Under the pieces are notes generated by a model. That model had not been told where the DNA came from. It did not search any database and saw nothing but the letters and a program-made list of their open reading frames with translations. Positions 1 to 64,000 of a stretch of 64,000 bases of DNA are shown piece by piece (the stretch's first letter is position 1; every line of letters begins with the position of its first letter). Both the position numbers and the translations under genes were made by a program. The stretch is from a bacterium (GTDB lineage: Bacteria > Patescibacteriota > Minisyncoccia > Phycocordibacterales > CAIZIN01). Location of the stretch: NCBI GenBank assembly GCA_031409775.1, contig JANNXY010000042.1, positions 165-64,164 of the forward strand. Reading direction: 5' to 3'.

Positions 1-17
1 TCGGAGGGTTTTTAAAT

Positions 18-290
18 TTAATTCTTTACTTCAATTAGACTTTCAATCTCATCATATTTTGCCCGAAGAACCGCTTGTTCATCGAAATCTGGGGTTCTTC
101 CTGTATTTGAAAATTCATGGGTCATATCATGTAGCTCAGTAAGCTTGGCGGATGCTGCTTCGTAGTTGGCTGGACCTATTTGGCCTCGCAACTGAAATAA
201 ATTATCCAAATTAACCCCTACTTTGTTAAGAAAATTACTAAACCATTTTTTTCCTTCCTCATTTTCTTTTATTGGATCACCTTCACTCAT
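18..290 (-). CDS. hypothetical small protein (90 aa), no recognisable motif
   Basis: Intact ORF 15 nt downstream of, and co-directional with, the large membrane protein gene; no homology recognised. Confidence 0.35.
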   Translation of the reverse strand: MSEGDPIKENEEGKKWFSNFLNKVGVNLDNLFQLRGQIGPANYEAASAKLTELHDMTHEFSNTGRTPDFDEQAVLRAKYDEIESLIEVKN

Positions 291-305
291 TTTTGTATAT
301 TAATT

Positions 306-3140
306 TTAATTGTTAGAAATTATATCATTATTTTCTGGTTTTGGCTTGTTTTGTCTGATTATATAGGCAAACATTAGCCCAAACAGTATTACAACGAGTC
401 CCAACCCTCCCCACACGATCCATGGATATTTCTCTGTTATACGGCTCTCGTCTGGATCACATTTGTCCCCCACTTTGTCTAGATCGATATCACTCTGGTT
501 CTGGTTCGGCTCGTTTACACAGTTGTCTGTGCTGTTCACTACTCCATCACGATCGAAGTCATCGCAGGCATCCCCACGGCCGTTCTGATCTACATCACTC
601 TGATCAGTGTTGGCGATACGAACACAGTTATCCTGCATATCAGGGATGTTGTCCTTGTCAGTATCTGCAGGTTTATAGTCTGAATTCTGAACTATTTTTC
701 CTATAGATGCTTTCACCACGCCCTTGTCATCTCTCAGATTTGGCATCTCGCCGGTATTCAATGCCACAAATGATTCTGGGTCGCTATAAATGCGGTAACC
801 CACTCCTGGTTGAGCTAGAAACCGAACTGCAGAGTATGACTTTACTGTATCGAGATTTATTATCGTTAACTCATTGATTCGCAAGGGCTGTGAATATTCC
901 ATCTGAATAGTCCAGTTTGATGAATTGGTTTCTGGAAATTGTATAGTGTTCGAATTAGGTCGGATTCTGGAGAGGATTACTTTCTCATTTCCATTTGTAT
1001 CAAATGCCCTTACGGTAATAGAGGTAGGCAAAGCTACGTACTGATCAAAAGAAAAAACAATCGAATTGCTTCGAATAGATTTAGGGTACCGGAGAGAAAG
1101 AGAAACGGAACCCTGTGAACCATCTGCGGGCAAATCAAATGTTCGAGAGGTTTCGTAGTCATCGTCAGAAAGTTCATCAGAATTACTTGGGGTCATTTTC
1201 GTACTCGAATCTCCAACAATCAAACTCGGAATAAATTTATTTGATCCTGGTACGAAAACTCCAACTAGAGAGCGCGAATTATTATGTATAGGAACTTCTA
1301 CAACAGTCGGGACTTTAATCTCTGGGATGATTACACTTCCCACATTTCTAAATGATCCTACTTGAGCTGCCTGAGCTATGGTCATAGCACTTACTACATT
1401 CCCACCCAGTAAAGGAATTACCAAAAGTAAAACTAGCGCCGCAGGCTTACTTTTCTTTATAAAAGCAGTACTGATAAAGAGGATCCCAATAACGATAAAT
1501 GTCACAATGCGCGGTGCGAGATCCATATGCCACACATCTACGAATACAAGCCTAGCGACCACCAGTATAAGTATTGTTGCGCCATAGTGCTTGAAATTGA
1601 TCACATTACTCATAAGCCCATAAACATATGCAGCCAGTCCGATAATACTGTACACCAGCAATGATCCAAATGTCGCGGTACTTTCTAGAGTATTCCCTGC
1701 ATGGAAGCACAGCCACACAAGTGACAACAGATACACGGAACCTACTACATTGAGCGCAGTGTGGCCGTAGAGATGTGCAATACCTTTGTCTGCATCTTCT
1801 TTGTGAGACGAATAATAAAATACTCCGAGGAACATAAATGTAAGTCCCACCGCGAGAATGACAGAGAAATCCTCGTGCAATATATATGTGTTCCATTTAT
1901 TTGATAGAAAGCTTGGCAATGCCATGAGAGCCGGCACCGCCATAAGCCACGCCATCGCGTAGCCTGCAGAAATTTTCTTGGTAACCAAATAGCTTGCAAT
2001 AGATATTGCAGCCGCTTCGAATGTAAATGCGAGCACAAGCGATGGCCCATCGAGCTCTATGGACGTCGCTACCGCGAGGAATACCACTGATACGAGAGAA
2101 TATACGTAGAACAATTTCTCTTTGCCGGTCTTTACATATACGAAGAAGCTCCCTGCTGCAAATACCACCATCCACACTGCGAGCACCATACTCTGCAACT
2201 CCTCACGTACTATGGTCATGGTAGTAAGCATGATGAGTATTGAATTTATAATTGCCACAAATACATCAGACGGACTCGCTCCAGACTTAGACCGAACAAG
2301 TCCTATAATGCTCACTGCGAAATACAGTACAGATAGCACAAAAATAATGCCCAGTATAAAAAGATTATCTCGAGCTTCGAATCTGTCAAAGACATTCCAC
2401 ATACTATAGAATAATATTCCGAGAACAGAAACAGCATTTACCACCCTCCAATTCTTCATAGCTGCGACCCAGACAGACCCCACAGTGATCACGAGCAGAT
2501 AGACATAGAGCAGATCGATGTCCACGCGACTATCAGTGAGTATCGGCGCGATGAAGCCTATGAGTACAGAATAAATCGCAAGCCTTCTCATATCGAACAT
2601 CACCGCCACAAAGCCCAGGTATACTGCGACGATAAATGGTATTGATAGAGCTACTGCAGGAGTAAAGAATCCATAGACCACCTGCGATGCGTAGCTAGTT
2701 ATGACCACGAGAGCCGAACCAAGTACGAGGAGCATTGTTCCCTGCACGCTGTTTGATTGCATACGCAAGGTTCCCCACACAGCGATGATCGATCCCACGA
2801 TGAGCCCGAGCGCCACGCGAGCATGGGGACCTATCCAATTGTGCACGAATGCATAACTTATAAACCAGCCGAATCCAACGAGGATCATTAGTACACCGAC
2901 CTTGAGCAGCCAGTTCTCGCTAAACCATTTAAAGAATTTGTCCAGTGGATCCGGTCCGGATGGCGGAGGCATCACGTACGCGGGTTGTGCAGGAGCGGAA
3001 ACTGGATTATAAGCAACTACGGGTGCCACCCTCTCAACTGACTTGTGCCCGATCTGTGCTTCGAGGTTCGACACGCGGCTAGATAGACTAACTAGCTTGA
3101 TAATCACCACCACGAGCGCTACAAATAGTATAAATGACAT
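306..3140 (-). CDS. polytopic membrane protein (DUF2339-like, >20 predicted TM helices) with C-terminal thrombospondin type-3-like Ca-binding repeats and a terminal TM anchor
   Basis: 944 aa ORF. The N-terminal ~600 aa is dominated by hydrophobic helices. The C-terminal region contains repeated DxDxDGxxDxxDNC-type motifs (DTDKDNIPDMQDNC; DQSDVDQNGRGDACDDFDRDGVVNSTDNC; DIDLDKVGDKCD). A final hydrophobic segment WIVWGGLGLVVILFGLMFAYII follows. Confidence 0.6.
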   Translation of the reverse strand: MSFILFVALVVVIIKLVSLSSRVSNLEAQIGHKSVERVAPVVAYNPVSAPAQPAYVMPPPSGPDPLDKFFKWFSENWLLKVGVLMILVGFGWFISYAFVHNWIGPHARVALGLIVGSIIAVWGTLRMQSNSVQGTMLLVLGSALVVITSYASQVVYGFFTPAVALSIPFIVAVYLGFVAVMFDMRRLAIYSVLIGFIAPILTDSRVDIDLLYVYLLVITVGSVWVAAMKNWRVVNAVSVLGILFYSMWNVFDRFEARDNLFILGIIFVLSVLYFAVSIIGLVRSKSGASPSDVFVAIINSILIMLTTMTIVREELQSMVLAVWMVVFAAGSFFVYVKTGKEKLFYVYSLVSVVFLAVATSIELDGPSLVLAFTFEAAAISIASYLVTKKISAGYAMAWLMAVPALMALPSFLSNKWNTYILHEDFSVILAVGLTFMFLGVFYYSSHKEDADKGIAHLYGHTALNVVGSVYLLSLVWLCFHAGNTLESTATFGSLLVYSIIGLAAYVYGLMSNVINFKHYGATILILVVARLVFVDVWHMDLAPRIVTFIVIGILFISTAFIKKSKPAALVLLLVIPLLGGNVVSAMTIAQAAQVGSFRNVGSVIIPEIKVPTVVEVPIHNNSRSLVGVFVPGSNKFIPSLIVGDSSTKMTPSNSDELSDDDYETSRTFDLPADGSQGSVSLSLRYPKSIRSNSIVFSFDQYVALPTSITVRAFDTNGNEKVILSRIRPNSNTIQFPETNSSNWTIQMEYSQPLRINELTIINLDTVKSYSAVRFLAQPGVGYRIYSDPESFVALNTGEMPNLRDDKGVVKASIGKIVQNSDYKPADTDKDNIPDMQDNCVRIANTDQSDVDQNGRGDACDDFDRDGVVNSTDNCVNEPNQNQSDIDLDKVGDKCDPDESRITEKYPWIVWGGLGLVVILFGLMFAYIIRQNKPKPENNDIISNN

Positions 3141-3178
3141 AATTTATGAATTAATAATTATGTCTATATATTACCATG

Positions 3179-4960
3179 TTATGACAATTTCTCTAGCCTA
3201 GCTATATCTTCCTCGATAGATTTGAGCCCCGCTTCAAAGAATTCCGGCTTAGAGGTATCGACGCCGATGTCCTTAAATATCTGATACGGTGATTTGGAAC
3301 CACCAGCAGACAAGAACTCTTTTATCTTGTTTATGAAACCCTTGTCTTCTTTGTACTTGGCATAGAGCGCTTTGGAAATTATCTGACCATAAGCGTAGGA
3401 GTAGACGTAGAAGAAATATCTAAAGTGAGAAACGTAGACAAATGAATATCCCTCGTCTGGCTTCACATCCATCGCTTTACCTATGTAGCTCTCGATATGC
3501 TTCTTGTATAAGTCGGCGTACTCCCTGCTCGAAAGTGCCCCTTTTTGCCTCACCAAGTTGTGCATTTCGAGCTCGAAGTTAAAGAAAGCGATCTGGCGGA
3601 ATATGGTAGACATGTCATCCTGGATACGATCGAACAGGGCTATTTTCTTTTCTTTCTCTGACATCATTTCAAACACTTTCTCGAATGCAATGTTCTCGAA
3701 GAATGTTGAAGCAACTTCGGCAACAGAAATAGTATAGTTTTCATACAACACCGGCTGGCTACGAGAAAGTTCCGAATGTATCGCATGTCCCATCTCGTGA
3801 GCTAGAGTAGTATATGAGTTCAAGTTGTCCGTGTGATTGAGGAGAATTATGGTTGGTATATCGTGGCCGTTATTGCAAAATGCACCAGTTCTCTTGCCTT
3901 TCATAGGATAAACATCTATCCTCCCTGACTCTGCCATACTGAGTAGTATATTGCTGAATTTCACATCAGCACTAGCAAATGATTCTGCCGCCAAATCTAC
4001 CGCTTTGTTGAAAGGGATTTTCATCTTGGTCTTGCCTATACTTATCGAAGTGTCTGCTATGCGGAGCTTCTTTAGCTTGAGTAGCTTGGCTTTGAGTTTG
4101 TAGAACTTATGTGAAATGTAGAATTTATCAGTTATAGTATTGACCAAAGTCTCTATAGAATTCAAATCATTCTGGTAACCCACAACAGTTAGCTCATATG
4201 GTTTAGAGACATTGCGTAGATCATCGTCAATTTTCTTGTTGGTAACTACAGCGTTGAGCTCGGCTTCTGCAATAAATGAAATACTTTTTAGCTTCTGTGA
4301 TATCAGGTCACGAAGCTTGTAGCGGTCGGATTTGTTTAGCTCATTTATCATTCCTATCGCTTTACCCATCGGTAGCTTCTTGCCTTTCCATACTATCTGC
4401 TGCTGGTCCTGGAGCTTGCCTGAAACATCTGTCCACATGTTGTAGGCAGGCTGACGCTTGAGGTTGATGATCTTTTCTTCGGCTTCAGTTAAATTGTATT
4501 TGGCAGTAATAAAAATCCTTTCCAAGAAATATTTGTAACCTCCAAGAGTTTTATTAGTTAGAAATTCTTTTTGTTTATCTTTATCAATCTTACCAAGAGC
4601 AATTTCAAAGAAAATAATCTGGTTCGCAGCCATAGTTAGTCTGTTCTCCATCTTGTTTAACATCGCACGCATTGTGTCATTGTTACTATCCTTTTCTAAA
4701 AGCATCGACAGATACCAACCCGGCTTCCAAGTGCCTGCGGTTCTGTTTAGATTTTCCCAGTCTTCGAGTGCTTTGGCCAAACCTTCAGAAGTTTCTAGAT
4801 AATCAGATTTGTCTTTGTATTTCTTGGCAAACTTCCAGTAAACTTTCTCAATCATTTTGCAATCTTCTTCGATCCGAGGATCACTGATAGATTTGTAAAT
4901 ATCACTAAAATCCCATTCGGTCTTATACTTTGTATTTTTGCTGGTTTTTAAGTTTTTCAT
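3179..4960 (-). CDS. pepF: oligoendopeptidase F (peptidase M3B)
   Basis: 593 aa; HEMGH zinc-binding HExxH motif and overall PepF-like sequence (LAHEMGHAIHSE). Confidence 0.85.
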   Translation of the reverse strand: MKNLKTSKNTKYKTEWDFSDIYKSISDPRIEEDCKMIEKVYWKFAKKYKDKSDYLETSEGLAKALEDWENLNRTAGTWKPGWYLSMLLEKDSNNDTMRAMLNKMENRLTMAANQIIFFEIALGKIDKDKQKEFLTNKTLGGYKYFLERIFITAKYNLTEAEEKIINLKRQPAYNMWTDVSGKLQDQQQIVWKGKKLPMGKAIGMINELNKSDRYKLRDLISQKLKSISFIAEAELNAVVTNKKIDDDLRNVSKPYELTVVGYQNDLNSIETLVNTITDKFYISHKFYKLKAKLLKLKKLRIADTSISIGKTKMKIPFNKAVDLAAESFASADVKFSNILLSMAESGRIDVYPMKGKRTGAFCNNGHDIPTIILLNHTDNLNSYTTLAHEMGHAIHSELSRSQPVLYENYTISVAEVASTFFENIAFEKVFEMMSEKEKKIALFDRIQDDMSTIFRQIAFFNFELEMHNLVRQKGALSSREYADLYKKHIESYIGKAMDVKPDEGYSFVYVSHFRYFFYVYSYAYGQIISKALYAKYKEDKGFINKIKEFLSAGGSKSPYQIFKDIGVDTSKPEFFEAGLKSIEEDIARLEKLS

Positions 4961-4969
4961 CTAGCCAAT

Positions 4970-5545
4970 CTAACATATATCCCGAAGGATACCAAAATCC
5001 TTTACCAAAGTATCTTTCAATTTCTGATTATAGATTGCGGCTGCGGGGTGGTAGAGCGGGATGATTTTTACTTTACCCCATTTAGAATCTGCGAGATATG
5101 ACTTGCCATGTGCAGCGGAAATTGGCTCGATCTCATAACTCAAGCCAAATTTATCCATAATATAATTCATAGAATAACGACCGAGAGTGGCGATGACTTT
5201 CGGCTTGATTATTTCTAATTCCTGATCTAGATGTGGTCCGTACAATCTGATTTCCTCGGGAGTTGGATCGCGGTTCTCTGGCGGGCGGTCGTTTACGATA
5301 TTGGTGATGTAGATATCATCTCGGCTTAGGTTTACCGACTCGAGCAATCCATCTAGAATCTTCCCTGCTGCACCACAGAAAGGTTTGCCAGATTTGGCCT
5401 CATTGCGGCCTGGAGCCTCCCCTACGAACACGATCTCAGCTGTGTGACTTCCCTCACCTACCACAGGTAAGTAGCCGTTTTCGGTGCGATATTTGTAGAG
5501 GGGTAGCTTTGTATTATTTATGAGTTCTTTGTAAATAGAGTCCAT
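4970..5545 (-). CDS. uracil-DNA glycosylase superfamily protein (family-4-like)
   Basis: 191 aa; GEAPG motif (motif A of family 4/5 UDGs) and a C-terminal HPAA motif (YHPAAAIY). Only two Cys residues, so probably no Fe-S cluster. A TATAAT box lies 6 nt upstream of the ATG, suggesting a leaderless transcript. Confidence 0.7.
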   Translation of the reverse strand: MDSIYKELINNTKLPLYKYRTENGYLPVVGEGSHTAEIVFVGEAPGRNEAKSGKPFCGAAGKILDGLLESVNLSRDDIYITNIVNDRPPENRDPTPEEIRLYGPHLDQELEIIKPKVIATLGRYSMNYIMDKFGLSYEIEPISAAHGKSYLADSKWGKVKIIPLYHPAAAIYNQKLKDTLVKDFGILRDIC

Positions 5546-5744
5546 GGGGAGATTATAACATCCCTCCTGCCTCAGAAGGCAGTGCTCCCTTCAAAGGGAG
5601 AATTATACTCGCAGCTTCCCCAAAACTACGTTTATAACTGCAGCTAGGAACAGGAGCACAGGTACCTCGTGATGGGTTACAAATATTTCTAAATAGTGCA
5701 AAGTATTATTTACAAAAGAAACAAGTGATGTATGTGTCATATGT

Positions 5745-5780
5745 ACGCAAGAAAGCCTCTTCCGAAATAGAAAGAGGCTT
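5745..5780 (+). terminator. rho-independent terminator-like hairpin (GCCTCTTCCGAAATAGAAAGAGGC followed by TTTT)
   Basis: Perfect 9-bp GC-containing stem with a T-run on the plus strand only. No annotated plus-strand gene lies upstream. Confidence 0.5.
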
Positions 5781-5840
5781 TTAATGCTTGATTATCTTTC
5801 CACTTGGATGTGGACTAGAATTAGCACCTAACTCAATAGG

Positions 5841-6284
5841 TTGCTCACAGGTCGTTGGGCTAGTTCCCTCGCTGTAGTCTGGATATCGTATGAGGCTTTC
5901 AATGCTTTGCTTATTATACCACACTATGATAATGTGCAAGCAGAAAAACATCGACTTATGCACCATAATACATTATTCCACTTTGGTGAAGCTGCAATTT
6001 CACATGCAGAATTATGTGCTGAAACACTTCTCAATGCCGATCCAGATAAAATGCTTCACAGTTTGGATAAGGATGGTTTCTACTACATGCTCTATGGAGA
6101 TGAACTTAAGTATTTGATAATCTTTAGCAGATTCTTTGATCCTGAAGCGAATTTTGTTACGCTGCGCGGTTGCCCTACTGGTCCTGGGAGACAAGCTGGT
6201 AGGGACGAGATAATGAGACATATTGGGTCAGCAAAGAGATTTGCTACGGAGGTACTGGAAAGATGCAAAGAGCTCAGAGCCTAG
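5841..6284 (+). CDS. hypothetical protein (uncertain ORF)
   Basis: 147 aa ORF with no recognisable motifs. It overlaps conflicting ORFs on both strands, so the coding status is unresolved. Confidence 0.25.
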   Translation: MLTGRWASSLAVVWISYEAFNALLIIPHYDNVQAEKHRLMHHNTLFHFGEAAISHAELCAETLLNADPDKMLHSLDKDGFYYMLYGDELKYLIIFSRFFDPEANFVTLRGCPTGPGRQAGRDEIMRHIGSAKRFATEVLERCKELRA

Positions 6285-6296
6285 AACAGGTTCTTT

Positions 6297-6566
6297 TTAA
6301 TTTATCGCACCTTCTTTGCGTAGTAATTCCTTCTTACTCTTGCCCTGCAAGCCATTGTACTCACCAATTTTGCCATCGCTTCGGATCACGCGGTGACAGG
6401 GCACAGATTTATCAGCATTTGCTGCCATGATAGTCCCTACTGCCCGAGATGCTCCGGGACTACCGGCCTTGGTAGCGACACCCTTGTAGGTCATGGTCAT
6501 CCCCTTTGGAATTTTCTTTACTATGCTTAAAACTTTTTCTTTAAATTTATTTTTTGCTTCTTTCAT
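6297..6566 (-). CDS. MGMT-family methylated-DNA--protein-cysteine methyltransferase DNA-binding domain protein
   Basis: 89 aa; PCHRV active-site motif (VPCHRVIRSDGKIGEY) typical of the Ogt/Ada C-terminal domain. Confidence 0.7.
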   Translation of the reverse strand: MKEAKNKFKEKVLSIVKKIPKGMTMTYKGVATKAGSPGASRAVGTIMAANADKSVPCHRVIRSDGKIGEYNGLQGKSKKELLRKEGAIN

Positions 6567-6576
6567 TTATATATAT

Positions 6577-7413
6577 TTAGCATCCACAGAGATCCTTGAT
6601 GTCTTGCATAATCTGATCCTTCTTCTCTAGAAGCGACGGCATAGCGTGCAATATATCCTCGCGATCTTTGAGCGTGACACAGTCCACAATCTTCTGGGAA
6701 ATTATATACTGCTTCTCTGCTGTGGTAAGTGACGGCAGACATGTCACGGGGTGAATACCTGTCTCGATGATCATGTCATGCAGGTGACCCTTGGCTGGAT
6801 AGTTCCACCCGATCATGTTCACACCAGCGCAGGTGCCGTATTGGATGGCCTTCTCTGTAAATTTAGTATTGGTGATAAGCAATCCATCTGTCATCTGCTT
6901 CTGTCCATCAGGAGTTGTAACTTGTACATTGCGCAAGTCGTCGAAACGGGATTTGATATATAGAGCGACCTTGAGGTCGGATTTGGCACCCAGCTCGCTA
7001 TGGAATTTCACCTCGCCTAGGATAAGTGTCTGATCATTCCATGCCACTACATCTACCTCGTGATCAACGCACGTACCTTGGATAATTCTGCCAGTTTCTA
7101 CATTGTAACCCTTCTTGCGCAGTATTGCTGCGACGAACTGCTCGAATGGGAATCCCGTAGGACCGAACTCTGCGATAGATCGGCGGAGCGAGTAACGGAG
7201 TGCGGGAGTCCTACCAACCTTGTCATGGAGCAAGTCAAATGCTCTACGGTAAATAACATTGGTAGTTACAGGCTCTTTGATCCAAGCAGAAATTTCTTCC
7301 GATATTTCCTTTGCTGTTATAACAGATGCACCGGCTCGCTCTAGCGAGCTGCGTAGCTTCTGTGCGTCGAATTCTTCTTCGGTTCCGTCGGTTTTGAGTA
7401 TCAGGGGTTTCAT
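6577..7413 (-). CDS. ATP-cone domain protein fused to a PD-(D/E)xK (Mrr-like) restriction-endonuclease-fold domain
   Basis: The N-terminal ~90 aa resembles an ATP-cone (MKPLILKTDGTEEEFDAQKL...). The central region carries a D...EVK nuclease motif (CVDHEVDVVAWNDQTLILGEVKFH). It lies 10 nt upstream of the MGMT-like gene. Confidence 0.55.
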   Translation of the reverse strand: MKPLILKTDGTEEEFDAQKLRSSLERAGASVITAKEISEEISAWIKEPVTTNVIYRRAFDLLHDKVGRTPALRYSLRRSIAEFGPTGFPFEQFVAAILRKKGYNVETGRIIQGTCVDHEVDVVAWNDQTLILGEVKFHSELGAKSDLKVALYIKSRFDDLRNVQVTTPDGQKQMTDGLLITNTKFTEKAIQYGTCAGVNMIGWNYPAKGHLHDMIIETGIHPVTCLPSLTTAEKQYIISQKIVDCVTLKDREDILHAMPSLLEKKDQIMQDIKDLCGC

Positions 7414-7424
7414 TGGGGGATTTG

Positions 7425-7904
7425 CTAGCCTTTGATATCGATCTCTACTTCATCTATATTCTTGTCTGCTGGTACCTCAAACAGATTCAGCTGGATTGGC
7501 TTGCTATTCATTAAACCCTGAATTGACATAGGGTTTCCACCGGTTGTTTCTACTTTGAATTTCCTGTTGGTGATAACTTGGCTGCAAATTTCTTCTTCGT
7601 TTCTAGATGTATCCAGTGTGATAGTTGCAGATGTCTCGGTGTCTTTGGATATTGCAGAGACTAGGCTATAGCAAGGTGTAGGGAGATCGAGTGATCCAGC
7701 GTATATATGCTTGCCGTCTTTGTATTGATGCTTCACATTGATCACAGATACATAGTAGTCGCTGCCTGGGATAGGTAGGTTGTCTACTACGTCGTTCTTG
7801 TTCCAGTTCATCGCAGAATATACTCCCGCCACTAGAAGTATTATGACCAGTAGTACTGCAATAATCTTGCCCATATTATTTGAATTTTGCATATTTTCGT
7901 CCAT
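7425..7904 (-). CDS. membrane-anchored hypothetical protein
   Basis: 159 aa; N-terminal hydrophobic anchor (IIAVLLVIILLVAGVY) followed by a soluble domain; no homology recognised. Confidence 0.4.
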   Translation of the reverse strand: MDENMQNSNNMGKIIAVLLVIILLVAGVYSAMNWNKNDVVDNLPIPGSDYYVSVINVKHQYKDGKHIYAGSLDLPTPCYSLVSAISKDTETSATITLDTSRNEEEICSQVITNRKFKVETTGGNPMSIQGLMNSKPIQLNLFEVPADKNIDEVEIDIKG

Positions 7905-7919
7905 ATAGTTTATATTAGT

Positions 7920-8996
7920 TTATAACAAATCTATTATACCACCACCTACACATTCCTCGCCATCATATATAACTAGCGACTGGCCAGAAGCGATGGTAGC
8001 TGGAAATCCTGATTTGCTATTTGCTTTCCAAATATTTCCATGATTTTCTAAATCAATTTCGATCAATTCTCCGTGATATCTGTACTGTGCAGTTAGATTG
8101 TGATTACTTGTCCACTTTTCTTTGTCTAGAATATTTACTTTGGATAAATTAATAATATGGTCTGTGTGATTTTCGTTAGACTGCTTGGTTCCCACTGTAA
8201 TAGTATTGTTATCGATATTTTTACTTAGTACATAAAGTGGTTTGTCATTATCTGTCTTCGCCTGTATCGTGAATCCATGTCGCTCTCCAATACTATAGAA
8301 AAACGCTCCGTCGTGGTATCCTATCACTTCGCCTTTAGTATTTAGAACATCTCCCCTTTTTTCCTTTATAAAGTTCTTTAGAAAATCTTTCATGTTTAAT
8401 TTACCTAGAAAGCACAATCCCTGACTATCCTTCTTGTCACTTGTAAATAATTTGAATTTCTTTGCGAGTTTTCTCACTTCGGCTTTCTCGAGCCCACCTA
8501 TCGGGAACTGGATATTATTTAAATCTTCTTTCTTTATTCCATACAAGAAATACGATTGCTCTTTGGCCTTGTCTTTGCTCTTGAACAATCTACCATTTAT
8601 CACCTGAGCATAGTGGCCTGTCGCTACATAGTTTGCACCGTTGGCCATCGCCCAATTATAAAATACGCCGAATTTCACATGAGTATTGCACATCACATCT
8701 GGGTTCGGGATTCTACCTACGCGGTATTCTGCGATCATATAGTCCACAACCTCTTTCTTGTACGCTTCCACAGCATCGCAATCTCGGAAAGGTATGCCGA
8801 GCTGTGCACAGATTCGCATCGCGTCTCTCCTATCGTCACGGCTCGTGCATTCCATAAATGGTGGCTGCCAGACGTTGATAAACACTCCAGTCACATCGTA
8901 TCCAGCATCTACTAGCATCGCTGCCGCCACCGACGAGTCTACCCCGCCCGATATGCCTACAAAAACTTTTTTACCTTTTCCATTTTCAACTTTCAT
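7920..8996 (-). CDS. mnmA: tRNA-specific 2-thiouridylase MnmA
   Basis: PP-loop SGGVDSS (VGISGGVDSSVAA) and overall MnmA architecture, 358 aa. Confidence 0.9.
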   Translation of the reverse strand: MKVENGKGKKVFVGISGGVDSSVAAAMLVDAGYDVTGVFINVWQPPFMECTSRDDRRDAMRICAQLGIPFRDCDAVEAYKKEVVDYMIAEYRVGRIPNPDVMCNTHVKFGVFYNWAMANGANYVATGHYAQVINGRLFKSKDKAKEQSYFLYGIKKEDLNNIQFPIGGLEKAEVRKLAKKFKLFTSDKKDSQGLCFLGKLNMKDFLKNFIKEKRGDVLNTKGEVIGYHDGAFFYSIGERHGFTIQAKTDNDKPLYVLSKNIDNNTITVGTKQSNENHTDHIINLSKVNILDKEKWTSNHNLTAQYRYHGELIEIDLENHGNIWKANSKSGFPATIASGQSLVIYDGEECVGGGIIDLL

Positions 8997-9003
8997 TTTA
9001 ACT

Positions 9004-10362
9004 TTAGTAATTATCTCGCAAGAAGCGAATCATTTCGCGGCTGTCGGCGTAGACGTCTTCAGAATTAAGTAAGATCACGACAATTGGACGTTTCTCACCC
9101 TGGACAGTTTCCTCATAGACTCCTATATATGTTTCCCCTGCTGCTGTGGTCTTGCCTATTTTACCCCCTAGAAAAGTACTATTTAAACCCGGAACGGTGT
9201 TGAAATTCTGCAGATCTGAATACAGAGGATCCCCATAGACACTCGTCGTGACTCGGCCAGCACTCAGGTTGAATACAAATCTGCGATTATTGAGAACGTA
9301 TTTAGCGAGAGCGTATAGATCCTGCGCAGATGATACATTGCCATCACCTCCACCATAGGGGTCGACGAATCTGGTGTCCTTCATATTGATAGCCTGAGCT
9401 TTCTTGTTCATGAGACCCACGAAATAGTTCTTGCCCATACTGTCGGCTATCACATTGGCGGCCTCGTTCGATGACTCCATGAGTAATGGAAATAATAGGT
9501 CATAGACGGTTATAACCTGACCCGACTTGAGCCGAGGTTTAGAAGTGGTCGCCATCGAGTAATCATTTACCGTGAGGTTCTTCTCTATGTGGATATACTC
9601 AGTTGCAACTAGAGCTGTCATTATCTTGGTAATAGAAGCAACAGGGACCTGGTCACTTATACCCTGACTAGCCAGTATCGTATCGTTCTTCAGATCTGCT
9701 AATAAGTATTTCTCTGCTGTGACATGGGGCGTCTGACCGATATATTTAAATGAATCATTCTGCACATCTGACTCGTATACAATTACAGGCATACCGACTT
9801 TGGTTAGGTTGTACACGATCTCTGCATCTGCTGTAGATAGTCGTATACATCCACCAGAATAAGTCGAAGAAACCTCTGTACCATCCTCATAATACGGCCA
9901 TCCATGTATAAAGAAGTTGCCCTGGAATATCATACTCCATGGCTGGTATACATGTCCGATCGAGGATAAGTGATTCTTTTTCTTGGCTTCTATTTTATAA
10001 ATACCTGCAGGGGTTTCCCACCATGAGCCCTCTTTACCTTTGGATTTTATCTCGATTTCTTTGTTCAATTCTCCATCTATATATATGCGAAGTTTCATGG
10101 CTGTGAGGTCTGCTTCTACGAAGCTTTTCTTGTCTACCGTCAGAGAATTCTTGACCCTGCTAAAGTAGTTGATATCCGACATAGCAGCTGTAGAGCCATA
10201 GATAAAATCATTATCGTTCAATTTATCTGGCTCGGGGAAATTGTAGCCTTCTAGCGGGTTCTGGTACAAGAATCCCGCAACACCTATTACGATAATCAAT
10301 ATACCGGTTATGACCCCTCCCCATACTTTCTTATTACTTTTTTTTGAATTATTTGTTTCCAT
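9004..10362 (-). CDS. bifunctional L,D-transpeptidase (YkuD) / D-alanyl-D-alanine carboxypeptidase (peptidase S11) fusion protein
   Basis: N-terminal TM anchor. YkuD catalytic motif HGW...SGGCIRL. C-terminal PBP5-like motifs in order: SITK (SxxK), SSNEAANV (SxN) and GKIGKTT (KTG-like). Confidence 0.7.
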   Translation of the reverse strand: METNNSKKSNKKVWGGVITGILIIVIGVAGFLYQNPLEGYNFPEPDKLNDNDFIYGSTAAMSDINYFSRVKNSLTVDKKSFVEADLTAMKLRIYIDGELNKEIEIKSKGKEGSWWETPAGIYKIEAKKKNHLSSIGHVYQPWSMIFQGNFFIHGWPYYEDGTEVSSTYSGGCIRLSTADAEIVYNLTKVGMPVIVYESDVQNDSFKYIGQTPHVTAEKYLLADLKNDTILASQGISDQVPVASITKIMTALVATEYIHIEKNLTVNDYSMATTSKPRLKSGQVITVYDLLFPLLMESSNEAANVIADSMGKNYFVGLMNKKAQAINMKDTRFVDPYGGGDGNVSSAQDLYALAKYVLNNRRFVFNLSAGRVTTSVYGDPLYSDLQNFNTVPGLNSTFLGGKIGKTTAAGETYIGVYEETVQGEKRPIVVILLNSEDVYADSREMIRFLRDNY

Positions 10363-10363
10363 A

Positions 10364-11329
10364 CTAGTCTTTTATATATTTAGATTTGTTTATATTGTGT
10401 TCATCGAGTGATTTGGCATAGTACATTTTCCCGTCGTCACCTGTTAGGAAATATAAATAAGGTGTATCGATAGGCGTAACTGTATCCCTGATTGACTCGA
10501 TCCCTGGATTAGATATCGGACTAGGAGGAAGGCCTTTGTATTTATAAGTATTATACGGTGAGTCCAGCTTCAGATCTGCCACAGTGAGCTCCGCACTGGT
10601 TTTATTGTTGATAAACCTAAACGTCGCATCGACCTGTAGTGGCATTCCGATCTCTAGCCTCTTCCACAATATACCCGCTACTATTCTGCGACTTTCTTTG
10701 TCATTGGCCTCTTCTTCTACTATAGAAGCCATAGTGATAATGTCCGAGAGTGGTTTGTTGAATGCACCTATTTCTTGGCTGACTTCCTTTATTCTAGTTT
10801 CGAATGTCGTTGTGAGCTTGTCTATAACAAGCGGTGTAGTGGCGAGTGGCATGAACAAATACGTATCCGGGAACAAGTAACCCTCTTTGTCCTCTGCTTT
10901 CTCTACGAATGCCTCTGCGTCGAACCCGATGAGGTTGTCTGCTAGTATCTCCGACATTTCCCTAGAACTTATTCCTTCTGGAAGAGTAATCTTCCTCGGT
11001 ATGAATCCGTAGATACCCCTACTAATACGTTTGGCAACTCCGTATACACTGAGTGGCTTCTCGAACAAATAACTACCAGCCTGTACATGTGTCTCGCTAC
11101 CTGTGAGTACTATTGCCAAATGCAGCATGGTCGGAGATCTGACTAGGCCCTGGTTCGCGAGGTGCTTGGCAATACTGTACGATCCTCTATCTGCTGGGAT
11201 TTCAACTATTGTATCAGATTCAAATGTAGGCGGTGCGAAGAAATAGTATGAAAAAACACAAATTAAAACTAGCCCTAGGATTCCAGAAATTATGATTTTG
11301 TACTTGTGGGCTTGGAACATCATATACAT
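10364..11329 (-). CDS. mltG: endolytic murein transglycosylase MltG (YceG family)
   Basis: 321 aa with an N-terminal TM and a YceG-like domain. Its start overlaps the stop of the upstream gene by 1 nt. Confidence 0.8.
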   Translation of the reverse strand: MYMMFQAHKYKIIISGILGLVLICVFSYYFFAPPTFESDTIVEIPADRGSYSIAKHLANQGLVRSPTMLHLAIVLTGSETHVQAGSYLFEKPLSVYGVAKRISRGIYGFIPRKITLPEGISSREMSEILADNLIGFDAEAFVEKAEDKEGYLFPDTYLFMPLATTPLVIDKLTTTFETRIKEVSQEIGAFNKPLSDIITMASIVEEEANDKESRRIVAGILWKRLEIGMPLQVDATFRFINNKTSAELTVADLKLDSPYNTYKYKGLPPSPISNPGIESIRDTVTPIDTPYLYFLTGDDGKMYYAKSLDEHNINKSKYIKD

Positions 11330-12624
11330 TATACTGGAAGATTACCTGGTGGTTCAGCCTTCTTGGACAGTACGCGGTCAAACGACGGAGTCTGCACCAC
11401 CTGGCCTGGGAAGTGATACACGGTTGCGAGCTCCTCGCTGTTTAGCACCATGTGCTTTTCTTTGTTGGGTTCATAGAAATAATCTCTGGCTCTATATACT
11501 TCAAATAATTCCTGCTTTTTCTTCAACAATTTTTTGCCAAATATATCTTGCCAAGGGTAGTCAAACGATGTTGCGTTCTTTGGCTTGAAGCCATTTAGAT
11601 TGTGCGAGCCGTACTGCTTGAATATACTCGTGAGCCCACCAATGTTCGATGCGTCAAAGAACTCATTCTCTGATATATACATTGCCCGGATCCCTACATC
11701 GTATGCGGGCTTGGATACACTCCTCTCGAGCGCATTGATCACTTCTGACTGACCCTTGCTCACATTGGGGAATACTTTCTGTTCCTTGCCGTCTTTGTCC
11801 TTGATCACTTGCACCGTTTCTTCTTTGATCTTCTTTATCTCCTCGGCTGCAGAATCCTTCCAATTATCTTTCTTCTTCCAGAGCTCTTTCCAGGCGTCAT
11901 TGTAACCTTTCTCTAGCAAAGTCTTCTTAAACTTTCCCCAGCGTAGAGAAAAAGGTATCAAATCCTCATCCTTGTGCCCCCGCACAATAAACTGGATCCA
12001 GACTTGCTGACGCTGTCCTACGCTTCCCAGAAACTCTATCGTAGGTGTAATAGGATCTACTTTGAATTCTTCTTCTAGGAGCTTCTCCTCTCCGATACCG
12101 AAGTCACGGTAAGTCTTTATCGGGAATGCATCCGCTTTGCTAAGCTCGATCTCGCATCCCCATAGACCGTATTCACTAGGATTGTAGTTTATCTTCTTTG
12201 TATAATCTTTGACCTCTGTGACCTCGATACCTGGATACTGTGCATATAGCTGTGTCTCTGTAAATTTCTTCCAACCTGTCCATGTCCAGATGAAGAATCT
12301 AACCTTGCCCTCGATAGATGCAAGCTCGAGTGAGAAGTACGGACGAGTCTTGCCCAAGAAGTTCCTGTCGTACCATGTACCTTCGCCGCCAGTCTGGTTC
12401 AGGTTGAGCAGGAATGCCTCCATAGCGGATGGAGTCTTGGTAACTTCTTTGGGTAATAAGATTTCCAACACTACAGGGTTCTGCTTGTTCCAGAACACGC
12501 GACGCTTGTACGCAACAAATGTTTCGAAAAACTTACCCCACAGAAGAAATGGCAAAGAGACAGTAGCTATAGTTATAGCGTACCTGATTATAGAAGGGAC
12601 ATAATCCACCAATGATTCATTCAT
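11329..12624 (-). CDS. hypothetical membrane-anchored protein (431 aa)
   Basis: N-terminal TM (IIRYAITIATVSLPFLLW) followed by a large soluble domain with no recognised motifs. Translationally coupled to mltG. Confidence 0.4.
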   Translation of the reverse strand: MNESLVDYVPSIIRYAITIATVSLPFLLWGKFFETFVAYKRRVFWNKQNPVVLEILLPKEVTKTPSAMEAFLLNLNQTGGEGTWYDRNFLGKTRPYFSLELASIEGKVRFFIWTWTGWKKFTETQLYAQYPGIEVTEVKDYTKKINYNPSEYGLWGCEIELSKADAFPIKTYRDFGIGEEKLLEEEFKVDPITPTIEFLGSVGQRQQVWIQFIVRGHKDEDLIPFSLRWGKFKKTLLEKGYNDAWKELWKKKDNWKDSAAEEIKKIKEETVQVIKDKDGKEQKVFPNVSKGQSEVINALERSVSKPAYDVGIRAMYISENEFFDASNIGGLTSIFKQYGSHNLNGFKPKNATSFDYPWQDIFGKKLLKKKQELFEVYRARDYFYEPNKEKHMVLNSEELATVYHFPGQVVQTPSFDRVLSKKAEPPGNLPV

Positions 12625-12633
12625 GTGTATATT

Positions 12634-13668
12634 CTATACTATAGAATAAATATTGTCTTTGTTTTTCTTGAAATGCTTGGGGTTCTGGAGATTTACGAGT
12701 ATTGTATTTTCTTTTACATATCTTTCTTTCATAACCTTGTCGATGATCTGCTCTTTGGTCATTGGGCCGTTTTTAGAAATTACTGACTTGATAACGTCTT
12801 TGACTACACCTGAAATATATCCCCATTCAGCTAGTGCGTATAGACCTCTACCTACGAGAACGAACCTTTTGTCTTTGATAAGCTCATTGTGAGTGGTAGC
12901 AACATGTGCGCGCTTGCCAAATATAGAAGATATCGCCTTGGCTACTTCTCTAAAGTGGATTGGTGAACCGTGTCTTCTGATAATTAGGAATGCATAGTCG
13001 CGCATGCCTTTGAGTCTGATGTTGGGTGAAGTTGCCTTGCCCCATTCACCGAGTGGGTTCTTGCCTATAGTCTTCGACATAGAGAGCCATCGCTTGATCA
13101 TTTCTTCATTCTTATACTCATCTGATAGATCCTTGACATGTTCTAGGAACTGCTTGATAAGCTCGGTCTCTGGGATTATGTCCTCATCATCTAGGTTCTC
13201 GTAGATCTTGCGGAGAGAGAGGTGAATCTTCTTGGACAACTCTTCGTCGATATGCCATCTATGGGTAAACTCATCATCGTCTTTCATTTTCTTGAATTCG
13301 GGAGCGAGAACAAGCATGAAATGAACATGGTTCTGAACTGACTTGTCTTTGCCTACTGAACGTAGTATCTCCTGCTCTGCAACGATACTTCCTAAATCCT
13401 TTATTATCTTTTGTAATTCTTCGAATGGTGCACGCTCTTTCTTGTATACATCAGATTTGCGGATGTTCTGGAGTGCGTATTCTTCGATCTGTCGAACACG
13501 CTCACGGGTGATGCCGTATTTCTTGCCTATTGCTTCTAGGGTGACTTTCTTCTGATCTGTACCTAGTCCATAACGAGCCGTGAGTATATCCCGGGCGCGG
13601 ACTGGTAATGCGCCTAAAAGCTTTTTAACTACCTGCTTTGGTTTGAATTCCATGCGTGTGGTTGTCAT
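12634..13668 (-). CDS. sigma-70 region-4-like HTH DNA-binding protein with C-terminal winged-helix-like region
   Basis: N-terminal segment LPVRARDILTARYGL...TLEAIGKKYGITRERVRQIEEYAL resembles sigma region 4. No sigma regions 2 or 3 were recognised. Confidence 0.45.
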   Translation of the reverse strand: MTTTRMEFKPKQVVKKLLGALPVRARDILTARYGLGTDQKKVTLEAIGKKYGITRERVRQIEEYALQNIRKSDVYKKERAPFEELQKIIKDLGSIVAEQEILRSVGKDKSVQNHVHFMLVLAPEFKKMKDDDEFTHRWHIDEELSKKIHLSLRKIYENLDDEDIIPETELIKQFLEHVKDLSDEYKNEEMIKRWLSMSKTIGKNPLGEWGKATSPNIRLKGMRDYAFLIIRRHGSPIHFREVAKAISSIFGKRAHVATTHNELIKDKRFVLVGRGLYALAEWGYISGVVKDVIKSVISKNGPMTKEQIIDKVMKERYVKENTILVNLQNPKHFKKNKDNIYSIV

Positions 13669-13715
13669 AATTAAACAATTTATAAATAAAGATAGTTAGT
13701 AGATTATCATTATTA

Positions 13716-16559
13716 TCAATTTCCGTCAACTACAATACTGACTAGCCTGCCAGGGACGTATATTTCCTTCTTTATTACCCTCCCGGCGATCCACTTATCC
13801 ACAGCTGGTAGGGCTCTAGTAAGCTCAATAACATCTTTCTGTGTCGCTTCCCTGCTTACTTCTAGTTCAGCCCTAACCTTGCCATTTACCTGTATCGCAA
13901 TCTTTATAGTATCTGAAACAAGCTTGGATGCATCGTATGAGGGCCAGTTTGCCTTGTGGACAGAGGATTTGTGGCCTATCTGGCTCCAGAGCTCTTCGGT
14001 TACATGTGGGGCAAATGGGGCAAGTAGCTGGAGCACGGTCTCGTAGACTTTATTATTTACGCTTTCTTCTTTCTCTAGTCTATTTAAGAGGATCATAAGT
14101 GTAGAGATGGCGGTGTTGAACGACATTTTCTCTATATCTTCGCTTACTTTCTTTATACTTTGATTAAGTAGAATTTCTACGTCAGAGGGAGTTTTAATCT
14201 TCTTGTCCAATTTCTCTGCTAGCTTCCAAACGCGTTCCACGAACCTACGTGAGCCAACTACACTATCTGAACTCCATGCAACAGGTTGGTCAAATGGACC
14301 CATGAACATTTCAAATACACGGAGACTATCTGCTCCATAGATCTTTACCAAGTCATCCGGATTAACAACATTACCCTTTGATTTGGACATTTTTTCTCCG
14401 CCTTCAGCAAGTATTAGCCCGTGGGAGGTTCTCTTAGCGTATGGTTCAATCGTAGGAACTTCTCCGATATCATAGAGAAATTTGTGCCAGAATCGAGAAT
14501 ACAAAAGATGCAGCGTAGTATGCTCCATGCCGCCGTTGTACCAGTCCACTGGGGTCCATTTATCAAGCTTATTCTTGTCAGCGAAAGATTTTTTATTCTT
14601 TGGGTCTATATATCGCAAATAATACCAAGAAGATCCAGCCCAGTTGGGCATTGTATCTGTTTCCCTTTCAGCATCGCCCTTACACTTCGGGCATTGGACG
14701 TTGACCCATTTGGAAATAGTTGATAGCGGGGACTCTCCGTTGTCAGTGGGCTCATAATGCTTTACTTTGGGCAATACGACCGGCAAATCCTTCTCTGGTA
14801 CAGGTACCCAACCACAATCATTACAATTTATCATTGGAATTGGCTCTCCCCAATATCGCTGGCGAGAGAAGACCCAGTCTTTCAATTTATACTTTACGAC
14901 CTTACGGCCGAATTCATTTGTAATTTTTCCTTTTGCTTCATTTGCAGTTAGTCCATCAAACTCGCCTGAGTTGATTACAATTCCATCGCCTGTGTAAGGA
15001 GGGAAATATTCTGAACTCATGCGTTCGAGCCAGAACTTGAGCTCTGAGTTTACCATTTTGCCTACAACGAATTCCTGAGGGGAAACCCACAATATTTCAT
15101 TGGTTTCTTCTTCACCAGCAGCTATTTCAGTTCTATCGTTTCCAATAAGTTCGAAATACGCAGCGGTCGTGATGGCCACTCTGTTTTCATCTTTGTGTTT
15201 AGCAAAGTAAGAAGCTTGCACCGGTCCCCCGAGAGTTTTTATAAATTTCAAATTTGTGTAGCCAGTTTCCTCTATAACTTCGCGGACAGCAGCTTGTTCT
15301 GCGCTTTCATTTTCTTCTATCCCACCTATCACCACGGTATCCCATCCAAATTTACTATTGCGGATAATCAAGTATTTATCTTGGTTCGGATCGTACACTA
15401 TCGCATGTGCATTCTTCCTTACTTTAGAGGACTTGTCTGACCTCGGAGGATTCACATGGTCTACAACCGAAGGCATGATTACGTCTCTTATTTCCAAATC
15501 GTATTTCTTTGCGAATTTAAAGTCACGTTCATCGTGAGCTGGCACTGCCATTACTGCACCTGTTCCATAATTAACCAGAACATAGTCTGCTATCCAAATC
15601 GGAATTTCTTCCCCTGTTGCAGGGTTTATGGCTACTACGCCTTTTACTTCCACCCCAGTCTTTTCCTTGGTAGCATCAGTTCTGTCTATCTCGGTTTTGT
15701 CTTTTGATTTTTTTATATAATCCTCTACTTCCTTTTTATTTTCTATTGGGAGTTCAGCTATCAGCCTGTGTTCTGGTGCTAGCACGATATAGGTTACGCC
15801 ATATAGTGTGTCGGCACGAGTGGTAAATACTGTGATTTTCTCAGAACTGTCCTTGATCTGGAAATCAATCTCCGCACCTTCACTCCTACCAATCCAATTG
15901 CGTTGCTGGATCTTTATCTTTTCAAGGAAATCTACAGTGTCCAAATCTTTGTCCAATCTGTCTGCGTATTTGGTGATAGCAAGCATCCATTGATCCTTGT
16001 CCCTCTTTTCTACTGCAGTTCCACATCGTTCACATTTACCATCTACTACCTCTTCGTTGGCGAGGCCGATTTTATCTTTGGGACACCAATTTATATTCAT
16101 TTTGGATTTGTAAGCCAAACCTTTCTCAAACATCTTTAGAAATATCCACTGTGTCCATTTATAGTATTCGGGATCAGTTGTATTGACCTCTCGTGACCAG
16201 TCAAAGGAAGCTCCTAAGTTTTTAATTTGTTTTCTGAAATTACCTGTATTTTGCTTAGTAACAAACGCGGGCTGTTTACCAGTTTTAATAGCATAGTTTT
16301 CAGTAGGAAGTCCAAATGCATCCCATCCCATGGGATAAAGCACGTTAAACCCTTCTACTCGTCTCTTCCTTGCAATTGCATCCAGGGCAATATATGGCCT
16401 CACATGACCGACATGGAGACCGTCGCCAGACGGAAAAGGAAATTCAACCAGTGCATAGAATTTAGGCTTATCTGTCTTTTCGCTTGTTTTATAAAGCTTC
16501 TTCTCTTCCCACTTCTTCTGCCATTTCTTCTCTATTTTCTTGTGATCATAAGACTTCAT
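13716..16559 (-). CDS. leuS: leucyl-tRNA synthetase with inserted Nudix-fold domain
   Basis: HVGH (HIGH), editing-domain TTRADT and AVPAHDERD motifs, and KMSKSKGN. At 947 aa it is longer than E. coli LeuS because of a ~140 aa insertion containing GGIEENESAEQAAVREVIEETGY, which fits GX5EX7REUXEEXGU. Confidence 0.95.
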   Translation of the reverse strand: MKSYDHKKIEKKWQKKWEEKKLYKTSEKTDKPKFYALVEFPFPSGDGLHVGHVRPYIALDAIARKRRVEGFNVLYPMGWDAFGLPTENYAIKTGKQPAFVTKQNTGNFRKQIKNLGASFDWSREVNTTDPEYYKWTQWIFLKMFEKGLAYKSKMNINWCPKDKIGLANEEVVDGKCERCGTAVEKRDKDQWMLAITKYADRLDKDLDTVDFLEKIKIQQRNWIGRSEGAEIDFQIKDSSEKITVFTTRADTLYGVTYIVLAPEHRLIAELPIENKKEVEDYIKKSKDKTEIDRTDATKEKTGVEVKGVVAINPATGEEIPIWIADYVLVNYGTGAVMAVPAHDERDFKFAKKYDLEIRDVIMPSVVDHVNPPRSDKSSKVRKNAHAIVYDPNQDKYLIIRNSKFGWDTVVIGGIEENESAEQAAVREVIEETGYTNLKFIKTLGGPVQASYFAKHKDENRVAITTAAYFELIGNDRTEIAAGEEETNEILWVSPQEFVVGKMVNSELKFWLERMSSEYFPPYTGDGIVINSGEFDGLTANEAKGKITNEFGRKVVKYKLKDWVFSRQRYWGEPIPMINCNDCGWVPVPEKDLPVVLPKVKHYEPTDNGESPLSTISKWVNVQCPKCKGDAERETDTMPNWAGSSWYYLRYIDPKNKKSFADKNKLDKWTPVDWYNGGMEHTTLHLLYSRFWHKFLYDIGEVPTIEPYAKRTSHGLILAEGGEKMSKSKGNVVNPDDLVKIYGADSLRVFEMFMGPFDQPVAWSSDSVVGSRRFVERVWKLAEKLDKKIKTPSDVEILLNQSIKKVSEDIEKMSFNTAISTLMILLNRLEKEESVNNKVYETVLQLLAPFAPHVTEELWSQIGHKSSVHKANWPSYDASKLVSDTIKIAIQVNGKVRAELEVSREATQKDVIELTRALPAVDKWIAGRVIKKEIYVPGRLVSIVVDGN

Positions 16560-16578
16560 ATAGTAGTAACATATACTA

Positions 16579-17571
16579 CTATTCCATCGGCTTTGTGTCT
16601 ATCGGATAGCGCTTGGGATCGATAGTACGAGTAAAGCAATTAGCGCCTTCGGTATGCTCGAAGCTCTCGTTCATTGGGAAACCGCCAATACTCGTATCCA
16701 TATCCATCGCAGGATAAGGATAGGTCATTGAACCACCATAGCTTCCACGACCCTTGTTATCGTCCGTAGCTAGGGCGAAATCAGCACAGATTTCAAACGC
16801 TGGCGAGGTCGAGGCTACTTTATTATATCCATATACCTGACCTGATTCTGGATCTAGGAACTGATCTTTTACTTCTGGATATAGTGGATCGATAAGCTCA
16901 TCTAGAGTCTCTGGGACTGCACCTGTGCGCTGATAATGGCTCACAACCTGCCACTGAATGTTCTGCAAATTCTCAATACGAGTCTGATCATCACGAAGCT
17001 TGCGCTGATCCTGTGGCAATCCAACGATAAATAATCCGCCAATTATACTTACGATAACTACCACCGAAGTAACTGTGGTAAAAATTCTTAATAAATTAGG
17101 TTTCGAAAAATATATTTGTCGTAGGTCGCGAACTGTGTACCAAAACACCGCAAATGCCACAATGAAAACTACTGCAAATTTAGAGACAAATCTGCTTGAA
17201 ATCTCGCCAGAAAGGAAAGTGTTGATAAGGCTTATGAGGTCGCCTGCAACCACTACCCCCGCAACAAACAAAGTAAAATAAGAAAGCCATCTGCGTACCG
17301 ACCAATCTCGAAGTGCCTCGTTGCTTTTTAATTCCTTGAACATGAGTTTGGACAGATAGATAAGTATAGGAAATGCAACGACGAGTGTTGACAGCGCGAA
17401 CCTGATCGGAGAATAAAAAGGGTTATAGTCTCCAGCCAGTCTGTCTGGGAATACATAGTCGATCACTCCGAACGCGAACACTAGGAAGCTAGTGACAGAT
17501 GTATACAGGGCAGCGACAATTCCAATCTGCAAGAAGAAATCTTTTGCTTTTGAGTTGTGATTTGTAGACAT
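16579..17571 (-). CDS. integral membrane protein with C-terminal extracytoplasmic domain (hypothetical)
   Basis: 330 aa; several N-terminal TM helices then a soluble C-terminal region; no specific family recognised. Confidence 0.4.
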   Translation of the reverse strand: MSTNHNSKAKDFFLQIGIVAALYTSVTSFLVFAFGVIDYVFPDRLAGDYNPFYSPIRFALSTLVVAFPILIYLSKLMFKELKSNEALRDWSVRRWLSYFTLFVAGVVVAGDLISLINTFLSGEISSRFVSKFAVVFIVAFAVFWYTVRDLRQIYFSKPNLLRIFTTVTSVVVIVSIIGGLFIVGLPQDQRKLRDDQTRIENLQNIQWQVVSHYQRTGAVPETLDELIDPLYPEVKDQFLDPESGQVYGYNKVASTSPAFEICADFALATDDNKGRGSYGGSMTYPYPAMDMDTSIGGFPMNESFEHTEGANCFTRTIDPKRYPIDTKPME

Positions 17572-17642
17572 GATTCGTGATTAATAACAATAAGTGCTTA
17601 TTATACTATAATTAAAAAACTGCGAACACTATTTGTTCACAG

Positions 17643-17957
17643 TTATGCATACCCGACAGGACCCTCGTACGCGAGTGGTTCAGGTATTACCTGATCTGGT
17701 TCAGGTTCTGGTTCTGCAGGCATGTCGTCAGGAGCTGAACCATTTTTTTTAACCTTTTCCTCTATTGCTGGGACCGTTTTACTTTTTAAACTTATAATCG
17801 CAGGGACAAATAAGATGACAGTGCAATAGGAAGTTGCTGCAAAGAAAAAAAGCATCAAATACAGGTGCTTGTTGCTTTTCTTCCAAATTGAGTAAATTAT
17901 AAACCCTGTGATTATTACTGCGTCAAAGATCAATACCGCATATTGTGTTGTAGACAT
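17643..17957 (-). CDS. small membrane protein with acidic/Pro-rich C-terminus
   Basis: Likely start at MSTTQYAVLIF; two TM helices; C-terminal PEPEPEPD tract. Confidence 0.35.
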   Translation of the reverse strand: MSTTQYAVLIFDAVIITGFIIYSIWKKSNKHLYLMLFFFAATSYCTVILFVPAIISLKSKTVPAIEEKVKKNGSAPDDMPAEPEPEPDQVIPEPLAYEGPVGYA

Positions 17958-18016
17958 AGATTTTCTTTCTTCTGCCCTAAACTCTATACTTATTGCACAA
18001 ATTTGCAAGTGTTGTG

Positions 18017-19087
18017 TTAGACCTTGAACTCCATTACATCCCCATCCTTCACAATGTATTCCTTGCCTTCTGTGCGCCAGTTGCCTTTCTTTAGTAATTC
18101 CTCCCAGGATATAACATCAGCTTTGATGAACTTCTCCTCAAAGTCACCATGGATCGCTGCGCCTGCCTGCGGCGCTGTCGAACCGTCTAGTATGGTCCAG
18201 GCACGAGTCTCCTTCTCCCCTGTTGTGAAATATGTTGCGAGGTTCAGTAGCTTGTAACCGGTCTTTATAAGGTCGTCTACTCCATCTGAGCTTGCCCCGA
18301 GTTCTTTGCGGAACATTTCTTTCTCTTCGCCCTGGAAGTCTTTGAGCTCATGCTCAACCCCCGCGTCAACAATCACATAGGTAAAACTATTTTTATTTAA
18401 AAATTCAACAAGCTTCTGAAAACGCTCATCATTGGTTTCGTCGAGGTTTGTCGCACCAGCCTTCTTATTGAGTACATACATAAATGGCTTCATGGTAAGC
18501 AGATGTAAATGCTTCGCTATCACCTTTTCTTCTTTGGTTAGTTTGCATTGGTTGGCGAGTAGTCCCGTCTCTAGTACCACAGCGAGTTTCTCACATACAG
18601 CAAGCTCGGCGATGGCATCCTTCTTGCCAGCCTTTACGTCTTTGCCTAGATTACCTATACGCCTCTTTACCGTTTCTTGGTCAGCCAATATTAATTCCAA
18701 ATTAATAACTTCGATATCAGACAATGGATCGATCTTGTTGTTTACATGGAGTATATTTCCGTCTTCAAATATTCTCACCACTTCGCATATCGCATCCGTC
18801 TCGCGGATATTCGACAGGAATGCATTGCCGAGCCCTTCGCCTGCAGATGCGCCCTTTACAAGCCCTGCGATGTCTACGAATTCGATCGCTGCTGGGATCG
18901 TCTTCTGAGTTTTACTAAACTCCGCGAGCTTGTACAGCCTCTCGTCCGGCACCGCAACCACCCCTACAGACGGGTCAATGGTTGCAAATGGATAATTGGC
19001 AATAAGCACACCCTTATTTGTAAGTGCATTAAACAACGTCGATTTCCCCACATTTGGCAGTCCTACAATTCCTAAAGATAATTTCAT
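18017..19087 (-). CDS. ychF: ribosome-binding ATPase YchF (Obg family, TGS domain)
   Basis: G1 motif GIVGLPNVGKSTLFNALT; 356 aa with a C-terminal TGS-like region. Confidence 0.9.
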   Translation of the reverse strand: MKLSLGIVGLPNVGKSTLFNALTNKGVLIANYPFATIDPSVGVVAVPDERLYKLAEFSKTQKTIPAAIEFVDIAGLVKGASAGEGLGNAFLSNIRETDAICEVVRIFEDGNILHVNNKIDPLSDIEVINLELILADQETVKRRIGNLGKDVKAGKKDAIAELAVCEKLAVVLETGLLANQCKLTKEEKVIAKHLHLLTMKPFMYVLNKKAGATNLDETNDERFQKLVEFLNKNSFTYVIVDAGVEHELKDFQGEEKEMFRKELGASSDGVDDLIKTGYKLLNLATYFTTGEKETRAWTILDGSTAPQAGAAIHGDFEEKFIKADVISWEELLKKGNWRTEGKEYIVKDGDVMEFKV

Positions 19088-19185
19088 AGTTTATTGATAG
19101 TAACACACTGGATAAAATTGGAAAGTGAAATCACAATTTGATCGAGGAGAGTTCTAGCGACAACTCTTCATTAACCGACGAACCA

Positions 19186-19215
19186 TTGACATACTGGTAA
19201 TATATATGCTATAAT
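19186..19215 (+). promoter_or_regulatory. near-consensus sigma70 promoter (TTGACA-N18-TATAAT)
   Basis: TTGACA at 19186-19191 and TATAAT at 19210-19215. A ~115 nt leader follows, containing a 14-bp imperfect stem (GTTGGTGAGGGATT...AATCCCCCACCAAC). Confidence 0.5.
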
Positions 19216-19338
19216 AGAGACGCTAATAGTTCTTTGAATAAGTTGGTGAGGGATTTTAGGATAGAACCTATTCTATTATACAATCCCCCACCAACTCCCA
19301 GAAGGAGAAGGTGTACCGGGAAGAAAAACAACGTAGAT

Positions 19339-19659
19339 ATGAAAATCCAACTCCACAACATCCTGCTCGTCCTCATCGCCGGTCTCCTCATCAATATCAC
19401 AGTGAAGACGCCTGAACCGGCAAAGTCTGTCGCTACGTCTGGCTACCAGATAGTCACGGCTGAAGTCGTCTCGCGCGGCACGGTGGGTGCATATGGTCAC
19501 GCCCAACGTGGCTACATGCTCCGCACGCCAACCGGTTTGAAGTTCGTTCCTGATGGCGGGATGAACCTTCCAGAAAACGTCAAAGCGGTCTTTCTGACCA
19601 CCTACCCCAACGGCAACAGCGAGATCACTGGCACGTTCTACTACGAGAGCCAGCTCTAA
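19339..19659 (+). CDS. small secreted/membrane-anchored hypothetical protein
   Basis: Start reassigned to MKIQLHNILLVLIAGLL, an N-terminal hydrophobic signal-like segment preceded by a GGAAG RBS. Local GC is clearly higher than in the flanks. The longer ORF 19234.. is rejected. Confidence 0.45.
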   Translation: MKIQLHNILLVLIAGLLINITVKTPEPAKSVATSGYQIVTAEVVSRGTVGAYGHAQRGYMLRTPTGLKFVPDGGMNLPENVKAVFLTTYPNGNSEITGTFYYESQL

Positions 19660-19701
19660 ATCTTCTGCGGAGTCGGCATCACAACAGGTTCCAATCCTGT
19701 A

Positions 19702-19740
19702 AAACGCACCTCGCTACGGCTTGGTGCGTTTCTTTATTTC
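19702..19740 (+). terminator. rho-independent terminator (AACGCACC...GGTGCGTT + TCTTTATTT)
   Basis: 8-bp stem followed by a T-rich run, directly after the 19339..19659 gene. Confidence 0.6.
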
Positions 19741-19886
19741 CTCACCATCCAGCTCAGCTTCGGTAACTTAATCACAAACTCAAATGGTACCCACTTCTCT
19801 ATCTCACTATGTTGGGTAGAAAACTGACCATACCTTAAGATAATTTCATAGCTAGGTGATAGTAGCATAAAAACTGAAGAATTTGA

Positions 19887-20570
19887 ATGGAAAGTCTTCA
19901 GAACTCTGATATACTATTAATTATGAATAATAAAATCTTAATGGTAGGAATAGCAGCACTTACTGTAGGCGTTATTGGTGGCTATGCCATTGCCAATACA
20001 AATATAGTAGACGCACCAATTAGTAATCAGAGGCAAGCGGATGCCACCCCTATGGGCATGCATCGTATGTCCGGCGACTCAATGATGGTTAACGGGAACA
20101 CAAACACAGGTAGTATGAACAATATGGACCATATGATGTCTATGATGGTACAAAGTGAGCGAGAGTTCATCGATGGAATGATACCGCACCATCAGGAAGC
20201 AGTGGACACAGCCAAGGAAGTAATGGCACGAGGTGGTACAACCCCTGAAATAAAACAATTGGTTCAAAACATTGTGGTAGCTCAAGAAAAGGAAATTGCT
20301 GAGATGAAAATGTGGTATAAAACTTGGTACAAAGAAGCATACAAGGAAGATGACAAATACAAACCTATGATGCGAGAACTTTCTTCTCTTTCGGGGAAAG
20401 AACTAGACCAAACATTTCTCGAGGATATGATAATGCATCATATGGGAGCGATTATGATGGCCCAAAGTGTTCAACCGCATATTGAACATCAGGAGATGGA
20501 GAAACTCACTCAAGCTATTGTCACGAGCCAATCAGCTGAAATCAGACAGATGAGACAAATGCCCAGGTAG
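19887..20570 (+). CDS. DUF305-family protein with Met-rich N-terminal tract (putative periplasmic copper/metal-binding protein)
   Basis: Paired MIPHHQEAV and MIMHHMGAIMMAQ motifs characteristic of DUF305. N-terminal TM/signal. Met-rich stretch MGMHRMSGDSMMVNGNTNTGSMNNMDHMMSMMV reminiscent of MxM/MxxM Cu(I) motifs. Confidence 0.6.
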   Translation: MESLQNSDILLIMNNKILMVGIAALTVGVIGGYAIANTNIVDAPISNQRQADATPMGMHRMSGDSMMVNGNTNTGSMNNMDHMMSMMVQSEREFIDGMIPHHQEAVDTAKEVMARGGTTPEIKQLVQNIVVAQEKEIAEMKMWYKTWYKEAYKEDDKYKPMMRELSSLSGKELDQTFLEDMIMHHMGAIMMAQSVQPHIEHQEMEKLTQAIVTSQSAEIRQMRQMPR

Positions 20571-20605
20571 GTTGGAGATCAATGATATCGACTTCAATAT
20601 CATTC

Positions 20606-21355
20606 TTACAAAATCCCTATACTTGCAAGCAGAGTCTGTAGCTCCTCTCCACCTAGTTTCCTGTATTTGTTCTGACCTAGATCACCGAGCTCGATATTCA
20701 TGATCCTGGTGCGACGTAGTGTCACCACCTGGTTGTGCATCGCTTCTACCATGCGACGGATCTGATGCTTCTTGCCTTCGGTAAGCACTATGCTAAATGT
20801 CTTGTCGTCTATTATGTCCACCTCGCAAGGACGTGTGAGATCGTCCTCTATGGTCACACCCCGCTCCATCTGCTCCTCGAAGCTACCACGGAGCTTGTTG
20901 GCCACTGTTACTATGTATTCCTTGTCATGTTCGCGATCAGGGTTCAGGAGCTTGTCGGTGAGTCTGCCGTCATTGGTAAGTATTATGAGCCCGTCAGACA
21001 TCTTGTCGAGTCTACCTACTGGGAATACTCCTGTAAGTCCCGATGCCTCGAGTATGTCCTTCTCGCCGAGCTGTGGTGAATGGGTGATCACTCCTACAGG
21101 CTTGTTATAAGCATAATAGACATGTGGCGTAGGCTTGCCAGAGTATTTGACCTCTACCAGGTCGCTATGGCTTACCTTGTCACCGAGCACAGCGACTTTA
21201 CCATTGAGGTACACCTTGCCGGCCTTGACCAATTCATCACCACCTCTACGGGTAGTGATGTTCTTCATCGCGAGGTATTTGTTGATACGCATCGGGTACT
21301 CTGCATCAGGCGCTATAGGGGTTTCTTTCATAAAGGGAGTATATGCTAAAGTCAC
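20606..21355 (-). CDS. pseudouridine synthase, RsuA/RluB family (S4 domain plus catalytic domain)
   Basis: S4-like N-terminus (MRINKYLAMKNITTRRGGDELVKAGKVYLNG) and catalytic motif PVGRLDKMSDGLIILTNDG. Confidence 0.85.
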   Translation of the reverse strand: MTLAYTPFMKETPIAPDAEYPMRINKYLAMKNITTRRGGDELVKAGKVYLNGKVAVLGDKVSHSDLVEVKYSGKPTPHVYYAYNKPVGVITHSPQLGEKDILEASGLTGVFPVGRLDKMSDGLIILTNDGRLTDKLLNPDREHDKEYIVTVANKLRGSFEEQMERGVTIEDDLTRPCEVDIIDDKTFSIVLTEGKKHQIRRMVEAMHNQVVTLRRTRIMNIELGDLGQNKYRKLGGEELQTLLASIGIL

Positions 21356-21436
21356 GCATTGAGCAATTTACTCATCTTTACACAATCCATTAAACATGTA
21401 ACATACTCATTAGAATAGCTATTTAACTCAAAACAT

Positions 21437-21826
21437 ATGATAACACTAGCACCCGAAGATACACTCGCTGGATGGATGGTAATGATGAGGATATATGTCA
21501 AACAATTCAAAAACTTACCGAGGGAAGAAAATCGTGAGGAAAGCGTAAAAGAATTTCGTCGAGAAGTAGAATTAGGCATGAAGGAAATTGAAGGAAAAAT
21601 GACTTCCCTCGCCATAGAAAGCGACAGTAGAAAAAGACATTTTCATCTGACCAATTGGGCAAGTCGCATGCAGGTTTTCCTTCTTAACCTAGGAATTCTA
21701 GATAGAAACCTTGCCCTCACAAAAGGACAAAGGTGGAACTGGAATGAGGTTATTTGCGCAATGGCTTTCCTGCAAGCTATATACAAAGGCGCTTGCGTCA
21801 CGCTCTGGCAAAATTGCGCAGAATGA
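21437..21826 (+). CDS. hypothetical protein (129 aa)
   Basis: ORFan. Its stop TGA overlaps the ATG of the next ORF (ATGA at 21823-21826). Confidence 0.35.
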   Translation: MITLAPEDTLAGWMVMMRIYVKQFKNLPREENREESVKEFRREVELGMKEIEGKMTSLAIESDSRKRHFHLTNWASRMQVFLLNLGILDRNLALTKGQRWNWNEVICAMAFLQAIYKGACVTLWQNCAE

Positions 21827-22104
21827 AAAAAGTAATGTTTGAAATCGAGCCTCCGAAAGCTGAACGAGTTGAACTAGCTGCTGTAGGACATGTAACGAAA
21901 AAGGGTCCTTTTCGAATTCAGATTTTAAAGGGAAATTATTGGATTACTATGGAACCATGCGAACTGATTCCCAACCCACCTATTGCCGCCAAAGCAAATA
22001 GTATTAATCACAGATACGATTATTTTGCTAATTACAGAATCCATGCCAAAGATGGCCCATGCCATCTAGAAGTTATCCCCCTCGCTCCAGTCAAAAGACA
22101 TTGA
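21823..22104 (+). CDS. hypothetical protein (93 aa), translationally coupled to the upstream ORF
   Basis: Start at MKKVMFEIEPP, overlapping the upstream stop (ATGA). No homology recognised. Confidence 0.35.
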   Translation: MKKVMFEIEPPKAERVELAAVGHVTKKGPFRIQILKGNYWITMEPCELIPNPPIAAKANSINHRYDYFANYRIHAKDGPCHLEVIPLAPVKRH

Positions 22105-22267
22105 GAGCGAGTTTTTATTTCTTGAATATTTATCTTTATGATAAAGTAATTGCAGATGAAACTCTTGCTAACTATACTTATCCTATCTTTGTTTACTATT
22201 GTCCCCGCCGTATTCCGAGAAATCCTAATCGTGTCAAAGAGAAAACGGAGCCAAAAGACAATTGACA

Positions 22268-22303
22268 CTCTGCGCATGGTCAAATAGCGCAGAGATTTTT
22301 ATT
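22268..22303. terminator. bidirectional intrinsic terminator between convergent genes (CTCTGCGC...GCGCAGAG + ATTTTTATTT)
   Basis: 8-bp GC-rich stem with an 11-nt loop, a T-run on the plus strand and an A/T-rich sequence on the minus side. It sits between the 21823..22104 (+) gene and nrnA (-). Confidence 0.5.
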
Positions 22304-23301
22304 TATAATTTATCTATAAAGAATTTAACAGCTTCGAGTGGATCTGCGATATCTGTAATAGTACCTCCGGCAGCCAAGTCATGTCCCCCGCCGATATTTA
22401 GCTTCTCTACAATTTCTCGAACGTTTTCACCAGTTGGAAGCGAGCGGAGGGAAAGCCTACAGCCAACAGACTTAGGCATCACTGTAAATCCCCACGGATG
22501 ATCCTGGATTTTACGAATATATTGCGATATAAATATGCTCTTTCCGCTCGTCAGATCGTTTTCAGTTACATTATTGTTATCTATAAATTCTCGACTAACG
22601 TAACTATATGAAAAGTTTTTTAGTCCTTTTACACTTCCATGTCTAAGGTTTCCTATTAACTCTCTGATTACTTCAAAAACTTCTGGGGTAATATACCTAT
22701 ACCTTGATTGAAATTCTTGGATCTCGATCTGGCCAGTTTCTATTAGAATTTTTGCTATTTCCAATGTTCTAGTCTGGTTTGGTTTCAGGTATGAGAAGTT
22801 GCCTGTATCTCCGAGGACCCCAAGTAAAAAAGTTTCTGCTAAACTCTTGTCAATTTCGACATTTGAACACAACTCAAATATAATCTCTGCACAACATGGC
22901 CTAGAAGTATCAGAAATTAAGAGCGTGAATTGGTCTGGCGGGGATTTGTGATGGTCCACACATATTGTGTTTACTAGATTTGCGAACTTCTCTGGTCTAT
23001 TTGAAGCCCTAATCCATGATTGTGCATCCAGAATAATTTGCAAATCACTGTCTCCAATTCCGTCTGAACAATCTTCTAGGAACTCAATTTGGTCAAAATA
23101 TCTAAAGCTCGTAAACCTACTATCACGCTCACCACTGTAAACTATCCGTACTTTCTTGTTCGGGTGAATTTGTTTGATAACTGAATATAAACTTAATGTC
23201 GAACTAATTGAGTCATCATCTGGTGACATATGCGAAGTGATAAAGATGCTCTGTGCGGCATCTATCATCTGCCAGAATTTTGTCTTTAATTGGTCTTCCA
23301 T
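22303..23301 (-). CDS. nrnA: DHH/DHHA1 phosphoesterase, NrnA-like oligoribonuclease/pAp phosphatase
   Basis: DHH motif (ICVDHHKS), N-terminal SHMSPDDDSISS, and DHHA1 GGGH motif (NIGGGHDLAAGG). Confidence 0.8.
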   Translation of the reverse strand: MEDQLKTKFWQMIDAAQSIFITSHMSPDDDSISSTLSLYSVIKQIHPNKKVRIVYSGERDSRFTSFRYFDQIEFLEDCSDGIGDSDLQIILDAQSWIRASNRPEKFANLVNTICVDHHKSPPDQFTLLISDTSRPCCAEIIFELCSNVEIDKSLAETFLLGVLGDTGNFSYLKPNQTRTLEIAKILIETGQIEIQEFQSRYRYITPEVFEVIRELIGNLRHGSVKGLKNFSYSYVSREFIDNNNVTENDLTSGKSIFISQYIRKIQDHPWGFTVMPKSVGCRLSLRSLPTGENVREIVEKLNIGGGHDLAAGGTITDIADPLEAVKFFIDKL

Positions 23302-24509
23302 ATTTCTTCTTGTCTCACGAGCAGACTATCTGACTGCTCTGGATGCTTCATAATAGACTTTACTATATTCTCCATTCTAGCACCTTGGGAACCTTTGACC
23401 AGTATCATGTCATGAGCGTGGATATGCTTCTGCAGATAATTCTGCGCATCAGTCATGTTTCTAAATGAGTGGATCTTGCCATGATGCATCTTGGCTTCCC
23501 TGGCGCCTTTGGCGAAGTCTTCGGCTCTCATACCCACTGTTACCAGCACATCGACGCAGTCCTTTGCAAGCACTCCCAGCCTTACGTGTTCACGTATGGT
23601 ATGTTTGCCTAGCTCGAGCATGTCACCAAGTACAGCGACTTTCCTGTGATTTGACTTGATGCCTTTCATCGTTAGGAGTGCTTCTTCGAGCGCGATAGGT
23701 GAAGAATTGTATGTATCATCTATTATCTGTGAGCCGTGTATTCCGTCGATGAGCTTCATTCTGCCTGGCGGAGATTTGTGGTGACGCAATGCTTCAGAGA
23801 CTTCCAATCTGTTTAAATTCCTCGCCTCTGCAACTGCGAGTGCAGCAAGTAGTGGATACTGATGATGCTGCCCCACAACTCCCACTAGCTCGAACGGATT
23901 GTCAGAAGACTTGATATCTGCATCCAAACTGAACCCGTATGTGATTATTTTCTTACCCTCTATTCTCTTTGTTAGATTCATAATCTCTGGGTCATCGGCG
24001 TTCAGTATGGCTACACCATTTTTCTTTAGGCCCTTTACTATCTTTTTGTCTTCTTCGTTGAGCTCATGTGGGGAGTCGAAAAACTCTACATGCACCGGTA
24101 CCTCTGGACATCGAGTAAGTATAGCTATGTCGAGCTTGAGCCATTTCATAATGTCACCTACATCACCTGGTCTGTCTGATCCGATCTCGAGTAGCAACAC
24201 TTCTGGATAGTCTGACTTGAAAACGCATTTGGTTAGTCCACTCCACATGATCCTGATCCACTCTATAGGGTTGTTGTAGCCAGATGGGAGATCGAGTACT
24301 GTAAGTGGTACCCCGAATTCGCTGTTGAAACTCTTTTGTGACTTTCTCACTTTGCCAAATGGAGATAGCGCAGTATATACAGCGTCTTTGGTCGAAGTCT
24401 TCCCGACACTACCTGCTATACCTATCGTAAATGGTTTGTATTTGCGCAATACTATTCTGGCTTCAATTCGCAATATAGCTATCACTAACTTTTTAAATAT
24501 ATTTTTCAT
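23286..24509 (-). CDS. murF: Mur ligase family protein, most likely UDP-MurNAc-tripeptide--D-Ala-D-Ala ligase MurF
   Basis: P-loop GIAGSVGKTSTKD. Located immediately downstream of ftsI within the dcw cluster. Shorter (407 aa) than E. coli MurF. Confidence 0.7.
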   Translation of the reverse strand: MKNIFKKLVIAILRIEARIVLRKYKPFTIGIAGSVGKTSTKDAVYTALSPFGKVRKSQKSFNSEFGVPLTVLDLPSGYNNPIEWIRIMWSGLTKCVFKSDYPEVLLLEIGSDRPGDVGDIMKWLKLDIAILTRCPEVPVHVEFFDSPHELNEEDKKIVKGLKKNGVAILNADDPEIMNLTKRIEGKKIITYGFSLDADIKSSDNPFELVGVVGQHHQYPLLAALAVAEARNLNRLEVSEALRHHKSPPGRMKLIDGIHGSQIIDDTYNSSPIALEEALLTMKGIKSNHRKVAVLGDMLELGKHTIREHVRLGVLAKDCVDVLVTVGMRAEDFAKGAREAKMHHGKIHSFRNMTDAQNYLQKHIHAHDMILVKGSQGARMENIVKSIMKHPEQSDSLLVRQEEIWKTN

Positions 24510-24520
24510 ATTATCAATAA

Positions 24521-26230
24521 TTATCTATCTGGTGGGATATTGTAATAGCTTATCAGAAAATCAGTCATGTTGTTAAATGGCGAAGTGAGTGTATGTGATG
24601 CATAATCTACACCCTTGGGATAAACTGTATATAGAAACACGATGAATCGAGGTTTATACGCAGGGAAATAGCCAAAGAACGAATGCAAATAACGATCATC
24701 ATAATACCCACCCTGTGGGCTAGGGATCTGGGCTGTACCGGTCTTGGCGGCTATTGCATAATGATCATGCTTGATCTCGCCACCGAGCAGCGCCTCGTCT
24801 ACTACATTTACCAACATGCGTGTTATTTCTTCTGATGTCTCTGGCTTGATGATCTGGACTTTGTCACCCAACTCGGTCTGCTTGGTGACACCTATTTTGT
24901 AATTTATAGATTTAGCCAGATGTGGATGTACTCTGTAACCACCGTTCGCTAGAGCCGACAATGCAGATAGTGTAGATATCGGCGTGAGAGCGATACCTTG
25001 TCCGAATGATGCCGTCACAGGCTCGATCATCCTACCAGTGTCTAGATTGTCAGTTAGCGGGCTACCTTCGTATGGCAAGTCTATACCAGTCTTCTCTGTG
25101 ATGCCGAAGCTCTTCATATAGTCTGTAAACCTATCCCTACCGATTCTCTCTACTATATGCGCCATACCAACATTAAGTGACTTGGACAATGCAGTCTGCA
25201 TATCTATCGTACCGTATGCCTTCCGATCGAAATTGTAAATGGTTGCTTTATCAAATGTCGCAAAGCCTTTGTCGTTGTAAGTACTACCTGGAGTAATCAC
25301 ACCTGCATCTAGTCCAGCAGCAACTGTGAGTGGTTTGATTATGGATCCCATCTCGTAAACACTTTCGACCATGTTGTTGGAGAATGTCTCGAGGTCTTCT
25401 ACCTCTCTAGTGTTGTTGGGATCAAATGACGGTGTGAGCGCCATCGCATAGATCTCACCTGTATTGGGGTCCATCACTATCCCACCAGTCTGGCTAGATG
25501 ACCAACGAGTATTGGTACTCTCTATGACATCTTCTAGGTAACCCTGGACAGTCGGTTCTACCGACAACACGATATCACCTTCGAGGCTCTTTTTATTCAA
25601 AACATTATCTTTTATACCGTGCAGTAGTTCGGTAAAGAAATTCGCATAAGTATTCTCTGTTGTTCTAGATAGAACTTCGTCATAATACGACTCTAAACCA
25701 TAGTAGGCACCGAGTTTGTCACCTTTGTAAGACAGGAACCCCACCATGTGTGATCCAGTATTCCCACCTGGGTAGTATCTCCATCTTTCTTTGTAAATAT
25801 CTACACCTGGTATATCTAGCTTCTCTATGGACTTGGCTACATCTGACTCTACTCTATCTGCTACTTCTTCGAAAGGATCTTTGGCTTTAGAAGACTTGGC
25901 CATGAAATCTGTATAGTCTATACCTGAAATATACTTCGACAAACCGCTGTAAACAGCCTCTCTGTCAGTAATCTTGGTCGGGTTGATAGATACCATGTAT
26001 CCGTTCTTGAGCCCGGCAGCTGCGATGAGCGATCCGTCCTTGGCGGTAAAGAATATAGAACCTCTATCAAACAGACTTGTATAGGGTCGCGCATACTGTC
26101 GATCTGCTCTAGCACTATATGTCTCACCGTTTACAACCTGGACTAGATACAATTTAATCACAATTATAATTGCAAAAAGAAATATAGGAACTGTGATCAA
26201 TCTAATACGGAAAGTCAATTTATCAGACAT
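24521..26230 (-). CDS. ftsI: penicillin-binding protein FtsI (class B PBP, divisome transpeptidase)
   Basis: N-terminal TM; SIIKP (SxxK), SKSLN region and KTGTA motifs; position after ftsL in the dcw cluster. Confidence 0.8.
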   Translation of the reverse strand: MSDKLTFRIRLITVPIFLFAIIIVIKLYLVQVVNGETYSARADRQYARPYTSLFDRGSIFFTAKDGSLIAAAGLKNGYMVSINPTKITDREAVYSGLSKYISGIDYTDFMAKSSKAKDPFEEVADRVESDVAKSIEKLDIPGVDIYKERWRYYPGGNTGSHMVGFLSYKGDKLGAYYGLESYYDEVLSRTTENTYANFFTELLHGIKDNVLNKKSLEGDIVLSVEPTVQGYLEDVIESTNTRWSSSQTGGIVMDPNTGEIYAMALTPSFDPNNTREVEDLETFSNNMVESVYEMGSIIKPLTVAAGLDAGVITPGSTYNDKGFATFDKATIYNFDRKAYGTIDMQTALSKSLNVGMAHIVERIGRDRFTDYMKSFGITEKTGIDLPYEGSPLTDNLDTGRMIEPVTASFGQGIALTPISTLSALSALANGGYRVHPHLAKSINYKIGVTKQTELGDKVQIIKPETSEEITRMLVNVVDEALLGGEIKHDHYAIAAKTGTAQIPSPQGGYYDDRYLHSFFGYFPAYKPRFIVFLYTVYPKGVDYASHTLTSPFNNMTDFLISYYNIPPDR

Positions 26231-26248
26231 AATACAACTATATCATCA

Positions 26249-26563
26249 CTATCTCATTCTGTTTATAGACATCGCAGTTTCTCTGTCCAAGCCTATAAAC
26301 TGAGGCTTCTTTACTTCAACAAACCCCATCTCCCCTGCCTTCTCGAGAGTTACAGACTGTTTGAGCGCGATGTACTGAAACTCAGACTCAGCGAGTGAGC
26401 TCGTAATAGTAGATATGCTACGAGCGAACTGTGAATTATCCGAAGCATTCTTCATCATGTAGCCCAAATTTGCAATATAAAAAATAAGTGCACATGCACA
26501 CAATGTCATAATCGACTTTATTACGTATTCTCGGATTTGGTTTATATTTCTAAATGATTTCAT
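26249..26563 (-). CDS. ftsL: FtsL-like cell-division protein (small bitopic membrane protein)
   Basis: 104 aa with one TM helix and a short periplasmic tail. Lies between rsmH and ftsI, overlapping rsmH by 4 nt. Confidence 0.5.
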   Translation of the reverse strand: MKSFRNINQIREYVIKSIMTLCACALIFYIANLGYMMKNASDNSQFARSISTITSSLAESEFQYIALKQSVTLEKAGEMGFVEVKKPQFIGLDRETAMSINRMR

Positions 26564-27468
26564 AATATTTTCTTTATAACCCGGAGTTTAGAACTACGTG
26601 ATCTAGGGTTATCACTAACCTCTGTATCACTTGGAACTATTGGCTTCTTGGTCAGTATTTCTCCACTACATGCGGACTCTAGCGATCTGAAGTACTGCTT
26701 GACTATCCTGTCCTCCAAGCTATGGAAACTGATCACCGCGATACGACCACCCACTGCGAGCTTGCCCCACGTCTTCTCCAGACCTTCTTTAAGCGCATTC
26801 ATCTCGTCATTTACAGCTATGCGTAATGCCTGGAAAGTCTTGGTAGCAGGATGAGTTCTGCCATGTCTCGCGTAGAACGGTACCGCACTATATATACATT
26901 TCTCTAGCTCTGCGGAAGTCTCGATAGGCTTAGACTCTCTCTGCTCTACTATCGCTCTGGCTATACGTCTCGCGAATTTGTCCTCACCGAATCCATAGAT
27001 GATGTCCGCTAGCGTTTCTTCTGCCCATGTGTTGACTACATCATATGCACTCAGTGCATTTGGGTCTGTAGAGAGCGTCATGCGTAGAGGCTCATCCTTC
27101 TGGAAGCTGAACCCTCGTCCAGACTCATATGTAAATGAGCTAACCCCGAGGTCGAACAGTGCTTTGTCGATATGGTCGATAGAGTGCTTCTCTAGTGCTC
27201 GGTCTACATAGCGGAAATTGATTTCTTCGAAGATGAATCTGCAATTGTCTGTGCAGTTCATTAGTCTCTTCTCCGAGCGTGAAATCGCGTCTGAATCAGC
27301 ATCGAGTCCAATCACAGTGAGCCCCGATGTAGATCTACAGATCGCTTCGCTATGTCCACCAGCACCGAGTGTCGCATCGAGGACGATGTCGCCTGGTACA
27401 ATGGACAAGCCTTGTATGGATTCGTTTAAAAGAACTGGTATGTGGACTAGGCGGGCTAGATCAGACAT
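26560..27468 (-). CDS. rsmH: 16S rRNA (cytosine1402-N4)-methyltransferase RsmH (MraW)
   Basis: SAM-binding DATLGAGGHS motif and MraW family architecture, 302 aa. Confidence 0.9.
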   Translation of the reverse strand: MSDLARLVHIPVLLNESIQGLSIVPGDIVLDATLGAGGHSEAICRSTSGLTVIGLDADSDAISRSEKRLMNCTDNCRFIFEEINFRYVDRALEKHSIDHIDKALFDLGVSSFTYESGRGFSFQKDEPLRMTLSTDPNALSAYDVVNTWAEETLADIIYGFGEDKFARRIARAIVEQRESKPIETSAELEKCIYSAVPFYARHGRTHPATKTFQALRIAVNDEMNALKEGLEKTWGKLAVGGRIAVISFHSLEDRIVKQYFRSLESACSGEILTKKPIVPSDTEVSDNPRSRSSKLRVIKKIL

Positions 27469-27469
27469 A

Positions 27470-27904
27470 TTAGATTGCTCCTATTTCCCCAAGTTTGGAA
27501 GCCATCTGGTCTGCTTCCTTGCTTACCTTTGACTTGTATGACTTCCAAGTCGACTCATCCCACAGCTCGAGCCTGTTGAACACACCCGCAAACACCACCT
27601 TGTCAGCAATGCTTGCAAATGACTTCAAATGCTCTGGAATAAGTATCCTCCCGCTCGCATCGACATCTACCTCTACGGCTCCAGCGAGCATAAATCGGTT
27701 GAACCCGCGAGATGTTGCATCAAGCATACCGAGACCACCTAGCTTCTCGGCTATCTTCTGCCACTCCTTGGTCGAGTAGACAAACAAGCACTGGTCTAGG
27801 CCGTGGGTTATAACGATAGATTTGCCAATCACTTTGCGAAATTTCACAGGAAGCGAAGTTCTTTTCTTTTCATCAACGGTTTGTGTGTATTCGCCTATTA
27901 GCAT
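27470..27904 (-). CDS. mraZ: transcriptional regulator MraZ
   Basis: 144 aa; duplicated MraZ/SpoVT-AbrB halves; first gene of the dcw cluster. Confidence 0.9.
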   Translation of the reverse strand: MLIGEYTQTVDEKKRTSLPVKFRKVIGKSIVITHGLDQCLFVYSTKEWQKIAEKLGGLGMLDATSRGFNRFMLAGAVEVDVDASGRILIPEHLKSFASIADKVVFAGVFNRLELWDESTWKSYKSKVSKEADQMASKLGEIGAI

Positions 27905-27919
27905 AAAGTTACTTTACCA

Positions 27920-27975
27920 CTATTTCCCACTTGATACCATTCTATCCCACAATCCCCCTTTCCGCTCCCCACTTA
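27920..27975 (-). promoter_or_regulatory. three direct GTGGG repeats (minus-strand sense) upstream of mraZ, a candidate MraZ operator
   Basis: CCCAC at 27925-27929, 27945-27949 and 27967-27971 on the plus strand, spaced ~20-22 bp apart. E. coli MraZ boxes are TGGGN direct repeats at 10-bp periodicity, so the match is partial. Confidence 0.3.
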
Positions 27976-28156
27976 TCCACTTTTTCCCTCAATTCTAGAG
28001 TTACACAACATCCTCCGCTCTTTTGCAAAGCCAAAAGCCCACCTCCCTCAAGGCCTGCCTCGCCGGCAAGGCGGGGAGGAATTTATGCTTGACAAATTTC
28101 CTTTCCTTATGTTAAATTATGACCTGAACAGCTCTTTGAGCACAACCTACTAAAAT

Positions 28157-28426
28157 ATGAAAAAACCTGTTTGGCTTATTAAACTCCTACATTTTTGGGT
28201 AAAATTTATTGGTGGGATTGAGGGAGACGCATCATACTTTTACGAAAAAGTTCCTTGTGCTGATGGATTCCATCATACAGAATTCACAATATTTTGTTCA
28301 GGTACTACAAAGGAAGCAGAGGCCTATCCATCCTCAAACTTTGACCTGATTTCCGAAAAGGACAAAGAACTGATAAGAGACTTTGTCACCAAGCTTGGTT
28401 TCAAACTTAAGCAACAGTCAAAATAA
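28157..28426 (+). CDS. hypothetical small protein (89 aa)
   Basis: Intact ORF between divergent mraZ and lysK regions; no motifs. Confidence 0.3.
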   Translation: MKKPVWLIKLLHFWVKFIGGIEGDASYFYEKVPCADGFHHTEFTIFCSGTTKEAEAYPSSNFDLISEKDKELIRDFVTKLGFKLKQQSK

Positions 28427-28443
28427 ATAATGACTGATTTTAT

Positions 28444-30024
28444 TTAAACCACTTCCTTAAATCTCTTGATTAGAAATTCGCGGTCGAGGACAGAGAGGAA
28501 CCAGCCGGCCTTGGGACCAGAAGATTTTCCTAGAATGGAGAGGTAGATCGCGGAGAAGAATTCTTTGGGTTCGATTTGAAGACTTTCTTTGATCTCATGA
28601 AGCTTGGTGTGGAATGCCTGGCCTTCGATAGACTGATTCGCCTCGATGAATTCTACGAGCAGAGTAAGTGCCTGTTTCTGGATATCAGAGAAGTTCTTTG
28701 CACTTTCTGGTACTTCCTTTTTAATTTCGAATTTATATTCCTCGGGAGCGAATTCTGCAATCCATTTCTGTACATATGTGATACGGTGAAGCAATTCTTT
28801 CTTGTCTTCGTCGGTGAGAGTAATTTCTTGGAGTTTTTCAATTTCCTTTACTGGATCCAAATGCGGCATCTGGGAAATGAATGCGACAGTTGAAAACCTC
28901 GGCAAATGCCTCTCGGTAATATTGCCCTGATCCTCTGGCTTATGCGATAGGTAAAAGGCGCGGGTGAAATCGTCTTTAACACCTCCGAAATACTTTTTCG
29001 CGTAAGTATCGTAGTTATCAAATAGAATTGGCACGGTATCTCCTGCCGGATCGAATTCGAGGACCTTCATTGGTTCTTTGTATATAAGTAAAAATCTAAA
29101 TAACTCTGCAGGGAGTAAATCTGCAATCTCTCGCGATGATGACCCAGCACCTTTGGAACTGGACATTTTCTTGCCACCGACTTGAAAGAATTCATAAGGA
29201 ATGTTAAATGGTGGCTCAACACCGAACACTTCGCGAGCGATGGTATCTGCGACTTCCCTTGCACCACCTTTGGTCGAGTGATCCTTGCCGCCTCCCTCTA
29301 CATGGACTCCGATTATCTTGAACTTGGCAGCCCATTCTACCTTCCACGGAAGCTTGGCACGACCATCAAACGGAGATATCCTGCCCTGCTTGCCACATCC
29401 CGTGGCCCATTTGACGAAGTCACCACATGTATACTCGACTGTCTCCCCGTCCCAGTTTCGAGCCTTGGTAGTCCCCACCTTGCCACACTGCTCACATACC
29501 ACAGAAAGCGCGAGCCAATCATCAGCACGAACTGAGCCAGAAATTCTCTTGTAAATTTCTCGGATCTTGTCTGCATTATCTAGAGCGAGCCTGATAGCTT
29601 CGTTATATTTACCAGACTTGTACAATTCACTAGATCGGTAGAATTCCGGATAGAATCCTGTATCAGTTATCACCTGCATGAACTCGCTCGCGAAATATTC
29701 TGCATAGTTGGTTGCTATCGCATCAGGAGACGGGACGTTGCACAGAGGCTTGCCCATGTGCTCTCTGAATTTATTTTCATCCAGATACACCGGCAATCCA
29801 TCCATCGGATCATAGTCGTTGATTTCGTAAAGGAATTTGTGAAAGATTCCTTTCTCCTTTAGCACCTCATCGATCATGCCATGTATTGCAACACCTCGCA
29901 TCGATCCTACATGTACGCGACCAGAGGCGGTCTTCTCGTCACGTATGACAAGAGGCTTGCCGCTCTTTATAACAGCGTCAAAATGCTTTTCTATTTCCGA
30001 TCCTATTCGGTCGGTCCAAAACAT
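28444..30024 (-). CDS. lysK: lysyl-tRNA synthetase, class I (LysK type)
   Basis: HVGS (HIGH-like) at RVHVGSMRG and KMSSSKG signature typical of class I LysRS; 526 aa. Confidence 0.85.
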   Translation of the reverse strand: MFWTDRIGSEIEKHFDAVIKSGKPLVIRDEKTASGRVHVGSMRGVAIHGMIDEVLKEKGIFHKFLYEINDYDPMDGLPVYLDENKFREHMGKPLCNVPSPDAIATNYAEYFASEFMQVITDTGFYPEFYRSSELYKSGKYNEAIRLALDNADKIREIYKRISGSVRADDWLALSVVCEQCGKVGTTKARNWDGETVEYTCGDFVKWATGCGKQGRISPFDGRAKLPWKVEWAAKFKIIGVHVEGGGKDHSTKGGAREVADTIAREVFGVEPPFNIPYEFFQVGGKKMSSSKGAGSSSREIADLLPAELFRFLLIYKEPMKVLEFDPAGDTVPILFDNYDTYAKKYFGGVKDDFTRAFYLSHKPEDQGNITERHLPRFSTVAFISQMPHLDPVKEIEKLQEITLTDEDKKELLHRITYVQKWIAEFAPEEYKFEIKKEVPESAKNFSDIQKQALTLLVEFIEANQSIEGQAFHTKLHEIKESLQIEPKEFFSAIYLSILGKSSGPKAGWFLSVLDREFLIKRFKEVV

Positions 30025-30034
30025 TTTTTTAACA

Positions 30035-30499
30035 TTAGGCTATATCGATAACTTTGTAATTTACTTCACCTTTGGGAGTATTGAATGTGAATGCTTCGCC
30101 TTTCTTTTTGCCCATGAGAGCTGCACCTAGAGGAGATACGTATGAGATCTTGCCTTCGGCGGTGTTGGTCTCCTCGGATCCGACGATTTTAAAAACTTTC
30201 TTTTCTTTGTCGCCTTCTTTCTGAGCTGTTACAGTAGAACCTATTTCTACTTTCTCGCTATGATGGAGGGCCATTATGACAGCGGATTTGAGTAGGTTCT
30301 CGAGCTTCATTATGCGCTCCTCTGTAGATGCCTGGAGCTCGCGAGCCTGTTGGTATTCGGCGTTCTCTGATAAATCCCCCAGGCTTTTGGCATATTCTAG
30401 GGATTCTGCGATTTCTTTGCGCTTGCTGGATTTGAGCACTTCTAGCTCCGCTCTTAGCTCTTCAAATTTTTCTTTTGTTAGGTATTCTTTATCGTTCAT
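30035..30499 (-). CDS. greA: transcription elongation factor GreA
   Basis: 154 aa; N-terminal coiled-coil and C-terminal FKBP-like domain typical of GreA. Confidence 0.9.
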   Translation of the reverse strand: MNDKEYLTKEKFEELRAELEVLKSSKRKEIAESLEYAKSLGDLSENAEYQQARELQASTEERIMKLENLLKSAVIMALHHSEKVEIGSTVTAQKEGDKEKKVFKIVGSEETNTAEGKISYVSPLGAALMGKKKGEAFTFNTPKGEVNYKVIDIA

Positions 30500-30585
30500 G
30501 TTGTTTTATTAAATATAAAAATGTCTGGTTATTATACACGAAAATGAAGTTTTTACAAATTTGATGAGATTGACACAATCTAGTT

Positions 30586-32247
30586 TTAATTGTCAAAATA
30601 TTCTGGTGTATTTATATTCATCCAGTCTACGAGCTGGCGCATAACAAACACCGCTCCTACTGTGTTGGATCTAGGACCCTGCTCCATCATAACTACGAAT
30701 GCGTATTTGGGATTATCATACGGCCAGAAGCCTTCATTCCAAGAATTTACCTTGGCCTTGGTAGTTCCGAGCTCTGCTGTACCAGTCTTCCCCGCAATCT
30801 CTACATAAGGCACATTGAGAGCTTTGGCGGTACCGATGAGTGCTCCCTGCCTCATTCCTTCTCTTATAATCTTTAGGTTTCCTGGATTGACCCCTAGATC
30901 TGTAGAGCTAGCTACAGTACTACTAGCCACTCTAAGTATTGTAGGATCTATTAGCTTGCCACCGTTAGCTATCGCTGACACTGCCCTGAGTGCCTGCATA
31001 GGAGTCGCTTGGAATCCGTATTGTCCGATAGAGGTAAAGTAGGTATCCCCAAGTCTCCAGTCATCACCGTCAAAATGCTTTTTCTTCCATTCTGGATTCG
31101 GCACTGTTCCTGACTTGCCTTCGAAGAATCCCACAAGTGGCGAGCCGAACCCAAATAGTCTGTAATATTTGTCGAGTTTGGTAATCCCGAGGCCTTTGAT
31201 ATCTGCGAACCCTCCACCTATTTCATAGAAATACACATTGGATGACAATGCTATCGCTTTGCGCATATCCACTGGACCATGTGCTTTCCAATCATTGAAT
31301 GCTGTACTCTGTGATGGATTATACGGGTTTACTACTTCTATCTTGCCGGTACTAACTATTATTTTGTCCGGTGATATAGTTCCCTCCTCCAGTGCACCTA
31401 GTGCGACATATGGCTTCACGATTGACCCAGGTGTATACAACCCATGGTTAAGTCGACTCAGAAATAGGTTCCTGGGGTCATTGAAATACTCTTTTATCTT
31501 TGCACTATCACTACCCTCTGTCATCACTGACGAGCTGAATTCTGGATAACTAGTAAATGCCACGAGCTCTCCAGTATGGACATTCATAATAGCAGCTGCT
31601 CCACCAGAGAACCCGATATCATCTGACAATTTCTCCATATATTCATATAGCTTGGCCTGGATACGCGAATCCACAGATAGTTTAAGTGTTTCTCCATGCT
31701 CTGCTGGTTCTAGTACATTCTCGGATACTACTTTACCAAGTGCATCTGTCTCTGTGATCTTGATACCGTTTTTACCTTGGAGTATATAGTCATAATATTG
31801 CTCCGAACCAGTCTTACCTTTGAGCTCATGGTCAAAGTAGATGCCCTTCTTGTCCTTCTTGGGATAGCTTATATACCCGAGTAGCTGACTGAAGCCAGAT
31901 GTCGTAGTGTATACCCTGGTGTTAAACAGCTCGCCCTCACGCGGTGTGTTCCATGCGAGTAGCACATCATTGCGATCAACTATCGTACCTCTTTCGGCAA
32001 ATACAATATCGTTGTTGAGTCTGTTGTTCTCGCTAATTTTTGCATAGACTTCACCTTTACTTATCTGTAGTGCCCATGCTCTAGAAACGAAAAATAGTCC
32101 AAAAAAAAGAAAAAGTAACCCTATAAATAAAATGGTTCTACGAGGGATACTTTTCTCCATTCTACCCTCGAACTGGTTGTCATCGAACCTTGGTAGGTTG
32201 CGTGCATCCATAAATATTTCGTCTGGGAATACTTCGTGATTCTTCAT
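30586..32247 (-). CDS. mrdA: penicillin-binding protein 2 (elongasome transpeptidase MrdA)
   Basis: SIVKP (SxxK), SSN and KTGTA motifs; directly downstream of mreBCD. Confidence 0.85.
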   Translation of the reverse strand: MKNHEVFPDEIFMDARNLPRFDDNQFEGRMEKSIPRRTILFIGLLFLFFGLFFVSRAWALQISKGEVYAKISENNRLNNDIVFAERGTIVDRNDVLLAWNTPREGELFNTRVYTTTSGFSQLLGYISYPKKDKKGIYFDHELKGKTGSEQYYDYILQGKNGIKITETDALGKVVSENVLEPAEHGETLKLSVDSRIQAKLYEYMEKLSDDIGFSGGAAAIMNVHTGELVAFTSYPEFSSSVMTEGSDSAKIKEYFNDPRNLFLSRLNHGLYTPGSIVKPYVALGALEEGTISPDKIIVSTGKIEVVNPYNPSQSTAFNDWKAHGPVDMRKAIALSSNVYFYEIGGGFADIKGLGITKLDKYYRLFGFGSPLVGFFEGKSGTVPNPEWKKKHFDGDDWRLGDTYFTSIGQYGFQATPMQALRAVSAIANGGKLIDPTILRVASSTVASSTDLGVNPGNLKIIREGMRQGALIGTAKALNVPYVEIAGKTGTAELGTTKAKVNSWNEGFWPYDNPKYAFVVMMEQGPRSNTVGAVFVMRQLVDWMNINTPEYFDN

Positions 32248-32522
32248 TACCTTCTCATTTTATCCTTTATTATTGATATAGCAAAATACGTGATTATGAA
32301 GCCTAGATACCATAACAAATGAATCTTTTCGAGCCTACCAAATGAGTTGATAGATACAAATAGTGCAAACAGCATCAGTCCCTCGATCCAAGCATCGATC
32401 AGGATGAGGCCTACGGCAATCAGGGTGAGTGGGAACACCCACGGCAGAAGCAGTATAGATAATATGATTGCGATATCAAATGTTATCCGTGATAATTTCT
32501 GCATTATTTTAATATTACCCAT
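32247..32522 (-). CDS. mreD: rod shape-determining protein MreD-like small membrane protein
   Basis: 91 aa, 3-4 TM helices, located between mreC and mrdA with overlapping start/stop. Confidence 0.55.
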   Translation of the reverse strand: MGNIKIMQKLSRITFDIAIILSILLLPWVFPLTLIAVGLILIDAWIEGLMLFALFVSINSFGRLEKIHLLWYLGFIITYFAISIIKDKMRR

Positions 32523-33205
32523 TTGATAGAAGAGGTAGTTTCAGGTAAACTAACATATATCTTCTGTAATGTAGCCTCACCTTCGGCTTCAACTGATTCG
32601 ACGATTCCTATTATGTATAACTCTCTCTCCCTACTATATACAGTGTCACCGACTTTTACATTTATATCGCGTGGTAAATCTGCAACGAATTTACCATTAC
32701 CTTGGCCTTTGAGAAATACTTCTGAACCATTTATATCTGCGTGTGTAGTAATATCCGGTGAAGTAATCATGGTGACTATAGAGAAATCTCTGAACACTTC
32801 TGTCACATTACCGACAAACATTTCTGCTTTGTAAGCTTGGTTCCCTACCACAACACCGTGCATATCACCACGATCTATCACGAGCTTGTCATACATTGTA
32901 AATGGAGGTCTACGAGTTATCTTGCTAAGGATTCCAGTACTAGTCGGTGCTGTTTCTAGCTGTGCTATAGAATCATATTGCTCTGACTTGACCAGTAGAC
33001 TTCGCAGTGTAAGCCCTGTGTCGCCATTATTTGTTTTACCAAATAAATTCGACTCAGTGAACCAGACAGGGTTTATAGTGCTGATTATGGCTGGTGCTAG
33101 TATGTAGAGTAGTGCGATCACACATATCACCAGTGTCACAACGACAGCTTTGGAAGTGATAGATTGAGTATTTCTTTTCTTATTGAATCCTGACTGGTAA
33201 TTCAT
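32504..33205 (-). CDS. mreC: rod shape-determining protein MreC
   Basis: N-terminal TM, coiled-coil, and beta-rich C-terminal domain; follows mreB. Confidence 0.75.
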   Translation of the reverse strand: MNYQSGFNKKRNTQSITSKAVVVTLVICVIALLYILAPAIISTINPVWFTESNLFGKTNNGDTGLTLRSLLVKSEQYDSIAQLETAPTSTGILSKITRRPPFTMYDKLVIDRGDMHGVVVGNQAYKAEMFVGNVTEVFRDFSIVTMITSPDITTHADINGSEVFLKGQGNGKFVADLPRDINVKVGDTVYSRERELYIIGIVESVEAEGEATLQKIYVSLPETTSSIKWVILK

Positions 33206-34247
33206 CTTCGTTTTGAATTAGAACGTCTTTGTAATCTTCTAGGTTCTCTAGGATTATACCCGTACCCCTAGCCACTGCAGTGAGTGGGTCCTCGGCAATA
33301 AATACTGGAATCTGGAGATGCTCATGCAGGAGCTCGTCTAGACCCTTGATAAGTGCTCCTCCACCTGTGAGGTGCACACCCCGATACATTATATCTGATA
33401 AGATCTCTGGTGGCGTGTTCTCTAGCACCTCCTTGGCTGCTTCTACCAGGGTATCTATCGACTGGCCCATCGCCTCTCGTATGTCTGCATCGGTTATCAC
33501 AACCTCTTTGGGTAGACCGGTGACCAGATCCCGACCCCGTACAGCGATCTCTAGTGTATCTGACTTGGGTATTACTCTGCCTATTCCCATCTTTATCCTC
33601 TCTGCAGTTCTCTCGCCCATGAGTATCTTTAGTTCATTTCTAATATAAGAAATAATATCACTGTTGAATTTGTCCCCTGCGATTTTTAGGTTTTTTGATC
33701 TTACAATTCCACCTAGCGAAATTACTGCTATGTCAGTTGTACCTCCACCGATGTCTATCACCATGTTACCCACAGGTTCTTTGACAGGGAGTCTGATACC
33801 TATCGCAGCTGCCATAGGCTCCTCTACGATATGTACTTCGCGCGCGCCGGCTGACCGCGTAGCGTCACGCACGGCGCGCGTCTCTACGTTGGTGACACCA
33901 GACGGAACACCTACTACAACGCGTGGTCCGAACAATTTCTTCTGACCTTCTTGGACCTTGTTGAGTAGATAAGACATCATTTCCTCTGTTATCTCGTAGT
34001 CAGATATCACTCCGTCGATGAGCGGGTGTACTGCTGTGATGTGTCCCGGGGTTCTACCCAGCATCATCTTGGCTTCCATACCTACAGCGACAACTCGGCC
34101 TGTTTTCTGATTTATCGCCACGACAGATGGCTCGTTGATCACCACTCCTTTGCCGGGAATATAAACCAGAGTGTTCGCTGTACCGAGATCGATTCCGATG
34201 TCGTTGGAGAATTTGGCGTAGAATTTTTCGAAAAAGTTAGAGAACAT
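33180..34247 (-). CDS. mreB: rod shape-determining actin homolog MreB
   Basis: Actin-fold phosphate motifs (IGIDLGTANTLVY; DIGGGTTD); 355 aa. Confidence 0.95.
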   Translation of the reverse strand: MFSNFFEKFYAKFSNDIGIDLGTANTLVYIPGKGVVINEPSVVAINQKTGRVVAVGMEAKMMLGRTPGHITAVHPLIDGVISDYEITEEMMSYLLNKVQEGQKKLFGPRVVVGVPSGVTNVETRAVRDATRSAGAREVHIVEEPMAAAIGIRLPVKEPVGNMVIDIGGGTTDIAVISLGGIVRSKNLKIAGDKFNSDIISYIRNELKILMGERTAERIKMGIGRVIPKSDTLEIAVRGRDLVTGLPKEVVITDADIREAMGQSIDTLVEAAKEVLENTPPEILSDIMYRGVHLTGGGALIKGLDELLHEHLQIPVFIAEDPLTAVARGTGIILENLEDYKDVLIQNEDELPVRIQ

Positions 34248-34248
34248 A

Positions 34249-35490
34249 TTATGATAGCCATTCGATTATTTCTGTCATAGATTTGACCACGGTCTTGCCT
34301 GTCTGGCGATTCTTTACCTCTACTGCATCCTGATGCGACTTCTTGCCAACTATTATCTGATACGGGATACCGATGAGGTCTGCATCAGCGAATTTCTCCC
34401 CCGCTCTCACGCCCTCGCGGTCGTCATAAAGCACTGCACCATCGAGCTCTTTGTAAATATCATCTGCCAAGGACTTAACAGTTTGCTCCTCTGGTGACAG
34501 ACAGAGCAGATGTGCTCTAAATGGAGCGACAGATTCTGGCCAGACAATACCTTTTTCGTCTGACAGAACTTCGACAATAGTACCCATGAGTCTAGTAATA
34601 CCGATGCCATATGAACCCATGATCACTGGTATCTGCTCACCTTTCTCGTCTTTGTAATTTAAATCTAGCTTGTCAGAAAACTTTGTACCTAGGTTAAATA
34701 TATTTCCAACTTCGATAGATTTCTTCTCTATCAATTTGCTAGTATCGATCCCGAGCTTCTCGCCAATACCTGACTCCATAACTTCTTGGTTTATAGAGAT
34801 TCCTTTCTCTGTATCTACAAACACTGTGTCTTCTCCTGCATCAGAAATAGTCTGGAACTCATCAGAGAATTCGCTAAATATTCCACCAGAGGCAAATGTT
34901 TTCATAGTGATGCCACCTAACCCAGCTCTCGCAAATACTTTCATATACGCTTCGCTTGCTTTCTCATAAAACTCTGCATGTTCGGTATCTGTTCTGGAGA
35001 ATGAATATAGATCCTTCATCAAGAATTCTTTGCCGCGCATGATGCCGGATTTGGCTCGCAATTCATTGCGAAATTTGGTTTGGAATTGGTAAGCGTATTT
35101 AGGCAGGTCTCGATACGACTGGATATACTCAGCCATGATCGCTGTGAGTGGCTCCTCGTGGGTGATACCAAGCCCTGTCTCACCACCGGATTTGAACTCA
35201 GTCTTGAACCAATTATCGACAACAGCGTCATTCCACCTGCCGGTGCGCTCCCAAGTTTCTTTGTTCTGAAGTGCTGTGAGTGATATCTCCTGTCCACCGA
35301 TATTGTTCATTTCTTCTCTCACAATATTTTTCAAATTATCTATTACCTTTAATCCTAATGGCAAATACGAATAAACTCCGGCCATTTCCTTGTGCACATA
35401 GCCTGCACGTATGAGTAATTGCGCGTTCTTTGAAACTTCATCGGCTGGAGCCTCCTTCCTGGTCTTTGTAAATAGTTGTGATTGCTTCAT
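34249..35490 (-). CDS. proS: prolyl-tRNA synthetase (class II, short form lacking the INS editing domain)
   Basis: Typical bacterial ProRS N-terminus (MKQSQLFTKTRKEAPADEVSKNAQLLIRAGYV) but only 413 aa. Confidence 0.85.
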   Translation of the reverse strand: MKQSQLFTKTRKEAPADEVSKNAQLLIRAGYVHKEMAGVYSYLPLGLKVIDNLKNIVREEMNNIGGQEISLTALQNKETWERTGRWNDAVVDNWFKTEFKSGGETGLGITHEEPLTAIMAEYIQSYRDLPKYAYQFQTKFRNELRAKSGIMRGKEFLMKDLYSFSRTDTEHAEFYEKASEAYMKVFARAGLGGITMKTFASGGIFSEFSDEFQTISDAGEDTVFVDTEKGISINQEVMESGIGEKLGIDTSKLIEKKSIEVGNIFNLGTKFSDKLDLNYKDEKGEQIPVIMGSYGIGITRLMGTIVEVLSDEKGIVWPESVAPFRAHLLCLSPEEQTVKSLADDIYKELDGAVLYDDREGVRAGEKFADADLIGIPYQIIVGKKSHQDAVEVKNRQTGKTVVKSMTEIIEWLS

Positions 35491-35868
35491 GCATGTATTC
35501 TACTTGAAATTACCATATCCTCCAAACCCTTGACACTTCCGTTGTTTATTTATAATATAATTTTCAGTATGTCTATCCTACAACTTGTTCTTTTCCTTTT
35601 AGCTATCATCGGCTTTTCATTTGGATTTATCTTCTTGATTGGTGCATTAATTGATGGAGCAATATTTCCACTTTGTATCCCTAGTTGGTTATTTGGAATT
35701 TCCTTCTGGGAATTCTTGTGGTCTACAAAAGACCCTGAACCCACTACACACATACTCATTGGATCAGTCCTGTTTGTATTATTTTTATTCGGACTTTTCA
35801 CCTGTATATTCATTTACAACCAAGAGCGAATAAAAAATTTTCTGAGTGAACAGTTTGATTCATGGTAA
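35482..35868 (+). CDS. small integral membrane protein (hypothetical)
   Basis: 128 aa with 3-4 hydrophobic helices; no homology. Confidence 0.3.
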   Translation: MLHACILLEITISSKPLTLPLFIYNIIFSMSILQLVLFLLAIIGFSFGFIFLIGALIDGAIFPLCIPSWLFGISFWEFLWSTKDPEPTTHILIGSVLFVLFLFGLFTCIFIYNQERIKNFLSEQFDSW

Positions 35869-35932
35869 GATCTGCTGCACAATCGCGAATTAATTCGTGG
35901 TTTTTTTATTTCAACAACCTCGCTACATCATC

Positions 35933-37063
35933 CTATTTATTAAACATTGCAACATATTGGTACAATTCAAAAGATCGGTTTCTTGAAAAACCCGTTTTTT
36001 CTTTTAAGATCCCTTTTTCAACAAATTCCTCAATAAGTCGATTTGCTGTTATAAACACAACACCTAGTTCATGCGCTATCTGATTCACACCCATTATTGG
36101 CTGTGAAAAAAGTCTAAGTAATAATTTTTGTCCCAGTGGAGCACGCCTGCCCATTGTCATTATTTTTTTCTCATATTCTTGTCGTAGAGTTACTATATTT
36201 TCCAAAGTCTCTTTGCCTTTCGTTGCAGTACTGATAACCCCAGATAGAAAAAACTTTATCCATTGCTCTACACTATTTGATGAACGTACTAGAGTCAATG
36301 AGTCATAATATGAACCCTTATTTTTTGCAAAAAAGTCAGAGAGATAAAGCGTTGGACGTTGTAATACCCCACCTTCTACTAATTGAAGTGTGACCAACAA
36401 TCGTCCAATTCTCCCGTTACCATCCAAGAAAGGATGGATGGTTTCAAACTGATAGTGACTTATAGCCATTTTTAATAATATTGGTATTTCTAGTTGCTTG
36501 TTATGCCAAAATTTTTGCAGATCGGAAAGCAATTCTTCCACTTCAGTGGGGTGCGGTGGGATAAAGAAGGCATCTTTCAGACTCGATCCTCCAATCCAAT
36601 TTTGACTTTTTCTAATTTCGCCAGGGGTTCTGTGTTCACCGCGAACACCGGATAAAAGAATTTTGTGAGCAGATTTCAACAATCTCATAGACAAAGGTAG
36701 ATTCTCGAGTTCTTTTATCGAATGGTTTATTGCTTGGATATAGTTTTGCACCTCTCTCCAGTCATCTCTACGCTCTGGTTCAATATCTTCTTTCGGGGAG
36801 AGTATTTCATCTATCCCAGTCTTAGTTCCTTCAATACGACTAGATGTTATTGCCTCTTTGGCAATATGCATCTTGATAAAATAGTCCACATCAGGAACGA
36901 GTGTTGAGTAAGCATTGAGTTCACCTAAAAGCCTCATTGCCTCGGAAAGCAAAATATCAATCTTTTTATCTTCCCATTCAAATGGTTTATTAATCAGAAA
37001 AGGACTAAAGCACTTATATTCCAACTGCTGCTTATATATACCCGCTTTAAATGTTTGCTTCAT
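35933..37063 (-). CDS. Fic/DOC family protein (putative AMPylator) with N-terminal inhibitory motif and C-terminal winged helix
   Basis: Fic active-site motif [13 protein letters not shown]-terminal SxxxEG ([11 protein letters not shown]) inhibitory-helix motif, i.e. a class II Fic layout. Confidence 0.85.
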
Positions 37064-37119
37064 ATGTGTAATTATAGTTTTTTATATTTACACTTTAGCA
37101 TATATATGTAAATAAGCAA

Positions 37120-38217
37120 CTACTTTAGGAGTCTTGCCACATCTCCCCAAGTGATCACGAGCATGAGCGTTATAAGTAGGAGAAAGCCGATGCCGTTTAT
37201 GTAGCCTTGGATCCGTGCAGGAACTTTGCGCCTGGATACTGCTTCTATAAGCACTACGAAGAGTCTACCGCCATCGAGCGCTGGAAATGGTACAAGGTTT
37301 ATCACTGCAAGGTTGATAGATATAAGCGCTGTAAACCCGAGTAGGTAGAGTACACCAAACTGTGACGCATCCCCTACCATCCCGACAATTCCTACTGGAC
37401 CTGTGACAGAGTCGAGACTCGCCTGTCCACGAAAGCTCTGTAAGACGAGTTTACCGAGCCCAACAAATGTATCGCGGAATATTTGCAACGTCATCTTGCC
37501 ACCCTCAAATATCGCCTGGAAGAATGGATATCGTATAACCCCCACCGTACTCATGCTGATACCGATTGCTGGTGAACCCTCTACAATACCTGCTACTGGC
37601 ACTACTTCTACAGTACGGACATCACCACCTTTCTCTAGCTCTAGAGTGACTGGAGTATCTATCCACGCAGACTTGATCACGTTCTTTACGTCTTCTACAT
37701 TACGAGGTTCTACTAATGTGGTAGTGTTGCGCGCACGCAGTATCACATCACCGGACTTGATCATAGCTAGATCTGCTGGACTGCCTGGCGAGACCTGTAG
37801 GATCATGACCTGCGGATCCTGCACAGGAACAGTAGACATGTCATCGAGTGCTGTCGGATAGCCGAACATGAACGCTACTGCAACGAGCATCCAAGCAAAG
37901 ATGATGTTGAAAGTTACGCCTGCAATGAGCACAGCGGCCTGCACATACCATGGCTTGTGGGACATGTTGCGGGAACGGTCATGGTCGTCTTTGTTATCTA
38001 GGTCTGGATTCTCGCCATGGATGCGGACAAATCCACCAAATGGAACTATATTGAGTGAATACACAGTCTCGCCACGCTTCCAGGAGAATAGCTTCGGTGG
38101 GAATCCTAGTGCGAATTCTGTGACTTTGATTTTGAAAAACTTGGCAACAGAGAAATGCCCTAGCTCATGAACAAACACCAACACCAACAGTATGATTATA
38201 AATAGTAATATAGACAT
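37120..38217 (-). CDS. rseP: site-2 protease RseP (M50 zinc metalloprotease with PDZ domain)
   Basis: HELGH HExxH motif in the first TM region, a central PDZ-like domain, and the C-terminal LDGG motif. Confidence 0.85.
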   Translation of the reverse strand: MSILLFIIILLVLVFVHELGHFSVAKFFKIKVTEFALGFPPKLFSWKRGETVYSLNIVPFGGFVRIHGENPDLDNKDDHDRSRNMSHKPWYVQAAVLIAGVTFNIIFAWMLVAVAFMFGYPTALDDMSTVPVQDPQVMILQVSPGSPADLAMIKSGDVILRARNTTTLVEPRNVEDVKNVIKSAWIDTPVTLELEKGGDVRTVEVVPVAGIVEGSPAIGISMSTVGVIRYPFFQAIFEGGKMTLQIFRDTFVGLGKLVLQSFRGQASLDSVTGPVGIVGMVGDASQFGVLYLLGFTALISINLAVINLVPFPALDGGRLFVVLIEAVSRRKVPARIQGYINGIGFLLLITLMLVITWGDVARLLK

Positions 38218-38218
38218 A

Positions 38219-38770
38219 TTAGTTCATTATTTCTTTCTCTTTCTTGTCGAAGTGCGTATCGAACGTAGAATTCGATTCTGTAACGAGCTTGTCTACTTCT
38301 GTCTTGTGTCTCATCGCTTCGTCTTCACTAATTTCGCTATCTTTTTTCTTGGTATCTATCAATGCGTTAATTTTATTGCGTTCCTGACGTAACTCGACAC
38401 GGGCTTCTTCGAGCTTTTCTTTGACTATCTTTACGAGTGCACTCCTGCGGTCACCTGTGAGCTCTGGGAAGAATAGTCGTAGACCTTTCTCATCTATTGC
38501 AGTCGATAATCCCAAGTTGGATACAGATATGGCCTTTTCGATAGATTTCACCAGTGTCATGTCCCATGGTGTTATACGGATGGTTTTGGGATCTTCGACT
38601 GACAGGTTGGCTACCTGGTTAATAGGCATCATGGATCCGTATGCTTCGACAGAAATATTGTCGAGTATCGCGCTTGTAGCACGACCTGTTCTGATACCAG
38701 AAAGCTCTTTGGAGAGCCAGTCAGCTATCTCTGCGATACGCTTTTTAAAAGATGAAAATTCGTTTATCAT
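38219..38770 (-). CDS. frr: ribosome recycling factor
   Basis: 183 aa; canonical RRF sequence. Confidence 0.95.
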   Translation of the reverse strand: MINEFSSFKKRIAEIADWLSKELSGIRTGRATSAILDNISVEAYGSMMPINQVANLSVEDPKTIRITPWDMTLVKSIEKAISVSNLGLSTAIDEKGLRLFFPELTGDRRSALVKIVKEKLEEARVELRQERNKINALIDTKKKDSEISEDEAMRHKTEVDKLVTESNSTFDTHFDKKEKEIMN

Positions 38771-38793
38771 ATAATTAGTATAAAGTATTGAGG

Positions 38794-39813
38794 CTAAAAA
38801 GCCAGTGCCGCTGCGGACTCAAGTATCTGCTTTACCGATGAGCTCTGGTCGAGCAGGTACGATCGCATCTCTAGAATCATCCTCTGGTTCCTAATAGGTT
38901 TGTTGGTGTTACGCATAGCTGTGATTATCTGGTCCAATAAATCAACTGCACGGTCCTTGCCAAATTTCTCTGATTTGATTCCTTCGACTATTTTACTACT
39001 TTCTAGCAATAGCTCTTTTACGCTCAGTTTTATATCATTTATTTTATTACTTACTTTCGAATCAAATTTGGATTCCAGTCGCGATCTAAGAGTTGGTAGA
39101 ATACGTTCAGGGAATTGAGTAACGAAGAAAAAAACAGTATCTCGCGGCGGTTCCTCTACTACTTTGAGCAATGTGTTCTGTGCTTCTGCGTTCATGGTTA
39201 TAAACTCGAGCATCACTATCCTTTTCTTGTTTCCAAATGTGTGTCTAGATAAAGCATCTTTGACTTCGCGAGCTGTATCTATCTTGAAGTTGGTTTCTCT
39301 GTATACAAGCAACTCTAAATTACCTTTATCCTCTTTCGATAAAATCCCTTCTGCTATTTCTTTGGTCAAGAGGTATGCGTGATGCATCGGGGGTATTTTA
39401 GCATTTCCCCTCCTTATCCTAGGAGGGGTGGTCGTAGACCGGGGAGGTAGATTCTCTTGAATTTTACTTAAAACTCCACTTAGATTATTTCTTACTTCAC
39501 TATTCCAAAATCTTATAACGCTCAAATTTAATTCTTTGAAAAATTCTGTTCTTACTTTATCATATTCTTGATCTTCACTATGCGAATTCCCGTCGACTTC
39601 AATAATCAAACTCTTTTCACTGCAATAGAAATCAACTACATATCTGCCTATCCCCGTCTGCCTTCTGAATTTATAACCCAAGCCATTTCCTTTCAATTTT
39701 GACCAAAGTAAAACTTCCTCTTTGCTCATATTATGTCGGAGAAATCTTCTTTTTTCCTTTGAATTCGCTAGATTAAATATTCTATCAGTATTCATAGAAG
39801 AATTATACACCAC
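38794..39813 (-). CDS. holB: in-frame fusion ORF: DUF559 (Vsr-like endonuclease fold) domain + DNA polymerase III delta' (HolB)-like C-terminal part
   Basis: aa ~7-120 match DUF559 (KFRRQTGIGRYVVDFYCSEKSLIIEVDGNSHS...VIRFWNSEV). aa 143-339 match clamp-loader delta' (MHHAYLL..., LLKVVEEPP, LRSRL). The listed GTG start lies inside the inverted repeat, so the likely DUF559 start is the ATG at 39795 and the likely native holB start is the ATG at 39387. Confidence 0.65.
   Translation of the reverse strand: MVYNSSMNTDRIFNLANSKEKRRFLRHNMSKEEVLLWSKLKGNGLGYKFRRQTGIGRYVVDFYCSEKSLIIEVDGNSHSEDQEYDKVRTEFFKELNLSVIRFWNSEVRNNLSGVLSKIQENLPPRSTTTPPRIRRGNAKIPPMHHAYLLTKEIAEGILSKEDKGNLELLVYRETNFKIDTAREVKDALSRHTFGNKKRIVMLEFITMNAEAQNTLLKVVEEPPRDTVFFFVTQFPERILPTLRSRLESKFDSKVSNKINDIKLSVKELLLESSKIVEGIKSEKFGKDRAVDLLDQIITAMRNTNKPIRNQRMILEMRSYLLDQSSSVKQILESAAALAF
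39403..39447. repeat. right inverted repeat of DUF559 cassette (also encodes PPRSTTTPPRIRRGNAK linker)
   Basis: See the mobile_element entry; contains palindrome CCCCTCC-N8-GGAGGGG. Confidence 0.6.
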
Positions 39814-39854
39814 CCCGGCCTCCGGCCACCCCTCCTAGGATAAGGAGGGGAAAT
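39811..39854. repeat. left inverted repeat of DUF559 cassette (supplies TATAAT 7 nt upstream of the DUF559 ATG)
   Basis: Reverse complement matches 39403-39447; contains palindrome CCCCTCC-N8-GGAGGGG. Confidence 0.6.
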
Positions 39855-39855
39855 A

Positions 39856-40869
39856 CTACCTCTTTGACAATATGGTTTTCTTGTATGCATCTAGGTGTTC
39901 GAGTGCAGTACCTGTGCCTTTGGCCACACAATGCATCGGGTCCTCGGCAAGCGTGCATTTAACACCCGTACGTCGATAGACAAGTTCTGGGAAGTTGCGT
40001 AGTAGTGATGAGCCACCTGTCATAATTATACCCTGGTCGATAATATCTGATGCGAGCTCTGGTGGGGTTTCCTGTAATACATCCTTTATAGCCTTGATCA
40101 TCTCGCGAAGCTCTTTGGAAATTGCTTTCACTATTTCGTTAGTCTTGATCTCTGTTGATCGTGGAAGTCCAGTGAGGAAATCACGGCCTTTGACTATCAC
40201 CACGAGCTCTTCGTCGAGGAAGACCGCCGAACCTATTTCTAGCTTTATTCGTTCGGCGGTCTTGTCCCCTATCGCTAGGTTGAAATTCTTCTTTATATAA
40301 TCAGTTATTGCTGCATCTATCTTGTTGCCTGCACATTTGACTGATGTAGATGCTACTATACCTCCGAGCGAGATCACCGCCACATCTGTAGTACCACCTC
40401 CAATATCCACTACCATGTGACCTTTGGGTTCATATATCGGTATCCCTGCGCCGATCGCAGCAAGTATGGGCTCTTTGACCACATAAGCGTTCTTGGCTCC
40501 AGCTTTGATAGTCGCCTCGATCACTGCCCTACGCTCCGTTGAAGTGATTCCTGCGGGAACAGAAACCATTACCTCTGGTTTCCAGATATTCCATTTACCC
40601 AATGATTTGTTCATATAGTATCGGAGCATTGCTTCTGTCACACGATAGTCAGCGATCACCCCGTCTTTGAGCGGTCTATAGGCTATGATGTTCTCTGGGG
40701 TTCGACCTATCATAGCCTTGGCATCGAGCCCAACAGCCAGAATCCTATTGTCCTGTTCTGATACAGCTACAACAGAAGGTTCGTTTAGAACTATGCCTTG
40801 ACCAGGGACAAAAACCAGTGTATTTGCAGTTCCTAGATCTATTCCTAATTTGGGTGAAAACCAGCTCAT
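39856..40869 (-). CDS. MreB-like actin homolog (second paralog)
   Basis: LGIDLGTANTLVF and DIGGGTTD motifs; 337 aa; separate from the mreBCD operon. Confidence 0.85.
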   Translation of the reverse strand: MSWFSPKLGIDLGTANTLVFVPGQGIVLNEPSVVAVSEQDNRILAVGLDAKAMIGRTPENIIAYRPLKDGVIADYRVTEAMLRYYMNKSLGKWNIWKPEVMVSVPAGITSTERRAVIEATIKAGAKNAYVVKEPILAAIGAGIPIYEPKGHMVVDIGGGTTDVAVISLGGIVASTSVKCAGNKIDAAITDYIKKNFNLAIGDKTAERIKLEIGSAVFLDEELVVIVKGRDFLTGLPRSTEIKTNEIVKAISKELREMIKAIKDVLQETPPELASDIIDQGIIMTGGSSLLRNFPELVYRRTGVKCTLAEDPMHCVAKGTGTALEHLDAYKKTILSKR

Positions 40870-40914
40870 TTGGTGGTAATAGTAATATCTTTTGCTTAGG
40901 TTTACAATGTAAAC

Positions 40915-42795
40915 ATGTATTTAATCCGAGTAATACCAATATCTAGAGGAATTGACAAGGACTCGCTTACATATTTCAGCCTCAGAGACTGCCCTGTGGG
41001 ACACATCGCAAGCATCCAGATAAGGAGTAGAATGGCCCCAGCTATAGTGTATTCAAGCGAGAAAGTGGAGATGGAGAAGAGCTCTATCAAGCAACTCCCG
41101 TATGAGTTGAAAAAGATTTCCGATGCTGGGAGCGGTAGTCAGCCATTTTTTAACCAAGCATTTATGAAGGCTGTAGAAAATATCGCAACACATCATGCAT
41201 CATCTGCAGGTGCGGTGATCGAAGCTCTCACACCATCTAACGTACTCTCTGAGCATGTATCAATCATATCAAAGGTGGCAGAAATTCCAGTCGACAATCA
41301 CCCCACAGAGAACCTGATGTTCCAAGCCGACGACGAGACTCGACTTGCACATTACAAAAGCATAATAAGAGAAGAATTCGCCAAGAAAAATTCTGTATTT
41401 ATACTTGTACCGACAGTTCACGAAGCCAACTTTATCAAAGAAGGTTTAGAAAAAGGTATCGAATCATATACCTATGTAGCTCACGGTGGTCTGTCCAAGA
41501 AAGCTTCTGTACATCTATGGAACGAAGTGATAAGCAATTCACACCCTGTATTGGTTATAGGAACTGCGATATTTCTATCTATACCGCGAAGATGGAATAC
41601 GATCATAGTAGAGCGCGAGAGTTCTAGGCATTACAAAATGTCACAGAGACCGTTCCTAGATGTTCGACGTGTCGCAGAGAAGCTGGCCCTGCATTCGAAA
41701 GCGACATGTATATTTGCAGACGTGATGCTACGCGCAGAAACTCTCTGTAGGTACGAAGATGGCGAGATACACGAAGTGAGTAAACCCCAATGGAGGTCTA
41801 TGTCGAATTCCAAGATAAACCTAGTAGACCTCCGTAGTCTCAAATTCTCTATACTAAGTAATGAGCTGAGGCAACTGATTTCTGACAACAAATCCAACGG
41901 TCGGAGGCTGTTTATCTATGTATCACGTAGGGGTAATTCTCCACAGATTATATGTCGGGACTGTGGCAACACGGTTATGTGTAACAGGTGTAGTGCACCC
42001 GTAGTGCTGCATACATCAGCTGCCAAAAGTGATCGATACTTCCTCTGCCATAGTTGTGGCGAGCGACGTACCGCAGATGAGTCATGCACTCACTGCGAGA
42101 GCTGGCACCTACAGGGCTACGGTGTGGGCATAGAATCTGCCCAAGAACTCCTGAGTAAAGAATTTCCAAATATCAAAATATTTAGAATCGACTCCGACAC
42201 TACACCCACAGACAAGAAAGCGACAGCTGTAATAGATGAATTCTATACCAACCCCGGTAGCATACTACTAGGCACTGACCGTGCGCTGTACTACCTCAAG
42301 GAACCGATCGAGAATGTCGCTATAGCATCACTCGACTCTCTGTTCTCGCTCCCCGACTTCCGAATCCAAGAAAAGATATTCCACACCATTCTACAGCTAC
42401 GATCGCTCTCGTCACATACATTCATCGCACAGACGCGCTACACCGACAATCCGTTGTGGAACTATGCGCTCAAAGGAAACCTCATCGACTTCTACCGCTC
42501 AGAAAAGGACTCTCGCAAGCAGTTCCACTATCCACCGTACAAGACACTTATAAAGATCACCTACACAGGTACACCAGCATTAGTCCGCAAGGAAATGTCG
42601 AACCTCAAATCAATATTGGAACCGTATGTTGTAAACATCTTCCCTGCGTTTATCGAGAACAAGAAAGGTAAATTTGTAATGCATGGACTACTCCGCCTCG
42701 ACAAGCGTGACTGGCCGAACCTGGACCTCCATGACAAACTCCGCTCCCTCCCGCCAAGCTTTGCCGTAAATGTCGATCCCGAGAATTTGCTTTAG
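40915..42795 (+). CDS. priA: primosomal protein N' (PriA) homolog with degenerate helicase ATPase motifs
   Basis: PriA-like 3'-DNA-binding N-terminus and the characteristic CxxC-rich Zn-binding insert (CRDCGNTVMCNRCSAPVV...CHSCGERRTADESCTHCES) are present. No GxGKT Walker A was found. The DEEH box position reads IIVERESSRHYK. Confidence 0.65.
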   Translation: MYLIRVIPISRGIDKDSLTYFSLRDCPVGHIASIQIRSRMAPAIVYSSEKVEMEKSSIKQLPYELKKISDAGSGSQPFFNQAFMKAVENIATHHASSAGAVIEALTPSNVLSEHVSIISKVAEIPVDNHPTENLMFQADDETRLAHYKSIIREEFAKKNSVFILVPTVHEANFIKEGLEKGIESYTYVAHGGLSKKASVHLWNEVISNSHPVLVIGTAIFLSIPRRWNTIIVERESSRHYKMSQRPFLDVRRVAEKLALHSKATCIFADVMLRAETLCRYEDGEIHEVSKPQWRSMSNSKINLVDLRSLKFSILSNELRQLISDNKSNGRRLFIYVSRRGNSPQIICRDCGNTVMCNRCSAPVVLHTSAAKSDRYFLCHSCGERRTADESCTHCESWHLQGYGVGIESAQELLSKEFPNIKIFRIDSDTTPTDKKATAVIDEFYTNPGSILLGTDRALYYLKEPIENVAIASLDSLFSLPDFRIQEKIFHTILQLRSLSSHTFIAQTRYTDNPLWNYALKGNLIDFYRSEKDSRKQFHYPPYKTLIKITYTGTPALVRKEMSNLKSILEPYVVNIFPAFIENKKGKFVMHGLLRLDKRDWPNLDLHDKLRSLPPSFAVNVDPENLL

Positions 42796-43166
42796 TTTGC
42801 ACCCAGATAATCTTTGATTCTTTGTTTACTCTCATTTTCAGATTCACCTTTGAAGTAAATTTCAATAAATTCAACGGTAGTTGTCGCAGGATAAAAGGCA
42901 TAGATGATGCGAATACCACTTTTTGCCCCACGACCCTTGAGCGACTTACAGGCAAACTTCTTTAGTTTGCAAATTTTTATTTTATCTGTACAAAAGTTGG
43001 GAATCAAGAAAATGGAATTAATATATTCCAAACCTTCATGGTAAGGCTCTATTGTTGCAATCTTGGCGAACTCTAAATCATCTGTAAGAGACCTAAACTT
43101 CTTTTGCAGAAACTTTAAATCCCTTTGGAATTCACTTGTTTCTCTATAAATAATCTTGATCGTCAT
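42792..43166 (-). CDS. RelE/ParE/HigB-superfamily toxin-like protein
   Basis: 124 aa; C-terminal KSGIRIIYAFYP...IEIYFKGESE resembles the RelE/HigB core (GxRxIY...I). Overlaps the upstream HTH-Panacea gene by 23 nt. Confidence 0.5.
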   Translation of the reverse strand: MTIKIIYRETSEFQRDLKFLQKKFRSLTDDLEFAKIATIEPYHEGLEYINSIFLIPNFCTDKIKICKLKKFACKSLKGRGAKSGIRIIYAFYPATTTVEFIEIYFKGESENESKQRIKDYLGAN

Positions 43167-43962
43167 AATTTCTTACAGAAGTTTTCTCAGTCCGATAAAA
43201 AACACCTTCATATTTAATTGGCTGATTTTCTTTGGTAACGATCCATGGGATATCCTCATGAGAGTAGTTGCTCAATTCTGTGGCATTTTTATTGCTTAAT
43301 CTCGCCAATACTTCATCGATGTGCTTTATTTCATTTGCACTGAGTACAGAGAGGTTAGCCTGCCTCTTTGGTAGGTATTTGGTCTGCCCATGTTGGAAAT
43401 AATTACTTTTTACGGTTTCTAGCTCGCCTTTGGACTCCATTGATTCTATGACCTTTTTGAACTCCACTGGAGTCGGGCCAAAATGATTCTTGATATATGT
43501 CGCACCAATGAGCTGTTCTTCGAACTTTTCGTAATAATCAAAGTCGATAAAGTAGAGAAGTTTGTACAGAACCGTCATCCCGACATTTGGCTTGCCACCA
43601 ACCCTTTCGAGTATATAAAGCAATACCTCTTTGAACTTCTTGATGTTTTTCTGCGGGACATCTATGCGCATTCCTATCGTTTCTTTTATTTCCTTTTCGT
43701 CCATTATTCTTATATCCAATTCGAAATTTTTTTTTCCAGAAATGAGGTTTTCAATTTTAATTTCGAAAATCTGTGCGATCTTTTGAGCTTGGGAAATAGT
43801 CAGCTCTTTCTTGCCTTTCTCCACCTCAATGTAGCTTGGGCGTGAAATACCAATCTTTTCAGCAATATAAGCCTGTGACAAATTTGCCTCGTTACGTAAT
43901 TCTTGTAGAAATTTATGTTTAATCATATCCAATATTATATACTCGCCATATTGATATGTCAA
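43144..43962 (-). CDS. XRE-family HTH + Panacea (DUF4065) domain antitoxin-like protein
   Basis: N-terminal HTH (LSQAYIAEKIGISRPSYIEVEKGKKELTISQAQKIAQIF). The central GMTVLYKLLYFIDFDYYEKFEEQLIGATYIKNHFGPTPVEF matches the DUF4065/Panacea KLxKLLYF...GxP...GPV pattern. Confidence 0.55.
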   Translation of the reverse strand: MTYQYGEYIILDMIKHKFLQELRNEANLSQAYIAEKIGISRPSYIEVEKGKKELTISQAQKIAQIFEIKIENLISGKKNFELDIRIMDEKEIKETIGMRIDVPQKNIKKFKEVLLYILERVGGKPNVGMTVLYKLLYFIDFDYYEKFEEQLIGATYIKNHFGPTPVEFKKVIESMESKGELETVKSNYFQHGQTKYLPKRQANLSVLSANEIKHIDEVLARLSNKNATELSNYSHEDIPWIVTKENQPIKYEGVFYRTEKTSVRNYDDQDYL

Positions 43963-44092
43963 TAATAGTTACAATAAAATTGTTAAAATAACTAACATAA
44001 TCTTGATTTTTAGCTCCCCGTACCCTATTACACAATCAAATATCTGTCAAATTCAGCTTTATTTTATTCCTCATTTATTGTATAAATACCCC

Positions 44093-44596
44093 ATGTCAAA
44101 GATAATTCAAAACGGTGATAAGGTGCTCCGCATGGAAGCAGAGTCAGTGGATCCCAAAATGTTTGGGAGCAAGAAGCTCCTCGCTATACTCAAGGATATG
44201 GCCAAGACTGCGAATGCCGAGCAGGACGCAGTGGCTATTGCTGCTCCACAGATCGGAGTGAGCCTGCGCATATTTGTGATTACTGACCGAGTTCGCGAGA
44301 TAATCAAGTCCCCCGACCTCCCACTAATTTATATAAATCCAACAATTATTAAGCAAAGCAAGGACAAGAAAGCAATGGAAGAAGGCTGCCTCTCGGTGCG
44401 CTGGCTCTATGGCAAAGTCCGCAGGTCCTCCCGCGTGACGATCGAAGCATTCGACGAGAGTGGCAACAAATTCACCCGTGGTGCCTCTGGCCTCCTCGCC
44501 CAGATATTCCAGCACGAGACCGATCACCTCGACGGCATCCTATTTATCGATACCGCCAAGAATTTAAGGGAGATGCTGCCAGAGAATCAGGATTAG
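44093..44596 (+). CDS. def: peptide deformylase
   Basis: EGCLS and QHETDHLDG (HExxH) motifs. Start reassigned to MSKIIQNGDKV; the N-terminal extension from 44003 is rejected. Confidence 0.9.
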   Translation: MSKIIQNGDKVLRMEAESVDPKMFGSKKLLAILKDMAKTANAEQDAVAIAAPQIGVSLRIFVITDRVREIIKSPDLPLIYINPTIIKQSKDKKAMEEGCLSVRWLYGKVRRSSRVTIEAFDESGNKFTRGASGLLAQIFQHETDHLDGILFIDTAKNLREMLPENQD

Positions 44597-44759
44597 AATT
44601 TATGTGTTATTTTTTGCATGGAGGAATATTTGCTGTTGCAAAGCAATTTTTTTCCAAAACTTTAATTCAGCAATTAGTTTGGTCGCTGGAGAGTTCTTCT
44701 TTTTTAAGACTAACCCTAGATTCCGTATTCACTTAGGACACTCTGTATAATCAGAGTAC

Positions 44760-45467
44760 ATGAAAAAATCAAAAACTTTTAAATTATTATCTCGCGCCGA
44801 GCGTGATGAAATAGAAATACTACTAGAAAAAGAATATTCTGGGAGATCAATTGCCAAAGCACTCTGTCGTTCTCCGAATACTATCTCGTATGAGATTAGG
44901 AAAAACGGTGGCAAGAAAAAGTACAAGGCTCAAAATGCTCACCAATATGCACAGACCAGAAGAAAAGATACCAAAACACAGTGGAAAAAGATTGAACACA
45001 ATAGCACTCTCAAAACCTTCATCATTGAGAAATTGAAATTACATTGGAATTCCGATGAAATCGCTGGATACATGAGGCGAAAAAAGCTAAAGTTTTATGC
45101 CTCAAAAACAGCTATCTATGAGTGGCTTAGGAGTGAGTACGGACAACAATATTGCAAGCATCTCTACTCTGGTCGATACAGGGTCAAACGCCACAAGACG
45201 AGCAAGAAGAAACGGGAGATGATTCCTAATCGAGTGAGCATTGAGAAGCGTCCAAAGGCCATTCTGAAGCGAGGTAGGTTTGGTCACTGTGAAGCTGATA
45301 CTGTAGTCTCAGCCAAAGATGGCTCTGGAGGAGTCTCAGTGTTTCAAGAAAGAAAATCTCGCTTGTATCAGGCAAAAAAGGCGCTAGGTATGAGTGCCAA
45401 AGAACATGTGATTAATCAAGAACCCCGCGGCAGAGCCGTCCCCTCGCAAAGCCTCGGCGGGGTATGA
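44760..45467 (+). pseudogene. IS30-family transposase remnant (N-terminal HTH and start of DDE domain only), interrupted by IS200-type insertion
   Basis: N-terminal HTH region and GHCEADTV (IS30 GHWEGDxI equivalent) followed by ERKSRLY. Homology ends at ~45430, where the IS200 right end begins. No C-terminal DDE/E part is found downstream. Confidence 0.65.
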
Positions 45468-45995
45468 ATTGATGCATGGTCTAGTGCCAAAGGGTGAGCT
45501 GTACTGATTCGACCGTCTTTCCCTGGTTTTCTATGTATTTCTTTACTATATCCCAGTTTCCACGCTCGCCTACTGTAGCGAGATAGTAACCATCACTCCA
45601 GAACTCTCCTCCCCACAGATCTTTACGCAGTTCAGGAAATCGCCTGAATAGTTGTTTGGCTGTAATGCTTTTGAACATCGTCACTACTTCGATACCTGAA
45701 TACTTCGGGTGATAAGAGCAGAGTATGTGAATATGGTTAATATCGCATCCTAGGTTTTCAAAATCGATTTCGTATCTTTCACCGATTTCCTTGGCGATTT
45801 CTAATACGGCGAGCTCCACTGGTTTGTCTAACAGAGCTTTGCGGTATTTGACGGGAAAGACTATGTGATAGTGGGTATTGTATGCGCAGTGATTGCTTTT
45901 CTTGACCATGCATCTAGTATATCTGAAAACCAAGGGTTTTCAGACTTTCCTTAGCAGAAACCCCGCCCTAGAAGGGACGGGGAATGGGGGAGATT
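45425..45995 (-). mobile_element. IS200-type element (tnpA only) with subterminal GC-rich hairpins
   Basis: Left-end hairpin CCCCGCCCTAGAAGGGACGGGG at ~45948-45975 and an imperfect palindrome at ~45436-45470 flank tnpA. The element is inserted into the IS30 transposase gene. Boundaries are approximate. Confidence 0.5.
45481..45933 (-). CDS. tnpA: IS200/IS605-family Y1 (HUH) transposase TnpA
   Basis: 150 aa; HUH motif HIHIL (INHIHILCSY) and the conserved catalytic Tyr region (WSDGYYLATVG) typical of IS200 TnpA. Confidence 0.85.
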   Translation of the reverse strand: MVFRYTRCMVKKSNHCAYNTHYHIVFPVKYRKALLDKPVELAVLEIAKEIGERYEIDFENLGCDINHIHILCSYHPKYSGIEVVTMFKSITAKQLFRRFPELRKDLWGGEFWSDGYYLATVGERGNWDIVKKYIENQGKTVESVQLTLWH

Positions 45996-46013
45996 TAATC
46001 AATCCACGTAAAT

Positions 46014-46685
46014 TTATAATTGTAATTTTTTTGAGTCTGAAATACTCTCTGATAATTCATTAAATGTATACTGGTAGATTTTCCAATCAGAATAATCAAT
46101 TATTTCTTCTGGTTCATCGAATGTAAGCCAGTCGTCTTTAATATTCCCTGAACAATGCTTAAGTTTATTTATATATCTGCCAACAGCGCTGTCTCTATTC
46201 TCTTCATTTTTCTTATAATCTAGACCTATTTTTCCTAAAGTTATTTTTAAGTCAATTAAAGTTTTAGAGGGGATAAATAATTCTGCCTTTCCATTATTAA
46301 TTATATGGTCAGTTATCTCTCGATACCTTAACGCCTCCTCTTTTTGAGATGTTTCTTCATATTTTACACCCAATTCCACTAATTTACTGCAATATAATTT
46401 ATATATCTTCCATTGATTGAAAGACAAATCATTCGTTACCTCATCGTAGGTTTTTTGGATGCGTTGCGAGTATACTGCCACAAGAAAACAAATTGATACC
46501 AAAATAAATCCCTCAGAGGGTGATAACTCATCCTGCATAATTATGAAACCAATAAATATAATCAAAAAAGGATGTTTAACGATAAATTTTTTAATAGAAT
46601 ATAATACTTTACGCATGTTACTTATTATTAAGATTTTGATTACAAACGGATAAAGCAATACTAAGTGCCATAAAAAAACCTCCAC
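46014..46685 (-). CDS. hypothetical membrane-anchored protein (223 aa) in very AT-rich DNA
   Basis: Two N-terminal TM helices then a charged Lys/Glu-rich cytoplasmic domain. Local GC is far below the rest of the window; no homology recognised. Confidence 0.4.
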   Translation of the reverse strand: MEVFLWHLVLLYPFVIKILIISNMRKVLYSIKKFIVKHPFLIIFIGFIIMQDELSPSEGFILVSICFLVAVYSQRIQKTYDEVTNDLSFNQWKIYKLYCSKLVELGVKYEETSQKEEALRYREITDHIINNGKAELFIPSKTLIDLKITLGKIGLDYKKNEENRDSAVGRYINKLKHCSGNIKDDWLTFDEPEEIIDYSDWKIYQYTFNELSESISDSKKLQL

Positions 46686-46803
46686 CTATTACTGCTGGCA
46701 ATGAATCTAATCCCATCTCGCTTGAACTCAATACTCCAAGTAATACTGCAAAGAAACCTATTATTAGTGATGCTAAACCTACAAGATTAGTTAATGTTTT
46801 CAT
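46618..46803 (-). CDS. small hydrophobic protein (61 aa)
   Basis: Two predicted TM helices (LVGLASLIIGFFAVLLGVL; GGGFFMALSIALSV); immediately upstream of, and overlapping, the 223-aa gene. Confidence 0.3.
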   Translation of the reverse strand: MKTLTNLVGLASLIIGFFAVLLGVLSSSEMGLDSLPAVIGGGFFMALSIALSVCNQNLNNK

Positions 46804-46916
46804 ATATATTAAGCATACTCTTATAATGTTGATAATTCAACTACTATTATGTGATTAAATCTATAGAGATTACTGTTGATAAATATACATATTTTAATGA
46901 GTTTAAGCATAGGTGA

Positions 46917-47330
46917 GTGACTGATAACTGTCAAAAACCCAACTTTCTAGCTGGTTCCAACTTTCACTTACAATGTCCACACACGAAACCGCTTCGGCGG
47001 TTTTTATTGTGTGTGGGCCCAAGCAAAGCCTGGGTTGGCTTTGCGTCAGGACTCGAACGGCGGAGCGGGACCCAGATTAGCAAATCTGGGAGCGAGCCGG
47101 TGCCCAGACAAATCATTCGCGACGGCGAAAGATTTAGTCGAGGGAGAGATTCCTGTAGGGTCCACTGAACAGAAAAAACACCCACCGCTGGGTGTTTTCT
47201 CGTGTACGTTGAACGCGGAGCCATATTTTCAAGTACGGAAAATGGCGAGCCGGGGTCGAGGAATTCGTCAGCTGACGAGCTAGCGAATATCCGTGACCAC
47301 AAAATATTTGCAACAATTTCTGTATAAAGT
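46917..47330. ncRNA. GC-rich, highly structured non-coding region with two intrinsic-terminator-like hairpins (unclassified structured RNA candidate)
   Basis: Overlapping open frames on both strands and no credible protein. Nested hairpin CACACAC[AACCGC-TTCG-GCGGTT]TTTTT...GTGTGTG at 46977-47016. Further stems GCAAAGCC/GGCTTTGC and CCCAGAT/ATCTGGG. Hairpin AACACCCA-CCGC-TGGGTGTT (47177-47196) has an A6/T6 run on its minus-strand side. Perfect palindrome CGTCAGCTGACG at ~47258. Confidence 0.35.
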
Positions 47331-47348
47331 TACTATGAAGTTAGAAAT

Positions 47349-47546
47349 ATGCCCGAAGATCCTACTGATCCCAAGAAAATTAGCAATGCATCACTTAGAG
47401 TAAAGATGAGGGGCTGGAGCCCAGAGAAACGCGAAACGTACTTCCGCTTGGTAGCTGTGGTTCAAGTGCACTCCTTTGCGATTTCAGGAGTTAAGCTCGA
47501 CAAGGAGAAAACGCTGCAGAAAATCCGCCGAACATCTCAGAACTGA
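47349..47546 (+). CDS. hypothetical small basic protein (65 aa)
   Basis: Short ORF with no motifs, followed by a hairpin with a T-run at ~47530-47560. Confidence 0.2.
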   Translation: MPEDPTDPKKISNASLRVKMRGWSPEKRETYFRLVAVVQVHSFAISGVKLDKEKTLQKIRRTSQN

Positions 47547-47560
47547 GATCGGCTTTTTAT

Positions 47561-48442
47561 TTACGACAACCTACCCTTCTTCCTGAACTCTGCTCTGCTG
47601 TGCTCGATAGCCAGCTTCCAGAACTCGACAAGTGATGAACCGACACTATGCAACGACTCGAGTAGCGGACTACCCTGGTCCACTACAGGATGCGCGTGTA
47701 TGTCCTGCAGGTATACATGCTTGGGTGTAATGATAAAGTCGAACTGGGCTACATGGCCGAGTCCTAGGTCACTATGTAGGAGCCTCGCAGCGTCTTCTAT
47801 GTATTTCTTCTGAACACTATCGAGCTTGTGAACGATGTGGTACTTGTCCCCGACCTTCTCTACTACTGGAGTGACGTAGATATCTCTTCCACGGAAGCCA
47901 CGCAGGGTGCAGACATGCATAGTTCTGCCCTGTATGTGACGCTCGATATATGCATGACCGTGCTGTGCCATAGTGTCGCGTAGAGAACTAGCAAATACAT
48001 CGAAATCATACGCAAGGTTACCATTGGTTTTACTTGTCTTTATATTTACTGGTAGAAATACCTGCGAGTGTAGCTTGCTGAGCTCGCCCTGACTCAGATC
48101 ATGTCCACGTATATAGAATGTGTGTGGGGTGAGGATGTTGTGATCTTTGGCATGCTTCTTCCAGAGTACTTTGTGACCAGGGGCATTCCACATACTACGC
48201 TCTGAATACGGACTAACGAGTGGCATCTTGTGCCCCAGATGCGTAGGAACAGTATCGGTGAGCACTACCGCTACATCCCCATGATGAACAAAGAAATCAT
48301 CTGCAACTGTACTGCCCTGGAACAGATGTCCGCCCAGCGGGTTCTCTATCACATAAGTGACCTTGAAACCAGCGAGAGCGCTGATCACTTCTTGATCTCT
48401 CGGGCTACCGTCTCCTACTACTATAACTCTTTTAATTTCCAT
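47561..48442 (-). CDS. ATP-grasp family protein, D-alanine--D-alanine ligase-like
   Basis: C-terminal AQFDFIITPKHVYLQDIHAHPVV resembles the Ddl R.DF...yllEvNt.PG region. N-terminal VIVVGDGSPRDQEVISA resembles the Ddl GGxSxEHEVS region. The match is divergent, so this is a family-level call only. Confidence 0.45.
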   Translation of the reverse strand: MEIKRVIVVGDGSPRDQEVISALAGFKVTYVIENPLGGHLFQGSTVADDFFVHHGDVAVVLTDTVPTHLGHKMPLVSPYSERSMWNAPGHKVLWKKHAKDHNILTPHTFYIRGHDLSQGELSKLHSQVFLPVNIKTSKTNGNLAYDFDVFASSLRDTMAQHGHAYIERHIQGRTMHVCTLRGFRGRDIYVTPVVEKVGDKYHIVHKLDSVQKKYIEDAARLLHSDLGLGHVAQFDFIITPKHVYLQDIHAHPVVDQGSPLLESLHSVGSSLVEFWKLAIEHSRAEFRKKGRLS

Positions 48443-48451
48443 GTAGGATTA

Positions 48452-49714
48452 TTATAACAGGAATCTTTTTGCACGTCTCTGTCTATGGAATGTTATCGCG
48501 TATCTGTGACACTCTGCATTGAGCTTGATGATGTCTGTGTTGTATTTATCTACCACATCCGTATCACCAATTATCGCACGAGCTTTGTGTCTGTCATCTT
48601 TAACAACACTTAACACTTTTATTTTTTCAGCTAAACCCTTTTCTGATATAATTTTATCTGCGGCGTTTTTCTGGGCATCTCCGCCATCTACTACGAGTAT
48701 ATCTGGTAGTCTCCACTCTGGATGGTTGAGCCTCCGTGAGAGAGTTTCTGTGAGTGCACCGGTGTCGTTGCTCGATGTGTAGTTTCTTATGATAAATTTC
48801 CTATACTCTGCACGTACGAATTCCCCATCCTGCATCACCACCATGACCCCCACCATATCTGTACCAGACATATGTGCGATGTCGTATGCTTCTAATCGAA
48901 GACTGGGCTCTAGGTTAGAGCTATTAGCTTTCAGTGGAGACTCATACTTTATGAGGGATACATCGCGTATATGCTCGAGTGCAAATATCTGGTTACGAAT
49001 AGTTCTAGCTAGTTCGAACTCTTCTGCTTTCGCGGCAGATTTCATCTCTGTATTCAGACTTGCTAGCAACTTCTTTTTCTTGCCTTGGAAAAACAGTGAT
49101 ATGTTACGAATAGTTCGAGAATATTCTTTCTTTGTAATTACACCTGCACATACACCAGGGCATTTGCCTATCATGTAGTTGAAGCATGGACGTTTTGCGA
49201 GTACACCTGGACATTTCTCGTCTCGATAAGGAAAGATCCTTCGGATAATCTTCAGGGCTTCCTTGATAGACCGGGACTCTGGGTATGGACCGAAGCTAGC
49301 TTTTAGCTGATAGCTTACAGCTTCTAGATCTTTCTTCCTTACGAGCTTTATCACTGGGAAATCTTCGTCTGTTATCACTACACAGTAGAAGCTCTTGTCA
49401 TCTTTCTCTTTAGTATTGAATTCTGGTTTGAATTTGCGGATCAGATCCGCCTCGAGTATGAGCGCCTCGAGTACAGAGTCGGTGGGTTGATGATCTATTG
49501 ACTTGGCTTCGAGCATCATGTTCACGAGTAGCTGACCGCGAGTGGTTATGAGGTCTTTACCAAAGTAGCTCCTCACTCTATCACGCAGGCTTGTCGCCTT
49601 GCCAATGTATAGAATTTTCTTGTTGCGTCCAAGGAAAAAGTACACCCCCGGAGTATCAGGGAGTTTTTTGAGCTTATTTATTAACGCTTTGCTGTGTGTT
49701 TGACTATTCATCAA
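48452..49714 (-). CDS. uvrC: excinuclease ABC subunit C, short form (GIY-YIG + UVR + RNase-H-like endonuclease domains; no C-terminal HhH2)
   Basis: GIY-YIG motif GVYFFLGRNKKILYIGKATSLRDRVRSYF. A UVR-like segment around ELARTIRNQIFALEHI. C-terminal endonuclease region YDIAHMSG; 420 aa. Confidence 0.8.
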   Translation of the reverse strand: MMNSQTHSKALINKLKKLPDTPGVYFFLGRNKKILYIGKATSLRDRVRSYFGKDLITTRGQLLVNMMLEAKSIDHQPTDSVLEALILEADLIRKFKPEFNTKEKDDKSFYCVVITDEDFPVIKLVRKKDLEAVSYQLKASFGPYPESRSIKEALKIIRRIFPYRDEKCPGVLAKRPCFNYMIGKCPGVCAGVITKKEYSRTIRNISLFFQGKKKKLLASLNTEMKSAAKAEEFELARTIRNQIFALEHIRDVSLIKYESPLKANSSNLEPSLRLEAYDIAHMSGTDMVGVMVVMQDGEFVRAEYRKFIIRNYTSSNDTGALTETLSRRLNHPEWRLPDILVVDGGDAQKNAADKIISEKGLAEKIKVLSVVKDDRHKARAIIGDTDVVDKYNTDIIKLNAECHRYAITFHRQRRAKRFLL

Positions 49715-49967
49715 ATGTATTATATACTATATTCATGATAATTCCAACTCAGTTACCTACCGTCGCTCCAGAAATCCAGTTTGCAGGAATGATCAAGATA
49801 GGTGCGAGAGATGCGCTTCGAGATCCCAGCATTATGGGTACCCGTCTGCATCCAGCAACAGTTCTTTCTTTGGCAGAATCTGCAGGGATAAACATTGATC
49901 AAGAGGTCACTAACTTTCTTGCACAAGTACATCAAAAAGCTTTAGTAGCTTAGGGAATATTCCCTTT

Positions 49968-52556
49968 TTATTTAAGTATCTTCTTCAGGTATTTGCCTGT
50001 ATAACTCTTGGGATTGTTGGCAACTTCTTCGGGGGTACCCTTGGCCACCAGTGAGCCACCATTTATACCTCCTTCGGGTCCAATATCGATAACATAGTCA
50101 CATGACTTGATCACGTCAAGGTTATGCTCGATCACGAGAACCGAGTTCCCCTTCTTGACCAGCCTCTCTAGGATCTCGATCAGCTTCCTCACATCCTCGT
50201 AATGTAGACCGATGGTCGGCTCGTCTAGTATATATAGAGTCTTCTCGACATGTGACCTGTACAGCTCCGAGGAAATCTTTACCCTCTGAGCTTCTCCTCC
50301 AGATAAAGTGGTTGCAGACTGACCGAGCTTGAGATACCCGAGCCCTACATCGAGTAGTGTATCGATGCGATCAGATATAGCAGGGATATCTTTGAAAAAT
50401 TCTACGGATTCCTCAACTGTCATCTGGAGTACATCGTAGATGCTCTTTTTCTTGTATTTCACCTCTAGGGTTTCTTTCATAAACCTCTTGCCACCACATA
50501 GGTCACAAGTCACGTAGACAGTTGGTAAGAAATGCATCTCGACTTCTATAACACCATTACCCTGACACGCTTCACAACGGCCACCTTTAACATTGAATGA
50601 GAACCTACCTGGACCCCAACCACGTACCCTGGCGTCTTCGCTCGCAGCAAATAGATCCCTGATATGGGTAAATGCTCCTGTGTATGTCGCAGGGTTAGAC
50701 CGAGGTGTCCTACCGATCGGACTCTGGTCAATGAGTATTGACCTGGAAATGTATTCGGAGCTGAACGCTGTACAGTTAAATACCTCTGCCGTCCTATGCC
50801 TACGCTCGAGTTTCGCCTGCAGATTCTTGTACAGAATTTCATAAACGAAAGAAGACTTGCCCGAGCCGGAGACCCCTGTGACAGCTACGAGCCTACCGAG
50901 CGGTATGTCTACATTCAAATTTTTAATATTAAATACTTTACCACCAGCGATCTTTATCTTGCCTTTATCCTGAGTACGGCGCTCATCAGGTACTTCTATC
51001 TCCTTCTCGCCACGTAGATACGATAATGTGAGCGAGCCGGAAGTATTTTTCTTTGCTGTTAGCAAGTCTTCGAGCCAACCCTGTACCACCACATTGCCAC
51101 CATGCACACCCGCACCTGGTCCAATGTCTATAATATAATCCGACGCATACATAGTGTCCTCGTCGTGCTCGACTACGATGATGGTGTTACCCATGTCTCG
51201 CAGATGTGTGAGAGTCTTGATCAGTCTATCATTGTCGCGCTGATGCAGACCTATAGTAGGCTCATCTAGCACATATAGCGCTCCGACGAGTCCCGAACCT
51301 AGCTGTGATGCCAACCTGATGCGTTGTGCCTCTCCACCAGAGAGCGTGTTGGCTCGCCTGTCTAGAGTCAGATACTCTATACCCACATTCTCCATGAACT
51401 CTAGACGATTCATTATCTCCTTTACGATTACTTTGGAAATCTCGCGCTCCTGTGGGTTTAGTTTTAATTCTAGGAAGAAATTCTGCGCATCTGCAATCGA
51501 TAATGCAGTAATGTTCACAATGTTTTTCTTGTCACCCATGTACACATGCAGAGCTTCTGGACGGAGTCGCGCTCCCATACAAACTGGACATGACTCGTGG
51601 GTAAAGAATTCCTTGGTACCCAACCCATTGCATTCTGGGCATGCTCCGTATGGTGAGTTAAATGAAAACAATCTAGGCTCGATCTCTGGATAAGAAAACC
51701 CATCATATGGGCACATAAATTTGGACGAGATGAGTTTGGACTCATTTCCTGATACGACTCTGATCAGACCATCAGACTCATGGAGCGCACGCTCTATAGA
51801 CTCTGACAAACGCTCTTTGTAGCCGACTTTTTTCTGTCTTATTTCTGATATATAGAACTCATCAACAAGCACATCGATATCGTGCTTCTTGTTCTTGCTT
51901 AGAACTATCTGCTCGCGGAGGTTCATCACCTTGCCATCTACCATGACCTTCTCGAAGCCTTTGCCCAGTAGGTCATAAAGCATTTGATAGTATTCACCCT
52001 TCCTCCCGACAACTAGCGGAGCAAATATTGAAACCTTCATATCGTCGAGCGATACCCCCATCACAGTTTTACTTGATACTTTTAGACCTTCTACTGTATG
52101 CACAATAGTCTCAAATATCTGCTCATTGGTGAGCTTTTTTATTTCTCTACCGCATTCTAGACAATGCGGGGTACCAATCCTCGCAAATAATATTCGCAAA
52201 TAATCGTATATTTCTGTAATAGTTGCAACAGTTGAGCGAGGGTTGTTGGAGCGTGATTTCTGGTCGATTGATATAGCTGGTGATAGGCCAGAAATCTCGT
52301 CTACATCAGGCTTCTGCATTGTATTTAGGAATTGTCTAGCATACGCAGAGAGTGACTCGACATAGCGTCTCTGACCCTCGGCAAATATAGTATCGAATGC
52401 GAGCGAGGATTTACCTGAGCCAGATAAGCCAGTTATCGCGATCATTTTGTTGCGAGGCATCTCTACTGTGATATTCTTTAGGTTATGCGTCCGAGCACCC
52501 TTTACAACAATGGATTCAGCTGGACCAAGTTTGGGATTAGTCTTCTTTTCTTTCAA
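49968..52556 (-). CDS. uvrA: excinuclease ABC subunit A
   Basis: Two ABC ATPase modules (GLSGSGKSSLAFDTIFAEGQRRYVESLSAYARQFL; GVSGSGKSS) and Zn-finger CxxC pairs; 862 aa. Confidence 0.95.
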   Translation of the reverse strand: MKEKKTNPKLGPAESIVVKGARTHNLKNITVEMPRNKMIAITGLSGSGKSSLAFDTIFAEGQRRYVESLSAYARQFLNTMQKPDVDEISGLSPAISIDQKSRSNNPRSTVATITEIYDYLRILFARIGTPHCLECGREIKKLTNEQIFETIVHTVEGLKVSSKTVMGVSLDDMKVSIFAPLVVGRKGEYYQMLYDLLGKGFEKVMVDGKVMNLREQIVLSKNKKHDIDVLVDEFYISEIRQKKVGYKERLSESIERALHESDGLIRVVSGNESKLISSKFMCPYDGFSYPEIEPRLFSFNSPYGACPECNGLGTKEFFTHESCPVCMGARLRPEALHVYMGDKKNIVNITALSIADAQNFFLELKLNPQEREISKVIVKEIMNRLEFMENVGIEYLTLDRRANTLSGGEAQRIRLASQLGSGLVGALYVLDEPTIGLHQRDNDRLIKTLTHLRDMGNTIIVVEHDEDTMYASDYIIDIGPGAGVHGGNVVVQGWLEDLLTAKKNTSGSLTLSYLRGEKEIEVPDERRTQDKGKIKIAGGKVFNIKNLNVDIPLGRLVAVTGVSGSGKSSFVYEILYKNLQAKLERRHRTAEVFNCTAFSSEYISRSILIDQSPIGRTPRSNPATYTGAFTHIRDLFAASEDARVRGWGPGRFSFNVKGGRCEACQGNGVIEVEMHFLPTVYVTCDLCGGKRFMKETLEVKYKKKSIYDVLQMTVEESVEFFKDIPAISDRIDTLLDVGLGYLKLGQSATTLSGGEAQRVKISSELYRSHVEKTLYILDEPTIGLHYEDVRKLIEILERLVKKGNSVLVIEHNLDVIKSCDYVIDIGPEGGINGGSLVAKGTPEEVANNPKSYTGKYLKKILK

Positions 52557-52571
52557 AGTCTAGAAATAGTA

Positions 52572-53390
52572 CTATACCGAAGGCTTCTTGGCCAGAGCTT
52601 TAATTTCTTCGAAAATTCTGTCGAGCCCTACAAGTGCTTTGACAAAGAATTTGCTTGCTCCGAGCTTGAAACATTTTTCCATATCGTTTCTTTGGTCTAG
52701 ATTAGACAATACTATTACTGGAATCGGCTTAGTTCTTTCATTTGCTTTTATCTTTTCTAGGATTTCGAATCCACTCGCCCCTGGCAATACTAGATCTAGA
52801 ATAATAGCATCATACATCGATTTCTCGAGAAATACATAAGCTTCCTCGCCACTTTTAGCCAAGGAATAATTGGCACCAGTTGCAGCCAGCTTACGACTTA
52901 CAATAGATGCTAGAAACATATCGTCTTCTACCCACAATACAGATGTACCTTTGAGATTTACACCTTCAGATGCAACCCCTTCGACATCGATAATACTCTC
53001 AGTTGATGAAGTAGGATTCGATGCCTTGCCTAGAACTTTGTTTACACTTTCAAATACTTCCTCTGGAGTAATATTCGCCTTGATGAGCCTGTCTGATACG
53101 CTCAACTTGTCTAATCTATCAGACTGAACAAGTTGACCAGAGTTGGATATGAGTATTACTGGAATTTTGAGCAGCTCGCTATCTTTGGCCCTGGCCTCTA
53201 GAACTTGATAGCCATCCATTGACGGGATTTCGAGATCGAGCAATACGACGTCAGGTGACATCATTGTCATCTCTGACAGTCCTACTGCCCCATCCCTGAC
53301 CCAGCCCACATCGAATCCTTTGAGTTGAAAGAATTTCTCTAGTATTTTGCCCATATTTTCGTCATCTTCAATAATTAGAATTTTCGTCAT
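52572..53390 (-). CDS. response regulator with two tandem receiver (REC) domains and no output domain
   Basis: REC1 (ILIIEDDENMGK...VVLLDLEIPSMDG...) and REC2 (VLWVEDDMFLAS...AIILDLVLPGASG...), each with the conserved Asp and Lys. Confidence 0.8.
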   Translation of the reverse strand: MTKILIIEDDENMGKILEKFFQLKGFDVGWVRDGAVGLSEMTMMSPDVVLLDLEIPSMDGYQVLEARAKDSELLKIPVILISNSGQLVQSDRLDKLSVSDRLIKANITPEEVFESVNKVLGKASNPTSSTESIIDVEGVASEGVNLKGTSVLWVEDDMFLASIVSRKLAATGANYSLAKSGEEAYVFLEKSMYDAIILDLVLPGASGFEILEKIKANERTKPIPVIVLSNLDQRNDMEKCFKLGASKFFVKALVGLDRIFEEIKALAKKPSV

Positions 53391-53399
53391 GTTATGTTG

Positions 53400-54374
53400 T
53401 TATCCTGATTTTGGTAAACTAAATGTAAACACTGAACCTTTGCCCTCCTCTGACTCGAACCCTACGGTTCCTCCGTGTTTCTCTATTATACTTTTAACTA
53501 TAAATAAACCCAAGCCCGAACCATTGGCAACTTCCTTGGAAGCGTTTCTAGCTCTGTAGAATTTGCTAAATATGTATGCCTGCTGGTCTTTGGGTATACC
53601 TATCCCCGTATCTCTAACGCTTACATTTACGTTGTTGTGCTCTTCGTATACTTGGATTGTAATACTACCATTGTCTGGTGTATATTTTACAGCATTCTCT
53701 AGCAAGTTTTGGATTACCCCACGAATTTTTTCCTTGTCAGCAAATGTATTACATATATCCCCACTACATCCAGCATAGTGCAAATTAATCTTCTTTAAAT
53801 CTGCTGCCGGCTTCACTTCATATGTGACATCATCTATCAACTCACCGATATTGACAGCAACCTTCATCAAATCGTTTCTACCATTATCCAACTTGTCTGC
53901 GAGCAACATTCCTTCTACAAGTGATATCAAGTGATTATTACTCTCCTCTCCTCTGCGCAGAAATTCCTCTTGGTCCAAGTTCAGCGGACCAAGTTCCTTT
54001 TTTAGTAGCATTAGTAACATCCACTTCATCGCAGATAGTGGTGTCCTCATCTGATGAGCGATAATAGAGATGAATTCGGACTTCTGATTATCAATCATTC
54101 GTAACTTGTCATTGGCCTTCATGAGTTCTAGATCCCTCTTTATGAGTAGTTTAGACGATTCATCTTGTTCTTTGATCAACCCTGTGAGCTTGAGTCTCTG
54201 ATCTACGCCGAAACTCACGATCTTTTTAAAGAATGCTACTAGAAATACAATATTGATGAGAAGTAGGTAGCTCGTATATATGAGTTCGACTTCCTCATGT
54301 GTGAGCTTCACAGCAAGTATAATACCTACTGAAATCAAAAGCTCTGTAATTATAAGAAATGGTATGGTCCACAT
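53400..54374 (-). CDS. sensor histidine kinase (HisKA + HATPase_c) with two N-terminal TM helices
   Basis: H-box IAHQMRTPLSAMKWML; N box (LLENAVKYTP), G1 (VRDTGIGIP) and G2 (GSGLGLFIVKS). Confidence 0.85.
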   Translation of the reverse strand: MWTIPFLIITELLISVGIILAVKLTHEEVELIYTSYLLLINIVFLVAFFKKIVSFGVDQRLKLTGLIKEQDESSKLLIKRDLELMKANDKLRMIDNQKSEFISIIAHQMRTPLSAMKWMLLMLLKKELGPLNLDQEEFLRRGEESNNHLISLVEGMLLADKLDNGRNDLMKVAVNIGELIDDVTYEVKPAADLKKINLHYAGCSGDICNTFADKEKIRGVIQNLLENAVKYTPDNGSITIQVYEEHNNVNVSVRDTGIGIPKDQQAYIFSKFYRARNASKEVANGSGLGLFIVKSIIEKHGGTVGFESEEGKGSVFTFSLPKSG

Positions 54375-54377
54375 AAA

Positions 54378-55538
54378 TTATTCTGCCAGAATTAATATTA
54401 CCACAGTTTCGTTGTGAAATTCAGATCTGCATTGCTCGCCATAAGTGTAGAATCCGATCATGGGGACGTCGGGGCTTATTACACTCTGAATCTTCTTTAT
54501 TTCTTCGCTAGATCTCTCACCGAACAATTTGCGACGAGCTATACAACTAAATAGAATAACAGCCCTAGGTATAGATCCTCTGATCTGTGTCATGGCACCA
54601 ACTGCAGCTTCACCAGCTGCGTTTATCGCTTCATCGAAGCTACCTATCATTATCTGTATATCGACACCCTCGGGGACTTCGGCTACACAAGTTATGGAGC
54701 CACTGGGATCAACTGTCAGAGGATCTCTAATCAGCATTTCGTTGTTCGAAGGATTCTTTATCCCCAATGGATACATGATTGCCAGTCTGGCTAGCTTCTC
54801 TTTCTCGATGTCCACTGCTTCTTTGCCGAAATAGTCTTTATAGATATTTATAGCCGGCTTGCCATCTAGCTCATGTATTATTGAACCCTCGGCCCTAGTT
54901 ACCTTGCGAGGGGTTCCAATAGGGATCCAGCCATGTCGCACACCGATGCCAGCCTTGATCGGGCCAGATATGGCTAGGGCGACCACTGATCCTGTGTAGA
55001 CCTTGCCATTTAAGTATTGATAAGTTTTTTCAAACACTAGCCCATCCCCAGCTGTCCCACCAACTATCGGGAAGTTGTCTCCGAGCACACTAGCTATACC
55101 TCTCACTATCTCGGCCCCGTTCCCAGTAAATGCATCTGGGAACATCATGAACACATCTGGATTTCCAGATATCTGATCTACAATAGATTTCGCAACACTT
55201 TCTCCGGCTTTGCGCGCACCATCGGTGATATTGCTTCCTATCGCTGAATAGAATTTAAGGTTATCGGAATATAACGCCATCACTGCAATAGAATCCCTGT
55301 TCGATGGGCCCTCAGTCGTGATCTCTCCTGCTGTAGAGCATCCAATAATAGTTGAATCAGGACCTACGATAGACACGATTCCCTCCAGGAGCTTCTCCTG
55401 ATCATAAGACACATAGGCAAAAACAATATAAGCACTCGCTTTGCTTTCTTTGATTGATAAAAGTGCTTGTCTGGCGGCATTTGCTCCTTCGATGAAAGCA
55501 TCCGTGCCAGCACTAGATCCTACTCCTGCTTTTAACAT
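54378..55538 (-). CDS. FIST (FIST_N/FIST_C) sensory domain protein
   Basis: 386 aa; sequence pattern typical of FIST-domain proteins. Directly upstream of the kinase and regulator. Confidence 0.6.
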   Translation of the reverse strand: MLKAGVGSSAGTDAFIEGANAARQALLSIKESKASAYIVFAYVSYDQEKLLEGIVSIVGPDSTIIGCSTAGEITTEGPSNRDSIAVMALYSDNLKFYSAIGSNITDGARKAGESVAKSIVDQISGNPDVFMMFPDAFTGNGAEIVRGIASVLGDNFPIVGGTAGDGLVFEKTYQYLNGKVYTGSVVALAISGPIKAGIGVRHGWIPIGTPRKVTRAEGSIIHELDGKPAINIYKDYFGKEAVDIEKEKLARLAIMYPLGIKNPSNNEMLIRDPLTVDPSGSITCVAEVPEGVDIQIMIGSFDEAINAAGEAAVGAMTQIRGSIPRAVILFSCIARRKLFGERSSEEIKKIQSVISPDVPMIGFYTYGEQCRSEFHNETVVILILAE

Positions 55539-55545
55539 GAAGATA

Positions 55546-57582
55546 TTATAAACCCTTTCTCTTCTTTTTGGTAGGCTTCACACCTTGCAAACTGCGTATC
55601 TCATCACGGATGAGTGCTGCTGTTTCAAAGTCGAGCTCTTCTACCGCTTGTCGCATTTGATCTTCTTTTTCTTTTAGATATTTCTCGGGATCTTTCTCAT
55701 ATAATGATTTCTCCAGGTTTACGAGCACATCCACTGCTTTATCATGATCTTTGCGGAGTTCCTCGGTGATGTCTCTTATTTTCTTTATGATTGTCTTTGG
55801 CGTAATGCCGTGCTTGGTATTGTAAGCAACCTGGATTTTCCTTCTCCTATCGGTCTCCTTTATTGACCTCTCGATAGATCCTGTCATCTTGTCTGCATAC
55901 AGAGTTACGCGACCCTCTACATTGCGCGCAGCGCGACCGATAATCTGGATAAGTGAAGTTTCCGAACGCAGGAAGCCTTCTTTGTCTGCATCGAATATCC
56001 CAATCATCGCTACTTCTGGCAAATCGATTCCTTCTCGCAGAAGGTTAACTCCCACGAGCACATCATACTCCCCCTTCCTCAGATCTGTGAGTATTTCGAT
56101 TCTCTCGATCGTTTTGATATCACTGTGCAGGTATCTCGCCTTTATATTTTTTTCCTTTAGATATTCTGACAGATCCTCTGCCATTTTCTTGGTCAGTGTC
56201 GTACCTATCACCCTGAAGCCTTTGGCGATCACTTTCTCTGCCTCTGCGATGAAGTCTGCAATCTGGCCTTTGTAACCCCCCTTCTCTGTCACGGGTTTGA
56301 TAGTCACTATCGGATCAACGAGCCCAGTCGGCCTGATAATCTGCTCCACTACCTGCTCACTATGTTCTGCCTCGTATTGTGATGGTGTAGCTGAAGTGTA
56401 AATACATTGTCCAACCCTTTCTTCGAACTCGACGAATTTGAGAGGTCGGTTGTCCCTAGCAGATGGTAGTCTGAATCCATAATCGATCAGAGTATTCTTG
56501 CGCGAAGCATCACCGGCATACATACCACCGATCTGTGGTATAGATACATGTGATTCATCTATGATAGTTAGGAAATTCGGGCTGCCATCTGCATCATGTG
56601 GGAAGTATGACAGAAGCGTATCTGGTGCCTCACCAGGCATCTTGCCGGAGAAATGTCTAGAATAATTCTCTATACCGTTGCAGTAACCTATTTCCTTGAT
56701 CATTGCTAGGTCATAGCTGGTCTTTCTCTTTAGTCTTTCTACTTCTAGCACCTTACCCTCTTTTTCTAATTCTTTTAATCTAGTTGCGAGCTCCGCCTTG
56801 ATCGTCTCGTAGGCCCTCTTCTGCTGTGTAGGATCAGAGATGAAATGTTTGGCAGGGAAAATAAACACATGCTTTTCTTCGGAAATTATTGTGCGCGTCA
56901 CTGCATCGATCAGAGTTACCCCACTGATTTTGTTACCATCAAATGTCACCCTTATTATATACCGCTCACTTACAGGCATAACCTCGGCCGAGTTGCCTAG
57001 GGCACGGAACTGACCTGGTGATAGATCTGCGGTAGTTCTTTCGAAGTGAATACCCACAAGTTTCTTTAGAAATTCTTGTCTAGAGATTTCCATACCCACT
57101 TCAACTCTCATATTTACCCTCTCGTACTCCGCTGGACTACCGAGTCCATAAATACACGAAACAGATGCCACGATAATCACGTCTTTGCGGGTAAGCAATG
57201 CTTGGGTAGATGCATGTCGCAAACGCTCGATCTCTTCGTTGATCATAGCCTCCTTCTCTATATATGTATCAGAATTCGGCATATAAGCCTCTGGCTGGTA
57301 GTAGTCGTAGTATGATACAAAGTAATGCACAGCATTGTTGGGGAAGAAATCCCTGTACTCCTGTGCGAGCTGAGCCGCGAGAGTCTTGTTGTGAGCGATC
57401 ACCAGTGTTGGCTTGCCGATCTGGGCGATCACATTGGCTACTGTAAAAGTCTTGCCAGATCCAGTCACACCCAGTAGTGTCTGATGCTTGTAGCCATCAC
57501 GAATGCCCATAACAAGGTCCTTGATAGCTTGTGGCTGATCCCCTGCTGGGCTAAATGCGTTGTTGATTTGGAATAGGGGCAT
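55546..57582 (-). CDS. uvrB: excinuclease ABC subunit B
   Basis: Helicase motif I GVTGSGKTFTVANVI, DExH-like core, and a C-terminal UVR domain; 678 aa. Confidence 0.95.
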   Translation of the reverse strand: MPLFQINNAFSPAGDQPQAIKDLVMGIRDGYKHQTLLGVTGSGKTFTVANVIAQIGKPTLVIAHNKTLAAQLAQEYRDFFPNNAVHYFVSYYDYYQPEAYMPNSDTYIEKEAMINEEIERLRHASTQALLTRKDVIIVASVSCIYGLGSPAEYERVNMRVEVGMEISRQEFLKKLVGIHFERTTADLSPGQFRALGNSAEVMPVSERYIIRVTFDGNKISGVTLIDAVTRTIISEEKHVFIFPAKHFISDPTQQKRAYETIKAELATRLKELEKEGKVLEVERLKRKTSYDLAMIKEIGYCNGIENYSRHFSGKMPGEAPDTLLSYFPHDADGSPNFLTIIDESHVSIPQIGGMYAGDASRKNTLIDYGFRLPSARDNRPLKFVEFEERVGQCIYTSATPSQYEAEHSEQVVEQIIRPTGLVDPIVTIKPVTEKGGYKGQIADFIAEAEKVIAKGFRVIGTTLTKKMAEDLSEYLKEKNIKARYLHSDIKTIERIEILTDLRKGEYDVLVGVNLLREGIDLPEVAMIGIFDADKEGFLRSETSLIQIIGRAARNVEGRVTLYADKMTGSIERSIKETDRRRKIQVAYNTKHGITPKTIIKKIRDITEELRKDHDKAVDVLVNLEKSLYEKDPEKYLKEKEDQMRQAVEELDFETAALIRDEIRSLQGVKPTKKKRKGL

Positions 57583-57602
57583 TGGGGTATTATATTATAC
57601 AT

Positions 57603-58847
57603 TTATTTACGCTGGTATATCGCTAGAAACTCCTCTTTGAATTTCAAAAAGGTTCCAGATAGAATATGCTCCCGCATTTCTTTGACCAGGTTGATAATGA
57701 AATACAAATTGTGAATACAGCACAGGGTGGATGCCAGGATTTCTTTGGCACGGTGGAGGTATGCGACATAAGCTCGGGTATAATTGCGACAAGTAAAGCA
57801 GTCACATTTACTATCAATCGGTCCGAGATCGCTCCTGAACTCTCTATTCAATATATTTATCTTGCCTCTACGAGTATACAGATTGCCGTGACGACCGATA
57901 CGAGTAGGCGCTACACAGTCAAATAAATCACAGCCCTGCTCCACCGCCATGAACAAGTCCTCTGGCTCGCCTATGCCCAGCAGATGGCGTGGTTTGTCAT
58001 CGGGGAGGATTTCATTGACCCATTTCACCGCAGTAGACATGTCTTCCTTGGCAAATGACCCACCGATACCGAATCCGTCGAATGCTCCTCCATTAACTTC
58101 CATCTTGCCTATTATTTCAGCAGACTCTTTGCGCAAATCTTCGAACCTGCCTCCCTGCACGATGCCGAACAGGGCTTGCATCGGCTTGCCGAAGCGTTTC
58201 GCGGAGGCGGCCTGATGATACTTTAAACTCTGTCTGGCCCAACGATGAGTTCTGTCCAGCGCCTCCCTCTGATACGTATACGTTTCGTTGGGCGATGTGC
58301 ATTCGTCGAAAGCAAATATCATATCCGCCCCAAGGTTATGCTGGATCTCGATCGATCGTGATGGAGTGATGTAATGCAGAGCTCCATCGAGGTGGGATTT
58401 AAATGTCACACCTTCCTCATCGATCTTGGCAAGTATGGGGTCGCGGTCCTCGAGCATTTCACGCTTAGCCTCACGTAGAAGCATCGGCGCGTCAGTTGGT
58501 TTGGTGATCTTACTTATATCTTTGCCATAGGCAGCACCGAGCGAGAACACCTGAAACCCACCTGAGTCCGTCATGAGCGGGCCTGGCCAATTCATCATCT
58601 GGTGCAGTCCTCCCTGCTCGGCTACTGCATGGTCACCAGGTTCCAGAAACAAATGATAGGTATTGCAGAGTCCTACCTGTGCACCAGTTTCTACTAGCTG
58701 CTCTGGGGTCATGGCCTTGAATGCTCCCTTGGTACCTACTGTCACAAAAGCGGGTGTATTTATATTGCCGTGTTTAGTCTCTATCACCCCCGCCCTCCCT
58801 AGCTTGTTTGGAATTTTCTTTTCTATACTAAATTTAATAGCAGGCAT
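57603..58847 (-). CDS. tgt: queuine tRNA-ribosyltransferase
   Basis: Tgt (beta/alpha)8 core motifs (LLGIGEPED) and Zn site CDCFTCRNYTRAYVAYLH. Confidence 0.9.
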   Translation of the reverse strand: MPAIKFSIEKKIPNKLGRAGVIETKHGNINTPAFVTVGTKGAFKAMTPEQLVETGAQVGLCNTYHLFLEPGDHAVAEQGGLHQMMNWPGPLMTDSGGFQVFSLGAAYGKDISKITKPTDAPMLLREAKREMLEDRDPILAKIDEEGVTFKSHLDGALHYITPSRSIEIQHNLGADMIFAFDECTSPNETYTYQREALDRTHRWARQSLKYHQAASAKRFGKPMQALFGIVQGGRFEDLRKESAEIIGKMEVNGGAFDGFGIGGSFAKEDMSTAVKWVNEILPDDKPRHLLGIGEPEDLFMAVEQGCDLFDCVAPTRIGRHGNLYTRRGKINILNREFRSDLGPIDSKCDCFTCRNYTRAYVAYLHRAKEILASTLCCIHNLYFIINLVKEMREHILSGTFLKFKEEFLAIYQRK

Positions 58848-58854
58848 AATTTGT

Positions 58855-58995
58855 CTATTCGACCAGTGCTGGTGAGGTTTCTAGGTCAGTATCGGTGATC
58901 GGGACCAGTCCGCTATCAGAGAAAATAATGAAATATCCCACTACTATAACAGCTATAGAAACCGCGATACATTCTTTCTTACTTAATGTTTTCAT
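58855..58995 (-). CDS. possible small membrane protein (46 aa), not in supplied ORF track
   Basis: ATG at 58995 (minus); MKTLSKKECIAVSIAVIVVGYFIIFSDSGLVPITDTDLETSPALVE with one TM helix. It sits in the gap between the ABC ATPase gene and tgt. Confidence 0.2.
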   Translation of the reverse strand: MKTLSKKECIAVSIAVIVVGYFIIFSDSGLVPITDTDLETSPALVE

Positions 58996-59008
58996 ATAAT
59001 TAATATTA

Positions 59009-59668
59009 TCAAATAATTAGTCCGTCATCTAGCTTGACGATCCTTTGTGCCATTTTCCCATAATCCTCTTCGTGGGTCACCATGATGATGGTCTGACCCT
59101 GCGCATGAAGCTCCTGGAATATCTCCATAACTTTCTTCGAGGATTCATTGTCAAGATTCGCTGTCGGCTCGTCCGCGAAAAGGATCTTGGGATTGTGAGC
59201 GATGGCACGGGAAATAGACACTCGCTGCTGCTCACCTCCGGAGAGGTTCGCTGGGAGGTTATTCTGTCTATGTGTCAGCCCCATTCGATCCAGCGCATGG
59301 ATGGCTTCTTTAAATGCTCGTGACTTGCTCTTGCCTTGCATAAGGAGTGGTAGCGCGATGTTCTCTATAGCAGTGAGGTCCGGAAGCAATGCATAGTCCT
59401 GGAATACGTAACCAAGTTTGTTGAGTCTAAACGATGTCTTGTCCGCAGCGGACATTTTCTCGGTATTGATCCCGTCGACAATGATCGTGCCGGATGTAGG
59501 CTCGTCGAGTAGCGACATCTGATACATAAATGTAGACTTACCTGCGCCAGATCGGCCCATGATGGCGATGAACTCCCCATTCTGCGCAGTGAAATCAATA
59601 CCCTTGAGAATCTGGGTTTGTACACTTCCGTTCTTGAATGATTTTGTCAGGTTTTTTACTTCGATCAT
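59009..59668 (-). CDS. ABC transporter ATP-binding protein (MacB/LolD-type)
   Basis: Walker A GRSGAGKST, signature LSGGEQQR and Walker B ILFADEPT. Start reassigned to MIEVKNLTKSF, because the N-terminal extension overlaps a hairpin. Confidence 0.85.
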   Translation of the reverse strand: MIEVKNLTKSFKNGSVQTQILKGIDFTAQNGEFIAIMGRSGAGKSTFMYQMSLLDEPTSGTIIVDGINTEKMSAADKTSFRLNKLGYVFQDYALLPDLTAIENIALPLLMQGKSKSRAFKEAIHALDRMGLTHRQNNLPANLSGGEQQRVSISRAIAHNPKILFADEPTANLDNESSKKVMEIFQELHAQGQTIIMVTHEEDYGKMAQRIVKLDDGLII

Positions 59669-59697
59669 ACTTAATGAGATTATAACATCTAAAAGCA

Positions 59698-59718
59698 GAA
59701 AAGCCCCGCAGGGCTTTT
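59698..59718. terminator. GC-rich hairpin (GAAAAGCCCCGCAGGGCTTTTC) between NYN fragment and ABC ATPase gene
   Basis: 8-bp stem with modest T-runs on both sides; could be an intra-operon attenuator or terminator. Confidence 0.35.
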
Positions 59719-59880
59719 CTAGACTACTCATGATGAACAAACTTGCGTTATATTATTACTTCATGTAAACTATAAATTGTAGTTGAAAGACTATCCTCGC
59801 CTGTAGGATAACAGGATTGTCTTTATTCCCACCCTCGGCTTCGGCCGGGGGTGGTTTGTTTATATTCCTTTTCTGAGGTA

Positions 59881-60210
59881 TTATAATTGATCTTTGAGTG
59901 GATCAGCCACTAAAACGAGATTGCTGCTTTCCTCTAACACTCGACTAAGGAAATCTCGAGCACAAATTGTGACAACCTTTTTCTTCTTTGATTGAAGATA
60001 CCGAAGAACCACATCAAAATCACTGTCCCCTGACCAGAAAAATATTGTATCGTACTTCTCTACCTTCTGAAGCATATCCATCGCTATTTCAATGTCAAAA
60101 TTACATTTGCTGATCTTTCCAACAAAGCGACCCTCAACATCAAAGTTATTAATCTCCTTTACTTCTTTCGTTCGAGCGATGAATCCGCACTTACGTGCTT
60201 TTGGGATCAA
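59881..60210 (-). pseudogene. NYN/LabA-like domain fragment (C-terminal two-thirds only)
   Basis: GFIARTKEV...NFDIEIAMDML...WSGDSDFDVVLRYL...KKVVTICARD matches the NYN core. The N-terminal FIDGxN segment is absent, stops lie in frame upstream, and the ORF needs a TTG start. Confidence 0.45.
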
Positions 60211-60283
60211 AAAGATAGGTGTTCCGATAATGCTCTGATTTTAAATCTCCCAAATTCATAATTTATTAATTATCATATTTATA

Positions 60284-61534
60284 TTATCTCCCTAATATCG
60301 AATCCAGTGTGTTCTTGCGCACAATTATCCTCGCAGGCACATACCCAGCTATCATCGTCGCCACCATGAGTAGTCCCACACGTATAGCGGTCTCTATATA
60401 CGGTGCAACGAGAATTCCGTCAGAAAATGGGAAGTCGATAGGGTGTGCATCTACAAACGGTATGAGGAACGCATAAAGCACAATGAGCCCTAGCCCCGAC
60501 CCGACAGCTGCATAGAAGAACGACTGGAACATGTATGATATCTCGATCGTGCGGCCGCTGATACCGATACCTTTGAGAATACCTATGAATTTGCGTCGTG
60601 TGATTGCGTTGATAAATATCACAATAAACACTGTGATCGATGCTACAGCGAGACCGATAGAAGAGATCATGTTACCGAGTAGTGCGAATGTAGTTTTGAT
60701 ATCCTTGAGGAATTTAGGCTCAGCGTCGGCATATGTCTGGACTTTGGCGTATTCACCAACACCGAGGCTGAGAAATTTGTTTTTGAGTGCAAGTACATCT
60801 GTCCCTGGCCTGATACGTGCAGAGATCTCTGCAACACTATAGTCGTCTCTACCGATGAGGCTGCGGAACTGAGTAGCTGGGAAGAAAACTCTCGCACTCA
60901 CTGTGTCGACTTTGGACTTGAGAATGCCTTTGACTGTAACTTCGCGTACAACATCACCGATCTTTATACGGACTTTGCTACCGGCCTTGACCCCCTGTAG
61001 CGCAGTAAACCCCGGTGCCTCTATATCAGAATACTGCTTCAGGAGGAATGATCCAACCATAACCTGGTCAAAGTCATATGGCTTGAGATAGCTACCCTCT
61101 ACTATAAATTTCTTTAGGCTTGTTATGTCGTTCTCTGACTCTGGGTCGATACCCACAAACTGTGCACCGGTAGAGTTGGTATTTTTCGTATTGTCTGTCT
61201 TTTCTTTGTAGCCAGCTTCTATAGTACCGGTATCTAGATATCGTGCGGTGAAATTCTCCACCTCTGGCTGACTGCGCAGTATCTCGAGTATCATAGGTGT
61301 GTTTTCTATATAATCTTTCTTGGCGAGTTTAGAAATTATCAAGTCACTTGTATAGTATTCCTTGTTAGCATTTACGGAACCCTCGATGAGTCCTACTAGT
61401 ACACCAGAGACTACAACGAGATTGAGGAATGTAAGCACCATAACAGATATAATAAGAAGAGTGGTCCACAGACTGGCTCTGCGTATCTGTCGTGTCGCGA
61501 GGAAGAAACCTATCTGAATCTCCTTTAGTAACAT
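60284..61534 (-). CDS. ABC transporter permease, FtsX/MacB-like (N-terminal TM, large periplasmic domain, three C-terminal TMs)
   Basis: 416 aa with a topology typical of MacB/LolC-E permeases. Start overlaps the upstream adaptor gene stop. Confidence 0.75.
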   Translation of the reverse strand: MLLKEIQIGFFLATRQIRRASLWTTLLIISVMVLTFLNLVVVSGVLVGLIEGSVNANKEYYTSDLIISKLAKKDYIENTPMILEILRSQPEVENFTARYLDTGTIEAGYKEKTDNTKNTNSTGAQFVGIDPESENDITSLKKFIVEGSYLKPYDFDQVMVGSFLLKQYSDIEAPGFTALQGVKAGSKVRIKIGDVVREVTVKGILKSKVDTVSARVFFPATQFRSLIGRDDYSVAEISARIRPGTDVLALKNKFLSLGVGEYAKVQTYADAEPKFLKDIKTTFALLGNMISSIGLAVASITVFIVIFINAITRRKFIGILKGIGISGRTIEISYMFQSFFYAAVGSGLGLIVLYAFLIPFVDAHPIDFPFSDGILVAPYIETAIRVGLLMVATMIAGYVPARIIVRKNTLDSILGR

Positions 61535-62976
61535 TAGTTTTCTATTATGGGATCAATAATCAACATTTCACCCTCTGTGAGCCCTCCGATGACTTCGATC
61601 TCGCCACTTGTAGCAACTGAGCCTGTTGTGATCTGCTTTTCTACAATCTCTTCCCCAACCTTTATGTTCACATAGCTGAACCCACCTCTCTCTGTGACCG
61701 CAGATTGTGGGATGAGTATAGAATCATGCTTGACCTCTGTGGTGACGATAACATTGGCGGTGAGACCCGACTTCAATCTGGAGTCCTTCAGAACGAATTC
61801 GAAAGTAACTTTATAAGTTGAAACCCCGTCGCGCAATGTCTCTGCTGGATCTATCGACACAACTCGTACATCGAACAGCACATCACTACCGAACGCATCC
61901 AGCGTTACCTGAGCTAGATTGCCTACACGTATATCGCCAATGTTGATCTCTGGCACAAATGTCTCTATCTGAAATGCATTACTAGAAATAAGCTTGATAA
62001 GTCTGTCGGCCGAAGAAACTATCTCCCCAACCTCTGCATCCTGGACAGTAACTGTCCCAGAGAATGGTGCTGTTATGATCCTCTTTTCTAAATTGGATTT
62101 CAGTCCAGCCACTACCGCTTCGGCTGCAGAGACCTTGGCTTCCTGATAAGGAACTTCTGACTCTACGTCACGGAGCTTGTCTTTGGCCTCTGTTATGCTT
62201 GCGATAGCGATATTGATACTACTACGTGCAGCGGATACATCTGCACGAAATTTGTCTATCTGTATCTGGGTATAGCTGCTTCCTTCTATTTCGAAGTCGT
62301 TAACAGCTATAGAAACTTTATTAAGAAATAACTTGGTTAACAGTAAATTACCCTCAGTTAATACGACATCATTGATACCTAGATTGTCACTCCAATTGCG
62401 TAGCATACGTTCTATATCTGATCTGTCTTTATCTATAGACTGCTTGAGCTCGTAATCGTCGAACGCGAAAACGATCTTGTATTTGTCTGCTTCAAAGAAC
62501 TGATCCACATTGTTGTGTATAGCATCATCTGCACGTACGTATGCATCGCCTATGGCTTGGACGAGCTCGGTCTGCGCGGTGAGGTATTCTGTGCCGGAGA
62601 CACCTTTGGCTCCAGTCTTTAGCTCTGACAGTCTCTGTCTCTCTGCAGATAGATCTGCCTCTGCTTTGGCTATCTCTGCGGTAGCGTCTCCGAGCGATAG
62701 AGACGCGAGAGTCTGACCCGCAGATACGCTACTACCAACTCTCACATTTACAGAGTCAATACGGCCTGATGTATCGAATCCTAGATCGACATCCCTAGAC
62801 GGTACGACCTTGCCCGCTATAGAAACCGTCCTGCTGAACTCACTTTTCTGTATTACCCTAGTAGGTAGACCACTGTCGGTATTATCTTTTCTTAGATAAA
62901 AAGTCCCCACACTGAATACTATGGCAAGTATTATGATCTTCCATATATTATTGGCCACAAAGTTTTTAAATTTCAT
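61534..62976 (-). CDS. HlyD-family periplasmic adaptor (membrane fusion protein, MacA-like)
   Basis: N-terminal TM, biotinyl/lipoyl-like hairpin segments and a long coiled-coil region (AEIAKAEADLSAERQRLSELK). Confidence 0.7.
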   Translation of the reverse strand: MKFKNFVANNIWKIIILAIVFSVGTFYLRKDNTDSGLPTRVIQKSEFSRTVSIAGKVVPSRDVDLGFDTSGRIDSVNVRVGSSVSAGQTLASLSLGDATAEIAKAEADLSAERQRLSELKTGAKGVSGTEYLTAQTELVQAIGDAYVRADDAIHNNVDQFFEADKYKIVFAFDDYELKQSIDKDRSDIERMLRNWSDNLGINDVVLTEGNLLLTKLFLNKVSIAVNDFEIEGSSYTQIQIDKFRADVSAARSSINIAIASITEAKDKLRDVESEVPYQEAKVSAAEAVVAGLKSNLEKRIITAPFSGTVTVQDAEVGEIVSSADRLIKLISSNAFQIETFVPEINIGDIRVGNLAQVTLDAFGSDVLFDVRVVSIDPAETLRDGVSTYKVTFEFVLKDSRLKSGLTANVIVTTEVKHDSILIPQSAVTERGGFSYVNIKVGEEIVEKQITTGSVATSGEIEVIGGLTEGEMLIIDPIIEN

Positions 62977-63000
62977 ACAACAATATTAACATCAAAACAG

Positions 63001-63534
63001 CTATATACCAAGCCCCGCTTTGCGATTGGAATCACCCAACATCTTGCTCATTTCTGTGATAATTATCTCTTTGACCTTGCCGGGGTAAGCGATCTGGGTG
63101 AGATAGAATTCACGTGTCGTTGCTGCAGTCTGTACGAACAGATCACCGTAGTCGAGCATCGTAGGTACGACACCCTCTATCTCTGTGGTTATATCCTGGA
63201 TCATTTCATATCGCATACTAGATACTTCTCTGTTAAATAATCCCTTCTGCTCGATGTCCATGATCCTTTTGTTGGTAATGACCCCAATGTCGAGGTAATA
63301 GTCAGTCCAAGCGAGAAACAGCAGCATCCATATGATAGATAGATACACAAGGTAAAAGAAAGCGAACAATGAATACGCCTCTATATTGTTGAGCTGTGGA
63401 ACGAGGTGGAAGAACGGTATCAGTATCATCGGTAGGAATCCTGCGATACCTATCACCACCAGCCTCAGCACAAATATGAACCAATGTTTGCGTGCGATAT
63501 ATATTACGTATTCGTGTGGCTCGAGCTCCATCAT
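63001..63534 (-). CDS. membrane protein with bacterial PH (bPH_2/YdbS-YdbT-like) domain
   Basis: Two N-terminal TM helices followed by a ~100 aa soluble domain with the bPH_2-like pattern. Confidence 0.45.
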   Translation of the reverse strand: MMELEPHEYVIYIARKHWFIFVLRLVVIGIAGFLPMILIPFFHLVPQLNNIEAYSLFAFFYLVYLSIIWMLLFLAWTDYYLDIGVITNKRIMDIEQKGLFNREVSSMRYEMIQDITTEIEGVVPTMLDYGDLFVQTAATTREFYLTQIAYPGKVKEIIITEMSKMLGDSNRKAGLGI

Positions 63535-63743
63535 ATATTTATAATATTAGACTGGTTCATGATCATCATGGCAGATAGTAGTAGCGTGATCCCGCCAGCG
63601 ACGAAGAAAGTGAAGAGTATAGATCTCATCGTCCGCGATATCCCGAAATACCCCCAATGATACAGTAGCGACAGAGCAACAACTACGAACACAACTCCGG
63701 CGAACCCCAACGTTCCGAACATGACATAGTTTAAATAAGGCAT
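63531..63743 (-). CDS. small membrane protein (70 aa)
   Basis: Two hydrophobic helices; overlaps the downstream gene start by 4 nt. Confidence 0.3.
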   Translation of the reverse strand: MPYLNYVMFGTLGFAGVVFVVVALSLLYHWGYFGISRTMRSILFTFFVAGGITLLLSAMMIMNQSNIINI

Positions 63744-64000
63744 GGGATTATTTTAGCATAAAGTAATTTATATATAAAAATAGCGAGGGTTAGCTCGCTT
63801 AATGAATATGAGTAAGCTTCCCATAATCCAACCTCTCCCCATTAACTCCCTCAATCACATCATGGTGTGTAACAGCGATGAATCTGTCCAATAATTGAAT
63901 CGATTCTGGTAAGCAATTATACAGATCGAGATTGACAGTAATATTTGGTGGCAAAGGGATTTGGAAATCACAGTATGCGTTAAAAGAGACAGCACTTTTC

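Follow-up and report, generated by a model that had tools for sequence, protein, structure and literature searches.

Several described systems are close to parts of a locus that has the outward form of a copper operon and lies in a Patescibacteria (CPR) genome, probably one of the Paceibacteria. Phage morons are autonomous promoter-ORF-terminator units that lie between genes and often have a deviant base composition. Integron attC sites carry R''/R' arms with the consensus RYYYAAC...GTTRRRY, lie on the 3' side of the cassette ORF, and go with a linked IntI integrase. At replacement-type hypervariable loci, such as those for surface antigens, pilins, or effector/immunity proteins, alleles are exchanged via conserved flanks. 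Displacement of effector/immunity genes is the comparison for allele exchange used here (PMC5361080). In homology-facilitated illegitimate recombination, homology joins one end and illegitimate joining the other, leaving a partial duplicate of the anchor (PMC3240628). The exported resistance protein CopM, from Synechocystis sp. PCC 6803, has been shown to bind Cu(I)/Cu(II) and to confer tolerance of copper (PMC4335983).

The locus occupies positions 19186–20570 of the window, meaning the whole 64,000-nt stretch of DNA that was analyzed. An initial annotation had read it as a single GC-elevated, horizontally acquired, and possibly metal-responsive copper module, with one consensus promoter driving a secreted ORFan and a DUF305 protein. 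The sequence features described there (promoter, hairpin, GC-rich ORF, terminator, and DUF305 gene with HH motifs and Met-rich tract) are all present where they had been placed. An independent Logan assembly agrees without a difference over 6.4 kb. The single module itself did not hold up: a strong terminator and a pseudo-ychF promoter and 5' fragment intervene between the genes, and the DUF305 gene has an extended -10 promoter of its own. The interval probably comprises two independent transcription units made neighbors by an insertion at the ychF promoter. Unit 1 (19186–19739) would be a self-contained expression cassette of promoter, ∼117-nt structured leader, small ORF (ORF1), and intrinsic terminator; unit 2 (19888–20570) would be a native CopM-like DUF305 gene with its own promoter and a leaderless mRNA. 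This division is drawn because of the terminator between the genes, the separate DUF305 promoter, and differing composition, with GC3 and codon-adaptation index at 0.70 and 0.70 for ORF1 and 0.43 and 0.76 for DUF305, against window means of 0.45 and 0.785. While the two genes are adjacent and on the same strand, their adjacency is, on the comparative evidence, incidental, because DUF305 and the leader never occur together in the eight related loci examined that carry one or the other. On balance, the appearance of one copper module seems to resolve into an ordinary CopM-like gene and an inserted mini-cassette that are mutually unrelated.

The copper connection lies in unit 2. The DUF305/CopM-like protein (215 aa; 19923–20570, plus strand) is identified by Pfam, by PDB matches to CopM, by 1584 homologues, and by invariant columns. 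A search with the PF03713 profile, proposed as a check of the DUF305 assignment, confirmed it at E = 1.6e-39 (135.9 bits versus a cut-off of 27) over profile positions 2–150 of 151. The paired HH motifs and N-terminal Met-rich tract were also recovered: H89-H90 (MIPHHQEA) and H172-H173 (MIMHHMGA) fall one in each half of the domain and, like the Met/His tract PMGMHRM...MDHMMSMMV, are invariant across 20 aligned CPR homologues. We place the start at ATG 19923 instead of 19887 because the homologues are about 217 aa long and align from MNN.... The protein contains 27 Met, 8 His, and a hydrophobic segment at residues 5–21 (N-terminal anchor or signal), and its gene has a GC content of 0.421 and a GC3 of 0.426, both native to the window. 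The -10 element of its promoter (TGGAAA-16-TGaTATACT; 19888–19915, plus strand) ends 7 nt before the ATG, a spacing that implies a leaderless or near-leaderless mRNA. The same layout of -10 beside ATG is seen at many first genes in the window, where Shine-Dalgarno motifs are almost absent.

The best solved relative of this protein is CopM (PDB 5FFA, E = 1.7e-26; 5FEJ, E = 1.6e-24). The match is full-length, with DUF305 residues 41–213 aligned to CopM residues 14–197. Each protein begins with an export signal or anchor, has a pair of HH motifs, and is very rich in Met (27 of 215 aa here, 23 of 196 aa in CopM). Unlike at the CopM locus, there is no adjacent copRS or copBAC, and the sole kinase/regulator pair in the window (52572–54374) lies 32 kb away. 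No copper exporter, chaperone, regulator, or usual DUF305 partner gene was found in the window; apart from ychF and two hypothetical ORFs, the neighbors within 5 kb encode a pseudouridine synthase, a DHH phosphoesterase, and a Mur ligase. In relatives, DUF305 genes neighbor DUF411 (which we take to include CopG-type copper-resistance proteins), MauE, and a Met/Cys-rich membrane protein, and never ORF1; the last of these partners, 127–133 aa long, is absent here. The CPR subfamily further differs from CopM in having its own N-terminal tract, PMGMHRMPDGxMM. As CPR bacteria, to our knowledge, have no outer membrane, the protein would be membrane-tethered or secreted in this host and not periplasmic. 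As an exported or membrane-anchored protein, it most likely binds copper outside the cytoplasm, and its similarity to CopM, together with the DUF411 and MauE neighbors in relatives, leads us to expect the same function, extracytoplasmic copper binding and resistance. Copper handling, as first proposed, is thus reasonable for DUF305, with CopM as its best solved relative and its Met/His tract conserved, and not for ORF1 or the leader, for which no copper link was found. Nothing ties either of these to copper or other metals, and metal-responsive control was dropped.

Unit 1 begins with a predicted sigma-70-type promoter (TTGACA-18-TGcTATAAT; 19186–19215, plus strand). Its hexamers, TTGACA (19186–19191) and TATAAT (19210–19215), match the consensus at 12 of 12 positions and are separated by an 18-nt spacer, within the 16–18 nt expected for sigma-70, that ends in the TG of an extended -10. 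A promoter described initially as near-perfect is therefore perfect in both hexamers, with the TG in addition. Two perfect TTGACA-N16-18-TATAAT sequences occur in the 64-kb window, versus 0.07 expected from shuffles, and the start of transcription is inferred to lie near 19222. The unit ends with an intrinsic terminator (19702–19739, plus strand), the clean terminator reported after ORF1, whose stem-loop (19702–19731) has a GC-rich 9-bp stem (AAACGCACC/GGTGCGTTT) and a 12-nt loop and is followed by the U-tract CTTTATTT, also given as CUUUAUUU (−17.7 kcal/mol, z −5.6). A simple scanner missed this terminator because of the 12-nt loop. Raised GC is confined to ORF1 and its 3' region (about 19300–19770), so that the description of a GC-elevated module fits this part and not the DUF305 gene.

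Both sides of unit 1 carry the start of ychF. Upstream, on the minus strand, copy A (19065–19105) holds the functional ychF start (ATG at 19087, MKLSLGIV...) and, 9 nt ahead of this ATG, the gene's extended -10 promoter TGTTACTAT; a weaker resemblance reaches about 19037–19130. Downstream, a pseudo-ychF fragment (19800–19895, minus strand), recognized from the repeat and from comparison with relatives, includes copy B (19827–19867) and consists of a promoter of the ychF type, TGCTACTAT, and the first 17 or so codons of the gene in decayed form (MKLS*GMVSFLPNIV). The direct repeat that holds the ychF start is 41 nt long and 80% identical, with its copies 762 nt apart, and its local alignment score of 42 compares with 18.1 ± 2.6 (maximum 29) for shuffles. 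Positions 19839–19885 are also 79% identical over 47 nt to the ychF start and promoter of two relatives. We consider it likely, from this repeat, that ORF1 sits in a 762-bp insertion flanked by the duplicated ychF promoter and 5' end. In the closest ychF relatives (80–85% amino acid identity), downstream synteny is kept, the upstream genes are different, and ORF1 occurs in none; none of the empty-site relatives compared exceeds 85% amino acid identity. Recombination may have brought in the cassette and, in doing so, doubled a 41-nt piece of ychF, promoter and 5' end (weaker similarity up to about 95 nt). The repeat geometry, the one basis for this route, would fit homology-facilitated illegitimate recombination from a related donor. 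Sliding identity and GC3 along ychF revealed no clear recombination breakpoint.

In several respects, unit 1 resembles a phage moron: it is inserted between two unrelated genes, deviates in GC, and runs from a strong promoter of its own through one small ORF to a terminator that is likewise its own. In contrast to a moron, it is located outside a prophage among housekeeping neighbors (ychF, a tRNA synthetase, and a pseudouridine synthase), and its long structured leader, conserved between genomes, has no counterpart in the moron concept. There is no match to phage DNA or protein; blastn of the cassette against phages and plasmids returned nothing, and tblastn-confirmed scans found no ORF1 relatives in viral contigs. 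Horizontal acquisition, which had been proposed for the whole interval, is supported for ORF1, compositionally foreign and within the insertion, and not for DUF305, whose composition is native. The codon-usage comparison proposed at the outset likewise singled out ORF1 as foreign.

ORF1 itself (19339–19659, plus strand) encodes 106 aa, with a membrane helix at residues 8–24, a linker, and a predicted five-stranded beta-barrel. Its GC content is 0.551, its GC3 is 0.701 versus 0.453 ± 0.072 for 52 window ORFs, and its codon-adaptation index, at 0.701 versus 0.785 ± 0.020, is the lowest of all; GC by codon position (0.55/0.40/0.70) has a coding-like periodicity. For the hydrophobic segment, an uncleaved signal-anchor is a better fit than a signal peptide that is cleaved off, and of the signal-peptide protein first described, the size, hydrophobic N-terminus, and GC-richer DNA are retained while cleavage is the less likely option. 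A single-sequence AlphaFold2 model is a compact beta-barrel of moderate confidence (pLDDT 69); the model of a protein from another locus with the same leader (L096) was poor (pLDDT 55) and unfit for fold comparison with ORF1. The protein lacks Cys altogether, and its 2 His and 3 Met form no motif rich in either residue. A word-indexed search of 5.8 billion clusters found only ORF1 itself, as did a full phmmer search of 1.84 billion representatives, in which one further match covers the membrane helix alone. There was no Pfam match, and the label of ORFan stands against a background of roughly 15 billion proteins. The ATG lacks a Shine-Dalgarno motif, in a genome almost devoid of such motifs. 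The public gene call is a 137-aa form whose start falls inside the non-coding hairpin. This start (GTG 19246) and a 141-aa alternative (TTG 19234) were rejected, as both would place the conserved hairpin in coding sequence, the equivalent frame runs into a stop codon in one of the other leader-bearing loci (L094), and Arg codons shift from AGR to CGN at ATG 19339.

Between the promoter and ORF1 lies a leader whose core (19225–19314, plus strand) is defined by alignment, an RNAalifold consensus, covariance-model scores of 110–146 bits, and 76–92% pairwise identity. In the predicted fold, a 5' pyrimidine box, UUCUUU (19230–19235), pairs with GGAGAA (19304–19309) to form P1, which encloses P2, an imperfect hairpin of roughly 23 bp (19241–19296; −26.3 kcal/mol, z −5.3). 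Within P2, GTTGGTGAGGGATT (19243–19256) pairs with AATCCCCCACCAAC (19283–19296), with 13 of 14 positions complementary and one A.C mismatch. As a 1x1 mismatch with A or C facing C, it is kept in all four known leader sequences. The 14-bp leader stem noted initially is thus real, within a leader of roughly 117 nt, but is not a clean match. P1 is absent from the minimum-energy fold in two of the four known leader sequences once extra 5' sequence is included. Directly 5' of the ORF1 ATG, the purine-rich tract GGGAAGAAAAAC... (19319–19338) is mostly unpaired in ensemble folding and is probably a ribosome-loading region, because all four leaders keep its GGGA(A/U)(A/G)A box (alignment columns 103-111). 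A switch that sequesters the ribosome-binding site was considered and rejected: by eye the pyrimidine box pairs with either purine box, but ensemble folding leaves the site mostly open. Ensemble folding also yielded no consistent alternative fold and no terminator/anti-terminator fold in the leader.

A search against Rfam, also proposed initially, matched the leader to no family. When the window leader and that of locus L097 were compared with Rfam 15 (4227 families), at the gathering threshold and at a permissive one, all that came back were spurious matches to hairpins of microRNAs and snoRNAs. The best for the window leader was a plant microRNA hairpin model (19 bits versus 110), with a similar result for L097. 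The sole gathering-level match in the window is a SAM riboswitch at 5789–5888. Like known structured 5' leaders, the element is a non-coding 5' UTR, conserved above its gene at a fixed position and orientation, with a stable predicted fold; it differs from them in having no Rfam match and no multi-stem ligand pocket, and the downstream genes offer no ligand clue.

The 54-nt hairpin and both flanking boxes were found in three other distinct metagenomic sequences, likewise from ultra-small CPR bacteria (four contigs, two of them identical over a 4.2-kb overlap). In all four contigs, the outer arms of the hairpin match the search pattern exactly and the hairpins are near-identical overall, and in the alignment of the four distinct sequences, homology runs through both flanks up to the ATG. 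Over the 91-nt core, the window leader is 76–78% identical to the others, which are 89–92% identical among themselves. A shared P1 and P2 fold is predicted by RNAalifold, hairpin z values range from −5 to −10 across the family, and orientation and distance to the ATG are constant. A promoter (TTGACT-17-TGaTACATT) lies at the equivalent position in L094, L096, and L097. No further copy appeared when a covariance model of the leader was run over the window and 550 kb from other CPR loci, and the family may be narrow. The model's match in locus L016 (E = 0.044) proved to be an unrelated perfect palindrome, and two viral contigs that match a 17-mer of the 3' arm do not fit the model, making these chance matches. 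A covariation test on the four similar sequences gave one compensatory pair, a result equaled by 239 of 500 shuffles.

Every leader is followed, 37–42 nt beyond the hairpin, by an ORF of 106–110 aa that has a single hydrophobic membrane helix at its N-terminus and is GC-richer than its surroundings (0.45–0.55, against 0.40–0.43 for the contigs). Nevertheless, these ORFs represent three unrelated sequence types: the L096 and L097 ORFs are mutually related (z 20; protein-level homology with pN < pS), and every other pair has z < 3. Between L094 and L096, DNA homology stops at the ATG and restarts 5–6 nt before the ORF end, so that at this syntenic locus the replaced stretch begins at the start codon and ends near the stop codon, with the leader and 3' terminator region conserved. 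Synonymous differences in the small ORF are saturated (pS 0.79) versus 0.49 in the flanking gyrB and PKD-domain gene. The leader is conserved far better than the gene downstream, its core being 89–92% identical where flanking synonymous sites are about half substituted. From the occurrence of one leader in front of unrelated ORFs of like size, exchanged at a syntenic locus, we conclude that ORF1 is probably one allele of a replaceable small surface-protein gene and not a copper gene. As at replacement-type hypervariable loci, there are syntenic neighbors, conserved flanks, and unrelated or saturated alleles that diverge more than flanking synonymous sites. The locus differs from these in that only one ORF of about 320 bp is exchanged, between boundaries at the start codon and within a few nt of the stop codon, and in that the conserved 5' arm is itself a structured leader.

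Other readings of the interval can be weighed against these results. That promoter, leader, ORF1, and DUF305 form one horizontally acquired, metal-responsive copper operon, with the stem as operator or riboswitch, would account for two adjacent genes on one strand, for a Met-rich CopM-like DUF305, and for an ORF1 product that is exported or membrane-anchored, as copper chaperones can be. It is very improbable given the terminator and pseudo-ychF fragment that separate the genes, the promoter and native composition of DUF305, and an ORF1 devoid of Cys and of His- or Met-rich motifs. In addition, the same leader occurs in three other genomes with no DUF305 nearby, and at seven DUF305 loci in relatives the upstream partners are different and the leader is missing. 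Still less credible is that ORF1 is no gene at all but a GC-rich non-coding RNA or decaying foreign DNA with an accidental frame. The lack of homologues, of a Pfam match, and of a Shine-Dalgarno motif at the ATG agrees with this, but such motifs are lacking genome-wide, and codon-position GC is coding-like, the model is a compact beta-barrel, and Rfam holds no match. Moreover, the three other leaders each front an open frame of 106–110 codons with an N-terminal helix at the same distance, and the L096 and L097 proteins are homologous with pN < pS.

Two further readings concern the hairpin rather than the gene. Its 54-bp conserved palindrome could work as double-stranded DNA, as an operator or roadblock for a dimeric repressor of the cassette promoter; both arms are conserved in sequence with no compensatory changes, and the near-perfect inverted repeat folds about equally on either strand. 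We regard this as unlikely, since the element lies at about +20 to +75 from the inferred start and not over the promoter, the half-sites would be unusually long (about 18–25 bp), and the mismatch has the same position in four of four sequences. The few changes in the 3' arm are transitions that preserve G-U/A-U pairing on the sense strand (columns 43-66, 45-64, and 50-59), three of the four hairpins are more stable on that strand than on the other, and orientation and distance to the ATG are constant. A recombination site of the attC or HUH-transposase type, by which the ORF cassette is exchanged or mobilized, would explain why ORFs behind the leader are swapped between closely related genomes and why the cassette occupies a new genomic site in the window. 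The imperfect hairpin with its fixed mismatch, beside interchangeable short ORFs, recalls attC sites and IS200/IS605 ends, and an IS200-type Y1 transposase is encoded elsewhere in the window (45481–45933). However, the hairpin lies 5' of the ORF in a promoter-driven leader, its arms read GTT...AAC from the outside (GTTGGTG...CACCAAC), the reverse of the attC order, and the breaks in homology are at the ATG and a little short of the stop codon, 37–39 nt past the hairpin and not in it. A scan of the 52 window ORFs of at least 106 aa turned up no integrase, each locus has a single copy and no array, and saturated synonymous divergence with conserved flanks fits ordinary homologous replacement, all of which makes such a site quite improbable.

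The leader is thus a genuine conserved element and not a chance hairpin, as the initial proposal of an operator or RNA element had supposed, with the metal-responsive role set aside, and is probably a cis-acting RNA element. It would act in cis as RNA, either by stabilizing or processing the mRNA or by setting translation, and the long double-stranded stem with its conserved internal mismatch is a plausible substrate for RNase III or an RNA-binding protein. The conserved leader flanks may double as homology arms in allele replacement. A broader and more tentative possibility is that leader and terminator form a conserved "expression socket" in Paceibacteria, in which unrelated membrane-anchored ORFs of ∼106 aa are swapped from start to stop codon at the population level. 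Whatever allele came in, the leader might then keep it correctly expressed, as a cis-acting RNA of a new class or as an element that is both RNA and recombination arm, and the socket in the window would have been relocated to a new chromosomal site, the ychF promoter.

The copper part of the locus is routine: the CopM-like DUF305 subfamily is widespread among CPR bacteria, where its N-terminal Met/His tract is conserved and its recurrent partners are DUF411, MauE, and the Met/Cys-rich membrane protein. The more useful result is the leader, a ∼90-nt non-coding element that is not in Rfam and is tied to a hypervariable surface gene, whose alleles are alike in length, topology, and raised GC though unrelated in sequence. 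A probable route of gene insertion into a CPR genome is documented here as well, through one-sided homology at the promoter of an essential gene. CPR bacteria are episymbionts, and the leader gives a searchable handle on the control of their surface and on their gene expression.

The initial annotation joined a promoter, a leader, a secreted 106-aa ORF (ORF1, 19339–19659, + strand) and a DUF305 gene (19923–20570) into one copper module; these sequence features are all real, but the two genes belong to separate units. A single copper operon is disfavored by the terminator that lies between them, which consists of a 9-bp GC-rich stem plus CTTTATTT (19702–19739, z −5.6), by an extended −10 promoter belonging to the DUF305 gene itself (TGATATACT, then 7 nt to the ATG), by the differing composition of the two genes, and by their lack of co-occurrence in relatives. 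Raised GC, previously attributed to the whole module, is confined to ORF1 and its 3′ region, while the GC and codon-usage comparison showed the DUF305 gene to be native. ORF1 is deviant in both respects, with the highest GC3 (0.70, as compared to 0.45 ± 0.07) and the lowest codon-adaptation index (0.70, as compared to 0.785 ± 0.02) of the 52 window ORFs. Its promoter, called near-perfect, is in fact perfect (TTGACA, 18 nt, TGc-TATAAT, 19186–19215) and is the sole 12/12 site in a 4-kb scan; the 64 kb hold two perfect matches versus 0.07 expected. The other, TTGACA-17-TATAAT at 43934–43962 (− strand), sits within the 5′ end of a mechanically listed ORF (43144–43962, an HTH_3 plus SocA/Panacea antitoxin-like protein), whose true start must therefore be further downstream.

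The window belongs to the core chromosome of a CPR (Patescibacteria) bacterium, probably one of the Paceibacteria. Relatives matching YchF and DUF305 best come from MAGs labeled Taylorbacteria, Paceibacterota, Parcubacteria, Nomurabacteria or Kaiserbacteria, there is a DUF5671 gene, and the remainder of the window consists of housekeeping genes. Shine-Dalgarno motifs are nearly missing genome-wide, as judged from the upstream regions of ∼50 window ORFs, and many operon-first genes carry a −10-like box, often TGnTAnnnT, 5–10 nt before the ATG (for ychF, TGTTACTAT, then 9 nt), which implies that leaderless mRNAs are widespread in this genome. Against that background the ∼117-nt leader of ORF1, from an inferred start near 19222 to the ATG at 19339, is exceptional. 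Elsewhere in the window, GC-rich 50-nt inverted repeats (39399–39448 and 39809–39858, 90% complementary, 360 nt apart) enclose the N-terminal part, DUF559 (Vsr-like endonuclease), of an ORF (38794–39813) whose remaining part is DNA polymerase III delta-prime-like; the DUF559 part resembles a mobile endonuclease module that was either inserted into holB or fused to it. An IS200-type Y1 transposase (45481–45933, − strand; PF01797, E 1.4e-35) adjoins an HTH_38 protein (44760–45467, + strand), and ORF 46014–46685 has a low GC of 0.29 and no family; together these may be a small mobile-element patch.

The DUF305 assignment held in a profile search (PF03713, E 1.6e-39), and the best solved relatives are structures of Synechocystis CopM (5FFA, E 1.7e-26; 5FEJ, E 1.6e-24), an exported, Met/His-rich copper binder contributing to copper resistance (PMC4335983). 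Its start is ATG 19923 rather than 19887, because >1500 homologs of ∼217 aa align from MNN... The paired HH motifs (H89-H90 and H172-H173) and Met-rich tract (PMGMHRM...MDHMMxMMV) reported initially are invariant or nearly so across 20 aligned CPR homologs, with G45, H47, M49, M55 and M74 of the tract invariant; this conservation makes the N-terminal tract a family feature. The protein, whose 215 residues include 27 Met and 8 His, is CopM-like and encoded by a native gene, and it would bind copper outside the cytoplasm. Related DUF305 loci vary in context and never adjoin ychF or the leader, and 7/7 have, directly upstream, the gene for a 127–133-aa Met/Cys-rich membrane protein without a Pfam family (L002 2900–3283, L004 4578–4958, L005 3874–4275, and also L003 and L006–L008). 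This protein (…FHMSMGMD…MSDCPFM…VLCPMNL…) is a candidate copper-handling partner, and in L004 its gene has a TGcTATAAT box, then 7 nt to the ATG. This partner gene is missing throughout the window, and no copper exporter, chaperone or sensor was found among window ORFs near the DUF305 gene. One lineage of relatives also has DUF411 and MauE genes with DUF305; DUF411 includes CopG-type copper-resistance proteins. In three Nomurabacteria-type contigs (L005, L007 and L008, positions 1–352), genes for a reverse transcriptase (RVT_1) and for the accessory protein bAvd, components of diversity-generating retroelements, precede the DUF305 cluster by ∼4.5 kb.

ORF1 itself lies in an insertion bounded by a duplicated ychF 5′ region. 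A 41-nt direct repeat (19827–19867) copies 19065–19105 at 80% identity and a distance of 762 nt, with an alignment score of 42 versus 18.1 ± 2.6 (maximum 29) for shuffles. The working promoter and start of ychF lie in the left copy. The right copy, on the minus strand, is a decayed ychF promoter and N-terminus (TGCTACTAT, then ATGAAATTATCTTAA..., translated as MKLS*GMVSFLPNIV) that still matches the promoter and start of ychF in relatives. Since this duplicate flanks it, the ORF1 cassette (19186–19739) is an insertion in the ychF promoter/5′ region that duplicated 41 nt of target, with weaker similarity up to ∼95 nt; the ychF-derived fragment between the two genes explains how ORF1 and DUF305 became neighbors. 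In the closest available YchF relatives (80–85% aa identity) downstream synteny is retained and ORF1 occurs in none; their upstream genes differ from the window and from one another, marking the upstream junction of ychF as a variable spot. An independent assembly is base-identical to the window arrangement over 6.4 kb. The repeat geometry fits homology-facilitated illegitimate recombination as defined in PMC3240628; we infer a route in which a donor fragment, comprising the cassette and the 5′ end of a related ychF, was held at one end by homology to ychF while illegitimate joining took place near codon 17. No crossover point was found within ychF.

The leader is both conserved and structured. 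The 14-nt stem arms first described (19243–19256 and 19283–19296) are complementary at 13/14 positions, with one A·C mismatch, and form the outer part of a ∼23-bp imperfect hairpin (19241–19296, −26.3 kcal/mol, z −5.3). JGI metagenome contigs scanned for both arms gave four matches (L094–L097), and L094 and L095 are identical across a 4.2-kb overlap, so the evidence base is a narrow four distinct leaders including the window; a search of the window and of 550 kb from other CPR loci gave no further copies. Homology exceeds the arms, spanning a 5′ box (ATAGTTCTTTnAAnAAA), the hairpin itself and, up to the ATG, a 3′ box (CTC...CAGAGAAGG...GGGA). Over the 91-nt core the window is 76–78% identical to the others, which are 89–92% identical among themselves, and in these genomes the leader is far more constant than neutral sites are. 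The common fold (RNAalifold, four sequences) has an outer pairing of the boxes, P1 (UUCUUU with AGAGAA, a U-G pair kept in 4/4), and the enclosed hairpin, P2, whose 1×1 mismatch (A or C opposite C) is also kept in all four; hairpin z-scores are −5 to −10. These four similar sequences give no statistical covariation signal, and no family was matched in Rfam 15, leaving the leader without a place in curated RNA libraries. The sole Rfam match in the window is a SAM riboswitch (RF00162, 5789–5888, − strand; 44.5 bits, at the gathering threshold of 44.4); the next minus-strand ORF is a uracil-DNA-glycosylase-superfamily gene (4970–5545) with its own −10 box beside the ATG. The three non-window sequences have a promoter at the equivalent position (TTGACT-17-TGaTACATT) and, just past the inferred start, a small additional hairpin with a U-run (GCUGGCUUUCGAGCCAUUUU; L094 ∼6610–6640, reverse strand; L096 ∼6160–6190; L097 ∼780–810, reverse strand) that the window copy lacks and that may be a 5′ stabilizer or attenuator.

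In all cases the hairpin is followed 37–42 nt later by an ORF of 106–110 codons with one N-terminal membrane helix, no Pfam match, and a GC of 0.45–0.55 versus 0.40–0.43 for the contigs. The raised GC is a trait of the allele family in 4/4 genomes and gives no evidence for a distant GC-rich donor. By sequence, the proteins are of three types unrelated to one another (ORF1, L094, and L096/L097); only L096 and L097 align (z 20), and every other pair has z <3. L094 and L096 share the gene order ThrRS, PKD-domain membrane protein, leader, ORF and 3′ terminator region, after which L096 extends into gyrB and L094 stops at its contig end. DNA homology between the two (79–84%) breaks off ≤2 nt from the ATG and returns 5–6 nt before the ORF end; the ORF is replaced between related genomes. 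At synonymous sites the small ORF is saturated with differences (pS 0.79, L096 vs L097), as compared to 0.49 in the flanks (gyrB, L096 vs L097; PKD gene, L094 vs L096), so the ORF alleles are older than their flanks. This pattern means that alleles are replaced from a diverse pool via conserved flanks, and not by rapid protein evolution alone. Homology between L094 (3340–5172, reverse strand) and L096 (3599–4693), at 79–86%, is also broken inside ThrRS, and L094 has two additional small membrane ORFs relative to L096, suggesting more recombination mosaicism around this locus.

ORF1 has no relative but itself among 5.8 billion clusters or in a full phmmer read of 1.84 billion representatives, no match among viral contigs, phages and plasmids, and no Pfam family. 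A non-coding ORF1 is nonetheless disfavored by codon periodicity and by the recurrence of the ORF architecture behind the leaders. It is very likely coding because of its GC per codon position (0.55/0.40/0.70), its single N-terminal hydrophobic helix, and a single-sequence AlphaFold2 model of a helix plus five-stranded barrel (pLDDT 69). The public gene call (P0001) has 137 aa from GTG 19246, a start inside the conserved non-coding hairpin. This call is probably too long, and ATG 19339 the most likely start, because in-frame arginine codons switch there (6/6 AGR upstream, 3/3 CGN within ORF1) and a stop closes the equivalent frame in L094. As for the leader, a DNA operator is possible, since both arms are conserved without compensation, but the element sits downstream of the start and its half-sites would be very long. 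The hairpin could also be a recombination site, but homology breakpoints fall at the ORF ends rather than at the hairpin, and neither an integrase, among the 52 window ORFs of ≥106 aa scanned, nor an array was found. A role in cis as RNA is favored because orientation and distance to the ATG are fixed, the mismatch is conserved, and the few 3′-arm substitutions are transitions preserving A-U or G-U pairs on the sense strand, where the hairpin is more stable in 3/4 cases. The long double-stranded stem of such an RNA suggests RNase III processing, protein binding or 5′ stabilization. The conserved leader and 3′ region may double as homology arms in allele exchange, and the small proteins would be surface-exposed and under diversifying pressure. 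While the DUF305 half is a further example of an already known kind, the cassette is a variant of autonomous gene cassettes, hypervariable replacement loci and structured leaders.

Follow-up and report, generated by a model that had tools for sequence, protein, structure and literature searches.

The locus analysed here lies in a 64-kb window (the whole stretch of DNA under study) and consists of a DUF559 nuclease ORF placed between mreB and holB and bracketed by the two arms of an inverted repeat (Table 1); the mreB-holB-frr order is kept in relatives. The nuclease ORF has no stop codon and reads through the downstream arm into holB, which gives a fusion ORF of 339 aa (38794-39813, minus strand). 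Two Pfam families were found in this ORF, DUF559 (PF04480) at residues 19-122 (E 8.8e-32) and DNA_pol3_delta2 at residues 163-246 (E 1e-17), in agreement with an earlier note on this DNA, which had described the ORF upstream of frr as an N-terminal DUF559 domain joined to a delta'-like protein.

Table 1 Features of the mreB-DUF559-holB locus (positions in the 64-kb window).
Feature	Position	Strand	Remarks
mreB (upstream neighbour)	39856..40869	-	ORF list; MreB homologues 84-91% identical in Paceibacteria/Parcubacteria
mreB TAG stop codon	39858-39856	-	adjoins the upstream arm at its outer end or overlaps it
Upstream arm of inverted repeat	39809..39858	-	triplex motif at 39809-39849, 0 mismatches
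TATAAT hexamer	39802..39807	-	6 nt 5' of the DUF559 ATG, just inside the upstream arm
DUF559 nuclease ORF	39448..39795	-	ATG 39795-39793; Pfam domain 39759-39448; no stop codon
Downstream arm of inverted repeat	39399..39448	+ (antisense to gene)	triplex motif at 39407-39447, 0 mismatches
Remnant of native mreB-holB spacer, AAATACCCCCG	39388..39398	-	in frame, codes IPP
holB, short delta-prime-like clamp-loader subunit, 197 aa	38794..39387	-	own ATG intact
frr	38219-38770		downstream of holB; ORF list

The holB part was matched by PF13177 with 65 bits (cut-off 27, E 1e-17), covering only profile positions 68-152, and by TIGR00678 with 71.7 bits, which is under its cut-off of 180.6. The P-loop segment was not found by alignment in the window HolB nor in its close orthologues. 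Orthologues in the same synteny have 202-208 aa and begin with MHHAYL; the window gene begins with MHHAYLL (ATG at 39387-39385), a start that is intact, as claimed before, and identical in two orthologues (P0002 and P0003).

The downstream arm is open in exactly one frame, the one that meets the intact ATG of holB. The other two frames have TAA or TAG in the loop, and the upstream arm carries two stop codons in the DUF559 frame. The predicted product would therefore be DUF559, a Pro/Arg/Gly linker and delta-prime, the linker PPRSTTTPPRIRRGNAK being the translation of the downstream arm. That the linker is a translated repeat had been recognised earlier; it had been assigned to the right repeat, but in plus-strand coordinates the left arm (39399-39448) is the translated one.

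The nuclease part was matched by PF04480 with 109.7 bits (cut-off 20.6) over profile positions 4-108 of 109, and its N-terminus aligns with those of free-standing homologues. Matches were also obtained to PDB 3HRL from N. gonorrhoeae (E 1e-21) and, under its curated cut-off, to the NCBIfam PRK09767/YcjD model (E 2.4e-19). The window protein retains every one of the 15 columns that are invariant in a 16-sequence alignment, including R8, E15, W19, Q34, D43, C46, E54, D56, G57, H60, D67, R70, R83 and N86, and the catalytic-type residues are present (the D in vDFyC, E-x-D-G, H, D..R and RF.N). As judged by these matches, the ORF is a small single-domain DUF559 nuclease of the YcjD type with the Vsr-like PD-(D/E)XK fold, and its membership alongside PF04480, 3HRL and the Caulobacter protein VsrA is clear; it differs from these kin in having no stop codon and in being fused to delta-prime. 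VsrA, a DUF559 protein, causes DNA damage in vivo (PMC12907096), and with its invariant residues kept the window nuclease is probably active as well.

DUF559 is a very large family (~22,000 clusters at 50% identity) with a function so far unassigned. Among 1.8 billion representatives, the nearest relative of the window nuclease is at most 55% identical, and no second copy of the window cassette was found. Apart from DNA_pol3_delta2, the Pfam hits were limited to DUF559 and MTES_1575, with no HUH/Y1 transposase (RAYT), and between the arms only DUF559 is encoded, with no DDE, HUH, serine or tyrosine recombinase. A PADLOC search gave no meaningful defence-system match (E 0.004, 14.8 bits). Carriage of DUF559 cassettes by phages or plasmids was considered and rejected, the family being essentially absent from both record sets (3 of 50,697 phage and 41 of 72,556 plasmid records).

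Insertion of the cassette between mreB and holB

Three relatives with the same synteny (L001, L002 and L211) have mreB-holB gaps of 10, 2 and 4 nt, respectively, with no cassette, and their HolB proteins likewise begin with MHHAYL. Because only 2-10 nt lie at this place in syntenic relatives whose HolB starts with MHHAYL, the ~460-bp segment is an insertion. The comparison of these loci showed that, in a Patescibacteria (Paceibacteria-like) genome, the cassette has entered an mreB-holB spacer of 2-10 nt, and it bears out the view of the earlier note that a selfish or mobile cassette had entered at the start of a housekeeping gene, giving a translational fusion. The DUF559-HolB fusion results incidentally from the place and manner of this insertion; it is not a designed two-domain protein. 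A reduced Patescibacteria genome thus tolerates an insertion between two tightly coupled essential genes.

The relatives with an empty site are distant (HolB 45-46% identical), so where exactly the cassette ends, and whether a target was duplicated, is uncertain. A TA duplication would fit both the window and one further locus (L209), and none is seen in L166, L215 and others. At the same mreB|holB junction, the relative L209/L210 has 106 nt of repeat-only DNA without DUF559.

A TATAAT box had been described as part of the element, in the left repeat and 7 nt upstream of the DUF559 ATG. The hexamer is present, but it lies 6 nt before the ATG at 39795, next to where the right arm ends on its inner side and not within the repeat itself. 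A promoter scan called none at 39807-39802, as there is no -35, and TATAAT-like boxes precede the start codon in 9 of 80 family loci, compared with ~8 expected at random ATGs, which is no enrichment. Uncalled by the scan and unconserved across the DUF559 family, the hexamer was rejected as the promoter of the element; it could drive a leaderless transcript, but this is unsupported.

Structure of the inverted-repeat arms

The arms form an extended inverted repeat of 50 nt (39399-39448 / 39809-39858) with 90% complementarity (45/50), and they are 360 nt apart. In the 64-kb window their 29-nt core ATTTCCCCTCCTTATCCTAGGAGGGGTGG has two copies only, one at 39403-39431 (+) and the other at 39826-39854 (-), and from shuffles none would be expected. 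The core, the imperfect inverted repeats and the palindrome CCCCTCC-N8-GGAGGGG in each arm had all been reported correctly, and the extension of the core is present too, with 12/16 matches on recounting and not 11/16. Besides the two palindromes, the window has no G+C-rich 7-bp hairpin of this type.

Read from the outside inward on the sense strand of the gene, the upstream arm is TAGTATTT / CCCCTCC / TTATCCTA / GGAGGGG / T / GGCC-GGA-GGCC / GGGGTGG; the downstream arm, on the plus strand, is CCCCTCC / TTATCCTA / GGAGGGG / T / GGTC-GTA-GACC / GGGGAGG. Each arm thus has a second G-run (GGGGAGG or GGGGTGG) that mirrors the first, with a 4-bp mini-hairpin between the runs. The mini-hairpins of the two arms differ by a compensatory pair (GGCC/GGCC versus GGTC/GACC). 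Loop 1 has 6 nt and an 8-bp stem, and loop 2, of 12-14 nt, folds into the mini-hairpin; the DNA fold of the arms gave these 8-bp and 4-bp hairpins, ViennaRNA modelling only the hairpins. The mirror G-run and the mini-hairpin, as a third element of each arm, had been missed by the earlier note.

A motif finder that requires a C/T stem, a complementary stem and a mirror stem (with either A or T accepted for A) matched exactly twice in the 64 kb, at the two arms, with 7-8-nt stems and 0 mismatches each; no orphan motif was found elsewhere in the window. The mirror rule is upheld by coupled changes within single elements (L203, L128 and L155). Of 784 asymmetric hairpins, 359 are followed by an exact mirror run and 129 by an exact direct one; the mirror is the better model, and the reading of the second G-run as a direct repeat was rejected. 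By their sequence, the arms are class II purine type intrastrand triplex motifs (BoxC/PIT/TM class) and not plain palindromes. Of 21 long-loop motifs, 15 have a hairpin of at least 4 bp in the second loop (2.3 expected), often with the form GNNC-GTA-GNNC as in the window, and this long-loop form with a mini-hairpin is a recurrent subtype of the triplex motif. No Rfam family matched the arms or the cassette, the whole window giving only a SAM riboswitch, and a scan for terminators found no such site.

Repeats of the BoxC/PIT/TM class, familiar since the 1990s, are present in hundreds of genomes and have been associated with local genome instability, yet they are not known to be tied to any gene, enzyme or mechanism of spread; BoxC/PIT repeats were reportedly the subject of earlier accounts by Bergler in 1992 and by Hoyne and Maher in 2000. 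According to the literature, PIT elements have no promoter or terminator activity. The structure class has been published as widespread, without a known function or enzyme, and single strands of the E. coli TMECO repeats form a triplex in vitro (PMC4666352). Holder et al. (2015) found most TMECO at fixed loci and always intergenic, with no stable triplex in vivo and no associated gene or mobile element (PMC4666352).

The arms share with this class the series of pyrimidine stem, loop, complementary purine stem, loop and mirror purine stem, as well as a G+C-rich composition and occurrence as an inverted pair; the class is multi-copy in many genomes. They differ from the TMECO consensus, CCCTCNCCC-N3-6-GGGNGAGGG-N3-GGGNGAGGG, in their stems (CCCCTCC / GGAGGGG / GGGG(A/T)GG) and represent the same architecture in a different sequence family. 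Unlike the ITxF definition (Holder 2015), which has loops of 1-6 nt, their loop 2 has 12-14 nt and contains the mini-hairpin, and unlike published TMECO they bracket a nuclease gene and one of them is translated.

DUF559 genes and triplex repeats across genomes

We examined 80 metagenome DUF559 loci, picked by protein similarity alone from a search with six closer sequences. The results showed that the motif lies within 250 nt of DUF559 in 64 of the 80 loci and on both sides in 33. Motif density was 4.26 per kb near DUF559, 0.087 per kb farther off and 0.70 per kb in far non-ORF DNA. Median gaps were 56 nt on the side where the protein match begins, which is at the start codon, and 27 nt beyond the end of the match, and flanking inverted repeats stood well above shuffles in 30 of 80 related loci. 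The same architecture was found in Bacteroidales (L038, with the same stem sequence as in the window), Deinococcus proteolyticus, Picosynechococcus PCC 7002 and N. gonorrhoeae. In E. coli K-12, ycjD has TMECO #9 at a distance of 168 nt and a degenerate copy running over its stop codon. This comparison of sequences showed that DUF559 genes across phyla are flanked by triplex motifs, the link being one of position. The earlier note had allowed that the repeat might prove a common intergenic element unrelated to the ORF: it does belong to a common intergenic class, but BoxC/PIT/TM-class motifs are ~49-fold enriched beside DUF559 genes.

Sequence similarity follows the same association. DUF559 identity was 49.6% when the flanking stems share 7-mers and 46.0% otherwise (0/2000 permutations), and the arms of one cassette are far more alike than those of different cassettes. 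The orientation of the motif to the gene varies, the hairpin being outermost in some cassettes and innermost in others. Most motif copies were shown to be orphans: at least 120 loci in a genome scan share the stem of the window, and DUF559 lies within 300 nt in 5 of the 120 listed. In E. coli, crude counts of TMECO places gave no difference between genomes with ycjD (~3.0) and without it (2.6); only 62% of E. coli genomes carry ycjD, and the ycjD-negative locus is an eefRABC island replacement with no clean empty site.

About 10% of the cassettes lie in frame inside or before housekeeping genes, their repeats translated as Pro/Gly-rich linkers. The hosts are LeuRS, Acs, MetRS, LigA, RarA, QueA, CinA, RecO and IspG, and fusions were counted in 8 of the 80 loci at the DNA level and in ~10 of the best 150 cluster representatives. 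The nearest DUF559 relatives of the window nuclease have flanks of the same type and are located within or next to many unrelated genes. The cassettes in LeuRS (L142) and acetyl-CoA synthetase (Acs, L157) are 56% identical over the aligned insert, and more so in the nuclease core. The AMP-binding model matches Acs as two stretches around the insert, and in LeuRS the insert lies between the matches of the catalytic and the editing domain; one LeuRS site is filled in two lineages (L142 and L187). A Hint or intein Pfam match is absent from the window ORF and from six in-frame cases, and the junction peptides are Pro/Gly-rich repeat translations with no splice-junction residues. With no Hint domain and no RNA family, a reading as intein or intron was rejected.

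In-frame, unspliced nuclease cassettes in LeuRS, MetRS, LigA, Acs and other proteins may represent a little-noticed form of selfish DNA, which resembles Rickettsia palindromic elements (RPEs) and inteins and has a different working principle. For annotation, multi-domain proteins of the 'DUF559 + X' type, DUF559-HolB included, are better read as insertions than as functional architectures.

A candidate enzyme for the BoxC/PIT/TM repeats

We consider that the segment at 39399-39858 is probably a copy of a selfish cassette that is widespread and mostly chromosomal and has BoxC/PIT/TM ends. The arms would act as single-stranded DNA; we take them as DNA structures because the purine-motif triplex and the C-GNA-G mini-hairpin are structures of DNA and not of RNA. 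The nuclease would recognise or nick the folded ends, or an empty target, and host repair or replication would then copy the cassette, with the orphan motifs as non-autonomous partners in a relation resembling that of REP and RAYT. Stop-free, linker-coding ends would let a copy persist in or beside essential, translationally coupled genes, and the holB product may remain available, whether as the fusion or by initiation at its own ATG.

More tentatively, it is possible that DUF559/YcjD proteins are the missing enzymes of these repeats and recognise the single-stranded triplex-plus-mini-hairpin fold so as to move or copy themselves and the orphans. If this proposal is true, the cassettes would form a new class of structure-ended mobile elements, driven by a Vsr-fold nuclease and able to lie in frame in essential genes with no splicing, and the DUF559 family would gain a candidate substrate. 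What is new here is that the family appears systematically tied to triplex repeats hitherto without function, and a role of these nucleases on repeat DNA is likewise a new proposal. In the literature searched, whose coverage leaves out most subscription journals, no paper tying BoxC/PIT/TM repeats to DUF559 or to any nuclease was found. The ~49-fold positional association offers a concrete and cheap test, namely E. coli YcjD on TMECO DNA.

A rather unlikely alternative is that the repeats and the nuclease are separate entities, the repeats piling up by other means or a homing-type DUF559 parasitising existing repeat pairs, so that the nuclease does not mobilise them. The repeat-only DNA at the mreB/holB junction fits this explanation, as do five E. 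coli inverted repeat pairs with no gene between them, the few DUF559 neighbours among the matches listed for the shared stem, the variable orientation of the motif and the TMECO counts that do not follow ycjD. However, it leaves aside that in distant phyla the motifs keep tightly defined distances before and after the ORF, that each arm of a cassette is much closer to its partner than to the arms of other cassettes, that protein similarity follows stem sequence and that related cassettes with their flanks are found in different host genes.

Still less probable is that DUF559 is an ordinary host repair gene, Vsr-like and linked to mismatches or methylation, which is flanked by repeats by chance, is not selfish and reads into holB incidentally. 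DUF559 is grouped with Vsr in the PD-(D/E)XK classification (a grouping that rests on the literature), Caulobacter VsrA is functionally linked to a cytosine methyltransferase (PMC12907096), and the rarity of the family in phages and plasmids would suit a host gene. On the other hand, PF03852, the model of Vsr proper, gave no match to the fusion ORF at E up to 0.1, and the neighbours of the window nuclease are mreB and holB, with no Vsr-type 5mC methyltransferase linkage. Relatives without the gene at the site and the patchy presence of ycjD also speak against this explanation, which gives no reason for in-frame places in LeuRS, Acs, MetRS and LigA or for bracketing by inverted repeats.

The earlier note had also raised a domesticated nuclease delivered with the clamp loader. 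In such a fusion the nuclease domain would be a working part of the clamp-loader subunit and might, for example, process structures at the fork. Both the nuclease domain and delta-prime are intact in one uninterrupted ORF; yet the fusion is confined to one genome (a one-member cluster), DUF559 was not found on any other HolB among the homologues returned, the start codon of holB is retained, the linker is merely translated repeat, and a dozen unrelated proteins carry this cassette as a fusion as well. This reading is close to refuted. An artefact of assembly or gene calling, with a chimeric contig at the repeat or a sequencing error removing a stop codon, is hardly credible even for a metagenome-assembled genome, in which repeats can give misjoins: the identical 339-aa product occurs with the same neighbours on two contigs, one from NCBI (64.9 kb) and one from an independent Logan assembly (39.9 kb), the flanking synteny matches that of relatives, the window has the motif nowhere else and thus offers no repeat to misjoin, and stop-less in-frame cassettes recur across many assemblies.

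The selfish cassette that we favour can be compared with several known systems. Like REP/RAYT systems (REPtrons and REPINs), it is a chromosomal arrangement, not borne by phages or plasmids, in which one gene lies between two inverted structured repeats that are regarded as single-strand DNA structures and have many orphans elsewhere. In contrast to these, its enzyme is a PD-(D/E)XK nuclease and not an HUH/Y1 enzyme, its arms are triplex motifs where REPs are simple hairpins with a GTAG tetranucleotide, and RAYTs do not lie in frame inside other genes. RPEs are likewise palindromic selfish DNA in frame inside genes and translated as an extra peptide, but they have no ORF and are confined to Rickettsia, whereas the cassette is a nuclease-carrying unit across many phyla.

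Homing endonuclease genes share with the cassette a nuclease in or beside conserved housekeeping genes, what may be a presence/absence polymorphism and a Vsr-like fold, the Vsr-like EDxHD homing family including I-Bth0305I (PMC2677866, PMC3239194). Unlike homing elements and inteins, the cassettes have no intron, intein, Hint or splicing motifs, their flanks are Pro/Gly linkers, structured inverted repeats form part of them, related copies lie in different genes and phages are almost without the family. Empty sites were seen in distant relatives only, and the LeuRS site filled in two lineages is a further point of likeness to homing genes. Finally, ~50-bp terminal inverted repeats and short gene-less derivatives recall TIR transposons and MITEs. 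A classical transposon was nevertheless rejected, as no recognised recombinase and no consistent target-site duplication are present and the orientation of the repeats to the ends is not fixed. A restriction-fold PD-(D/E)XK nuclease serving as a mobility enzyme has a precedent in TnsA.

Insertion of a cassette between mreB and holB

MreB homologues at 84-91% identity place the organism in the Patescibacteria (Paceibacteria/Parcubacteria), and three relatives share its gene order (def, a conserved 630-aa gene, mreB, holB), with mreB-holB spacings of 10, 2, and 4 nt and with frr following holB in two of them. The HolB proteins of these relatives have 202-206 aa, and the two that were read (homologues P0002 and P0003) start with MHHAYL. 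A DUF559 domain was not found in any other HolB homologue recovered; the exact fusion protein forms a singleton cluster, which is present on the NCBI contig as well as in an independent Logan assembly. This comparison shows that the 466-nt segment between mreB and holB contains an insertion, the reconstructed empty site being GAGGTAAAATA. The finding is real, and the main interpretation of the earlier note, a small selfish or mobile cassette inserted at the holB start, holds, because syntenic relatives lack the cassette and DUF559-HolB was seen in this genome only.

Other relatives carry different inserts at the same junction (L207, L209/L210, and L212 in the table), which is a hot spot in this lineage. 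The window and L209 reconstruct to one common spacer, GAGG-TA|AAATA; a TA target duplication is compatible with these two only and is not consistent among cassettes. The visible part of this genome yielded neither a second cassette copy nor an orphan motif.

The fusion ORF has no stop ahead of holB, and comparison with free-standing homologues points to a likely DUF559 start within it; a TATAAT box, which the earlier note had placed before this ATG, was not supported as a family feature. The downstream arm is open in one frame only (the other two hit TAA or TAG in the hairpin loop) and gives the predicted fusion the junction peptide ...IRRGNAKIPPMHHAYLL, while the upstream arm contains two in-frame stops, so that mreB is not fused. 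In the N-terminal cases of RecO and an HMGL-family protein the host's own start is likewise kept, and the window copy is therefore of the stop-less kind of cassette. Fusion needs just the single open frame of the arm meeting the holB ATG in phase, and it may be favoured since ribosomes would keep flowing into essential holB, formerly coupled to mreB. The delta-prime-like HolB of the window, P0002, and P0003 has just ~200 aa: MHHAYL runs almost directly into profile position 68, so that all three lack the P-loop region of the AAA+ module.

The nuclease domain is a clear DUF559/YcjD member (PDB 3HRL, E 1e-21; E. coli YcjD model, E 2.4e-19) that keeps all invariant residues of the DUF559 subfamily. 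At E up to 1e-3, the family has 22,423 cluster representatives, among which no relatives of the window protein above ~55% identity were found; some proteins (P0004, P0175, P0203, and P0260) carry two or three tandem DUF559 domains (for example, two in 297 aa). The PD-(D/E)XK classification groups this family with Vsr and the I-Bth0305I homing endonuclease. In the one functional study found, a Caulobacter DUF559 protein causes DNA damage in the absence of a cytosine methyltransferase (PMC12907096).

Coordinates of features in the window and in fetched loci (L-handles)
Feature	Position	Strand	Description
mreB	window 40869-39856	-	first gene in the order mreB, 466-nt segment, holB, frr
Inverted-repeat arms	window 39399-39448 and 39809-39858		50 nt each, 45/50 complementary
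Fusion ORF	window 38794-39813	-	339 aa; DUF559 aa 19-122 (E 8.8e-32), delta-prime domain aa 163-246
Likely DUF559 start	window, ATG at 39795
holB	window, ATG at 39387	-	between 466-nt segment and frr
HolB, delta-prime-like	window 38794-39387
376-aa ORF	window 35933-37063	-	Fic-type motif; third gene downstream of holB, following frr and an M50 protease gene
SAM riboswitch (RF00162)	window 5789-5888	-	44.5 bits; Rfam gathering score 44.4
Junction insert, L209/L210	L209 3063-3168		mreB-holB junction; 106 nt, made only of triplex-type repeats
Junction insert, L207	3015-3559		mreB-holB junction; unrelated 545 nt, no called gene
Junction insert, L212	3038-3742		mreB-holB junction; 234-aa ORF, no Pfam hit
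LeuRS with DUF559 insert, L142	2128-5553		NUDIX domain, aa 542-657
IspG fusion, L186	2947-5127		TPGPSKEG... four times ahead of IspG
DUF559 fusion, L192	3-2753		PHPNPLSEGEGLNS three times ahead of DUF559
Outer inverted repeat, L038	2566-2590 and 3240-3268		CCCCAACCCCATAGCCGTCAAC
ycjD and TMECO #9, L206	7163-7828		K-12 1351163-1351828
eefRABC efflux island, L216	7465-14464		in place of ycjD and TMECO #9

Arm structure and the triplex repeat class

The 29-nt core, reported earlier as two inverted copies around DUF559, indeed has exactly two copies in the window, inverted relative to each other, where chance predicts none; beyond the two arms, the 64-kb window contains no hairpin of their type and no second DUF559 coding sequence. 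Orphan copies of the repeat would be recognised by the sequence ATTTCCCCTCCTTATCCTAGGAGGGGTGG. Read inward on the strand where an arm precedes the gene, it consists of TTT, CCCCTCC, an 8-nt loop, GGAGGGG, T, a mini-hairpin, and GGGG(A/T)GG. The 4-bp mini-hairpins of the two arms, GGCC-GGA-GGCC and GGTC-GTA-GACC, differ in a compensatory way. The last G-run of each arm is the mirror image of the first, neither its repeat nor its complement. In related cassettes, the stem CCTCCCC/GGGGAGG goes with a third run GG(A/T)GGGG, and where the stems differ between the two arms of an element (L203, L128, and L155) the third run changes along with the stem. A direct repeat as the second G-run was rejected, because the mirror fits better: among 784 asymmetric hairpins in the fetched loci, 359 are followed by an exact mirror run and 129 by an exact direct run.

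The code of an intramolecular purine-motif triplex is a pyrimidine stem followed by a purine stem and then its mirror, in which either A or T may face an A-T pair. The arms are members of a described repeat class, named BoxC, later PIT elements, and later TM (PMC4666352). A finder written to the Holder definition returned exactly two motifs in the window, namely the two arms, with 0 mismatches; their long second loop departs from the published search definition and folds by itself. Long second loops of related cassettes form a hairpin in 15 of 21 cases (2.3 expected), often GNNC-GTA-GNNC. Mini-hairpins of the C-GNA-G type have unusual stability in DNA. According to the Holder introduction, RNA does not form purine-motif triplexes (PMC4666352). 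Together, these two properties suggest that the arms are a single-stranded DNA structure. The RNA of the two arms is predicted to form a ~50-bp stem around the ORF (z -6.9), which could matter for processing, and no Rfam family matches the arms.

TMECO, the version found in E. coli, folds into a stable triplex in vitro as a single strand, the E. coli-type motif has 3610 copies in 262 proteobacterial genomes, and TMECO copies in E. coli are associated with local sequence variability; the same study found no function, associated gene class, or mobile element for the repeats and detected no stable triplex in vivo (Holder et al. 2015, PMC4666352).

Association of DUF559 genes with triplex repeats

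Eighty metagenome loci were fetched by DUF559 protein similarity alone and scored for triplex motifs. The results showed at least one motif within 250 nt of the DUF559 gene in 64 of the 80 loci and motifs on both sides in 33, the density being 4.26 per kb beside the gene versus 0.087 per kb farther on the same contigs (0.70 per kb in far non-ORF DNA). The motifs lie close against the ORF, with median gaps of 56 nt ahead of the alignment start, located at the start codon, and 27 nt past the alignment end, and flanking inverted repeats stood far above shuffled controls in 30 of the 80 loci; motif orientation relative to the gene varies among cassettes. In a Bacteroidales genome (L038), the window's own stem sequence lies on both sides of a free-standing DUF559 gene; beyond these arms there is an outer, second inverted repeat, suggesting a cassette nested in another palindromic element. 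Among cultured organisms, Deinococcus proteolyticus has an inverted motif pair around DUF559 within a ~50-nt inverted repeat, and motif-flanked DUF559 genes likewise occur in Picosynechococcus PCC 7002 and N. gonorrhoeae. L213 is a 2.17-Mb N. gonorrhoeae record (NZ_CP119142.1), listed as a plasmid in PLSDB, that is evidently the chromosome; triplex-type repeats return every ~281 nt downstream of its DUF559 gene.

In E. coli K-12, ycjD lies 168 nt from TMECO #9 (Holder Table 1), and the ycjD stop codon is overlapped by a degenerate copy. For 23 TMECO copies spread over 4.6 Mb, such a proximity of ycjD and TMECO #9 has a chance of roughly 0.4%. Among 5,426 complete E. coli genomes, ~62% carry the pair; in the rest, homology ends ~40 nt from TMECO #9, and the eefRABC efflux island takes its place. 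E. coli genomes appear to have similar numbers of TMECO whether or not they carry ycjD, and in strain ETEC6 ycjD is interrupted by IS1.

Where flanking stems share 7-mers, DUF559 identity is 49.6% versus 46.0% (0 of 2000 permutations). Protein likeness thus tracks stem sequence slightly but significantly, and shared ancestry is a possible source. The flanking repeat belongs to a known class and the nuclease to a known family of so far unassigned function; their systematic pairing, our main new result, appears undescribed, with no mention in the literature searched.

Orphans make up most of the motifs. Scanning for the stem of the window returned at least 120 loci, many in Competibacteraceae and Burkholderiales, with DUF559 within 300 nt at just 5 among the matches listed. 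One orphan repeat, TTTCCCCTCC-TTG(G/A)(A/G)T(A/C)AA-GGAGGGGTGG, has many copies per genome in Competibacteraceae, Contendobacter, and Burkholderiales; loci L008, L012, L018, L026, L027, L047, L049, L060, L066, and others come from one Competibacteraceae MAG, CAIRMO01. Several copies sit at contig ends, which suggests that they break assemblies.

In-frame cassettes in other genes and a proposed mechanism

Many of the nearest DUF559 relatives lie within longer proteins (RecO, QueA, RarA, CinA, MetRS, MetH, DegT, LigA, and HsdS). Such fusions account for 8 of the 80 loci at the DNA level and about 10 among the best 150 of the 22,423 cluster representatives. The nuclease domain is N-terminal or internal, usually with Pro/Gly-rich peptides on both sides, which are translated C-runs and G-runs. 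The cassettes of L142 and L187 share one insertion point in LeuRS, with the catalytic core on one side and the editing domain on the other; the L157 cassette splits acetyl-CoA synthetase, whose AMP-binding model matches in two stretches on either side of the insert. Flanks included, the cassettes in LeuRS (L142) and Acs (L157) share 56% identity over the whole aligned insert and more in the nuclease core, and this close relationship argues for movement between genes, not only homing to one site. The L142 LeuRS also carries a NUDIX domain after the editing domain, a second foreign domain within this essential enzyme. For the IspG fusion (L186), a start codon of the host gene is not evident. Fusions in L186 and L192 hold tandem translated repeats, so arrays of the repeat can be translated into protein. 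That the cassette can lie in frame within essential genes appears undescribed.

These comparisons establish the insertion, the arm anatomy, the family-wide association, and the in-frame copies. As to mechanism, we infer that the DUF559 nuclease may act either on the folded ends, as single strands, or on empty targets, and that the cassette would be copied through host repair or replication, the nearest analogy being REP elements with their RAYT enzyme. The pairing and the in-frame copies make the nature and spread of BoxC/PIT/TM repeats, an old question, accessible to a bench experiment.

Elsewhere in the window, the SAM riboswitch is the only Rfam family found, and the 376-aa ORF probably encodes a Fic/DOC family protein, given its motif.

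Follow-up and report, generated by a model that had tools for sequence, protein, structure and literature searches.

A probable Panacea-type toxin-antitoxin operon, panAT, encoding a HigB-2-like toxin in a Patescibacteria genome

Two overlapping minus-strand genes, panA and panT, were found in a 64,000-nucleotide stretch of contig JANNXY010000042.1 (hereafter the window), and we consider it likely that they are an operon of the PanAT kind: an autonomous type II toxin-antitoxin module of two genes that moves horizontally and whose toxin is a HigB-2-like mRNase. An initial annotation, made from the sequence alone, had proposed a type II pair; the antitoxin-first overlapping arrangement, the domain matches and the conserved pairing of the two genes all agree with that proposal.

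Results

The panA and panT reading frames overlap and occur as a pair

The two open reading frames lie on the minus strand at 43144..43962 (272 aa, TTG start) and 42792..43166 (124 aa, ATG start); these positions, the 23-nt overlap and the peptide segments quoted in the initial annotation were all recovered. The 272-aa frame thus exists as described, but the antitoxin itself is probably 260 aa long, the promoter covering the upstream 36 nt; the ATG at 43926 is the most likely start because the promoter begins with the TTG at 43962 and because PanA is 257-262 aa long in its closest homologs.

43144..43926, minus strand: panA, predicted antitoxin gene, 260 aa from the ATG at 43926 (the mechanical reading frame reaches the TTG at 43962)
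42792..43166, minus strand: panT, predicted toxin gene, 124 aa, RelE/ParE fold, HigB-2-like
43144..43166, minus strand: overlap of the panA 3' end with the panT 5' end, 23 nt, ATGACGATCAAGATTATTTATAG

The expectation that the two genes would be conserved as a pair was upheld: an HTH-Panacea gene lies directly upstream of the toxin gene, and overlaps it, in all 78 species genomes in which this could be tested. Across these 78 loci the overlap ranges from 11 to 35 nt and is in every case 2 modulo 3, and the 23-nt overlap in the window suggests translational coupling. Since the toxin family splits into over 1,000 clusters at 90% identity and into 643 at 50% identity, and the pair is present at all 78 loci, the pairing is far beyond chance. 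The pair is very common in Patescibacteria, with 286 relatives among species-representative genomes, and is also found in Bacteroidota and Ignavibacteria; the same overlapping arrangement occurs in three non-CPR genomes (Fluviicola, Ignavibacteria and one with a 3.6-Mb contig), and a PanA gene is paired with a toxin-like partner on one viral contig as well.

Genomic context and biological role of the module

panAT has the core gene priA on one side and the core gene def on the other, and an IS30/IS200 cluster starts only past def. Its placement at the edge of an accessory island, as first annotated, is therefore apt only loosely, in that an IS cluster is nearby; def intervenes, and the immediate flanks are core genes. 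The GC content of the module (0.34-0.37) is below that of its flanks and of the window (0.43), and synteny is absent elsewhere, so the module does look acquired. No tRNA or Rfam RNA that might mark an integration site was found near panAT, and neither conserved neighbours nor a third gene were seen around related loci. When PanT was searched by tblastn against PLSDB plasmids and INPHARED phages, no match was obtained; given this absence from curated plasmid and phage collections, a classic plasmid-addiction role is without support.

A different role, which we regard as possible but unlikely, is that of an abortive-infection or phage-defence switch, in which Panacea would sense a phage or stress cue and free or activate the HigB-2-like mRNase. 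Panacea has been proposed as a sensor in cases where other elements neutralise (Ernits et al. 2023, PMC10440598), the 286 Patescibacteria relatives attest to a wide distribution, and one HTH-less PanA variant (L082) adjoins an integrase on a viral contig. Against this, the only PADLOC models to match either protein are generic HTH models, none being defence-specific; conserved defence genes do not adjoin related loci; and a profile scan of IMG/VR (alignment A1) yielded a single locus among 2.9 million contigs, and the module was in none of the cultured phage records. Such a switch departs from the toxin-antitoxin reading solely in biological role and trigger. An elaborated form, in which Panacea is the sensor of phage or host stress, the C-terminal tail of PanA is a latch on the mRNase, and the toxin domain serves additionally as a CdiA-like warhead, seems to us distinctly unlikely; if it were true, few modules for defence or dormancy would be as widespread as panAT among Patescibacteria with reduced genomes.

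PanT resembles HigB-2 in fold and in putative catalytic residues

In PanT, as in the RelE/ParE superfamily, a helical hairpin at the N-terminus packs against an antiparallel beta-sheet, although the Foldseek matches have modest TM-scores (query-normalised, 0.41-0.55). The link to HigB-2 strengthens with the breadth of the alignment, from an E-value of 0.38 with the single sequence, through 0.09 with a close profile, to 3.5e-4 with a broad family profile, and the toxin core quoted in the initial annotation, KSGIRIIYAFYP...IEIYFKGESE, is the region that aligns to HigB-2. PanT had no significant match in single-sequence searches of Pfam, NCBIfam, PADLOC and PHROGs; the curated RelE/ParE models (PF05016, PF06296, HigB, YafQ, YoeB; NCBIfam) gave no match at E<=1, and just two of 66 toxin-family members matched ParE/RelE Pfam models, marginally (E 0.0025 and 0.0065). 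Taken narrowly, this goes against the initial annotation, which had looked to a significant RelE-superfamily HMM match for the toxin: there is none among curated models. The RelE/HigB-like assignment stands instead on the HigB-2 profile match, the active-site residues and the pairing with PanA.

42849..42911, minus strand: panT segment with the putative catalytic residues R86 (42909-42911), Y104 (42855-42857) and K106 (42849-42851)

R86, Y104 and K106 align with Arg64, Tyr82 and Lys84 of V. cholerae HigB-2 (VcHigB2), in which replacement of any of the three by alanine cuts activity 350- to 3,000-fold (PMC5416850). Among 66 diverse members of the toxin family they are the sole near-invariant polar residues (kept in 64, 60 and 65 members, respectively), and they are also invariant both in a distant toxin branch and in the C-terminal domain of the CdiA-like exoprotein described below. 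The fourth HigB-2 active-site residue, Arg51, corresponds to Ala72 in PanT and is arginine in only 15 of the 66 members; K67 and K/R69/70 form a basic beta-2 strand, the same strand that carries Ala72. With three of the four HigB-2 residues kept, PanT was counted as having the residues of a RelE-type mRNase. Certain RelE/ParE-fold proteins block gyrase rather than cut mRNA, and a PanT that acted as a ParE-type gyrase poison in place of an mRNA endonuclease is a reading to which we give little credence. A Cys/His metal site (H43, C59, C66 and C73), invariant in the close subfamily, was also considered, and was set aside for the family as a whole, since H43, C59 and C66 are unconserved across the broad toxin family.

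One haemagglutinin-repeat (CdiA-like) exoprotein of 3,334 aa has a PanT-type domain at its C-terminal end, on a contig that stops 77 nt past the gene. That a domain of this type ends an exoprotein fits a genuine toxic activity.

PanA carries helix-turn-helix and Panacea domains

The initial annotation had assigned PanA an N-terminal XRE-type HTH and a central Panacea/DUF4065 segment, and both assignments were confirmed by Pfam profiles above their gathering thresholds; the quoted segment GMTVLYKLLYFIDF... is the start of the SocA_Panacea match, which spans positions 1-112 of the 113 in the profile and is significant at 66.6 bits.

43750..43908, minus strand: XRE-type helix-turn-helix domain of PanA (PF01381, E 1.4e-12, 47.9 bits; gathering score 23)
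43243..43569, minus strand: Panacea (SocA-like, DUF4065) domain of PanA (PF13274, E 4.6e-18, 66.6 bits; gathering score 25.7)
43147..43242, minus strand: conserved tail at the C-terminus of PanA (IVTKENQPIKYEGVFYRTEKTSVRNYDDQDYL), which may contact the toxin

A PanA profile (A3) matched XRE repressors in the PDB, and in an AF2 model built from a 45-sequence alignment residues 1-65 were confident (pLDDT 82-89), the remainder being poor (pLDDT 58). The HTH is presumably the operator-binding, autoregulatory part of the protein. The C-terminal tail, which has twelve invariant residues in 45 homologs and is kept in the HTH-less L082 variant, may contribute to neutralisation.

The Panacea domain is the SocA domain (PF13274), and there is a weak match to the NCBIfam SocA_antitoxin model (E 0.0017); a SocAB-like type VI system would accordingly have PanA act as a proteolytic adaptor that passes the toxin to ClpXP, without sequestration. 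We judge this very improbable: PanA reaches 18.1 bits with the SocA equivalog model NF047745, whose cut-off is 190, PanT has a RelE fold unrelated to SocB, and the PanA proteins assayed to date make stable complexes with their toxins (PMC8832971).

A consensus promoter and operator-like palindromes precede panA

43934..43962, minus strand: sigma-70 promoter, TTGACA-17-TATAAT, 12 of 12 consensus positions matched
43957..43973, minus strand: degenerate operator-like palindrome, TGTAAC-TATTA-TTGACA, a relaxed match, overlapping the -35 box
43981..43997, minus strand: second degenerate operator-like palindrome, TGTTAG-TTATT-TTAACA, a relaxed match

The -10 box ends 7 nt upstream of the ATG at 43926; the -35 box includes the TTG of the 272-aa frame. 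Because the -10 box stops so close to the start codon, the panAT transcript is predicted to be leaderless or near-leaderless. Of 72 related loci, 56 have a strict promoter (0.34 expected), and in 47 of these 56 the gap from the -10 box to the ATG is 6-13 nt.

A strict palindrome, TGT[ACT]AA-N4-6-TT[GTA]ACA, occurs at 28 of the 72 related loci (0.07 expected). The window palindrome at 43981..43997 coincides with the usual position of the strict upstream palindrome elsewhere, about -70 from the ATG, although taken alone it is weak evidence of an operator; the HTH of PanA may bind palindromes of this kind. A search for inverted repeats in the promoter region of the window returned none except a trivial AT palindrome. 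Both window palindromes are degenerate, and they were recognised only by comparing other loci.

That the module is instead a decayed remnant, an HTH regulator beside an inactive RelE-fold relic, might be read from the toxin's lack of a curated HMM match and from its location in a small genome near IS debris, but is scarcely credible given that both reading frames are intact, the promoter is a perfect consensus, and the window copy, PanT included, holds every family-invariant residue in a strongly conserved family (72% mean column identity, 48 relatives).

Discussion

Under the preferred type II toxin-antitoxin reading, the near-consensus promoter would give rise to a leaderless or near-leaderless bicistronic mRNA, and the HTH of PanA would probably repress its own operon by sitting on TGTMAA-N5-TTKACA palindromes, which lie across the -35 box and upstream of it. 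Translation of PanT is probably coupled to that of panA through the 23-nt overlap, and the Panacea domain, together with the C-terminal tail, probably binds and neutralises the toxin. By homology, PanT is most likely a ribosome-dependent mRNA endonuclease; loss or inactivation of PanA, whatever cue may trigger it, would then leave PanT to halt translation.

The panAT module is a real and fairly ordinary toxin-antitoxin module, of an architecture already catalogued in 2022, and leaves the current view of these systems unchanged. Its value is as a well-delimited PanAT example, with a defined promoter, putative operators, domain limits and candidate catalytic residues, and as a tractable case of how Panacea counters a RelE-fold toxin. 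Pfam, NCBIfam and PADLOC all lack the PanT family, for which a new profile HMM would be well worth building; the family is particularly abundant in Patescibacteria, whose genomes are about 1 Mb in size with few accessory genes.

Comparison with known systems

In fold, the closest relative of PanT is HigB-2 of the Vibrio cholerae HigBA-2 system (PDB 5mje, 5ja8, 5jaa, 8a0x), with which it shares a G-x-G-rich basic beta2-beta3 loop (KGRGAKSG aligned with KGKGKRGG) and a C-terminal helix; identity is nevertheless just ~17%, and the Pfam RelE/HigB-2 model PF06296 misses PanT. The two systems also differ in gene order, higBA-2 being toxin-first and panAT antitoxin-first, and in their antitoxins: HigA-2 is small and has its neutralising segment at the N-terminus and its HTH at the C-terminus, whereas PanA has an N-terminal HTH followed by the Panacea domain and the tail.

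RelBE, YefM-YoeB and DinJ-YafQ are, like panAT, antitoxin-first overlapping bicistrons with a RelE-fold toxin and a DNA-binding antitoxin, and probably share with it autoregulation through operator palindromes in the promoter. Their antitoxins, however, are small proteins of the RHH or Phd/YefM type that neutralise through a disordered C-terminal tail, in contrast to the 260-aa HTH-Panacea-tail architecture of PanA, and PanT falls outside all Pfam models for their toxins. SocAB, a type VI system of Caulobacter, supplied the founding Panacea-domain antitoxin, SocA; SocA is a ClpXP adaptor, and its partner SocB targets DnaN and is unrelated to PanT.

The nearest counterpart is found in the survey of Kurata et al. 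2022 (PNAS, PMC8832971), for which RefSeq genomes were the source and in which PanA-toxin complexes were found to form and many PanA proteins to carry an HTH. Dataset S1 of that work lists an HTH-PanA with a HigB-2-like PanT as cluster T14/pT15, predicted and marked 'notest'. As described there, T14 (for example WP_015641600.1) coincides with the window pair in architecture, in the remote match to HigB-2 and in host taxa, and on these grounds we tentatively place the window toxin in this cluster. The Patescibacteria radiation, with 286 species representatives and 643 clusters at 50% identity in the present analysis, goes far beyond the dozen T14 entries consulted.

Gene arrangement and the antitoxin start

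The read-out of open reading frames in the window placed two minus-strand genes within 42792-43962, exactly where the initial annotation had put them, and the window sequence confirmed the 23-nt overlap it described:

42792..43166, minus strand: toxin ORF, 124 aa, ATG start
43144..43962, minus strand: long antitoxin ORF, 272 aa, TTG start
43962..43934, minus strand: sigma-70 promoter TTGACA-17 nt-TATAAT, a perfect 12/12 match

The 272-aa frame proposed for the antitoxin does run from the TTG to 43144, but its start could not be upheld, since the TTG at 43962 is the first base of the promoter's TTGACA. The frame contains an ATG at 43926, 7 nt downstream of the -10 box, and a 260-aa protein beginning MIKHKF at this codon fits the lengths of the closest 120 homologs, almost all of 257-262 aa. 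A 245-aa version from a gene caller would cut into the helix-turn-helix (HTH).

Antitoxin domains

Profile searches against Pfam bore out both domains ascribed to the antitoxin (PanA): the N-terminal XRE-type HTH (HTH_3, E 1.4e-12, 47.9 bits against a cut-off of 23) and the Panacea/DUF4065 domain (SocA_Panacea, PF13274, E 4.6e-18, 66.6 bits against 25.7, with the profile nearly fully covered). NCBIfam and PADLOC returned only generic HTH matches, plus sub-threshold SocA and DarG matches; close homologs are named by NCBI [quoted passage not shown] or "DUF4065 domain-containing protein". Past the Pfam domain, PanA carries a 32-residue C-terminal tail in which 12 positions are invariant among 45 homologs. 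In the AF2 model (overall pLDDT 58), the HTH is the sole confident part.

The DarG match (NCBIfam NF048014) is weak (E 5.7e-4) and aligns profile positions 140-305 of 338 with the Panacea region, residues 81-248 of the 272-aa ORF or 69-236 counted from ATG 43926; Panacea may have a relative in the C-terminal, DarT-binding part of DarG.

A RelE/HigB-like toxin family and its candidate active site

The toxin (PanT) had been called RelE/HigB-like. It gave zero matches in Pfam, NCBIfam and PADLOC and none meaningful in PHROG, so that a curated profile does not carry the assignment; the likeness to Vibrio cholerae HigB-2 does. HigB-2 is the toxin's only relative in the PDB at sequence level, with an E-value that fell from 0.38 for the single sequence to 0.09 with a close profile and 3.5e-4 with a broad profile of 66 members (31-59% identity). 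The AF2 model, built on an alignment of 48 homologs, is confident (pLDDT 86.8, pTM 0.82) and predicts a beta-alpha-alpha-beta-beta-beta-beta-alpha topology. The family comprises 1,017 clusters at 90% identity and 643 representatives at 50% (E<=1e-3), some labelled RelE or YafQ by JGI. Because only 2 of the 66 diverse members match a Pfam ParE or RelE model, and these marginally, we regard the family as a superfamily branch as yet outside Pfam.

In the 66-member alignment, only F13, L20, D30, R86, Y104 and K106 are at least 90% conserved. The last three align with HigB-2 Arg64, Tyr82 and Lys84, respectively, whose substitution by alanine lowers activity 350-, 1,200- and 3,000-fold (PMC5416850). 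The fourth HigB-2 residue, Arg51, aligns with Ala72, a position occupied by arginine in 15/66 members; the same strand bears basic residues at K67 (57/66), K/R69 (54/66) and K/R/H70 (61/66). The candidate active-site residues are also kept in a distant toxin branch outside the CPR and in the domain that forms the C-terminus of a haemagglutinin-repeat exoprotein of 3,334 aa.

Within the close Patescibacteria subfamily, H43, C59, C66 and C73 vary little or not at all; across the wider family the first three are not conserved, and C73 occurs in 57/66 members. A metal or disulfide site specific to the subfamily may exist.

The exoprotein (P0213, L083:1753-11757) has a Fil_haemagg_2 match and ends in a domain of the window toxin's family with R/Y/K kept, a predicted CdiA-CT-like use of the HigB-2-like PanT domain. 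The contig ends 77 nt past the gene, and an immunity gene is not visible within that stretch. The position of the domain at the end of such an exoprotein hints, independently, at a genuine toxin.

Pairing, distribution and genomic context

A search across GTDB species representatives yielded 286 relatives, and 80 loci were retrieved. A same-strand HTH + Panacea ORF lies directly upstream of the toxin in 78, and the other two begin at a contig end; the proposed type II pair is thus conserved in 78/78 testable loci, overlapping throughout (11-35 nt, always 2 modulo 3, with start codons assigned). Hosts are mostly Patescibacteria. In a distant branch with 114-aa toxins (Fluviicola, Ignavibacteria and one genome with a 3.6-Mb contig), a 267-aa HTH_3 + Panacea gene again precedes the toxin, overlapping it by 4 nt.

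Close relatives of the toxin, at 55-61% identity, were also seen in MAGs labelled Deltaproteobacteria, Gammaproteobacteria and Nitrospinota (L038, L043, L046, L070, L076), one on a 205-kb contig; these could reflect genuine transfer from Patescibacteria to other groups, or errors of binning or labelling.

The module was not found in PLSDB plasmids or cultured phages. Its sole relative among the 2.9 million viral contigs of IMG/VR (L082:2771-4866, UViG_3300028581_002725) has a 197-aa standalone Panacea protein, with 48% identity across the Panacea domain and the tail, whose gene overlaps a toxin homolog by 41 nt and is followed directly by a phage-type tyrosine integrase. Because this variant lacks the HTH, the latter appears to be an optional regulatory add-on, and Panacea plus tail the toxin's constant partner.

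Around the module, the window holds:

40915-42795, plus strand: priA, convergent with the toxin gene (NCBIfam TIGR00595, E 6e-65)
upstream of the antitoxin, divergent: def (PF01327)
44760-45933, beyond def: IS cluster with an IS30-family transposase truncated at the 3' end (model positions 1-172 of 267) and, adjoining on the opposite strand, an intact IS200/IS605 TnpA (Y1 transposase)
46014-46685, minus strand: orphan ORF, 223 aa, GC ~0.30
after the orphan ORF: uvrC, then uvrA

This PriA is a divergent one, scoring 219.7 bits, slightly below the TIGR00595 cut-off of 230, and matching nothing in Pfam at 1e-3. The stop codons of the toxin gene and priA overlap (42792-42795), which leaves neither strand space for a terminator. 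The orphan ORF, for which a Pfam or NCBIfam family was not found, may belong, as cargo, to the small accessory patch that holds the IS genes. The placement at the edge of an accessory island is only loosely right, because priA and def flank the module and the IS cluster lies beyond def; the module is a separate small insert between these core genes. At 0.34-0.37, its GC content lies below that of the window (0.43) and of the adjacent genes (0.42-0.48). The window neighbours priA, def and mreB were not found beside it in any related locus compared, and no flanking protein family exceeded 5/78 loci.

Promoter and putative operators

Of 72 loci, 56 have a strict promoter no more than 100 nt from the antitoxin ATG, against 0.34 expected from shuffles, with a gap of 6-13 nt between -10 box and ATG in 47 of the 56; such short gaps would imply leaderless or very-short-leader mRNAs. 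A 17-bp palindrome, TGT[ACT]AA-N4-6-TT[GTA]ACA, often overlapping the -35 box, occurs in 28/72 loci against 0.07 expected, and comparison with related loci located two degenerate copies in the window:

43957-43973: putative operator, degenerate palindrome
43981-43997: putative operator, degenerate palindrome

From sequence, we infer an arrangement typical of toxin-antitoxin operons that are autorepressed through an HTH.

Comparison with known systems

With the antitoxin start and island context corrected, the data support the first interpretation, a Panacea antitoxin with a RelE/HigB-like toxin. The system offers a toxin family that is not covered by any curated HMM and is abundant in Patescibacteria, together with candidate residues and putative regulatory sites that are directly testable.

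HigBA-2 differs from the module in gene order and antitoxin architecture, and the window toxin, unlike HigB-2, fails the PF06296 model. Panacea antitoxins were defined by Kurata et al. 2022 (PMC8832971), who noted an N-terminal HTH in 343 PanA proteins and ParE-like domains among the toxin partners; Panacea can neutralise directly or via appended elements, and a sensor role has been proposed (Ernits et al. 2023, PMC10440598). In Dataset S1 of Kurata et al. (PMC8832971), the predicted toxin cluster T14/pT15 is described as "Hypothetical protein" with HigB-2 as top HHpred match (99.73%), the antitoxin gene comes first, and every entry is marked untested; its PanA has an N-terminal HTH in Ca. Saccharimonas, TM7, Cryosericum, Flexibacter and Pedobacter, and lacks any N-terminal domain in Methanobacteria. 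Compared by description, our module agrees with T14/pT15 in every checkable respect; it belongs to a known, experimentally uncharacterised kind of PanAT pair that had been predicted earlier.
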